A DNA stretch of 44,774 nucleotides, filler included, from Catajapyx aquilonaris (taxonomy: Eukaryota), in assembly GCA_000934665.2 (NCBI GenBank). It is 2 parts of 2 records of this genome, joined end to end, with 100 filler letters (N's around TTAATTAATTAA, not from the genome) between each part and the next. Parts side by side here need not be neighbours in the genome. Positions count along the whole stretch, not along the records: positions 22,654 to 44,774 come from KZ539438.1; 1 more part is not named here. One strand, written 5' to 3'. The notes under the pieces are model-generated. The model was not told the DNA's origin. It saw only the letters and a program-made list of their open reading frames with translations, and searched no databases. Positions 1 through 44,774 of this stretch are shown piece by piece (the first letter of the stretch is position 1; each line of letters begins with the position of its first letter). The position numbers and the translations under genes were made by a program.

Positions 1-191
1 CCGTTATCCCTGCTACAATCTTTCAGCTCAAACCTCCTCCTTATGTATCAATAAGGCGAAAAACTCCTAACCCCCCTCTGATGCGCCGCCATTTTTGTTT
101 ATCCTTGTTGACCGTTACTTAACCGCCACATCCTTGTTGACCGTTACTCCCGCCACCTTTGTCCATCCTTGTAGACCGTTACTCACCGCCA

Positions 192-400
192 TTTTAGACG
201 TTTTCTCTACCAAAAATAAGTCTTATGGAACGGCTGTGTCCCTTTGTCTGTCCGTCCGTCTCTTCGTGGACAGGTATCAGGTCCTAAACCGCATGAGATA
301 ATGATAAACTGTTTCGGATTCGGATTCAGTGGACCCTAAATATGTGTCATGGATAACTTCATGTTTTCCAAGTTCACTAAATCAGCCAAGGTCAACTCCA
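192..400 (-). mobile_element. Dispersed repeat, DINE-1/HINE (Helentron-derived)-like
   Basis: Contains a (GTCC/GTCT)n microsatellite; its reverse complement aligns with 30695-30916. Family assignment is inference. Confidence 0.5.
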
Positions 401-409
401 CGCAGTATA

Positions 410-739
410 CAGGGTGTTTCAACTTTTTTGTCTGAACATTTGTCGGAAAATTGCACGTAGCTGCTACTTTGTTAGCAGTGACTTGCAACCAGTGATTTGT
501 CGGAGGAATGGGGAATGGGGAAAAAGAGGGTCACACATGCCATGGGATGTGTGACCCTCTTTTTTCTAGGTTTGACCCTCAATTTTCAAGCGGGGAGCAC
601 GTATGCCACTTCAACCTACTATTCGCAGGGAATATTTTCGGTCCTCTGAAAAATCACCGTTTGCAAGTCACTGCTTACTAAGTAACACCTACGTGCAATT
701 TTCCGATAACTGTTCGGACAAGAAAGTTGAAACACCCTG
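410..739. mobile_element. Tc1/mariner-type MITE
   Basis: TIR CAGGGTGTTTCAACTTT, ~95-bp imperfect inverted arms, TA duplicated at 408-409 and 740-741; internal hairpin at 521-565. A related right end lies at 19890-19933. Confidence 0.85.
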
Positions 740-2177
740 TATATTAATTTCCTTGGGTTTCTTGTCAACGAGAAATGAAACTGACAACATTCTATGTCAT
801 TGTTGTCTAGTTAGAATCGCATCGTATTGCGTGGTATCGTATCGGAGTCAACAAAGTTGACAGTCTCGTTTCCTACTCCCCAATGGGAAAAGGTCTACTC
901 GAATCACGCTCTTGCGATTTGCCAATCTTGTGTTCATCCTTGTTGGCCGTTGCTCATCACCTTCTTTGTACTACTGTTGACCGTTATTCACTGCCATCTT
1001 TGGGCATCCCTTTGACAGTTATTCCCACCATCTTTGTCCATCTTAGTTTACCGTTAACTCATCATCTTTCTTCGTCTGGTTGACCGTTACTCACCACCAT
1101 CTTTAAGAATTCTTGTTGACCGTTGCTCACCGCCATTTTGATGACTTCCAACACCTTGATTAGACATGGGAAGAGACCAACGTCACATTCTCAGCCACTA
1201 GCATCTCTTGATTAATATGAAGGCTCTAACTTCCCGCCATTTAATTTGTCCGTTAATTCGCCGCCATTTTATTTTTTCCTGTCCGTTAACCCCCCACCTT
1301 GTTTTCATTTTTGAAATATCCCAGGACCCTTCCCCTGCCCAACAAGCAAGGTAGCTCGCATTCGCGGCAACCACATCTGGTGCGGTGAAACCATTTTGGA
1401 CGCGTGCAACCGAAAGCATGCTGTGATGTCGACCATACCCTACCCCCACTAGCCCCGTACTAGTTGTGAAGAAGTGCGAATTCTAGACTCATCCATGGGA
1501 AAATAGACACGTGCGGTTGTGGCCCCAATTCTCTCTCTGCGGATGGGGGACACTGCAGCTGATGATCCCACTAATCCCGTTAGTCCCGGATATGTCACCG
1601 GGAATGTGTTTGCTTCGAGAGATAGGGTGGACAGACAGAGAGAAATGTCACGACCAGAAGCTTCATTGTTGCGCTGATTGTTGAGGGTGCTTACAGTCTG
1701 TTTGAGAGGGGTTTTTTTATTTAAAAAAATCGTTATGTCTAGTTTTGATCTCGCATTGTCACATTCATAGACAGAAATGAGTACTAGGCAAAGCAACTAG
1801 CATTAAATTTTGCATGCAGTTTCCAGCACCAGTTTGTGTCCTGATTTGTACCCGGATTAGCTGGGATAAAGTTGTTTTCGCAGACACTGGCCCGACTCGG
1901 GGTAATGCTTGTTTTCACTCTCAGACGAAGTAAATCTCTGCTTTAGAAGCTCAATGTCGGGCCTTTGTTGTTAGTCTTGCTGCAGCACAAGCAATATATA
2001 TTTCTTAAACAACCATCCAGCATGTTTGTGTCCTTCAGCCTCACTACCATTATACTCTCAGTTCCTGGAATAGCTTATTTTGTTCAGCATATCTCTTGAA
2101 GCAGGCATATTTTTCACCTGCTGGAGGCACGTTACCAGTATACTGTACGTTTTAGAGCACTATTTTAAAAAGTTATG

Positions 2178-2392
2178 AGTAGGTCATTATCAAAACCAGG
2201 CTATCTCATGTTTGTCGCAATTCCTGGTTACTCGAGGCTAACTTCACATTTCCAATATATAGAAGGTTTTTGAAATTGGTCCACCTCCCATTGGTCAAGG
2301 TCAACTGGTCCGTGAAAAGACTCACTAAATCTGAACTATTTTCTAAATGATTCGTACTGACACAAATAACCTGGTTTTGATAATGACCTACT
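2178..2392. mobile_element. MITE with 23-bp perfect TIR
   Basis: AGTAGGTCATTATCAAAACCAGG and its reverse complement; the same end recurs at ~7319-7345. Confidence 0.7.
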
Positions 2393-2716
2393 AGCATTTT
2401 GTTGAATGCACCGAACTATTCTGAATATGAGTTTTAACATAGGTCAACATAGGTTTAAACTTGCTAAGCTCCCCCCCCCCCCNCCCCCCCACCGCCCTCC
2501 GTTGTGATCCGCCCCCATTGCGCGCCATCGGCGCTTGGCAATCCCGCCCGTTGCGGGCCTGAAAGAGCGATAGTGGGGAAAGAGCGGCAGGAGGAAGGGA
2601 AATGTGACATGTCGACGAGAGCTTTCCAACGAGCCATCTCCCGACCCTCTACCGACGCGACGTCGGGAAGAGCTGTATCTTTTCTATCCTATAAACTCGG
2701 ATAGGGGCTTTATGTA

Positions 2717-2991
2717 CAGGGTGTTAATCCTAAGCGTGTCACCAGAAAATGTGGTGGTAGAGGGCGCAGGTGTGAGCATTTTTGCATAAGGAACTAGGGG
2801 TCGGAAACGCACCCTCACCGAGTCACTCCACCGCGTGCCGCACGCCTCTTGCACACTGCCTGCCGCAAACTTGAAAGGGGCGTAACTCGGTGAGGGTGCG
2901 TTTCCGACCCCTAGTTCCTTATGCAAAAATGCTCACACCTGCGCCCTCTACCACCACCTTTTCTGGTGACACGCTTAGGATTAACAACCTG
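2717..2991. mobile_element. Young Tc1/mariner-type foldback MITE
   Basis: ~107-bp near-perfect inverted arms starting CAGGGTGTT; TA TSD at 2715-2716 and 2992-2993. Confidence 0.9.
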
Positions 2992-4113
2992 TATAACACT
3001 GAATCAAAATAGGTCTAAATGTTATCATGTGCCAACATAGGTCTAAAAGTTAACATGGATTAACATAAGTCTGAAGATGAACATAATTTTGAATGTCAAC
3101 ATAGGTCGACAGATCCATTTGGTTGAAGTAACCAAATAAGTTTAGTTGACACACCTGATGTTCCAAAAACCAGTCATCACCCTCGCCCCCCCGCATTTTC
3201 CGACAGGTAATGTAAATATTCGACAACGACGCATATTTGCCAGGGTCCCGCTCCATTAGTCGATCCCCATCCCCCGTACTAATTCGAAGCACCTGCGTAA
3301 TTAGACCTAGCCTCCCCCCCCCCTCTACCACGGATGAGCGGTCCTGAAAAGAGGAACGCGTTATAAGAAGACCCCTAACCATCTCCGGGATCCGGTAATT
3401 ACGGTATGGAGGCCCCTCCAACTGCAGCTCATTTGGCCCCGGGTCCCCCCCCCCCCCCAATCCCCGAAAAAATAAGTGACGAGTCGTATACGGAGTCAGA
3501 TATAACGTCGTTTGTGGCAGCAGTCAGTTTGAGTGCCCTCAAATGACCCGACTTTACTCTTTTAGAGGTCGACGGAAGCTTCTGGCTCCACAAAATTGGC
3601 CAGGCTCGCAATCCTTTGCTTACCTAAACTGGCACTTTGGTCGAAGCGCCGGAAAATCCCGTTTCGGGTTTACATGACTGTAGGAATGCCGAGGGGGTAA
3701 AGCTAATATTGCTACCGCTAATAATGAGCCAATGAAGACTAGTGTTGGGCCTCTACATAGCTAGGCTGGCTGTGGGATGGGGAGAAAGTCGTCATAGGGT
3801 GGACAATTGTTGTAAGGTGACACCTGGAGAATTTATGGAGGCGGGCGAATAGTGTTGCTTCGGTCTGGTGGGTAGATGGTGCTAATGGTTAAGGAGTGTG
3901 ACGGCATCTGGCGGGTAATCAAATTTTAATACGAGCTCTGTCACTCTAATGCCCAATAATGCTAATAATTTATTTTGTAAATATGTTATTGACTGAAGGC
4001 AAGCAGGCTGGCTGCTAATTTTAGTAATAAAGATGATCAAATACAGTAGATGGAGCTAACAGCAGGTAATGACGCGAAATGATTTTAATAAACTCTACAA
4101 AGACTCCACTTAA

Positions 4114-4700
4114 CCCTGTAACAGCGACATGCCTGAAAGTGACGGCGACCATGTCTGTTAGGACCCCATCCATATTTTAATTTTTAAATTTTTTTTTATA
4201 ATGCTTTTCAATGTATTGACTATAGGCAATCATTCTTTGAACAATGCTTAAAATGATCGCTAATCTATATAAATAAAGCCGTTTGTGAGTCTGTCTGTCC
4301 GTCTCTCTGTCTGTCTGTCCGCCTGCCAACCGTCATTTGCCTGCCATCTGTGCTCCACCCCCAGGCCGGGAGAGGATGGAGGTGTTGGTGGTTGACTACA
4401 GATGGCAAGCAAATGACGGTTGCCGTTATACAGGCGGGAGAGGTTGAAGGTGTTGGAGTAGCAGGACCACGATGGCATTGGTGGGCGGACACACAGAAAG
4501 ACAGACAGTTGACGGGGGTACTGGCAGGTGTTATCCCTTCATTCATTTCTTCCCGGGCAACGCCGGGTGCCGCAGCTAGTTCAAAATAAACATGCACTTC
4601 CTGTTATATACTTTTAAAAATGACATTTCATTGTCATTATCATTTTAATGCATTTTAATTCCTTTGGGGTCCTAAGAGACCCCACGTCACGGTTCCAGCG
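4114..4700. mobile_element. piggyBac-type non-autonomous element
   Basis: TTAA at 4110-4113 and 4701-4704; imperfect TIR CCCTGTAACAGCGAC / GTCACGGTTCCAGCG; subterminal IR TTAGGACCCCA / TGGGGTCCTAA. Confidence 0.6.
4264..4579 (+). mobile_element. Non-autonomous Helitron nested in the piggyBac-like element
   Basis: A|TCTATATAAATAAA 5' end, (CTGT)n tract, 3' hairpin CCCGGGCAACGCCGGG followed by CTAG|T; no TSD. Confidence 0.85.
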
Positions 4701-4755
4701 TTAAAAGGCTGCAATTTTCTAATTTTAATGTTCATGTTCAATCGACCTAAAGTTG

Positions 4756-4871
4756 GGTTCACGCTGGCGTTGTTGTCTGTCTTTTTTGGGACGATGCAAT
4801 TAATATCTACCAATTAGTGGTTCGCTTTGGTTGGTGGCTTACAAAGACAGACAACGACGTCCATGTGAACC
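4756..4871. mobile_element. Short MITE-like inverted repeat
   Basis: GGTTCAC..GTTGTTGTCTGTCTTT versus AAAGACAGACAACGAC..GTGAACC. Confidence 0.5.
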
Positions 4872-5213
4872 AAGCAAACAAGCAACAATAAAACATTTAA
4901 AAACTAACCAACTAATAACTAAATACAAAAAGGGTAAAACGTAAAAATAAAATAAAATAAAATTGTGTGTTTGATTGTTTAATCACCCCGTGATAGGGCG
5001 GAGCCCTTTTAGGGGGGAAGAGGGTGGTTCCCGAGGGAGGGCACTGTAATTATAGTCATTTCTGACTTTCTGAAATACGCCAGACCTTTTCTCCTGGCCT
5101 TGGGCAGAATAGGGAGTGCAATTCTGCCCCGGCATGTCGGGTGAAAAGCGGGAAAAAATGAAATAGGCAAAATAGGGTCATGCTGTAGAATATGGTAAAT
5201 AAATAAATAAACA

Positions 5214-5318
5214 CAGTAAAACCTCCATATAATGCTCCCGTATACTGTATAGTGCTTTCCCGCTTATAACTCTCCTTTTGGGCGGTCCCTTGAAGAGCGT
5301 CATATCGAGGTTTTACTG
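5214..5318. mobile_element. Short mariner/pogo-type MITE
   Basis: TIR CAGTAAAACCTC / GAGGTTTTACTG, followed by TA. Confidence 0.55.
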
Positions 5319-5909
5319 TAATACAATATGATTCATATACACAATAAATACAGTAATTAATAAAAAATAATGCAATTCAAGAAGTGCGGTACAGAAAATG
5401 GCAAAATATAATAAACTATAGGTACCGTAATTAAAAGCAATCATGCAATGACAAAATATAATTGACGAAATTAATAAATGAATAATAAAATTGGTAGGTA
5501 AGCACATAACAGTGCTGACTGCTGACTCCAGACACTGCAAGACGATCTATTAGTGTCAAACTTTCAAAGCAACTCGTCTTAAGTTTTCAGCATCGTTCGA
5601 TGAACACCCGAGGTGTTGAAGCGATTGACTCAAATAAGCAAGGAGTGTCGTACCCTGAATTGATCGATCATCAGCCACTTTATCTCCTTACTTCTCGTCT
5701 GTTCGCATCAAATATATTTGCTGGCAAATACGACATGGTTTGGGGAATATGTCGTTTCAGTTCAAAATAATTTAATGCAGCCTGCCCCCGACCGTGTCTC
5801 CACCTTATCGTGATGGTGGGGTTTGCGTTTCTCCCGTGACCCCAAGAGCTATGCCGGTGGTAGCTTCGTCTACTGGTAGGGCCACCCAAGCCGGACAGGT
5901 CTTTGGGAT

Positions 5910-6640
5910 AGGAAATAGACTAAGAGAGATACCAGTCTTTCCTCTTCTTTTTCCTCTTCGTTTCTCTCTCCATCTGTCCCACCTTTGCGTCTTCTTTAGC
6001 CAGATAGCCATAGTTGCTTTGGCTTCTTCCTAATAAACCAAACTAATGCATACTGTCCTAAAAATGTGACACATCTGGACACTAGTCAGGAGCAACAAAT
6101 GTCCACACGTCTACCTCCACATATGTTTCTGAGCCCATTCATTAGTGTGTCAGTTGGTCCTCCCACCCACCCATCTCGTGTTTTGCAAGGCGGATTACGC
6201 CTTGCAGGTCCGGGTGAATAGCATATCACGGGGAGAATCCCTGAATGCGGTGTGGCCCAAGCAAAACCCCAAACTCCCCCAACCCCGGCGGGTACCCTGG
6301 GGTTTGGTGAAAGCGCAGTCTCCTCTAAGTACAACCACACTCAAATCCAGACTAGGGCAGACGTGACTAATGGCTGCTGTACTCCTAAACAAAACTGACA
6401 ATCAACCTAATGGCAACCCCCCCCATACGGTAGGATGGACTAACGTGTCCTATTGATTTCGGAAGAGACGAGTTTTTTGCCCAAATCAAGTTACCGGTTT
6501 TAATTTTCAGAGCTTGGATTCTAATATCCTCAAGGATCTGGGAACCCCAAAATTGCACCTGGTGGGTACCACTCGAAAATTGGAAGCAGTCAAAAAATAT
6601 CCATAGGCGAGCCCATCTGCCACGGGTCCTGATCATTATT
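5910..6640 (-). mobile_element. Decayed non-LTR retrotransposon (LINE) ORF2 3' fragment
   Basis: Minus-strand translation FFD...QFWG...WAKNSSLPKSIGHV...MG resembles the post-RT region (LFD...EIWG...FCK..LGLPKST.N....ELG). Segment 5915-6030 is homologous (reverse complement) to 38090-38200. Confidence 0.45.
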
Positions 6641-8883
6641 AATGATTATCGAGTTCTGTTCAGTGCAGCGTGGTTAACAAAGGTTTTCGCCGCAGTGTCT
6701 CATTAAGAATTTCCACCAGAGCTGTTGCAGTGAAAATGGGACCCGCAACATGAAATGTCATGTCGCAAAATAATTTTCGGAAACTATATAGTCTGCATTT
6801 TTGAAGAACATATCCTGCATATACATGACAGAGACAGCAACTTAACGACGCTACGAATCCCCACAACTCACATTTCAGTTTCCCATAAGCTCCGGTGAGG
6901 GCTATGCATTATCAGTAATGGCATGTCCAACGGTTATTACGCATTTCTGGAGTTATCAGGACATAAAAAATGGTGAAAGGGTACTGGGGGGGGATGGGGT
7001 GCACCCCCCCGATTAAAGAATTAGGAAGCGGAGAAGGGCCGGAAAAGTCCTGACCATGACAGATGAGAAGGAGTAATTCATGACCTCTATCTCTCTCACG
7101 TCGTCTGCAGCCGCAAGTTTTAACGAGTCGGAAGCCAACAGGTTATTGCACTACACCGGACGGTGTAGAGAATTGGCTTCACATTCTGCAGATACGTAAG
7201 GGTTTCCGCGGTTTGTCAACTCACGAATAACTCGCTCAGGGACTGCCACTCTTGCTTCCAAAATCCAGAAGTGTTTACATGCAAAGTAAGCTTTATGAAA
7301 GTGCGTCGGAATTACAATGAGTAGTCATTATCAAAACCAGGTTATCTGCGTTACGAATTTGTCAGAAAACAGGAAGTTCCCGTCTATTTACACAGGACAT
7401 GACCATCTCATCTTACAGTAAATATTTATCTATTTTTTCCCCTATATTAAAGTGCATGTGTTACAGAACGGAGCTTACACTTTCACATACAAAAGTGACA
7501 TGACCTTGCCCAATTTTAAGTCTGGAAACAGCTATTAGGTTGCCTGTATTGAAGCCAGGTTTCCCCCAGAGTTAATGGAGCACAAGATGTGTGCATAACT
7601 GACTCAAACCGCTAGAGGTTCGATCAAAGGAAGTGCGGCAAGTCACCCAAAACTCCCCTTCCCTAGTCCCCCCCGCAAAAAAACCCTTAGCAATACGTCT
7701 GTCTGTGGATGCACAGCTCATTTTGGTGGGGACTCTTTCCACTCGAGATGAGACAGCAATAAAGTTCCTCCATGCTTCAGTTCACATGCCCACGCTCCTG
7801 TAAACATTCGCTCCGTCGGTACACCCCTAAGCAGCCAGCAAACGGTTTTTTTTCCCCTTCCAAAAAGCACAGGTGCAACTAAAGCCTCTTCCTCCATCTT
7901 GTATACTTGTATATAAAAGACAAGCCCACATATAAACCTTCAGTCCACTGCAATTTGGACATGTCCTCTCTATATACGTCGTATATACAACATCCTACCC
8001 ATTCAGTTTGAAACTCCACGAGACGAAACATTCAATAAACGGCTCAATGAGCCCATCGGACCCGTCCAGCTCCTGTTAAGATGGCAGAGTTTGCCCAGAT
8101 GCGAGAAAAAGAATGGTGGAATTTTACGGGAAAAGGGATGCCAGACAAAGCCCCTCAGTTTTTTTACCAGGACAGGAAAATGGTGCGCCAAGTGATTCCT
8201 CCTCTTCGCATTTTCCACGCACCACTTCCCACCCTAGGGAAATTTCAAATGGGACGCTGTATAGGAAGACAGGCGTGTTTCGAGGGAGGATGACAGAATA
8301 GGAGGGAGGGGATGTCCTGAAAGAGGAAAAAAAAATAAAATGGGACGCTTCCGTCCCACCCTAGGCCTGCTAACTCGCAATCATCGGGGCTTCTTTTGCT
8401 TGCCTTGTGTTCCTAACAAGGAGGCTCTTGGATCCTTCGTGCGCTCGTCTAATCTTATTTACTCCTGGATATGGGTTTGCATCGGAGCGACGGGGATGAC
8501 AGTGGGGTTCGCACCAGATCATAGTTATGGCCTGGGTAGGGAGATGAGGTTGCCATCGTTTGTTGGACTGCGATCAGTGCCTTCGAAATTGGGAGAGAAA
8601 CGGAGAGGGGAGAACGATATTGGGCAAGAAGGAACACGCTTGGGGATCGATCAGATCATCTCTGAACTGGATCAGACTGGTCTGGACTGGATCAGGCTGG
8701 TCTGGGCTGGATCAGGCTGGTCTGGGCTGGATCAGGCTGGTCTGGGCTGGATAAGGCTGGTCTGGGCTGGATAAGGCTGGTCTGGGCTGGATAAGGCTGG
8801 TCTGGGCTGGATCAGGCTGCTCTGGACTGGATCAAATTGGTCTGGACAGGAAAATATTGGTCTGAACAGGACCTCTTCACGTA

Positions 8884-9025
8884 CTATGGTGCTCAAATTG
8901 TTTTGGCCACTTTATCCTGGTCTTGAAGCAACTCTTCCCCCACACACATCTGCTCAACGTGGGGCATATGCGAAGGGTTGCTTCAAGACCAGGATAAAGT
9001 GGCCAAAACCATTTGAGCACCATAG
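8884..9025. mobile_element. Tc1/mariner-type MITE (TA TSD)
   Basis: ~54-bp inverted arms starting CTATGGTGCTCAAA; TA at 8882-8883 and 9026-9027; paralogous empty site at 9493-9518. Confidence 0.9.
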
Positions 9026-9176
9026 TACTTCTCGCCGTTGATAGTCGCTTCTAGTATTGTATCGATACCCCTCCGATTTCTGTGGGTCTGGATGAGATTG
9101 GTCTGAACCGGATCAGGCATGTCTGGACTGAATCAGATTGGTCTGGATTGGATCAGATTGTAGAGGATCTAGAAGT

Positions 9177-9400
9177 CTAGGAAGAGAGTCGCCAACTTGT
9201 GACGTCACGTTGTTTCTGATTGGCTGGAGTAGTGCAGGTCTTCTGGCTCCAGCCAATCTGAATGGACCGTGATGTCAGAGCCGGCCACTATTTCCATAGA
9301 AACACAAGATGGCGGCCTCCATGGTACACGTAAACAGTTCATAATTACTCCAGCCAATCAGTGACGACGTGAGGTCACAAGTTGGCGAATCTCTCACTAG
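9177..9400. mobile_element. MITE-like inverted repeat element
   Basis: GAGAGTCGCCAACTTGTGACGTCACGT..CTGATTGGCTGGAGTA is mirrored at 9346-9400. Confidence 0.65.
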
Positions 9401-11792
9401 AGGCTCTCCAGATAAGACTGATAGGAACAGGATCAGATTGGTCTGGACGGGCTCAGACTGGTCTGGACAGGATAAGATTGGTTTTAAAATGACCTCTTCA
9501 CGTACTTCTCGCCGTTGAGTGTCGCTTCTAGCATTGTATCGATACCACACGATTTCTGTGAGTCTGGACAGGTTCAGATCGGTCTTAACCGGATCAGACA
9601 GGTCTGGACTCGATAAGACAGGCCTGGACATGATCACACTGGTTTGGACATGATCACACTGGTTTGGACATGATCACACTGGTTTGGACATGATCAGATT
9701 GGTATGAACAGGACCAGATCGGTCTGAAGAGGACCATATCGGTCAGAACATGCTCAGGAGACTCTGGACAGGATCAGGCCGGTCTGGACTAGCTAAGACT
9801 GGTCTGAACAGGATCACATTGCTTTGAACCGGATCCGATCGGTCTGAACTGGATCAGTCGACTTGCTTCCTTCCGATAACAACAATGAAGCCTCCAGCAC
9901 TTCTCTAATTTCCACTGCATTAGCTATAATAGCTAACGATCAAAGTAGTGATTAGCACCGGGTACTGCCAATTTGTATACAGATCCTTTATAAAAACTGT
10001 CTCTTTTAAACCAGCCGTTAAAACACAAGTTATTGAGCCGTAAAAAAGTGTGTCCCAGATTGATGACAGAATTTTTGAGCATGGTATGCAAATATTTTAT
10101 CAGCTGCTTTGCATGAATATTTTATAACGACATTTTTGACATTACTAGTACAGATGTTTGTTTAGTGCTAAAAATATAACATGAGAGTATGTACTGGGTC
10201 TGTCCATATGCGAATGAAAGGCAAAGGGTTTTAAGCTAATTACACTAATTCAAATCCCCCTGCCCTTTGACAACCCGTATCTGAAATAGGTGTAAGTTTA
10301 TGAGAAAAGATAAACGGTGTGCTTTATGGCTAACTAGCTGCGATGTTGCATGCGTGACGTTAATTGAAATCTGAGATGATCCCAAAATTACGCGTATGAA
10401 TTATCTGTAGGACAGGTCGTACGTTACGTTTCAGAAGTTTTCAAATTACCAGAGTGCGCCGAATGTTTATTATGCCAAACAAAACGCAAGTTTCCCTCAG
10501 CACAAGTGAGGCTTGACTTAGGCTCAGAGGTAAATATTCTGTGAGCATAAGGGCCAAAGTTTTAGCTGCTCTTCAGAATGTTTTGGGAGGGAGCTCAGTT
10601 TGAGTGATTTGGCATGCAAATATCGGTTGCAAATTAGATTTTGCCTGTGGGAGTGATTTTCACTACTTCATTGGAGCGATAATTTGCACTTCAACCAAAA
10701 TGTTTGAGTGCGGATTGCTTTCAAATTCTGAGTTAAAAGGGGTCTTTTCCACGAATGAACTTGCCCCATTACTTTCGAAAATCGCTGCTAAATTCCGACG
10801 AAATTGTGAAAATTGAACCGATTTCAACATTTCAATTATGGCGCATTTTGAATATTTCAGCCGACTATACGAGGTCGACTAACACAATCCTACTCACTTA
10901 TATCGTATTTGTAGGTATAATTCGTATTATATGCTCAATATATTCCGAAATATTTCATCAAATGAAAGTTTCAACTCATTCATTCCGAAAATTGTTCGAA
11001 AATTTCCTTGTACTCATGACTGCATACGAAATTAATTTTTCGCCGAAATTCATCTCCTGGTTCGTAATTTTCACCTGAAACACTGGCCAATTTCTCCACA
11101 AAAAAAGAGCATCCTAATCTGGCCATCAGTCGTGTATGAGAGAGAATAGCTGAGCACTAAACTAGTCCAGATAATCCGTGTTGCCATGCTGTTGTTTGTC
11201 AAAAGGTGGGTTGGGTTGGGGGGGTTGGGTTGAAGGCGTGATTCAAAACCTGGCTAGGAGAATGCACACCCTTGTTTCTAAAGGACTTCCCGACCACACT
11301 TTCTCATATGTGAGCGATTAGCCCGCACACGCCCATTACACTCTTTCTTTACGGCCGTTGCGTCCTAACAGTCTGCCCTCACGCACCACTCATATCGGTA
11401 AACTGCCTTTTAAAAAGAGCCGGGGCTAATCTATTTGCTCGTCCTAATGTGCTAATACTGCACTACCCTCTATTTTAACATTGTGTCATATTGCGCGCCT
11501 TGCTAAAAAACCAGATGGCCCTTTTTATTGTGGAAAATGTCGGCCTAATGACATATTCAGCTCATAGATGGCGCATCCTCTCTGCACACTCTAAGCAATG
11601 CGACGGCTAATGGTACTATCAGCTCGGACAAACAAAAAAAGACGAAAAGACAGCCCATTATAATTATGATGATAAGTCACACCTGAGAAGTTCATTGCTC
11701 GTAATGTGAACAATTGTTATTTCAATTCGCTATGTTGACATAGCTGGTTAAACTGGACAAGTAGCAGAATTTTAGTGCGTGCTTGTGCATAT

Positions 11793-12080
11793 ATGGCTGC
11801 AGTTTTAGGTTGTGATATGTCTAATTAAATATTAATGGTGGTGCTCTTGTTTTCATTGGGAGTTTAAAACAATATCACATTTTTCTTCCGATGCATAATA
11901 ATTATGCCACACTGGTTTTAAACGACTTATATAATTTTGGTATTTATTTTTTGGGAAAATCTGTGGCATAACTTAATTATTATGCATCGGAAGAAAAATA
12001 CAATACATTGTTCTAAACTCTCAATGAAAACAAGAGCACCACCATTAATATTTAATTAGACAACCTAAAACTGCAGCCAT
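11793..12080. mobile_element. AT-rich foldback element
   Basis: ~118-bp imperfect inverted arms (ATGGCTGCAGTTTTAGGTTGT...). Confidence 0.75.
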
Positions 12081-12084
12081 TTTA

Positions 12085-12379
12085 CACTGTACTCCCGATT
12101 ATCCAGGCTAATGGCTACATGGGTGTCGCCGGATAATCGGAAAACACTGATAATCGTAAAATGGTCCTAGACACCGTAAAAATGAGCTCTTCAGACGTTT
12201 TAAATGACCTACTGTATCCATAATGCCGCTAAATAAGGTTTGATCTAAATGAGAAAAAAATTCCATATATTTTGGAAAAAGTATTTTCTTTGCTCTATAA
12301 AAATATGAAATTTTTTCGGACTTTTCTTTGTTTTGCCCATGCACGGATAATCCACACCCGGATAATCGGGAGTACAGTG
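12085..12379. mobile_element. Tc1/mariner (pogo)-type MITE
   Basis: 20-bp TIR CACTGTACTCCCGATTATCC, TA TSD on both sides; truncated second copy at 19785-19874. Confidence 0.85.
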
Positions 12380-12812
12380 TACAGTATTTTTAAAAAGACA
12401 ATTATGCAGCTGTTGAATTTCATTTACTGTTTTTTTGGAGTGTTGAAACTACCTGTTGCATTTTAGGCTCTTGATATAAATTGAAGGGCTGTAAGTTAAC
12501 AAGGCGTGTATTAGCCAAGTAGTTTCTGAGACCTTTGAAACATTTTGGTGTGCCTTGCAGCAGAATCAATTAACATGACACAATACGTCCATTGTTACTA
12601 ATTGCAAGCTCGTCAATTAATAACACGTTTCGGAACAGAATAGCTGCAATATTTTGTCAACAATTCAGAAATTTTGTTACATACTTTACGTCAGTCCTTC
12701 CCACCAAATTATTTGTTCACATATATTATTTTGATAAATGGTCAAGCATGGGCCAACCATTATTGAAAAGTAAATTTGATTGAGTTTGAGTCATAAACTT
12801 TACCTTTCATTT

Positions 12813-13038
12813 GAGGGGCTAAGTCAAAAAAACGGGTCGTAAAATGAGCAAAAACTGCTGATTACTTAACGTTCACTGGTACAATCTTTGAACTTTTTGC
12901 GTCCATATGTTGCCACGGCTCAGGTACATACGCAAATGTGCAATTAATACCCAATGACATTAAAATACATTATTTCTGGACGTATTTGTGTTACACCCCC
13001 CAAAAATGGACTTAGTCGCTTTTGATCTGAAACCCCTC
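12813..13038. mobile_element. Sola-like MITE
   Basis: GAGGGG...CCCCTC termini with imperfect TIR and 4-bp TSD ATTT (12809-12812 and 13039-13042). Confidence 0.55.
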
Positions 13039-14950
13039 ATTTTTTGTTTGAAAATTTCTGCCACTTGTAAGTCCATTCTGTGATCCACACTTTCTATCAA
13101 ATACCAGAGGAGTGTGGCCCTCCAATGCCAGGATGAACACCAATTAGCACTGTATTCTCACAAAAGGAAATGGCCATCCGCCCCCATAACGAGCGGAAAT
13201 CCTACACCAGACTAAAAATGGAGCTTAAACGGAAAGGTTTCCTTCCTGTAGAAACCCTAGTTAAAAAAAAAAAAAACATCATAAGTACCAACCCCTCTCA
13301 CTCAGTCGTTTACGAACACAAATCGGGGATGAAAATTTTGCTGAAAACTCATCGCATTCAGATGGAGACTCTCTTTCTAGGTGGCGCCAGCAGTGGCATT
13401 TCCCAGCATCAATTATGCAGACACAGGGACCTGGGACACGGTAATGCCATCTCGCCATTTTCCAACTCTGTCGCTCAAACACTCTCTTCTAAACCTCTTG
13501 TGATATGGACAGGACGTCCTCTTCCCCCCCCCCCCNGGGGGGGGGGGTTTGAAAGAAAAAAAAACCTGAAAGGAATGATTTGTGTGAATCCATGACCCGA
13601 AATCGCTTTTAGGGTTGGACCCACCCTATGAAAGGATTAAGTGCAGTGGATCATGTGTAGCCTGGAATCGATTCTGACTGGTGCCGCCATTTGCGTCCGT
13701 GTTACTCCCAACATATTTTGATTACTTGTCAATTTCAAAGAGTGGAAATTAATTCCGATGGGGCTTTATGGATTCACCCTCGTAATATTTTTGATGCCAG
13801 GGGAAATCAAGTTGGGGTCGACACTTGGGTGACATTCAAAATAGGGGACCATTCAAAAAACCTTCTCACGTACACTCCCAGTTTGAAGAAACAAAACGCA
13901 TCTTCTGCTTGGAAAGAGAGCTTCAACGCAAAAAAATATTGTTTGTATATAACGTATAGTAGTAGATGCAATCAGAATTCTTGTCAGCAGCCTGCTCGCT
14001 CCTTTGAACTTGTCCGGAACCTTCGCAAAAAAAATGGAACAAGCGAAAGAACTGCAATTTAGAGTCGCAAAAAGAAAAGAGTGTTAGGTTGGCACTGATG
14101 GAGTTTGCATTGTGACGAATCAGATGTCACTGATTTCATTTTTTCCCCCCTTGTTATTATTACATTTATTACTGATTGTACTACAAAACTAGGAAGGGGA
14201 CCCAAAACACACTGAGGACTTGCATTTTGCAATTATTTTCACGCTTCTAGAATCAACCAACAGGGAAAAGGGGGTGATAAATGACTCGACAAGCTCGTGA
14301 TTGATCCTGTAGCTTGCTGGCAAGTGGTTACAATCGTGTTGCGTGCCATTTATCATTCATTTTGTGCGGACTTCAACAACGGATCACCCCGCCTAAACAC
14401 ACCGTTGTTTGCGAATCAGTTGCGAACACTTCCCCTGCAAATAATCTGGCTTGTAATCCTGTAAGGCCACAGCCCTGTAATGGTACAATTGACACGATGT
14501 TCCTGCTCACTCGACAGGGTTGGATCACACCACTCATAACATAAGCATGGAAAAAAATTGAAGGCAATGCTACCAACCAATATTGGTAAAATGGGGGGTC
14601 CTACACTTGGTCTGGGATTTGGGAAATTTGTATGCACAAATAGCTCAATCATACATGTAAACACGCATTCCACCACTTTTCAGCACCAAAATGTCATTAC
14701 TCGATAAATTATTGCAGGTTTAAAAGTCACTGAGAGATTGGCGGGGAAAAGGGGGCGTGGCCTATCGGGCGCATTCCGACTCCTGCCTGACGACAGTGAC
14801 GTCAGAAGACCGGTGCACCTGCTTTACTGTGGCGGTCCCTTCGATTCAGTCGATAGGATCGCCAACAAAGCAAACAAACAAAGGAACAAAGCAACCCAGG
14901 TGCGTTCCCGCCTCTGCTTCCATCTGTTTTGCCAATGTGATGTCAGGTCT

Positions 14951-15401
14951 CGGACTTTTCGCCCCCGGAGTTTTCGCCCCCCATGACATATTCGTCGTGG
15001 TGGGCAAAGCCACAATAACGTTCGTTGGCCTGCGGCGCCACAAGACGGACAGTAAATGTTGCGGATACAGAAACCCACAATAAACGCCTAGCTCCGCTAT
15101 CGCTCCGCAAAAACTAAAAATATCACGCACGAGCGACGTACCGTGCCTGTCAGGGCCACAGGAATGGACAGTACTGTTGCGGTAACAAAAAGCCATACAG
15201 CATCACCAACACGAAGCGCACCTCCATCCATGTGACCCAAGCAGAAGACCGCAAAATTTCATTTTATAAATCTGGCATATTCATGGCTCGAGAAGTGCCC
15301 AGCCGAATGCTTCAAAGTGGAATATGTCACGGGGGCCAATATTCCGGGGGCGAAACGGCGGGGTCAAAAGTTCGGCGGGATCCGGACTTTTCGCCCCCGG
15401 A
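14951..15401. mobile_element. GC-rich TIR element with TTTTCGCCCCC subterminal repeats (Mutator-like by inference)
   Basis: CGGACTTTTCGCCCCCGGA..ATGACATATTC is mirrored at 15320-15374; an extra unit lies at 15381-15401. Confidence 0.55.
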
Positions 15402-16255
15402 CATTAATAAGTAATTTTTCAAGTAAAAAACACCAAAATTAATTTCAAACGAGGACGAATATTTACACGGGTTTGCAAAGTGTCGACTAGGACTCCATTG
15501 AAGTCAATGCTACCAAGGGTCCAATATTGGTAAAATTGAAGGCAGTGCTACCGTGGGGCCTAAACTCGCCTGCTCTTTTCCCCCCAAATCAGTTCCCAGC
15601 AAAAAGAACGGCCCAAGTGACAACATGGCCCTTTACCATGCCGGAAACACGCTCGGTTCCTCCCAGATTAATAATTAGTGCGTCCGTAGGTAATTACCAG
15701 TTCCATGAAGAATCTCTCCATCACCAAGCAGATATGGCTATGAGGGAATAACGAACGGCCGAGGGGCATAAGTCGTTGAACCGCAGATAAAAGTCTGGCC
15801 CGCTGAAGCCACAGGGTTGGATAGTATGGGGTGGTAGGGAGGGTACTAATTAAATAAAAATGATTGGCTCTCCTGGTCCGAAAAAAAAACCTAGAGCTAG
15901 AGAGAGGAAGGCTAGGCTGGGGCAATGAAGTGTAACAACTTCGGCGGGATAAAGTAGGGCCCAGAATGAGTCTTTATGGCGGTGGTGCCCTGGGAGCTCA
16001 TGTCGGACCGAGGCCCCCTGTAAATGGGCCTGTTGCATGCGCACATGTCCACTCGCCAGCAACATTAACATGGCCAAACGGCCGACTCTACAAGCCCATA
16101 AATCGAGGGCCGGCCAAGCGGCTGCCGAGAGAGAGACGACGCTTATCCCAAAGCCAGACCGATCACCAAGGCCTAGGATTTTGCAACAATAGCCTAGTGT
16201 TTACACTGCTTCTGGTAAGCGCTTTATATGAAAGCGTCTCAGGATGAATCGCTTC

Positions 16256-16700
16256 ACATAAGAGAGGCACAAGCCGCCTTTGATGTCCGCGTCTCTCTGT
16301 TTGGGGCCATTGCCAAGGCTGGCGGCCATTTTGAAACGGGGGCAACGCCAACGAGGTATAAATAGGGTACAGGCAGGCCGTAAAGGTCCGCCATCTTTGA
16401 TGGTTTTGGCGGCCATGGCACTTCTCGGAAAGAACACGTGCGAATTTTAATATATTTTCCGTATGAGCTCCTTGCACTTTGCTACATATTAATTCCGTAA
16501 GTACGGCAAAAATATTCGAATTCGCGCGTGTTCTTTCCGTGAAGTGCCATGGCCGCCCAAACTATCAAAGATGGCGGACCTTTACCTGTACCCTATTTAT
16601 ACCTCGTTGGCATTCCCCCCGTTTCAAAATGGCCGCCAGCCTTGGCAACGTCCCAAACAGCTAGAGAGACGCCCGAATGGAATGTTTGCGCCTCTTATGT
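16256..16700. mobile_element. Long foldback (palindromic) element
   Basis: ~200-bp inverted arms; flanked by a ~30-bp tandem repeat (CTCAGGATGAGTCG..TC.CATAA) at 16237 and 16722-16832. Confidence 0.85.
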
Positions 16701-17429
16701 ACGTAGTATATCCTCCCTGGCCTCAGGATGAGTCAATTCGCATAAGAACGTCTCAGAATAAGTCGCGATCGCATAAGATCACCTCAGGATGAGTCGATTC
16801 ACATAAAAGCTGTCGCAGAATGAGTCGCTTCATTCTTGGCATGTAAGCCAGTACCTATAGCGATATATAACCGGTTCATACTTTGTTGATGAACATCCAT
16901 CCTCTTTAAAAAAATAAATCTTAAATTGGCTGGGTCTAGACCTACGCCATGTGCCATAAAAACAGGGTAGTTTGCTGTAATCTGTCCCTGACATCCGCAA
17001 TTCCCTCAACACAATAGGACGCGTGGTGAATATTTAACAATAACGGGTCCGACATAACGCCGGCATAAAAACAGAGAGTTGCCATTAAATTAATACAGTG
17101 CATTCTAACATTGTGACGTGCTGTATGATGAGCCTAGAATGCGTAACTAGATGTAATTTCCTGTAACTGACATTCATAGTTACATACAATACAGTTATGG
17201 ACGATTTTGAAAATTTTACTTCTGATCCAATCGGTTGTGATTGTTATGTTTAAAGCTCAACATTTGGCAGGCTGAATGTTACATTAAAATTTAGTGAAAT
17301 ATTTTAGCTCTCCAAATGTGAGTGACATTTTACTAGTCAGCCTATTTGGCATAAAAGGGTTACTTTGTGATGTATAGCCTACTGGGGGTAAGTGTAGCCA
17401 CAAAAAGACCAAAAGACACGAGAGGGTGT

Positions 17430-17745
17430 AAAATAAATAAATAAATAAATAAATGTGCATTTGGTGAAAAATCCAAATAAATTAATGAATTTTAGATAAA
17501 TAAATGTTAGATTTTATAAATACTGTAACTGAAATAAATTAATTTTTATAAATACTATAACTAAAATAAATTAATTTTTATAAATACTGTAACTAAAATA
17601 AATTAGTTTTTATAAGTAAATAAAAAAATTAATTTTTAAATAGAAAAATGACTAATTTACAAGCAAATAAATAAATAAATTTTATCAATAAATAAACAAA
17701 TTTATCAATCAATCAATCAATTTATCAATAAATAAATACATATAA
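17430..17745 (+). repeat. AT-rich low-complexity tract, (AATA)n plus ~32-bp tandem units
   Basis: TATAAATACTGTAACTAAAATAAATTAATTTT about x3 at 17515-17615. Confidence 0.8.
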
Positions 17746-20700
17746 TTGAGTTGAAACGGAAATATTTTACTGAGCTACTTTTATTGGGACGTATACTTCC
17801 AATGATTTTCATTATTAGTAGTGTATGAAGTCATGAGTCTCATGACTGAAGGTTAGGTTATGACAGGCTATGTGTCGCACTCCCCGAATCGTCGACCTTG
17901 AGACCTGATCTCGCCCCGTGACCGACCGTTATTTTCGGCGCCAGAGAGGGCGCTAATGTTCAGGCCCGGGTTTACACACACAACAAGCCGTCGTTAATGG
18001 ATTAACAACTGGGGTAATCAAACTAGCAATTTCCATCGGCAATGGTAATTTTGAGGCCTGGACCGTTACAGGGTGATCAGATTAATGTGTGAAGCGCCAC
18101 CGCAAATGGTTTTCCTCCCGCGACCCGCGGGTACGTGTCGCCCCGGCTCAATAACCGCCCCGATTTTCTGGCAACCAACGCCACCGGGCCTGTTGACATC
18201 CAAGATGAAATGTGACGACACGTTTGGTCCGGGGGTATGACAAGTCGATTCTAAACAGCAGTGCACAGGACCAGACATACGCTGGTTTTAAAAAAAGAGA
18301 GAAAGAAGAAGAAGGAACAATCAGGGTGGGCTCCTTGTAAGACGTCGAGGAGGGCAATCAGTGCTGAGAAATATCTTCTTACGACCTTTCCTTTGTCGCC
18401 TAGACGGGACACTAATTGTTCGATTTAGCTGGTTCGCAAGTCCTTTAAAAAGATCTCTCTTTTCTCCCCCGGAATCAGGGTCTGGCGGAGGTCTCGCTTG
18501 TTTGAACGTCAGCTGAAAAGCTCGCGATTGTTCAAATTCCGGGGGTAACTTATGCCTCCTGAGAAACTTGGGAACGTTTTAAGGTGTAGAGACAGGATGA
18601 GGGTTTTTTCCACGATTATCCCCTATGAACTAGTTATATGCTCGAGATAATCATGTTTAAATGTGGGAGATTTGTAACCAATCACTTGGCTGTGGAGTTA
18701 TAAAATTCCATTAAAATTTTATTTAGCCATTTATATACAGAGTGGTTCAAAAGTTCATGATTCGTTTGTTATTCTCACTGATATTGTCCGAAATAAGTTA
18801 GTTATTTTCCAGGTGCGTAAGTACCGTACTATTAGGACAATAGGGAAACTGATTAGGGGGACAACAAGCTACAGAAAATAACATCTTTTAGCAAAATTAT
18901 CTATAACAATAACTACTATTATAAAAGGCCTCAAGAACACATCTAATTGGCATTAATGGATGTTTCTTTACTGATAAAAAAATGGTAGTCAGCTCTAAAG
19001 GTGAAAGGTTGCACGTAACAACTAAAACCATATCTGCCATAGTTATAATTCCCATCTTTTACTGCCCGCTTCTTCAGGAAATCCCAAGTAATTTAAGTGC
19101 AATAATCAGAAGAAGAAGAAAATAAAGATGGAAGTAGGGTACCTCCCAATAAGGCATAAGAATTTTAACGACCGTAAAAGCCAGTCGGAATGAGTTGACT
19201 GGAATACGTGAGACTCGTTAACGATTATTGTGACATGGTACTAAAGCAGGTACGAGCAATCTAAGGCAGACTCATAAGTATAACTGTCTTCGTGGTCTCT
19301 TGAGGATTTCACAGTTATCTTCACTGATTAGTCGGAATGTGAAATTATGGCACGTGTCTGAATGACGTTTTTTACTTTTCATCATTATTGATGTGCCTCA
19401 TTTTTACTGCAATATACAGTGAGTAATGTGCAATGATGCTTTTTAAAGTGTGCACTACAGTCGTCCTTTTTTAGCCGCATAATGTGCAGTAACAAGGTGG
19501 AGTACGTGTTTCCTATGGGAAATGAGCTGTTGCTGTCTCTGTTACTGTACAGCTGTGGGACTGTTCAGAAACAAAACCCGCTCAGCTTGACAGGAACACA
19601 AAAAATAGCTACGTGATTACATAACACGTACAGAACGTCGAGAGTAATTGCAGCTTGTAATTTTCCACAGTATTCAACCCAGTGTTTTACTTTTTAAATA
19701 ATCTCGATATGATCCGGTTGATATTTGGGCTTATCTCCAGAAAACTGTGCATATACAGCCAGAAAATGTTTCCAATGTGCAATACACTGTACTCCCGATT
19801 ATCCTGGCGAATTACTACACCGGATAATCAGAAAATGGCCTTGAGACAACCAAAATATGAGCTGTTCAGAGGCTAGAAGCTACATAGGCTTTTCCGATAT
19901 TAACTGTTCGGACAAAAAAGTTGAGACACCCTGTATATAATTTTTTTACAAGCACAGTACGCAGCACAGTTCGCGCAGCGTGCACGGTTGGCATTAGCTG
20001 GTAAGCTCTCTCTACATGACCCAATTGATGTACTGCGCTGGACTATTTCCAACGCTACGCTTGGGGAGCAACAAAATGGCCGACGTTTGCGACGTTGCCA
20101 ATCTCTGGAACGAACCTCAGATGGTCCGGTCCCAGCCTAATTGTTTAAAATATTTTATTTCATTCTAAATTCATACCAATTTAATTAACCGTACACCTAA
20201 CTTTACAGCTTGTCCCACTAAACATGATGACAATCATCCATCTTGAGCCTCGTGCCTGTCTTACGACCTTAACGACACCTGTTTCAGTACTAATAAGCTC
20301 CCAAGAATTTTTTTCAGGCTCTGATAACAATCCTTCTTCGTCGGAAGCGGAAATTACTGCCTGGACGTTAAACAACTTCCTGCGGGATCCTACTATCATT
20401 CCCCCTGTAAAAAGTTCTCCTTTTTTTATGTTCCAACTTTCTTAACGCAATATTTGATTGCTGGCCCTCCCCCTTTTTTTCCATCCCATCTTTCCTTTCA
20501 TATCAATTAGTCAGGCCCTTTTGGAGCTACGTTGTCAGCCCCAGCAAAGAAGGTGAATGACGATCAGCTTTCCAAATGAGCCCTTTCAATTTTTTATGGA
20601 AGCTTATAACTTAATTTGGCGGTAATTTCCTCTCTTGGAAAAAAGGGGGGGTTGCTATAGGGAGAAGAAGAAGTTGCACTGCACCGGTGGTGTCAGGTTC

Positions 20701-21761
20701 AGTAATATTTTCATGACATCCCATCAACTCGAAGATGGGGGGGGGGGGGGGGGGGGGNGGGGGGGGGGGGGGAGAGGAAAAAGAGGTGGGCGAATTCACT
20801 CGCCACAGAGTTCTTGAGAGCGGCCATCATGTCAGAGAAATAAGATTGCCGCCAGAAACGCAGTTAGCATTTTATTACCCACGAATACCGTGGAGATATG
20901 AAAATTGCGGAACAATGAATTTAAATTAACTTGTTTATCGCATCCTCAAAGGACGCCTCCCCTTGTTGGTTTTAGGAACTTTTAGTAACTACCTCAAAAA
21001 GCGCCTGTCTCTGTTTATGCCTCCAAAAACTTTTAGAATGGTAAACACTTGTAGTGTTTAAGCTCTCATTTCGCCTTCCCATGCACCATACATGCCTGAA
21101 CTGTTTTTAAAATATATATTATGACCAAATAAAGAACCAACATATTGATAAAAATGTAACAACAGTACAAGTTAGTCCTGTAGTACATCCTCCCTCTCCT
21201 CTGGGTCGTTCTTTTTTCGATACAATGTTTGGAACAATTCCTCAAGCTAAGCACAATCTGCTCACAAAAACAAACAGCAGATAAGAGACAACAGTGTATC
21301 AAGAATACTGTATAGGGAGCTAGTCGTATCTCTATTATTATAAACCGACTGTCATGGAAATTCCTCCCGCACCGTACGGCCTATAACTTTGAGAATGGTG
21401 TCCAAATTTTGCCCGTGTTTGCTATATTTGCAAACCACTTTTGGTTTTTTGAAAACTGTGCCGAGGGACTTGGTAAAACGCAAAAAAAACCCGACTGCGT
21501 CCATTCCACGGAATTCCCATTTCTGCCGTTCCAGGAGTCAGGGCGCCACCTCCTGGGTGCCGACTAGCTTAATTATGCACTTCACTGTCCGATGTCGCTT
21601 CGATGACTAATTTTTTCCCCTAATTTTGGCAAGTTGGTTTTGGTTAATCTCCGCCCATTTATTCTGCTCATGAGCTGAATATCCCCCCCCCCATACGTTT
21701 AAGCCCCTCCAGTTTATCCTCCTGCTCATGCGCTGGATATTTTCCCCCATATGATGAAAGC

Positions 21762-22103
21762 GGGAAGGTGTAGTGGCTGAGATGGTAACGTCTCGGCTTG
21801 CTGAGTGAAAGGTCCCAGGTTCGATCCCCGCCTGGGAGTTCCCTTTCACCTGCGTCGGGAGGGTTTCTGACCTCCACCTTGGAGGCGTCTGTCAACCTAA
21901 CCTCCTGGGGGACTGCACATGGCCCAAAGGTGACATTGCACACAAGTGTCACCTCCCCAACAATCCCTATCCTTTCCCAATGTCCCTGTTTCCTTGCGCC
22001 GGAGAAAGAAGCCGAATAATATATAGAAAACTGATGGTGGTGTGCCACCCCCCTATAGATCCCGTAAGGGACATCACGGGGTAAACAAAATAATAATTAA
22101 AAA
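21762..22103 (+). mobile_element. tRNA-derived SINE
   Basis: A box TGGCTGAGATGG, B box GGTTCGATCC, A/T-rich tail; 13-bp TSD ATATGATGAAAGC / ATATTATGAAAGC. Confidence 0.85.
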
Positions 22104-22553
22104 ATATTATGAAAGCAGATAGGTATGTCTAAATAATTTTTAAACACATTTTAATGAGCAAATGAAGAACCAACATAATGATAAAACAAGTTGTAGGACT
22201 CGAAGAACATCTGGGTTAATCTCCGTCTATTTCTCCTGCTCATGCGCTAGATATCTCCGAATGTTTAAGCCACTCCCATTTATCTAGCGTTAGATATTTC
22301 CCTTCATATGATAAAATCAGATGTCTAATTAATTTTTAAAAATATTTTAATGAACAAATGAAGAACCAACATAATGATACAAATCTAGTAACTCTACAAG
22401 TTAGTGTCATATACAGGGTGGACCAACTTCAAGTGTCGTTTTATAACGGCGATTAATAGCAGTGACGTAGCAGCGACGCGTAAAATGTCCCACTTCGGCG
22501 CCATCGAAAATATTAGCTGCCAATAGGGCAGCCAATTGGCAGCTAATATTTTC

Positions 22554-22653
22554 NNNNNNNNNNNNNNNNNNNNNNNNNNNNNNNNNNNNNNNNNNNNTTA
22601 ATTAATTAANNNNNNNNNNNNNNNNNNNNNNNNNNNNNNNNNNNNNNNNNNNN
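22554..22653. other. Artificial 100-bp assembly spacer
   Basis: Exactly 44 N + TTAATTAATTAA (stop codons in all six frames) + 44 N. Confidence 0.9.
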
Positions 22654-23286
22654 GGCCTATCGCTGTGATGATTTGACATGGAATGACCCAAATACTTGTC
22701 TTTATCCCCTCTGTTACCCCTAGAAGTCTGTCCCGAATTACAGGGAATACCCTGTATAACCTGACTATATTCATTCACTGGGCTGCCAATAGACTTTTAT
22801 TGTAGGGAAAATGGAAGAAACTTCAGAAAATCAATGTGAACATGGAGAGAACCCATCATAACTAAATATGATAAAATCTTGTGTGTCTGTGAGATCTAAC
22901 TTGGAACCTCAGTGCTAACCACTACATCTCTGTGTCATTCATTAATATACCAGTTACATTTGGGTGGACCTGGCAGGAGAAATTCATCGTAGATGAATAG
23001 GAGAGTGCTAGTGTCAGAAGTGGCTAGTGTCAGAAGTGGCATGGCCTGATCAAATGAAAATGAGAATTGTGCCATGAAATTGTTTAAAATCCCTCATTTG
23101 GGATTCACTTGAGAGAGACAGTTGCTGACTCATGTGGTACTCATAACTTAAGAGAGTTTGTCACTTGGTGGAATGTGGATTGGACAGCATCATCTGTTGA
23201 GAGGGGGTGGTGCCCCTTCAGGCATTCACCAAGGAGGAGAATGGTGTTATTTTATTTTGTGTTTAGCTGGAACAAAACCCAACAAC

Positions 23287-23333
23287 ATGCAGCAGAGATT
23301 CCATAAACCACAATTATCTTATCTCACAAGAGG
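23287..23333 (+). CDS. Tentative additional upstream coding exon of the DNMT3-like gene (MQQRFHKPQLSYLTRG)
   Basis: Acceptor gtgtttag ends at 23266 and donor gtaatt starts at 23334. Its phase-2 end joins the acceptor at 23549 in frame with ATG 23571 (GGA TTC CCA TCA ACT GAT TGT AAG ATG). No homology support. Confidence 0.45.
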
Positions 23334-23570
23334 GTAATTTTGCGTGCCATCTTATACAGGGTCTGTTCCACTATTCATCCCTGGAGCAAAAGTGGACTTA
23401 ATGTACAGTTTTACTGTGTTAAGGGAAAGGGGTCGCTGTCTTTGTTATGATGTGGAGGAATTTGTTAGCAATATCCTCTGCAGGTACTTAATTGCAGTTG
23501 TACTGTCATGGTGGTTAATTAATCATTGTTTTATATTTTATCATTCAGATTCCCATCAACTGATTGTAAG

Positions 23571-23670
23571 ATGACTTCAACAGAGGTGGAAACCAAGCCT
23601 GACACTTGGACCCCACATCATGGGGCATTTATCTGGGGGAAATGGAGAAACCAGAGATTGTGGTGGCCAG
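23571..23670 (+). CDS. DNMT3: DNMT3-like exon, PWWP N-part (GAFIWGKWRNQRLWWPG)
   Basis: WGK...WWPG signature; donor gttagt at 23671; acceptor tcattcag ends at 23548. Confidence 0.9.
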
Positions 23671-26600
23671 GTTAGTACTGTCCATGTCTTGAGCTTGCAT
23701 GATAGTGAATGCCCGCATAATGAATACTGTATAAGAGTGTTAATTTTCTTCTCTCAATGATATTTCATCAAATTATTAGGGATAATTGTTGGAGCAAGTC
23801 ACTGCTTGATGAAGCAGACCAAGGTTGGCCATGAATGGGTGTTCTGGTTTGGTGACCATTCCGTGTCTGCGGTATGTATGTGTACATATTGATTGTGATA
23901 TATCTATAATTTTTGTGGTAGTGCAAACTGTCTTCAAAAAGTTTCTGTCCGAAGTTCTATTTTGTAGTTTACACATATTCATTAACCTGTTTTAACTACT
24001 TATTACTGTAATTCCACTATGATTACTAGGAATGAAATCATGCTGGGGCTTGCAGTCACACTGGTGTATGTGGCATATATGTTTTCAGGATGTAAAACTA
24101 TGTAGAACAAATGCTCCACAGGCATGTTTCTCACCTGCATCCCAATTGCTCCCTGTTTTAGCAATTTGTTCTGACCAGTGAAGTGGTGGTACATATACAA
24201 TATTGGCGGTCAATCCTGGATGCCTATTCAATATGGAAGGCTTCGTACTTTCTCCCTGTAGCAGTATTATACCCTACCCCAACCCCCGCAACTCCCATGA
24301 TCTGGTTGTGATCTTACAGAGTCTCTGCCAGCCTGGAATTTGGCACTGCCGCAGCCCCACAGGCATCTTATGATTTGGGCGGATGCCTGAACCAACCTAA
24401 GCCTTCCTTTCCCCACCAGCTGCGTCCATGCTACTTTCACGGATTCCCAGCCAGCCACCCGAATCTGTGGGGCACCGCCAATGCCAAATTCTTGGCTGGC
24501 AAGACTCTCTAAGTTCATATCCGTCACCATAAGGCTAGGCTGGGAGTTGCGGAGGAGCTGCCGTACCCGAACTGTCCCTAACCTAATCAATATCTGCAGT
24601 AAGGTAACGAGTTATTTGTCTCTTAGAAACACAGCTAATGGCAGAGGAAGCCCTATTTATGCTCAAGGAGGCTTACCCTGTTCATTGCGTGACAAAATGC
24701 ATCCTTTCCCGAAGCCTTCTGCCACCTTACTTTCCTACCCCCCCCCCCCCCCCCCCCCCCNNNNNNNNNNNNNNNNNNNNNNNNNNNNNNNNNNNNNNNN
24801 NNNNNNNNNNNNNNNNNNNNNNNNNNNNNNNNNNNNNNNNNNNNNNNNNNNNNNNNNNNNNNGGTGATAAAGGATGTCTTCCTAGAAAATCACTGTATAT
24901 TTCACACTAATTCCAACTTCTTACCAACACTGTAATCATTTAGATTTTGCTGTAAGGAAATCATGAGGGCTCCAAGAGGGTAAAATTTTTCTTTTTAAAG
25001 CAGTGACTATTCAAGGAAAACGCTGATGAGTTTTCTTTTAGTCAAGGGTTGGAGGTCCACTTAAAGGCAGGTGCCATGCTTGACCTTTAGTCTAATGCTG
25101 AAATACAATACTTTTGTGATATTTGGGCATTTTCTGACTGGGCTGAAGACTGAAAATTCACAGAAACTGCTCTTCTGAGATTGAAAATAGATCGGCAATA
25201 TTCCTGAATTTATTTTGAAATTTATTATGAGCACAGCATCTTATATGAAACATCATCATTTTTAAGTACTATGCGTATGATCCATTGCAAGATGGCTGCT
25301 GGTACATGCACACATCTGTAGATTGTGACCTTCAATCTGGCAAGCTGGTTCTTGGATTTTATGATGTGTCTTGTGTGAAAAATATTGTGATTTTAGACAG
25401 CCCTCTTGCCTTTATTTGGAGTTTGCCACGAACAGGAGGAACTAGCTAGTATTGGTGTCACAACCTTGTGTTTTTTGACTTTTTTTAAAGTCATGAAAGT
25501 GTGTTTTGAGACACGTTAAGTGGGGTTTACACAGGCGCTTTGACTTCGACTCTCTCCTAGTCATAGGGATCGGATCCCCTTTTCAGACGGAAGTCTGCTC
25601 TTCGATGTCCTGAGCCCCCTCAACACCCTGTTGACACCGACCCTGCCCCCCTGAGGTGGTGAGGTGGTGGGGACAGGTTTTTGTGGAGGGGGTGGTGGGT
25701 GGGAGGCAGTGAGTGAGACGGGAAGACACCACTAACCATTCAGAGAGCCGGGTTCTGTCCGACTGTCCCTTCACACAGTCAGACAGAACCTGAATCTAAA
25801 ATATCAATTAATTTTTTTCTAATAGTGTATAAGTGGAAAATTGTGCCAAAACTACATTTAATTGTGGAGAAACTAAAGTTTCGTCAATTTTTTCACTATT
25901 TTTGCTTGCCCATTGTATGTTGTTAATATTTTACCTTTCTTGTTTGTTTCTCTAGGATGTTATCAGTATGCTTTTCTTCCTTCAGGTTCCAGGTAAAAAT
26001 TTGTGTGAATTTGTACCCAACTTCAGAGATAAGTATAACTCATGCAGGAATCCATTGTACTTTGCGGGAGTAGTGGAAGCTATTAAGGTAAAAATTTGTA
26101 TTTGTATATTTTGTATGTAAAAATTTGTGTAAATAAGGAGAGCTACTGGTGAAAGCTATTAAACGTACTGTGATCTTTTAGGAATGCAAGACTCGAGTGG
26201 AAAAAGAATTAGAAAAGGTAAAATATATACAAGTAGTGTTAAAATCAAGGTGTGATTCTAATATTGATTCTAATATTGTGATTTTACAGCAATGTAAGTG
26301 TGATGTGAAGATGGAGGCAGGAAAGAAGGTAAAACCAGCACATGAAATATATTATGAGAGCCCATGCTTGACACCATACCATGATCTTTTAGAAATGCAA
26401 ATGCCGACTGCAAGTCATCAAGGGTAATTATGTGACAGAACCAGAACTGCTGAGTTGGGCATACAAAGACTTCGCATTACCAAATGGAAGTGTTGATTAT
26501 GACTACTACACACCAGATCCAAGTGAGTAAATATATTGACAGCATGTGATAAATATAACATATTAAAAGAGGCATGTGAATTAAGCTGTTCATCATTATA

Positions 26601-29600
26601 TATCATAATTCAATTTTTAGTGGATTTGCAAGAGCTGCATTTTGGGTTGATAAGGCACACAATATACTGTACAAATATCCATGCACATAAGCCTATAGGA
26701 GATTAGTATTGGGAAATAATGGATCAGGATGACTGACCAAAGCGTCTTGTTATACCACTGTCAGCTGAATAAGGTAGCTCCCACCCACAGCCCTATATGG
26801 GTGGGCGCTTCATTTTGAACCTGAGCAGCTTACTTATGTGTATTAAATAATTTTATGGTTTCATTAGAAATTTTTGTTCATGCTTGTAGTCACTAATAGT
26901 GTTGATCCTTTTGTGTTTTGCTATGTGTTAACTGAGAAACAATATTGACAATGAAGGGATGAAAGGATTCTCTTTCCAGGATCATTTGCTTCTCTGATCA
27001 CATTGATTTTCTTATAGCTGGTTCATTTTCAAATTCCAGTCCAGATTTGGCATAAGATTTTAGTGTGTGCCTTTTTGCATGCCACTGACTTTGCTTGCAT
27101 TGTCTGGGGTGATTAATTCATCGAATCTTACCCATCCCTCTTCTTTGGATTGCCAACATGGGCACAGAGGCACCCTCTATTTACAACCACATCATCTTAA
27201 TAATAAACCAATTAAGGTGTGGGATAACACTTGTACTGCATTCAACAATTATTTCTAGTTTGAACAGTTTTGGGTTGGGATTGTAAATGAAAATTCTCTT
27301 AGTGGAGTTCAAGGTGCAGCTATAGTGCTGTCCAGAATCAAGTATTTACAGGACCCTTTTCTGTTCCAGCACACCCAATACCACATGGCATTGCAAACGA
27401 CATCAAACTTGCAAGAACAAAAAGCAAGGATCAACTGAAAAATGATCCTGCACCTAAAGTAGCAGAGAAGAAAGCTACAAATGCAAAAAGTGCTGTCGCC
27501 GAGAGAGATGTTCGTTTGCCATTGAGAAGGAACAGAGTAACTGAAGCAACCCCAGACCCCCGTGGAGATGGGAAGCAATTGAGGAGACGCGAGCATTGGA
27601 CGCACAATGGGGAAATTGCTACCAAGAGAGGGGAGCCTTCACGGAGGAGTACCAGACAGATGAAGACTGCTGCACCTATTGTTGTAGAAACAAGTACCTG
27701 TGAAGAACCAGAGAAGGGTGAGAAGATGCTCATAGATAAGGAGGACATAAAATATGACTATGATGAAAAAATGCTGCCTGATGGATCAAATGAGGATTCA
27801 ATCATCACAGCTGCTGTGCAACAATTGACTGATCTCAACAACCTCCAAAATTATAGAATACGGGAAAAAGAACGTATTAGCCACAATGAGAATGGTTATG
27901 GAATAAGTAGCAGAATCCAATGTGCTAATGGCAACAGGGAACCAAATCCACCTGGCAGTTCCTTTTCTGGGAATCCACTACCCACTGGCAGTGCTGTAGA
28001 GAGTTTGAACACCCTGTTGATGAATGAGCGAACCATACAAGAAACTCCTCATCAGGGAGTGAATGAATTTAATGATACATTTGAGACTGTCACAATTGAA
28101 GCGATCAAAATTTTGGAACAAAAATGTAACGAGAATGTCAACTGTAGAGGGGATGCAAGACCAGCACATGACCATCCAGATGCAACTGTAGCCACTAGGA
28201 ATTCAGGCGAGCCTATGAATATTTCTAAGAGCCCACTTGTTCGTAAGGACGGTTCATGGCATGATGAGAGATTTACACTAGGAGGGGGAAATAATGATGG
28301 ACGTGCTAATTACATAAAGTCTCCTTGCAAGCGAAAACAAGAGGAAAAATTGGATGACAGTGTCCCACAGAATTATAAAATCAGTCGAGGCTCTAAAATC
28401 AGTCGAGGTGTTCAACCAGTTGTTCGACTGGAAATGATTAATGTGTCAGACGATGGGCAAATAATTCGTGCAGGACAAACAAATCCAGCAGTCAGTACTG
28501 AAAAGAATGCTGAAGCAGTGACATCAAAGTACTCTCTTTCAAGACGAATACGGCGAAGTGTCCTAACAGATGATCATCCAGTGAATGCCTTGAAAGATAA
28601 GACAGAAATGGGTGGATGTAATGAATCAAACATGAAAACTGGTCATGTTTCCCAGAGTGTGTGTGAGGAAATACCCAAGGACACAAATAACTCTCTTGAA
28701 AAGGATGCTTTACCTAGGACAGAAGAGATAGAGAAGGCAAATTCCCGTATAAGGAATAGTCCTGCAAAGCCTAGGACCAATGTAGATGATGCTCACCAGT
28801 TGGATGGAGCCAAAGCAGTTGTTGCTGATGGGAACGCTGGCTCACAAAGTAACACTATTACAGAGACTTGGTCAGCAGGCGTAAGTCAGGCAAGTAGTTC
28901 TACTGAAAAAGACTATCCCAGACACCAGGCACGATCTCATGAAGATAGAGATTCGAAAACTGAAGAAGCACACAAGAAAGAAATGATAATTGATTATAGA
29001 AAAGATGAGTCAGTTAAAGTGCATCAGCATGAAGAACAAAGGAGCAGCATTCAGAAGAAAACTGTGTCTGGAGTCCAAGATTCAGGAAAGAAGGCAAAAG
29101 AAGATGGCAGAAGAACTGATAAAACAAATGCAACAAAACCCCATAGTTCTACTTCAAAGCTAGGGAGTGACAGAGTACAACATGTTGACAATCCACTGAA
29201 GCATAAGGAAGGTATGGCACATCGTAAGTGGACAGGCTCAGAGGCAGGAAAGGCAAGCTCAAAAAGAAAGCAGGAAGTACCTGGAGAATCAGCTGGAAAA
29301 ACTAGTAGCATGACTCACAGTGAATTTCTGCGGCAGCGATTTATGAATGAAGGTGAAGGTAAGTTACCTATGGATTTGAATACTTCTGAAATGGTTACTG
29401 GTATCTAATTCTGATAACAGTGGTTCTTAAATGTGTTGCATGTAGGCAGTGGTGAGCACAGCTAACCGAAAGTTTAGCTTTGCTAACAGCTAATCAGCTG
29501 ACTAAACCAGTTGACTTTGCTAAATCACTGCCGCTGAACAGCTAGAAATAGTAGTGGAAGCTGACGCTAACTTTTATTATATGCATTTAGCCTTTTTGGC

Positions 29601-32600
29601 TCTGCGACCCTTTAAAATATAAAAACAGATCAAGAGTGCTAGAGCCTAGAGACCACTGGTACACACACGCCTTATTTAGTTATTTAATGTTCCTTACAAA
29701 AAGCAAAATAGTTGAATGGATTGTAACAAAAGTATTACATTTTACAAGGGCAAGTCAAAACAAATTGAAATTGATTTTTTATGTGACTGGCTGCATGTGT
29801 ATCCTGGTCCTGCAACATTTTGCTGTAATGTCATATTGTTATTGCCTCATTTGTACCTGCCTTTAGTTGCTTAGCCGTATGTTCTACTGAGTGACCATAT
29901 TTGATCAGTGTTTTGGTGTTTTTTTAAAAGGCTTCTATTTTATGTTGCAGGAAGTGCAGTAGATAAGGTGCGAGCCCATCACCTGAAGATAGACGACATA
30001 TGCATTGCTTGCAGAGTGCTGTCAGCTGAACCATCTGAATGTCATCCATTCTTTGATGGAGGAATCTGTGAAAAGTGCAGGAAGAAAATTATCAAAACCC
30101 TTTATGTTTGCGGGGAAGACGGGACCAGTGTAAGTGCACTGTTTATTTTATTGCAGTCAGTTATTGCATTAGCTCTTGGTTATTGAGATGTCATTGATTA
30201 TTATGTAATGAGTGAGTTTACTGTCTCATTTATCAAATAATGGCATACCAATAAAACATGGTCCAGATTGAGAAGTTGCTAATCTAGAGGCTTTGCTAGA
30301 CTGGTAAGTGTAGGTTGGGGGTTTCTCATTACTTCTTTGACTGGGAAATTTAGTCTTGCATTAGAATACCAACATCTGAATCACATAGGAATGGGAAAAT
30401 CTGCTGACCTAGTAGGTCTACACTACTGGAGCAAAAAGAGAAGTACGACAAGTGTCGTTACTGCAAACTTATTTGTATGTGATTTCTGTAATATACCATG
30501 TACATTGAGCCCCTGTTTCCGAGCCACCGGTTCATGATTCACAGTGTCAGTTACCCGAGGTTTTAAAATACGAAAGAGCTATTAATGAAATATCCAACCC
30601 ACTGGGGTACGACAATAATAATTTTTTAAAATCATTAAATATTCAATGTTGTCAGTCTCATTTCCGTTTTCCAAGGATCCCCAAGGACACCACACTTGAC
30701 CTTGGCACATAGAGTGAACCCAGAAAATCAGCAGTGACTGGTCACCATAAGTAGACCAAGACTATGCAGTATTATATTATATACAGGGTCCGCTGAATCT
30801 GAATCCAAAAACCATTTGTCATCTCTGTTGTGGTTTAGGCCCTGATACCTGTCCACTTACATATGGATGGGCAGAGCCTTTCTATAATCCCTTTTTTAAT
30901 GAGGAAAAGTCTAAAAGTTTGGACAGTGTTATCCTGGAGCTACATAACCATCAGGCTCTGGCAAGGTGAAAAGTTGCAGTACCTTTAACTTGCTGGAGTG
31001 CTCATGGTTGCATTGCATCAGATTGTGTTGGTACGTCTGACACTTTTGGCATGCAGCACATACATATGCTGTTGTTGTTCTTTCAGCGTCACTGTATCAT
31101 CTGCAGTGAAGCCAAACAAGTCATTACCTGTTCAAAACGCACTTGTAACAGGTAGTACCTTTACTTGAGTCATAGAGTGGCTGTGCAGAATTACTGAACA
31201 TGGTTAAAATATGAACCTCTTTCACCCATAGTACCTTTTGCAAGAAATGTTTGAAGGCCTTAGCAGGCCCAGAAGAAGTGGAAATGATATTGGGAAGTGA
31301 CCTGACAGTGTGGCGTTGTTACTTGTGCAGGGATGACTATGAAAAAGTGGATTTACTCTCCAAGCGGAATGGATGGCAGCGTTATGTATGTAAATTAAGT
31401 AACTAATGCAGTTACAGTGACATGATATTAAATATTTTGTTATTTCAGGTAATCAAGCTGTACTCACCTTTTTACTACATAAGTCACAAAAATGTGTCTT
31501 ATAAGATTCGTGAAATGCGAGTTCTCTCTGTTTTTGATGGGATTGGAACAGGTAGAGTAAAAGGAGACATTGTGATTGCATGATAGGTACCAGTTACAAC
31601 CAGTGAGGATTTTGAGAGGGCTGGAGAATGTCAAGTACAATTTGCTTAGTGTGTGCATGAGATGGAAAATATAATGTGGCATTGCTGCAGAAGTGACATA
31701 GGAATGTCTTGTGGTGGGCAACATGTAAGGATTCAAATATATCATAGATTCAGTGCAGATCAATATATTTTTTCAACAACTTGGCGTTTCATTTACAGGG
31801 TGTTTCAGAGTCACAGGGTCAAGCGCGCGCAAGGGGGTGGGGAAAAATCGTAGGTGGCGACAACCCCGGTCGGTTTTATAAAACAATTAGAAATACGGCA
31901 GTAATCAATTTATTTATTGCGGCTGCACTGCGTGACATCACATCCTTTCTATTCGAATTGAGTGGCGCGGAGTGGCAGGTTGAACCTGGTTGAACGGCTT
32001 TTTAGCCTTGCGGGTTGCACTGAAAATGGCGCTCTCATGCTACACTGGCAGGGTACTGAACACACTACTGTACAGTAGTACACTAATTTGTACAGTACCC
32101 TGCCAGTGTAGCATGAGAGAGCCTTTTCCGGTGCAACCCGCAAGGCTAAAAAGTGATTAACCTGCCAGTTCACGCCACTCAATTCGAACAGAAAGGATGT
32201 GACGTCACGCCGTACTGACGTAATAAATAAATTGATTACTGTCGTATTTCTAATTGTTGTATAAAACCAACTGGGGTTGTCGCCACCTACGATTTTTCCC
32301 CACCCCCTCGTGCGCACTTGACCCGTGACTGAAACACCCTGTATAGGGCAGGGTTTATGTATTTTTAAAACGGACAAATATTTAAAATAATGTGATTTTT
32401 CAACCAGGGCTGTATGTGTTGGATAAATTGGGACTTAAAATTGAGAGGTACCTGGCTGCTGAAAATGATGCAGATGCCCAGTGTGTAACTGCCCTGAAAT
32501 TTGGAGACAGAATCAGGCCCCTGGGCCCTGTTGAGAATGTGAGCAGTGCAGAACTGGACAGACTGGGACAGATTGACCTGGTCATTGCCAATATACCCTA

Positions 32601-35600
32601 CACTGCTGCAGAGACACCTCAGGCAGCTGCTGGTGAGTGGTGCCAAAACTTGTCATTTGTGTTGCAGATGGTGCAGATGGGATTCGACTGTATAAATAAT
32701 GCACTCTTATCCACTCCACAGATATTATGAATATGTTCCATGAATACCATCGCATATTACGATATGTGCAGATCCGCAACAATGGCCATCAAGTTTTCTG
32801 GTTGTTTGAATGCATGACAATGGAAAAGAAGGACCAGGACATTATGAGTAGGTGAGTTGCAGGGGTCAGGGTATGTACATTTTTTTTTTTTTTGTAAATA
32901 ATATATGTGTATAAACAATTGCATGAAGGGTCTTACAATGACTAGGAATTTTAGCTTGCAGCATACCCTTGAAAACATGCTAGTGATAAGAGACTCCTTT
33001 ACATGAATCCTTTGGGTGGAATCCCCCATCCTTGTCTCCTCCTGCCTGCAAGCTACCCCTGGCAGGTATCCCCAAAGCATGTTCCATTTACGGACCTTAT
33101 AATAATAGAACATTTTCTGCCAAGGTTGCAATCATACATGCTATGCAATTGACTAGATTCAGGATTAGTGTAACTGGCCTGGTATGGGCTCGGAGCTCCT
33201 GTGAGTATGTGAACACATCCTTTTCCACTGCCCCGAGTTTTATCACCAGACACTAAAATTCCTACTGGATACAGGCACATGGATAGGGATGTTTTGGACT
33301 TGCGTTATATTTATTTGACTACTGCATGATGTTAATTACGTTCCTGGAAATAATCATGCATTGTCTGAGTAGTGTGCACATGAGGGAAGGGAAGTGTATG
33401 TTCAGAGTAGGTGTTTCTTTGATTCTTAAAATCTGGAGGTGGGGAGTAAATGTGGATCCTGCAATCTGTTTGTGGTTATCATTTATGTATCTTACCTACT
33501 GTATATCAAAAGTGGACCAGGTTTCAATGATATCTTGACAAAAAGAGGGCATCCATGTGGAGTTACAACCACTTAGTTTGAAAAGGGTGTTCACTCACTA
33601 TTACCTATTTCAAAGGTATACATTGCACAACTTGATGCAGCACCCCCTCCATGGCATATTATTCTGACTGATGATAACTCCCAAGGAGAGAATTGTGAAA
33701 TTTTAAGTTCATTCTGATGGTTGTTGACCACTACAACAGTTTGAGCAGACAGGCTTAGTTACTTGAGTGACAGGTGGTGGACATTGGTCTTGAATGGCAC
33801 TACAGTAGAGCATCGATTATCCGAAACAATTGGGGACTGGGAGTGTTCTGATAACCGATCAGTTACGAAACAAATTGTACTGGTGTCATAGGAGCAATAT
33901 GAAACAAAGAAACAGTGATGTAAAACACAAAACTGTACATTTTGTATCACATGCAGGGATGGAAAAAGAACCGCTTCTTGGAAGGAAGCGGTTCTTTTTC
34001 CATCCCTGATCACATGTCTTAAAAATACATACCTTACAGAGGGGGAAAGCACTGCAGTGCCACAGCACTAGCCGCCGCTTGCGGAACTACATGGCGCGCA
34101 AATTTGAACTTGCCGACTCGAATGCTTTTGGTTAACCAACGTTTCAGTTGATCAGTATTCGGATAATCTATGCTCTATTGTATTTCAAGGCCTCTTCCAT
34201 CTGCTTTGAACTTTGCATTATAATTTCAGTATCCCATTATGGGGAAAGAACCAAAACGTAAGCAATCATACACAAACTGTTTGTCTGTAGTAAATGTTAT
34301 AGTAAAATGATCATGCAAAGATGTGACTCGGGTGTCAAAGCAAGCGCTCTTGTAGCTTAGTGGCAGAGCAAGCACTTGATTCAAGTGTTGACCTGGGTTC
34401 GATTCCTGGCGGGGGCAGTGCTACATATTTACTCAGCCACATCTTGTTGCCTTTTTCACTACATTTTTATTGAAGCTCCGTGTGGACATATGAGAGACAA
34501 ACATTTTGTGAAGAGTTGCAGCACTTTTGCTTACACAAACTGCAGTTTCATTTAAGATAGAGATTGTGAGAATGATAACTTGGTTTTCTTATAACAGGAA
34601 TTGTTTTGAATTGTTTTATGCAGTTGTTTTTGCAAGTATACAACACTGAAATTAGAGATGGGATGGTTCCCCAGGGTAGTTTGAATCCTTGTAAAGCTAA
34701 ACCTTCTCTCTTGGCCCTGAGCAGAGAAGTGAAGGGAGTGCAAATCTGCCCAGACATGTCTGTAGAAAAGTGAAAAACGACATGCCCAGGGAAGTAGGCC
34801 TACGTGTGGAATCTGAAACTGCGTGTAGCTTATATGTAATGCAACTGGCAACTCTCATTGTACAGCACTGTCTAAATCTGCTCAAATGTTTTGATGTAGA
34901 GAGGTTCAACACACACACTTCACAGCCACTTTCTATAATACTAACAGTTATGGGATGTCAGTGTTGTATGAATATTAACGAGCTCCCTGCTCACATAAAC
35001 TACAAAAACTAAGTTGATGTGCAGAGGGTTACGGTATTTATGTGGTCTGAACACTTATTCAAAATTCTACCTTTCAGTTGCCATGAAGAATAGCTGACAA
35101 GAATAGATGCAGTTTAAGCACTGAGATTTTTGTGCCAAAATCTCAGTGTTTTTAAGAAAATTAAGGTACACTTTTGCATTTAGGTTCTTGGAATGCGAGC
35201 CTGTAAATCTGGATCCAGTGATGATTCCCAATACCTATTTTGGGAGATCATTTTGGGGCAACATTCCTGGCTTGCGGGCAACCCTTTGTCCAGAGAAGTT
35301 GGCACCACGGCTGTCTCTTCAAGAGTTTTTAGTTGGAGGTTCCAAGCCCAGGCTGACAGCAGAAGACACCTGCATGCTGCTCACTGTCCCTGAGCCATTG
35401 TCAGGAGGTCCTCCCATCAATGATGGAAGGTTCTTCCCATGTGGCACTACAGAATTCAAGTCCAATGCTTTGTACCCCATGCAGTGGTTCAGTGAGATGG
35501 TGACTGCCTATGGCATGAACAGCCAGTTGGCAGACCTGAATAGGCTCTCAATGGGGACCTGCAGGAGACTGCTCCGCAGAGCCTCCAGCGCCCTGGTCAC

Positions 35601-35658
35601 TGTTCACATCTTGAGAACCCTCACACACTTCTTTTCCTGTGTGGATGAGGATGATTAG
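23571..35658 (+). CDS. DNMT3: DNMT3-family protein (PWWP-linker-ADD-MTase fold), predicted catalytically inactive; 14 coding exons, ~1272 aa (5' end may extend upstream)
   Basis: Hand-spliced exons 23571-23670, 23780-23871, 25986-26087, 26182-26217, 26290-26328, 26393-26522, 27370-29358, 29951-30129, 31087-31151, 31232-31385, 31449-31551, 32408-32632, 32722-32851 and 35184-35658. All introns are GT-AG with compatible phases; total 3819 nt = 1272 codons + TAG. Collinear with DNMT3A motifs: WWPG, WVFWFGD, ADD cysteines, RVLSVFDGIGTG, DLVI, FWLFE, SRFLE, FWGNIPG. Confidence 0.93.
23780..23871 (+). CDS. DNMT3: DNMT3-like exon, PWWP core (IIVGASHCLMKQTKVGHEWVFWFGDHSVSA)
   Basis: WVxWFGD motif of DNMT3 PWWP; ag and gtatgt boundaries; phase 1 in, phase 0 out. 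Confidence 0.92.
24761..24862. other. Assembly gap after a poly-C tract, within a DNMT3-like intron
   Basis: 102 N directly after a C homopolymer. Confidence 0.95.
25986..26087 (+). CDS. DNMT3: DNMT3-like exon, PWWP helical part (VPGKNLCEFVPNFRDKYNSCRNPLYFAGVVEAIK)
   Basis: Pyrimidine tract + ttcag acceptor, gtaaaa donor; resembles the DNMT3 PWWP helix region. Confidence 0.85.
26182..26217 (+). CDS. DNMT3: DNMT3-like micro-exon (ECKTRVEKELEK)
   Basis: gatcttttag acceptor, AAG|gtaaaa donor; 36 nt, phase 0/0. Confidence 0.6.
26290..26328 (+). CDS. DNMT3: DNMT3-like micro-exon (QCKCDVKMEAGKK)
   Basis: gattttacag acceptor, AAG|gtaaaa donor; 39 nt, phase 0/0. Confidence 0.55.
26393..26522 (+). 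CDS. DNMT3: DNMT3-like exon, PWWP C-terminal helix (ELLSWAYKDF...TPDP)
   Basis: LLSWAYKDF aligns with DNMT3A MIEWALGGF; gtgagt donor at 26523. Confidence 0.85.
27370..29358 (+). CDS. DNMT3: DNMT3-like giant exon, ~663-aa low-complexity/disordered linker
   Basis: 1989-nt stop-free frame (ORF track 27516-29408); ttttctgttccag acceptor, gtaagt donor at 29359; phase 1/1 fits both neighbours; rich in S, K, E, D, T, N. Confidence 0.88.
29951..30129 (+). CDS. DNMT3: DNMT3-like exon, ADD GATA-like finger (IDDICIAC...HPFFDGGICEKC...GEDG)
   Basis: Matches DNMT3A IEDICISC...HPLFVGGMCQNC...DDDG; ttgcag and gtaagt boundaries. Confidence 0.95.
30695..30916 (+). mobile_element. Intronic decayed copy of the repeat at 192-400
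   Basis: Manual alignment: AGGGTCC.CTGAATC.GAATCC...GGTTTAGG.CCTGATACCTGTCCAC...GTCTAAAA. Confidence 0.65.
31087..31151 (+). CDS. DNMT3: DNMT3-like exon, ADD PHD part 1 (RHCIICSEAKQVITCSKRTCN)
   Basis: CxxC-x8-C-x4-C spacing as in DNMT3A YCTICCGGREVLMCGNNNC. Confidence 0.92.
31232..31385 (+). CDS. DNMT3: DNMT3-like exon, ADD PHD part 2 (FCKKCL...WRCYLC...LLSKRNGW)
   Basis: Matches DNMT3A FCVECV...WNCYMC...LLRRREDW. Confidence 0.93.
31449..31551 (+). CDS. DNMT3: DNMT3-like exon, MTase motif I (MRVLSVFDGIGTG)
   Basis: Near-identical to DNMT3 IRVLSLFDGIATG. Confidence 0.95.
31796..32341. mobile_element. Intronic Tc1/mariner-type fully palindromic MITE
   Basis: TIR CAGGGTGTTTCAG, ~265-bp inverted arms, TA TSD at 31794-31795 and 32342-32343; CpG largely intact, so probably young. 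Confidence 0.9.
32408..32632 (+). CDS. DNMT3: DNMT3-like exon, MTase motifs II-IV (degenerate: DLVIANIPY)
   Basis: GLYVLDKLGLKIERYLAAE...IDLVIANIPYT aligns with GLLVLKDLGIQVDRYIASE...FDLVIGGSPCN; gtgagt donor. Confidence 0.93.
32722..32851 (+). CDS. DNMT3: DNMT3-like exon, MTase motifs V-VII (MFHEYHRIL...FWLFECM...DIMSR)
   Basis: Aligns with LFFEFYRLL...FWLFENV...DISR; ccacag and gtgagt boundaries. Confidence 0.93.
33803..34180. mobile_element. Intronic mariner/pogo-type MITE
   Basis: TIR CAGTAGAGCATCGATTATCCGAA / TTCGGATAATCTATGCTCTATTG; TA TSD. Confidence 0.8.
33954..34008. mobile_element. 55-bp hAT-type mini element
   Basis: 24-bp perfect TIR CAGGGATGGAAAAAGAACCGCTTC; 8-bp TSD ATCACATG at 33946-33953 and 34009-34016. 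Confidence 0.85.
34346..34417 (+). pseudogene. tRNA-like SINE head or tRNA pseudogene
   Basis: A box TAGCTTAGTGG, B box GGTTCGATTCC, G-U-rich acceptor stem; the anticodon arm is a non-canonical palindrome. Confidence 0.6.
35184..35658 (+). CDS. DNMT3: DNMT3-like terminal exon, motifs VIII-X and stop
   Basis: FLECEPV...GRSFWGNIPG...LSLQEFL...SEM..YG...RLLRRASS..V.HIL..L..FFSCV matches the DNMT3A C-terminus (ends YFACV); TAG at 35656-35658. Confidence 0.93.
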
Positions 35659-36661
35659 GTTAGTCTGTATTTTGTTTTGCCCACCACAAAAATTAATTAT
35701 GAAAAAGGATTCTTCTACCAGAGGTTTTTAAGTGTACTTTTAAAATCTCAACTATTCCATTTCTGTGGATATTGATTTTTGGTTGAAATGGAATTCACAA
35801 TGAACCGGCAAGTCGGGATTTTCTGTATTTACTGGCATGTACAAAAGACCTAGGTTGCTGTTGATAATTTCAAAACTGGGTTATTGGACTTAATGGATTT
35901 GTATGCCCTTATGAGCTAATATCATGTGTTATAGATTTTTATGATTAAATGATTGTAGCCTAGGTTGATTTATGTGCTTGAGAAAATGAGTAGTGAAAGA
36001 GAGCGTCATACAGTTGTGGAAATTGATTTTGAAATTTTTTCTATTTTCAGGCAGTATGAAGGAATGGACATGTGAAATGGAGAGAAACAGTTTGTTTGGT
36101 ATGATTTGATATATTGTTTGAACTGAGCAAATGTGGCTGAGGCCTTGCAGGGGATGGGGTAGGAAAGAACTCATTTGTGGCTAATATATTGCAGGGTTCT
36201 TGGACAGAACAAGAGAAAACCTAAAAGCACCCACGCATTCATGGAAACACCATACTACAACTCAACCCCTCCACACAAGATAATCCTCGGGCAACCAGGA
36301 ATTGAATTCAAACCTTCACCACTCCTGAAGTGCCCCATCATGTTTCCCAGTGAGGAATGGTATAAATATAAGCAAATGTCATTTACTCTGTTTTTATATG
36401 TCGATGACAAATATACCATATAAGAATAGTCATAATCACCATAAGCAGTAGCGCAGTGTTGTTTTACCCAGTGATGTTTTATCCACCACTCCCTAGTTAC
36501 ATTCAGATTGATTGGCCCAATCTGATCTGGGCTTGTGATTGGCCCGCACCTTGTGCATCCTGTCCTGGAAATAGCAATTTTTTGCTATGAAACACCTTTA
36601 TGTCCCTCCCCTGTCTGCCCACCAGCCCATGGACACTTATACTACATTCTGGCGTTATCAG

Positions 36662-36953
36662 CTGCCGAGGCATTTTGCAGCGGGTGCTCGCCGGAGAGCT
36701 CCAGGAGTCATATCGGAGGCCACGATAAGTAGCGACCCTACCGGACTATAGGCTGAACTTTATAGGTAAGAAAGGGGAGGGCTACATACTGGCCCAACAT
36801 GGCCGCCGGCGGCCATGTTGGGCCCCCCAATGTAGCCCTCCCCTTCGTATCTATAAAGTTCAGCCTATAGTCCGGTAGGGTCGCCACTTATCGTGGCCTC
36901 GAAATGTCTCATGGCGCTCTCAGGTGAGCGCCCGATGCAAAACGCCCCGGCAG
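36662..36953. mobile_element. Spacer-less GC-rich palindromic element
   Basis: ~145-bp inverted arms centred at 36807/36808; perfect 34-bp core at 36791-36824. Confidence 0.8.
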
Positions 36954-38848
36954 GGGGCGGGTGGGAGTGACCAGACCTTACTTATATGACCGTGCTGCCC
37001 ACCAAGCCACTTAACCCTCGTTCATCAGGGTAGGAAGACATCCATGCTCTGGAAAGACATTGTCATGCTATATTGTGTATACAAATAATTTTTAAATGCC
37101 ATGATTTTGTGATGCATAGAATAAGAATAACGTTTTTATGTATGTGAACATAATCTGTGAAAAATAATTGGAATTGTAAGAATTTTGCAGTGGAAACTGG
37201 AATTTTATGCTTCATAATTCTGCACAGAACATTGCATAGATGTTATTCACATTCTGTTGAGTTTGTATTCAGATGTGCAATTTTAAAGGGGGCGCTGAAG
37301 TTAAAACTTCTGAAGTAATGTTGTACAACCTCATTCCCGTAAATGTGAAGGACCAAAAAAAAGGATGGATTGTTACAACTGTGCCTGCTATTTCTTGGAA
37401 TGGTCAACCTTTTTATGGGTCTCAAATATTATTGCAGAGACGTGAGTAGCAAATGCCAGAAACATTTCCTGTGATGTAATCAAAAACATCTCCAGTACAA
37501 TGGAGGGAGAGAAAATTCTGTTGTGAGGTGAAGGCTGAAAGTTGTAAAGATGTCATACATTATTGCATGATGTAGCAGTCTTGGGGAAATGACCTGAAAT
37601 GTGGGAGCGTATTATTAAATAGAGTATACTTTAAAATTTCATGCAACAAGTCACCGGTTGTTTGGAGAAATAGCTCAAGCAAGGAAAGTGCAGCCATGTG
37701 ATTATTGTTACAAACCCAGATAATTTGGCTTCCTTCCTCCCACTATGTGCTCTTTACAGTGCAACCCCTTTGTAACCAATGAGACTAACACTTCCCTCCC
37801 ATGCAGACACGAGTGCATGCCAAAGATTATTGCTACAGTATAATGCAACCAGCCCCTCCTAGTAGTTGGCACAACAGTACAAATGTTACATATTCAGTCA
37901 GATTTGGAGACAAGCACCTGATCTTTTATTGTTTTTGGTTGTGTGTATTCTCTAACTGATGTGCTGCAAGAAGCATGCAACATGAATCTCATTGGTGCTT
38001 CTGATCTTGCAACTCAAGAAGTCAAAAAATTCATTGATGAGGAATATAATTAAGGGGTGTGGTGTGGGGGATGATTTGTTTGATTGGGTAGGAGTCAAAG
38101 CAATTATGGCAATGTGACTGGTAGAAAATACAAAGGTGGGAAAGACAGAGACAGAAGCGAAGAGAAAAAGGAAAGAGTGGTATCTATCTTTGTCTGTCTC
38201 ATTAACAATAACTGTGGTTTCAGGCTCACTTTAATTGGAGTCACGTTCATGACTCATACTAGGTTGACGTCCACATACTTACGTAAGTCATTTTCTTAAT
38301 TCCCCCCAGAACTAAGGAGTTTTGAAGCAGCTCCCTTTGGTAAACACAAAGTAGCAGACTGTAACAAGTAAAAATACCCTTACATAATTATGCTGTACCA
38401 GTACCGACAAAGCATGACCTGGAGGTGATCAAAATTGCAATTATTGCTGGATAGATCACATCATTCTCTCCTATTTCAGTAAGGCCAGTTTGCAAAATTG
38501 ACCATCCAAATGGAATGAACCATATGAAGTTCATATGTGTCCCAGTTTGTTTTTTATTACCTGTACATGTCGAAGCACTCGTATTTTAAGAATATTAGTT
38601 TGAGGTGATGTCCATCCATTGTTAGTAGTTATATTTTAACATGTTTGGTTGTCATGTGTTTTCGTGCCTGTAGTCCACTTTAGTTAGGTATGAAAATAGT
38701 GTACTTTTTTTCTTTTTCTTTTGAGAAAGGTGTCAAGCAGTGGAATTGGAATATGCTTATGGCAGGTTTCTTCAGTGTTTTAGAACCAGTAGTTACTTTT
38801 GTCATTAAAGGCACCTGCAGCTGCTGAGAGGGTATATTGATGTTTGTG

Positions 38849-39113
38849 GGGCGACACGGTGGCGGAGTGGTTAGTGCCGCAGCCTTCCACCTCTAAGGTC
38901 CCGAGTTCGACCCCCGTGTCGGACGGAGGGTACTTATGTGGATAGAGATTCAATGGGTTCTCTCCGTGTTCGCGTGGGTTTTCTCGGGGTACTTCTGTTT
39001 CCTTCCGCAATCAAAATCCATCACAGCGCAGGCAATGATTAATGATGGTTATTCAAAAGATGAACCCCTAAGAGGCCCAAGGAGGTCTATCACCATGTAT
39101 CCATAATTATTAT
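38849..39113 (+). mobile_element. tRNA-derived SINE with V-domain-like core
   Basis: A box TGGCGGAGTGG, B box GAGTTCGACCC, core GTTCTCTCCGTGTTCGCGTGGGTTTTCTC.GGGTACT...GTTTCC, (ATT)n tail; 16-bp TSD TATATTGATGTTTGTG. Confidence 0.9.
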
Positions 39114-39550
39114 TATATTGATGTTTGTGTTACTGTGCATACACATGAATGTAATTCAGTATTTTTGTTCATGCATCACATTCAAAAAAAACACTAATAA
39201 AAAAAGGGGGCATAAACCTATCGGAAATTATTGATATGGATACTCTTTCAACACTGAAATGCAGAGATCCTGATAGCAGTAGGCTACTTAGTGGAATCAG
39301 GTAGGGAGTGTTTTTCATGGCACATTCATGAATGTCATCACAGCTCCATGTGTACTCGTCGTGAAACACTTCCACATGTGCTCATCAGACTGCAGGAGGC
39401 AAAGGAGGACTGGGTCCTTTAGAAGCAGCATAATATTGCACTTGTATGTAATCCACTACAAGATACAGGAGAAAGCATTCATGGCTTCATGTCTGAAAAG
39501 GGAAGCAAGATGGCAGCTGAGTCGTTAAATATTGTATGGTGCTCTTGGTA

Positions 39551-39798
39551 TGGTGTAATTTTCGTCTCGCTGCTAGTTACTGCTTTAGCAGTACCAGTTG
39601 GCAACGGTACTGCTAAGTTAACAGTAACTTAACAGTGGAACTAAAATACAACCTGTAGTCATTATGTTCTCAAGAAATGTTGAAAACATATCGGGTGGAA
39701 TTTTTGTCCCAATGCCAGTTGCTGCTAACTTAACAGTGCGATAGCCAATACTGGTAGTAACCTACTGCTAACTTCGCAGTGGAACGAAAATTCCACCC
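39551..39798. mobile_element. Two adjacent short MITE-like copies (~105 bp each)
   Basis: GGGTGGAATTTTTGTCCCA / TGGAACGAAAATTCCACCC at 39693-39798; related decayed unit at 39551-39655. Confidence 0.5.
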
Positions 39799-39839
39799 AA
39801 AGCTGAGGAAGCTGGAGTAAAGTGTAATAATTTATTCAA

Positions 39840-40440
39840 AGAGAGCGCGGTCATTGTGACGTCACGAACTCACGTTTCCGTTAGCCGCGACATCTCTATT
39901 CGTGCTCTTCGCGCCCTAAAAATATGTCCTGAATTTTTGCAGGTAACCTTTTTGTGCCCCTTTTTGAGTTATACTGGCCTCGTAAGCTGTAAAATTCAAT
40001 AACAGCTGACATTTCGGCACCCTCACTCTAGACATCCCAGTGAAAGCAGGTGAAAGGGCCATGGAAACGCGCCCTCCTTTTCATTTCCTTGAAGGATTGA
40101 CGTAGATCGTGACGTAGGTGGTGGAGTGACGTCACTTAAATTCTGGGAAATGTGGTCGGCCTTATTTCGAGCGAGCGCCGCGGATCATTCATCCCTGAGC
40201 CATACCAACAGGTCCTTGTGCCAGTTTAGACTGCCGCTACTGGTAGACCCGCCGCGGTTCATCCAGCTGTCCACATCGGCGAATAATAAGGGAAGAGGAC
40301 TGAAGACACCTCCAGCCGTTGCCTCCGAGTGATGCTGACTGGCTTCATCTCTACTGCAGCTCTCCTGCTCTGCTTGTCTCCACCGGTTCACAGCTACAGA
40401 TATTGTGAGTTCACCTTGCAAGACGACGTACGTGCTGGGG
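39840..40440 (+). promoter_or_regulatory. CpG-rich promoter/first-exon region with CRE/ATF sites
   Basis: Local CpG enrichment in CpG-poor surroundings; TGACGTCA at 39857-39864 and 40127-40134; TGACGTAG at 40098 and 40110; directly precedes ATG 40332. Confidence 0.6.
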
Positions 40441-43400
40441 GAGTCTAATCAGGGTTGTGTACTGGTTGTGTTACGGGGTTTTGCAGGGCCATAGCCTTCC
40501 ACTTCTGAGGTCCCGAGTTCGATCCATGGGTCGGACGGGACCGGACGGGACACATGTGGAAGAGTTTCGATGGGTTCTCGCTGTGTCTGCGTGGGTTTTC
40601 TCAGGTTTCTCCTGTTTCCTCCCACTACCAAAAACTCACCACATGAATGCCAGATAGCCTTAGTTGCTTAGGCACAACCAACAAACCAAACCATTGTCAG
40701 CTGATAAAGAAAAACACCCCTTTCCTGCACTGTTAGGGTCCAGTTGCACCGGCTCCAGCAAGGTTTTCATGGGGTTGTGCAACCGACATACCATCCGCTA
40801 AAACTATGTAGTGTGAAATAATATAACTGTGCCTGTGTTTGCATCAGTACATGGGCTTCAAGGCACAACTTCTCAATCAATTCTTGCCTACTGTCACCTA
40901 GTGATGTGTACGTACATTATATGCAGTAACATGTCAGTTATTGACACAACAAACTCACATTACATATAGCCACTGAGCATATACAGTTCCAGTGTGATAT
41001 TTTCTACCTGCCATTATATTACCGTTATTATACCTCTCATAAAGCTGCATGCTGGTGTTGTCAAGGTCGACCAGATTTTAGAAATGCATGATCTGGTGGC
41101 TATACCGGCATGCCGGTATAAGGCAAGGTATGCCAGTATAAGGTGAGGTTTTCACATAAGTTACATTATCCTTTCTGAACTTCACATAATTTGCCTGAAA
41201 ATCGAAATTCACATAAAGGATATTGAAAAGGAACCGAAGCAGTTTGGTGGAGTGAATAAGGTGTTCGACTGCTAATCGGGAGGTCCTGGGTTCGAGTCCT
41301 GGGGCCGGCAATCCTAACCGTGGTTTTCTGTGGTTTCCCATGGTCCCCCCAGGAGAATTCCGGGATTGCTTCCTAAGTAATTAGGCCACAGACACTTCCT
41401 TCCGTCCCTATCCTATCCCAAAACATAAAATGAAAGCAAAGAGTTCCAGTCAAAAAACCAAAATTGCGATGAACTCCCCCCTAAAGAGCCGCCGGCTGAT
41501 AACGGGGTATGAATTATTATTATTATTATATTGAAAAGGCACATTTTCCGAACCATATATCCATACCATATATTGTTTTCAATTGCAGTGTCTGGTAATA
41601 ATCTCTAGATGTAAACAGTATGTTGGAGCAGGAGGTTCCCCTGTCAAAGCAGACTGATGATGGGTTTGGTCACACACTCTACATTTTTTATATGCACTGT
41701 GCAACAGAACCTGCATATTGTCACAGCCTGTACACTCCCCCATTTTCATTGTAATGTTATTTTAGTATGGTACCAGAAGCATTCCAAAAAATTTGGCAAG
41801 GATATAAATTATGGAAATCTACCTCGGTTATTGCAGTGTGCTGGTCGACCTCGTTTTATACCGACATGCGGCTTTATGAGAGGTAATAGTATTATTGTTG
41901 GTGTTGTTGTGTGAGCCAATTGAGGAGTTAATTGCCTAATTATTGAGCTCTCTTTAAGACTCCTCGATGTAATCTATCCATGAAATCCACCCCTGAATGA
42001 CAGCTTTGTTTTTAGCACAAAGCGTTTTGTACTGCCATTAAGTTACATTGTATTTTCATGATGCATTTCAGACACTCTCAGCAGTCATGAGTACAAAGCG
42101 TGTGACCCTCAAGAAGGTGAAGTTACATTACCATTGGACTCACACCTTATCCATGGGAGTTACATGAAGTACAAGATGGTGATCACCCCGCAAGAGACTG
42201 AGAGACCCATGTGCACATTCAAAGTGAAGCCTCCAACTGGCTATGGAGTGTTGGCAACATTGCAGTGGATGTCACTTGCATCTGATAAAAATGGTACCTG
42301 CCTAGATTTTGTTCAGGTAGGTTGCATGATTAAATGAAAGTTCAAAGTTGTAAATTGTTGCATTTATAAGCTTGCACTCAACTAACATATGGTATCTTAT
42401 AACAAGATAATAAAGTTGCGTTCACAGGCTCATGAAAGCCAGTGCTTTCAAGTGCATTCCAAGACATTTTAGCATGGTTGAGAAGTCAGCAGCTAAATGA
42501 AGTGCAAAAATTGGCTTTTGACAAGTTTGTGAACACACCTTTATGCTTGGCCAGAAAAAATCAATCAGCTCTGCTAACTGCATTTAAACTAACTAGATTG
42601 CCAGTTATTAGCCACCTATAATGTGAGACTCTTTCAAAATGTGAGAAGATTGTATATGGAGACTTATCATTAATTGGTAAAGGCTGATCATTTTAAATAG
42701 GGGCATGTAATGACTTAAATCGCAACATGGCATCCTCTCCAGAGAATTGTTCAACAACTTCATATAAGGTGATTTTTCTAACCTGAGTGTCATGTCACAT
42801 GAAGCTGTGTGTTGCTATGTAGTGTATAGATATTTCAATTTCACTTGCGTTTTTTATAAGTCGCTCAAGATCAATACCTCACGAATGCCTCCTCTTTGAC
42901 AACTGTCCCTCTGTTCATTCCTCTGCAATGCTACAGATTTAAGACTTGTCCCAGTGCATCAATACAGAAATGGGCACTGTGAGACAGTTGCAGCTGTGTG
43001 GCCTGTGAAGAACACCATAACATATTGGATTGAATCATTAATAAATCATGATGAGCGAATGCATGCATCTAACATCTTGATCACATGGTGTGTATATACT
43101 GTATATTTTAATCATATTTAAGAGTAATTTTGTCAATCATGAAATTGCTGTAGTAATATTATAACTAGAAGAGGTGATGTTTTGCTGCTGCTGTTGTTGA
43201 TATCATTATTATAATATTATTGTTACTGTTCCAGTTTTTAGATGGGCCTAAAATCATAAGCAAGCCACTCTGTGGAGACAATAAAATTGGGTCAGTGTCT
43301 GGAGACTACCCGTGGTGGGCTAACACATTCAACACACCTGGAACCATGAAAGTAAACTTGATGTCACTGGGAATGGCTTCACATGGACAGAAACGTCGAC

Positions 43401-44572
43401 TTTTTCATGTTGAGATTGTCTTTGTGGCATATAAAGGTAAAATTTTCTGTACCTGAATATTATTAGTGGAAAACCATATTGACCCCTCGTTTTAATGTGC
43501 AACAAAAAATTGATTATGCATGACAAAATGTACAGTAATTCAGAAAGCATGTTTCACCTCCAGAATGAGAGGGCATATCTCAAGTCAGAACTTTCTCCAG
43601 GATTTTGGGAATTGCAGTGGATTGTGACCAAAATATTAGGCAATTGGTCCTTGATTTTTCCTGTTAAAATAAGTAAGAATGTAGGGTGTGAGCAAGAAAC
43701 CAAGTGACAAAGAAATAGTCTCATTGGCGAGAGCAGGAGTGAATAACATGTTATTCACTCCTGGCGAGAGTGATTGACATAGGCATACAAAATCTGACAC
43801 TACAGTTAGGAAATTGCTGTGATTGACATACTGTGTGTGCCCAGTATCAGGTAGAGGTTAGCACCATCACCTGGCTACATATAATTTTATAGACAATTTT
43901 TGAAATATTTTGTAAGACTAGATGGTACAGTTATTGTCCATCCTCTTTATTTTCAGAGTTTGTAGACACTGATTTAACAAACATGGAGTCGGAAATATTA
44001 TTTAAAAACAAACAAAACATTAATTTCATAAAAGCAAAACTTGAATTTGCTGCACTCCGAGGACCACAATTCAGTAAAACAACTATTTTCACAGTATTTA
44101 CATTATTTTGTTATTTAAGTGATGTAGAGGTGATTTAAAGTATATGAGATGATGTTCATAGGTTATGTGCATATTATGTAGTACATCATACATGTGAGCA
44201 TCTGCAGAAGGTCCTGGAACCAATCCCTCATGGATATGGAGGGCTGACAGTGCTTACTTTTGGATTGTGGTAATACCCAGTGTACTTCCACATACTAGTA
44301 CATGTTAATACTGTAGTCAGTTTTCTGTTGTACAGTAAAGTCAGGGCTTTGTTATCATGTTCCAATGGTAGGAGACTATATCAAATTGTTAATATTAACC
44401 AATTTTTTTGTATTCACAGAATGCACAAATTACCTTGGTAATGATTGGCAGCGCTGCTTTGGAACTGATCTGTGCCTCAGAAGCAGTATGTTCTGTGATG
44501 GAATTGTGAGTTGCCCTGGAACTCATTCTGGTCCCACTGATGAATTCTTATGTGGGCCCTCCAATTCACCAG
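40332..44572 (+). CDS. Secreted or membrane protein with signal peptide, CUB-like domain and LDL-receptor class A repeat; 3'-incomplete
   Basis: Exons 40332-40404 (MLTGFISTAALLLCLSPPVHS signal peptide), 42072-42316 (C..F.V.PP.GYGV.ATLQWMSL...CLDFVQ), 43235-43436 (PLCG...IVFVAYK) and 44420-44572 (C..C.....C.....FCDGIVSC.......DE..C). GT-AG introns with compatible phases 1, 0, 1, 1. Confidence 0.85.
40488..40692 (+). mobile_element. 5'-truncated V-domain-like SINE (same family as 38849)
   Basis: Shares AGCCTTCCAC.TCT.AGGTCCCGAGTTCGA.CC and the GCGTGGGTTTTCTC core. Confidence 0.8.
41232..41527 (+). mobile_element. tRNA-derived SINE (different body)
   Basis: B box GGTTCGAGTCC, body GGTTTTCTGTGGTTTCCC..CAGGAGAATTCCGGGAT..AGGCCAC, (ATT)n tail; 12-bp TSD ATATTGAAAAGG. 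Confidence 0.85.
43734..43763. mobile_element. 30-bp perfect palindrome with 7-bp TSD (P-superfamily-like footprint)
   Basis: CAGGAGTGAATAACATGTTATTCACTCCTG flanked by GCGAGAG at 43727-43733 and 43764-43770. Confidence 0.7.
43928..44250 (+). mobile_element. Tigger3/Golem (pogo)-like MITE, decayed
   Basis: Blocks AAAGCAAAACTTGAATTTGC, ACAACTATTT..ATTTACATT, TAGAG.TGATTTAAAGTATA, TAGGTTAT.TGCA and GGTCCTGGAACCAATCCC recall the Tigger3/MER2-group consensus (from memory). Confidence 0.65.
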
Positions 44573-44774
44573 GTAAGAAAAGTAACTTATGACCAATACA
44601 CTATGTTAGCTGATGAGGCAGGATGTCACCTTCTTCATTGATTGATTTGTTTCTCCTTTTGCTGCTGTTAGTATTACCAAGAGTAAATAATTCAGAGTGA
44701 CTGACTTGTGTGACCATCCTTTTGACGCGATGGAATTGAGCATACTCGTTGCCTCCTGGCGGGAGAGGGAGAAC

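Follow-up and report, generated by a model that had tools for sequence, protein, structure and literature searches.

Inactive relatives of de novo DNA methyltransferases have been described in several lineages. In Daphnia magna, DNMT3.1 carries PWWP and ADD domains followed by a diverged methyltransferase (MTase) domain; it is expressed, and a DNMT3L-like role has been proposed for it beside an active paralogue (PMC8016896; bioRxiv 10.1101/2024.06.27.600920; Nguyen et al. 2020/2021). That active paralogue has no PWWP domain. Loss of DNMT3.1 alters life-history traits and, under starvation, shifts expression at 2770 genes, and in the published account this knock-out phenotype is so far unlinked to methylation, with methylation-independent roles discussed by the authors (PMC8016896). 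In aphids, Dnmt3x has PWWP and ADD domains and is described as being without the residues needed for methyltransferase activity (Walsh et al. 2010 via bioRxiv 10.1101/2024.02.14.579807). It has existed for >106 My beside active Dnmt3a, is expressed in the germline and is hypothesized to play a DNMT3L-like role; the duplication is reported as Aphidomorpha-specific (bioRxiv 10.1101/2024.02.14.579807). Mammalian DNMT3L binds the active enzyme via a hydrophobic interface and stimulates its activity, according to the report cited (Jia et al. 2007, via PMC8016896), while the inactive DNMT3B3 is described in the outer positions of a DNMT3A2–3B3 tetramer on nucleosomes (PMC8891314, PMC7846833, PMC12876729). 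In Arabidopsis, DRM3 is reported to be a catalytically mutated paralogue on which DRM2, the active de novo enzyme, depends (PMC2965745).

Here, we describe a DNMT3-family gene of Catajapyx aquilonaris (assembly GCA_000934665.2). The window, meaning the whole stretch of DNA analysed, comprises 44,774 nt, of which positions 22,654–44,774 derive from KZ539438.1. Its G+C content is about 42%, unlike that of aphid genomes. Runs of N occur at 22554–22653 and 24761–24862.

The encoded protein belongs to a kind already described, in Daphnia DNMT3.1 and aphid Dnmt3x, and does not establish a novel type of system; an initial sequence-only reading had overrated its novelty, since paralogues with PWWP, ADD and a degenerate MTase domain are in print for both groups. 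By published description, each of the two is, like the Catajapyx protein, the product of a separate gene with this same composition. Daphnia DNMT3.1 is described as being without five of the six MTase motifs and as retaining motif VI, whereas the Catajapyx protein retains motif I and the motif II Glu and reads ECM at motif VI. Mammalian DNMT3L is likewise a DNMT3 relative with an ADD domain and lost catalytic residues, but it has neither PWWP nor motif I and part of its C-terminal fold is missing; the Catajapyx protein has both, together with a full-length fold. As in DNMT3B3, PWWP and ADD are retained in a protein that, judging by its residues, would be inactive. DNMT3B3, as described, arises by splicing from a gene that also encodes active enzyme; it carries a deletion in the TRD/motif IX region but still has the catalytic Cys, in contrast to the separate gene and the substitutions found here. 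DRM3, from a plant, is described as having UBA domains and a rearranged domain order, and its origin is unrelated.

Gene anatomy and reader domains

The locus is a real arthropod-like DNMT3-family gene. The model comprises 12 exons and 1247 codons at 23571–35658 on the plus strand, all within the window (table 1), and encodes a PWWP domain, approximately 650 disordered residues, an ADD domain and an MTase-like domain, in that order. The start codon is provisional and the gene may have further 5′ exons. Intron borders are canonical in 22 of 22 cases, and the full frame is free of internal stops, whereas the two off frames contain 68 and 116. The stretch 31449–35658, to which the sequence-only reading referred, is the 3′ end of this gene and encodes the C-terminal third of the protein. 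Its four GT–AG exons (exons 9–12) join into 933 nt, or 310 codons plus TAG, with no internal stops in frame and 17 and 20 in the other two frames; at a stop frequency of 0.0575 per codon, taken from the introns of the gene, a run of 310 open codons would arise with a probability of approximately 1e-8. The earlier claim of a spliced frame free of stops and frameshifts therefore stands.

Table 1. Exons of the DNMT3-like gene and of its 3′ untranslated region. X5 is a sequencing run from another sample.
Feature	Position	Strand	Content and evidence
Exon 1	23571..23670	+	Provisional start codon; PWWP start, ends ...LWWP-G; AG/GT borders, open frame
Exon 2	23780..23871	+	PWWP (...WVFWFGD...); weak tblastn matches 23638-23877
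Exon 3	25986..26087	+	PWWP; X5 depth 1.04 in bin 25667-26068, 2.42 in next bin
Exon 4	26393..26522	+	End of PWWP region; X5 depth 2.42 in bin 26069-26470, 0.73 in next
Exon 5	27370..29358	+	Linker, 663 codons, K/E/S-rich; open frame
Exon 6	29951..30129	+	ADD, GATA-like zinc finger; Pfam PF17980, tblastn from 20+ DNMT3s
Exon 7	31087..31151	+	ADD, first half of PHD finger; every Cys column retained
Exon 8	31232..31385	+	ADD, second half of PHD finger; Pfam PF21255 below cut-off, tblastn
Exon 9	31449..31551	+	Motif I intact, VFDGIGTG, FDG at 31533-31541
Exon 10	32408..32632	+	Motif II Glu, motif III GPV, motif IV ANIPYT, short catalytic loop
Exon 11	32722..32851	+	MFHEYHRIL helix; motif VI FWLFECM, ECM at 32808-32816
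Exon 12	35184..35658	+	SRFLE, motif VIII FGR, long divergent TRD, QLAD, RRASS; TAG at 35656-35658
Inferred 3′ UTR exon	36051..36098	+	48 nt, AG..GT-bounded; fits X5 record 14
3′ UTR exon	36195..at least 36624	+	X5 record 14 resumes at 36194-36624, 0 differences

The first 145 residues align with DNMT3 PWWP regions (best E 7e-23, 37% identity); a Pfam run on the single short PWWP exons gave no match, and no Pfam family matched the exon 5 linker. In the ADD region, PF17980 matches exon 6 (E 5.2e-12; 46 bits against a cut-off of 26) and PF21255 matches exon 8 under its cut-off (E 5.2e-5; 23.7 bits against 27). Conservation was assessed in columns that are at least 90% conserved among 46 active DNMT3s. 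By this measure the PWWP domain retains 11/11 near-invariant columns and the ADD domain 18/18, and all Cys/His columns that provide Zn ligands in ADD are kept. Median identity to the 46 enzymes is 27% for PWWP and 29% for ADD, compared with 28% and 33%, respectively, among the 46 themselves. The branch leading to the reader domains measures 1.73 in the tree, against a median of 0.46.

The methyltransferase-like domain

The joined 310-residue domain matches DNMT3s by blastp (E 3e-42 to 1e-45). Among PDB sequences its only matches are chains of DNMT3A, 3B and 3C, with E values as low as 3.7e-9 and no DNMT3L chain among them, and the Pfam family PF00145 is unmatched by any single exon. Here, 41 of the 76 near-invariant columns defined on the same 46 enzymes are retained and 35 are changed. 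Median identity to the 46 is 30%, compared with 50% among themselves, and its maximum, 37%, just reaches the lowest value that the others show; in a tree of the MTase domain, the terminal branch is 4.25 against a median of 0.22.

The sequence-only reading had claimed that several catalytic motifs were altered, and the alignments bear this out for motifs IV, VI, VIII and X. In motif IV, IPYT is encoded at 32593–32604, and the Tyr codon TAC at 32599–32601 stands at the position of the nucleophile Cys. The 46-sequence alignment places IPY against SPC in 46/46 active DNMT3s, and 'vianipy' lies opposite 'VIGGSPC' of DNMT3C and DNMT3A in the PDB sequences, confirming the change of GGSPCN to ANIPYT. 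The ECM of motif VI retains the Glu of ENV and has lost its Asn and Val. Motif VIII reads FGR (35239–35247; 'yfgrsfwgn' opposite 'HRARYFWGN') and motif X reads RRASS (35575–35589; 'llrrassalv' opposite 'LLGRSWSVPV') in alignment to PDB sequences. The TRD is as unrecognizable as had been proposed, with 'lltvpeplsgg' opposite 'ITTASNSIKQG' of DNMT3B and no alignment beyond position. The loop after motif IV is indeed shorter, although by 6–7 residues rather than the approximately five first estimated, since the spacing from motif IV to VI is 35 residues against 41–42 in 148/163 DNMT3s. Motifs VIII and X are 102 residues apart, compared with mostly 90–97 in others, so the TRD region is longer. Motif III does read GPV (32524–32532), but this is no sign of decay: in the 46-sequence alignment, active tick DNMT3s have LGPVE, and horseshoe-crab enzymes have LGRIE or LGQIE.

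What is retained is the RVLS.FDG..E block, which contains the motif I FDG and the motif II Glu that had been noted as kept. What is lost is the whole GGSPCND loop, the Asn and Val of ENV, the first Arg of motif VIII, HYTD, and the Gly and Trp of motif X. By alignment, the losses fall on residues for chemistry and DNA binding, and the protein is predicted to be unable to perform C5 cytosine methylation.

Because motifs I–II are intact, binding of SAM or SAH by the dead domain is conceivable. One might envisage a protein that still depends on SAM but has taken on another function, acting as a SAM/SAH sensor or as a methyltransferase with no need of a Cys nucleophile; the intact FDGIGTG and motif II Glu, and a motif III shared with active tick enzymes, would suit such a function and would set the protein apart from Daphnia DNMT3.1 and its described lack of five motifs. 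We consider this highly improbable. The cofactor pocket of DNMT3A is lined by the Gly-Gly of motif IV and the Trp of motif X, and both of these are changed here, in addition to the unrecognizable TRD; to our knowledge, no member of the DNMT3 family has altered its chemistry in this way.

The altered motifs might alternatively reflect a mis-assembly, a sequencing error in the Cys codon, or active exons missed by an incorrect splice model, and both the N gaps and the position of the exon 9–12 junctions, which lie outside the listed contigs of run X5, leave some room for this. The changes, at 35 conserved columns, are many and spread out and do not come down to one codon. In DNA run X1, which is possibly the assembly's own source, the TAC codon lies inside a contig (32589–33830) with 0 differences, and a further contig (34392–36660) also has 0 differences to the window. 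Depth in X5 is 5.77 in bin 32501–32902, with no differences listed for the bin as a whole. When 163 active DNMT3s were used in tblastn searches for an active motif IV–VI core, only the two known exons were found in the 44.8 kb at E <0.01; the next-best matches elsewhere (E 0.026–0.05, single queries) are at chance level. An artefact is extremely unlikely.

The residues of the oligomer interfaces have fared unequally. MFHEYHRIL in exon 11 corresponds to the helix through which DNMT3A/3L make their hydrophobic dimer contact, in which LFFEF now reads MFHEY. In the alignment, SRFLE keeps its Phe and LFFEF its first one, and the second Phe of the FF interface is replaced by His. At the polar dimer interface, Arg is replaced by Cys and HYTD by QLAD. 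In human numbering, we take the SRFLE Phe to be F772, the Phe replaced by His to be F732 and the polar Arg to be R885. With the polar residues replaced and Phe retained, the central DNA-binding dimer contact looks lost and the outer contact looks partly retained, while the His at the F732 equivalent implies a docking surface that is not fully canonical.

Probable transcription, a second copy and CpG depletion

Four X5 contigs lie in exon 5 (27370–27586, 27890–28470, 28551–28779 and 28893–29356); the first begins at the predicted acceptor, and the last ends 2 nt short of the predicted donor, where those 2 nt fit either side. A further contig (35384–35656) lies within exon 12. Three contigs end at most 2 nt from predicted splice sites (27370, 29356/8 and 35656/8), and one resumes at 36194. 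In this last case, record 14, 49 unplaced letters stand between 35656 and 36194, and a 48-nt exon together with the last two letters of exon 12 fits the gap if one ambiguous G is allowed. Letters that continue unlike the window make up 46% in X5 and 1% in the DNA run. The gene is probably transcribed, since three of its predicted splice sites coincide with contig ends in this second sample.

A second copy of the gene, approximately 11% diverged, is present and expressed. One X5 contig matches 35458–35654 with 21 differences in 197 nt (~11%), and a variant contig at ~35176–35269, found in both X5 and X1, shows just 4 differences, none of which alters YFGRSFWGN. Since FGR is common to both copies, the change in motif VIII is older than the duplication, and the dead state is old. 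The 19 listed differences between the copies comprise 7 synonymous and 12 non-synonymous changes. Over 35458–35654 there are 5 changes per 43 synonymous sites and 10 per 155 non-synonymous ones. The resulting non-synonymous to synonymous ratio is ~0.55, from small counts with 6/21 differences unlisted; it is compatible with purifying or relaxed selection and not significantly below 1.

Such a ratio, an extremely divergent MTase domain and the lack of an orthologue in the protein libraries searched are what might be expected of a decaying duplicate, an incipient pseudogene with a residual open frame. We find this very unlikely in view of the 1247 codons free of stops, with a probability near 1e-8 for the last 310 alone, the canonical borders of every intron, the reader columns kept at 29/29, the spliced, RNA-like contigs from an independent sample, and the age of the dead state that the shared FGR implies. 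The sequence-only proposal of a maintained non-catalytic DNMT3 paralogue is well supported by the 12 open exons, the RNA-like breaks at splice sites, and retention of all 29 conserved reader columns against 41/76 in the MTase domain.

The observed/expected ratio of CpG is 0.35 in the gene and 0.33 in its coding sequence, against 0.77 upstream, at 1–23000 of the window. This pattern fits a methylating genome with the signature of mosaic gene-body methylation, and depletion of CpG in the gene body points to a lineage that methylates DNA in the germline.

Relationship to other DNMT3s and proposed role

The protein falls inside the protostome DNMT3 clade (97 SH-aLRT), and a pancrustacean placement is not rejected (AU p 0.327). 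An exhaustive search of protein libraries yielded 31 matches, the best at 32% identity, and an orthologue was not found in those libraries; Daphnia DNMT3.1 is not among the 31 matches, and no aphid protein is among the near ones. On the basis of the nested position in the protostome clade and of the PWWP domain, which is missing in DNMT3L, the origin of the gene is independent of mammalian DNMT3L, as had been suggested.

We favour, at a probability of roughly 60%, a selectively maintained and transcribed DNMT3 gene whose product would be a non-catalytic, chromatin-reading or adaptor subunit of de novo methylation, docked with an active DNMT3. In this model, PWWP and ADD would read histone tails, and the MTase-like fold would serve as a docking module for the active enzyme via the hydrophobic ('FF'-type) interface. 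The dead protein would thereby take the outer positions of a hetero-oligomer, as mammalian DNMT3L and DNMT3B3 do, and, once docked, this reader subunit would target or tune methylation of gene bodies. Both heteromerization and an effect on methylation are predictions of this model, and so is the part in regulating de novo methylation that the sequence-only reading had proposed.

The readers could instead work by themselves, with PWWP and ADD recruiting, for example, repressors to chromatin and the MTase fold persisting as a remnant with no DNMT3 to pair with. Full retention of the conserved reader columns, the His at the F732 equivalent, and the effects of Daphnia DNMT3.1 loss on traits and gene expression, for which methylation-independent roles are discussed in the published account (PMC8016896), agree with a scaffold of this sort. 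We hold it to be unlikely, though deserving of serious attention: the MTase domain keeps 41/76 columns, including motifs I–II and SRFLE, and is open despite a branch of 4.25, which argues that the fold itself is in use, and the genome shows a signature of CpG methylation. The docking model also invites an extension that we regard as doubtful, in which the gene marks a further independent arthropod origin of the split between DNMT3 readers and catalysis, the dead lineage duplicated after catalysis was lost, and the protein may bind SAM/SAH and so couple methyl-donor supply to where gene-body methylation is directed.

Inactive helpers such as DNMT3L and DNMT3B3 were long seen as a mammalian speciality, and Daphnia DNMT3.1 and aphid Dnmt3x suggest that similar helpers have been invented in arthropods. 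The residue pattern seen here, with motifs I–II kept and motifs IV, VI, VIII and X, the TRD and the polar interface lost, leads to concrete biochemical hypotheses. One more case would lend weight to the idea that de novo methylation systems repeatedly arrive at a division between chromatin reading and catalysis.

Gene structure and transcription

The methyltransferase (MTase)-like sequence of the window makes up the 3′ third of a larger DNMT3-family gene. Joining its four exons (exons 9–12; see the table) yields 933 nt, equivalent to 310 codons followed by TAG, with no internal stops, compared with 17 and 20 stops in the two other frames. With stops as frequent as in the introns of the gene (0.0575 per codon), a run of 310 open codons would have a probability of ~1e-8, and the open spliced frame claimed by the sequence-only reading stands. 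The splice model of exons 9–12 is predicted from sequence and homology. The full 12-exon model extends from an ATG at 23571 to the TAG at 35658 and comprises 1247 codons with no internal stops (68 and 116 in the other frames), with canonical borders at 11 of 11 introns (22 splice-site dinucleotides). The ATG at 23571 is a provisional start codon; the RNA-like contigs described below were considered from 24863 onward.

The product of the four small 5′ exons aligns with the PWWP region of DNMT3 proteins (best E 7e-23, 37% identity), the upstream 663-codon exon matches no Pfam family, and an ADD domain is recovered in two parts, the second of which is sub-threshold. Pfam searches of the single MTase exons and the large exon returned no families, and those of 86 flanking open reading frames (ORFs) and four PWWP exon ORFs gave only a sub-threshold chance match, PsiE.

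Among sequencing runs recorded as RNA, none contains the stretch. Run X5, which comes from a different sample and study than the DNA runs and whose kind is not on record, contains 32% of sampled words and behaves like RNA, as read from its contig breaks: 46% of its letters run on into non-window sequence, compared with 1% for the DNA run X1. Its contigs end at 27370, the acceptor predicted for exon 5; at 29356, 2 nt before a predicted donor (either side accommodates the missing 2 nt); and at 35656, likewise 2 nt before the end of exon 12, resuming at 36194 after 49 unplaced letters that fit a 48-nt AG..GT exon. The window gene is probably transcribed. X5 cover is absent from parts of the gene (for example 32903-33706 and 24863-25666), and the listed X5 pieces span no junction between exons 9 and 12. 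By the pattern of breaks, the stop codon closes exon 12 and is followed by a 3′ UTR with two introns. The last 3′ UTR junction lies 48 nt past the stop (window 35656-36624), a position that may have consequences for mRNA surveillance or regulation. Contigs of X1, possibly the sample behind the assembly, match 32589-33830 (which includes the TAC codon of motif IV) and 34392-36660 with 0 differences, and it is very improbable that the gene is an artefact.

The DNA depth of the foldback element in intron 9 identifies it as a very abundant MITE-like repeat. The tRNA-like sequence in intron 11 suggests a tRNA-derived SINE, not a working tRNA gene, because X5 and X1 contigs have loose ends on both sides of it.

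Coordinates of features of the window gene and its surroundings; motif positions were checked on the joined exons and are correct
Feature	Position	Strand	Remarks
ADD domain, part 1	29905-30186		PF17980, E 5.2e-12
ADD domain, part 2	31215-31388		PF21255, 23.7 bits, cut-off 27
Exon 9	31449-31551	+	AG..GT borders
Motif I, FDG	31533-31541	+	
Intron 9 foldback element	31816-32324		~510 nt, nested inverted repeats; DNA contig depth ~32,500 vs 39 for unique sequence
Foldback outer arms	31816-31981 / 32159-32324		90% complementarity
Foldback inner arms	31998-32073 / 32078-32153		89% complementarity
Exon 10	32408-32632	+	AG..GT borders
Motif III, GPV	32524-32532	+	
Motif IV, IPYT	32593-32604	+	Tyr TAC at 32599-32601
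Exon 11	32722-32851	+	AG..GT borders
Motif VI, ECM	32808-32816	+	
High-copy repeat	33810-34180		DNA depth ~4,600 vs 39
Palindromic high-copy repeat	33940-34010		by eye
tRNA-like sequence, intron 11	34346-34417		odd anticodon ATT, 'Asn' (ARAGORN)
Exon 12	35184-35658	+	AG..GT borders; TAG is last codon
Motif VIII, FGR	35239-35247	+	
Motif X, RRASS	35575-35589	+	
3′ UTR intron	35659-36050		one X5 contig
Putative 48-nt exon	36051-36098		AG..GT
3′ UTR intron	36099-36194		same X5 contig
High-copy repeat	36700-36900		DNA depth ~20,000 vs 39
Putative neighbouring gene	42062-44592	+	open frames resembling CUB and LDL-receptor class A exons by eye; no single ORF at Pfam E <= 0.001

Loss of the catalytic centre and maintenance of the gene

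Compared with the sequences of solved structures, single exons match only DNMT3A, DNMT3B and DNMT3C chains (last exon, 29 distinct sequences, best E 3.7e-9; exon 10, 29 sequences, best E 5.3e-6); in the ESM Atlas, the clusters matching the last exon, at 0.92, are all either unnamed or generically methylase-like. The printed structure-sequence alignments set window vianipy against enzyme VIGGSPC at motif IV, yfgrsfwgn against HRARYFWGN at motif VIII, lltvpeplsgg against ITTASNSIKQG at the target recognition (TRD) loop and llrrassalv against LLGRSWSVPV at motif X.

All C5 methyltransferases use the motif IV cysteine as their nucleophile. An alignment with 46 active DNMT3s, ranging from sponge to vertebrates, has SPC in 46 of 46 and IPY in the window protein, which bears out the proposed replacement of the nucleophile by tyrosine; the changes at motifs VI, VIII and X (ECM, FGR and RRASS) are likewise present in the joined-exon translation, and every motif coordinate of the sequence-only reading is correct on re-reading. 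Motifs IV and VI are 35 residues apart, compared with 41-42 in 148 of 163 DNMT3s, and motifs VIII and X are 102 residues apart, compared with mostly 90-97 in other DNMT3s, so the TRD region is longer and the catalytic loop shorter, by 6-7 residues and not the ~5 first estimated. GPV at motif III had also been counted as a defect and no longer can be, as active tick enzymes carry LGPVE; horseshoe-crab DNMT3s have LGRIE or LGQIE here. Given the tyrosine in motif IV, the shortened loop, the altered ENV and the unrecognisable TRD, the window protein would not be expected to carry out C5 methylation of DNA. A tblastn search whose queries were the motif IV-VI cores from 163 active DNMT3s found no second DNMT3-like gene in the window: E < 0.01 was reached only at the two known exons, the next best matches being single queries at chance level (E 0.026-0.05). 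There is thus no alternative exon with intact PC/ENV within 44.8 kb, in agreement with the earlier reading of a dead enzyme.

The changes at conserved columns fall in the MTase domain. Among columns at least 90% conserved in the 46 active DNMT3s, the PWWP domain keeps 11/11 (median identity to the 46 of 27%, compared with 28% among them) and the ADD domain 18/18, including all Cys/His columns (29%, compared with 33%), whereas the MTase domain keeps 41/76 (30%, maximum 37%, compared with 50%, minimum 37%). The 35 MTase losses include the entire GGSPCND loop, the N and V of ENV, the first Arg of motif VIII, HYTD, the Gly and Trp of motif X and the invariant Arg preceding motif X. Motifs I-II, in the N-terminal block RVLS.FDG...E, are retained; that the protein has acquired a new SAM-dependent function is improbable. 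The end branch of the window protein measures 4.25 changes per column in the MTase-domain tree (median 0.22) and 1.73 in the PWWP+ADD tree (median 0.46).

The window gene is a DNMT3 paralogue that has been maintained, catalytically dead but with its reader domains fully conserved. It is not merely a dead gene, because 29/29 reader positions, 22 splice dinucleotides and a 3.7-kb frame have been kept while the catalytic domain changed greatly; the same retention makes a decaying duplicate, to which the long MTase branch might otherwise point, slightly more improbable still than a new SAM-dependent function. The 'maintained' of the sequence-only reading is thus upheld by the reader columns, the open 12-exon frame and the RNA-like contigs at splice sites.

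A second copy is also present. A 1761-nt contig from X5 aligns to 35458-35654 with 21 differences, and a variant contig at ~35176-35269 occurs in both X5 (depth 16.5) and X1 DNA (26.3 of 62.5), with four differences that leave YFGRSFWGN unaltered. The genome contains a diverged, transcribed second copy with the same motif VIII change, which, being common to both copies, predates the duplication. The 19 listed differences comprise 7 synonymous and 12 non-synonymous changes; the rates in 35458-35654, 5 per 43 synonymous and 10 per 155 non-synonymous sites, give a ratio of ~0.55 from small counts with 6 differences unlisted.

Two side observations concern the reader domains and the reference set. 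The PWWP residue two before WWP (window 23640-23670, ...QRLWWP), which presumably belongs to the methyl-lysine cage (F303 in DNMT3A), is Arg, where most DNMT3s have an aromatic residue or His; the remaining conserved PWWP positions are unchanged, and histone specificity may differ. The precomputed Pfam list of Argonauta hians DNMT3B (P0078) has no PF00145, yet GGSPC and the other motifs are intact in the alignment, probably reflecting a gap in the precomputed matches and not a dead enzyme.

Origin and known counterparts

The PWWP+ADD tree places the window protein inside the protostomes (97 SH-aLRT), apart from a chordate clade (98). An origin separate from mammalian DNMT3L, as proposed from sequence alone, can safely be read from this placement. 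A finer position near chelicerates and myriapods (support 81) is only weakly suggested, and grouping with Pancrustacea is not rejected by the AU test (p 0.327). These trees, which took in neither Daphnia DNMT3.1 nor aphid Dnmt3x, are consistent with an arthropod origin. Of other sources considered, a chaetognath does not fit, its six DNMT3s being reported to have neither PWWP nor ADD and gene-body methylation being reported absent; nor does Strigamia, which carries one DNMT3 and was sequenced by 454.

An exhaustive search of 1.84 billion protein representatives gave 31 matches at E <= 0.001 (best 32% identity), 25 of them DNMT3s with intact GSPC; it gave none at E <= 1e-10 and found no orthologue. 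Word-index protein searches yielded 331 candidates for the last exon, none at E <= 0.001, and five for the ADD exon, none at E <= 1, a weak indication that this library holds no close relative.

This kind of system is already in print. Daphnia magna DNMT3.1 is described as combining PWWP and ADD with a diverged MTase lacking five of six motifs; it is proposed to be DNMT3L-like alongside a PWWP-less active DNMT3.2, and knocking it out produces a phenotype under starvation (PMC8016896; bioRxiv 10.1101/2024.06.27.600920). Aphid Dnmt3x is described as having PWWP and ADD and missing residues required for activity; it has persisted alongside Dnmt3a for at least 106 My, and germ cells co-express the two (bioRxiv 10.1101/2024.02.14.579807). 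Strigamia is described as having two Dnmt1 copies that are still transcribed despite having lost catalytic residues (PMC4244043), and a survey of 138 Ecdysozoa scored only whether one or more copies are present (PMC8821070). What sets the window protein apart from DNMT3L is its PWWP domain, intact motif I and full-length fold; from Daphnia DNMT3.1, by description, it differs in the set of motifs kept. The literature yielded no paper on this particular gene, a weak negative. The maintained dead paralogue of the sequence-only reading stands; its novelty was overrated, since Daphnia and aphids provide published examples.

Proposed role and germline methylation

In DNMT3 enzymes, histone tails are read by PWWP and ADD. 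DNMT3A-DNMT3L and DNMT3A2-DNMT3B3 tetramers depend on both hydrophobic and polar dimer interfaces, the polar interface building the central DNA-binding pair. Aligned with the active enzymes, the window protein keeps, at the hydrophobic interface, the Phe of SRFLE (which we take to be equivalent to F772) and the first Phe of LFFEF, the second (presumably F732) being His; at the polar interface HYTD is QLAD and the invariant Arg (presumably R885) is Cys. Together with the retained readers, this pattern fits a subunit that docks outside an active dimer. The PWWP and ADD domains would read histone tails and the MTase-like fold would dock on the outside of the active dimer through the hydrophobic interface; the protein could not form a catalytic centre, as with DNMT3L and DNMT3B3. 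We give this accessory-reader model a probability of roughly 0.6, and a helper role may reasonably be inferred. That the conserved readers belong to a stand-alone chromatin reader is possible but considerably less likely.

CpG observed/expected (o/e) falls from 0.77 in the 23 kb upstream (1-23000) to 0.35 across the gene (0.33 for the CDS alone), where TpG/CpA is in excess at 1.35. The step separates 1-23000 from 23571-36700, and CpG o/e is again ~0.22 at 42001-44774, where another gene seemingly begins. Judged by dinucleotide counts, this is the mosaic gene-body signature of invertebrates with germline CpG methylation, and suggests germline methylation of the window gene itself. The signature could help to mark out transcription units in the genome.
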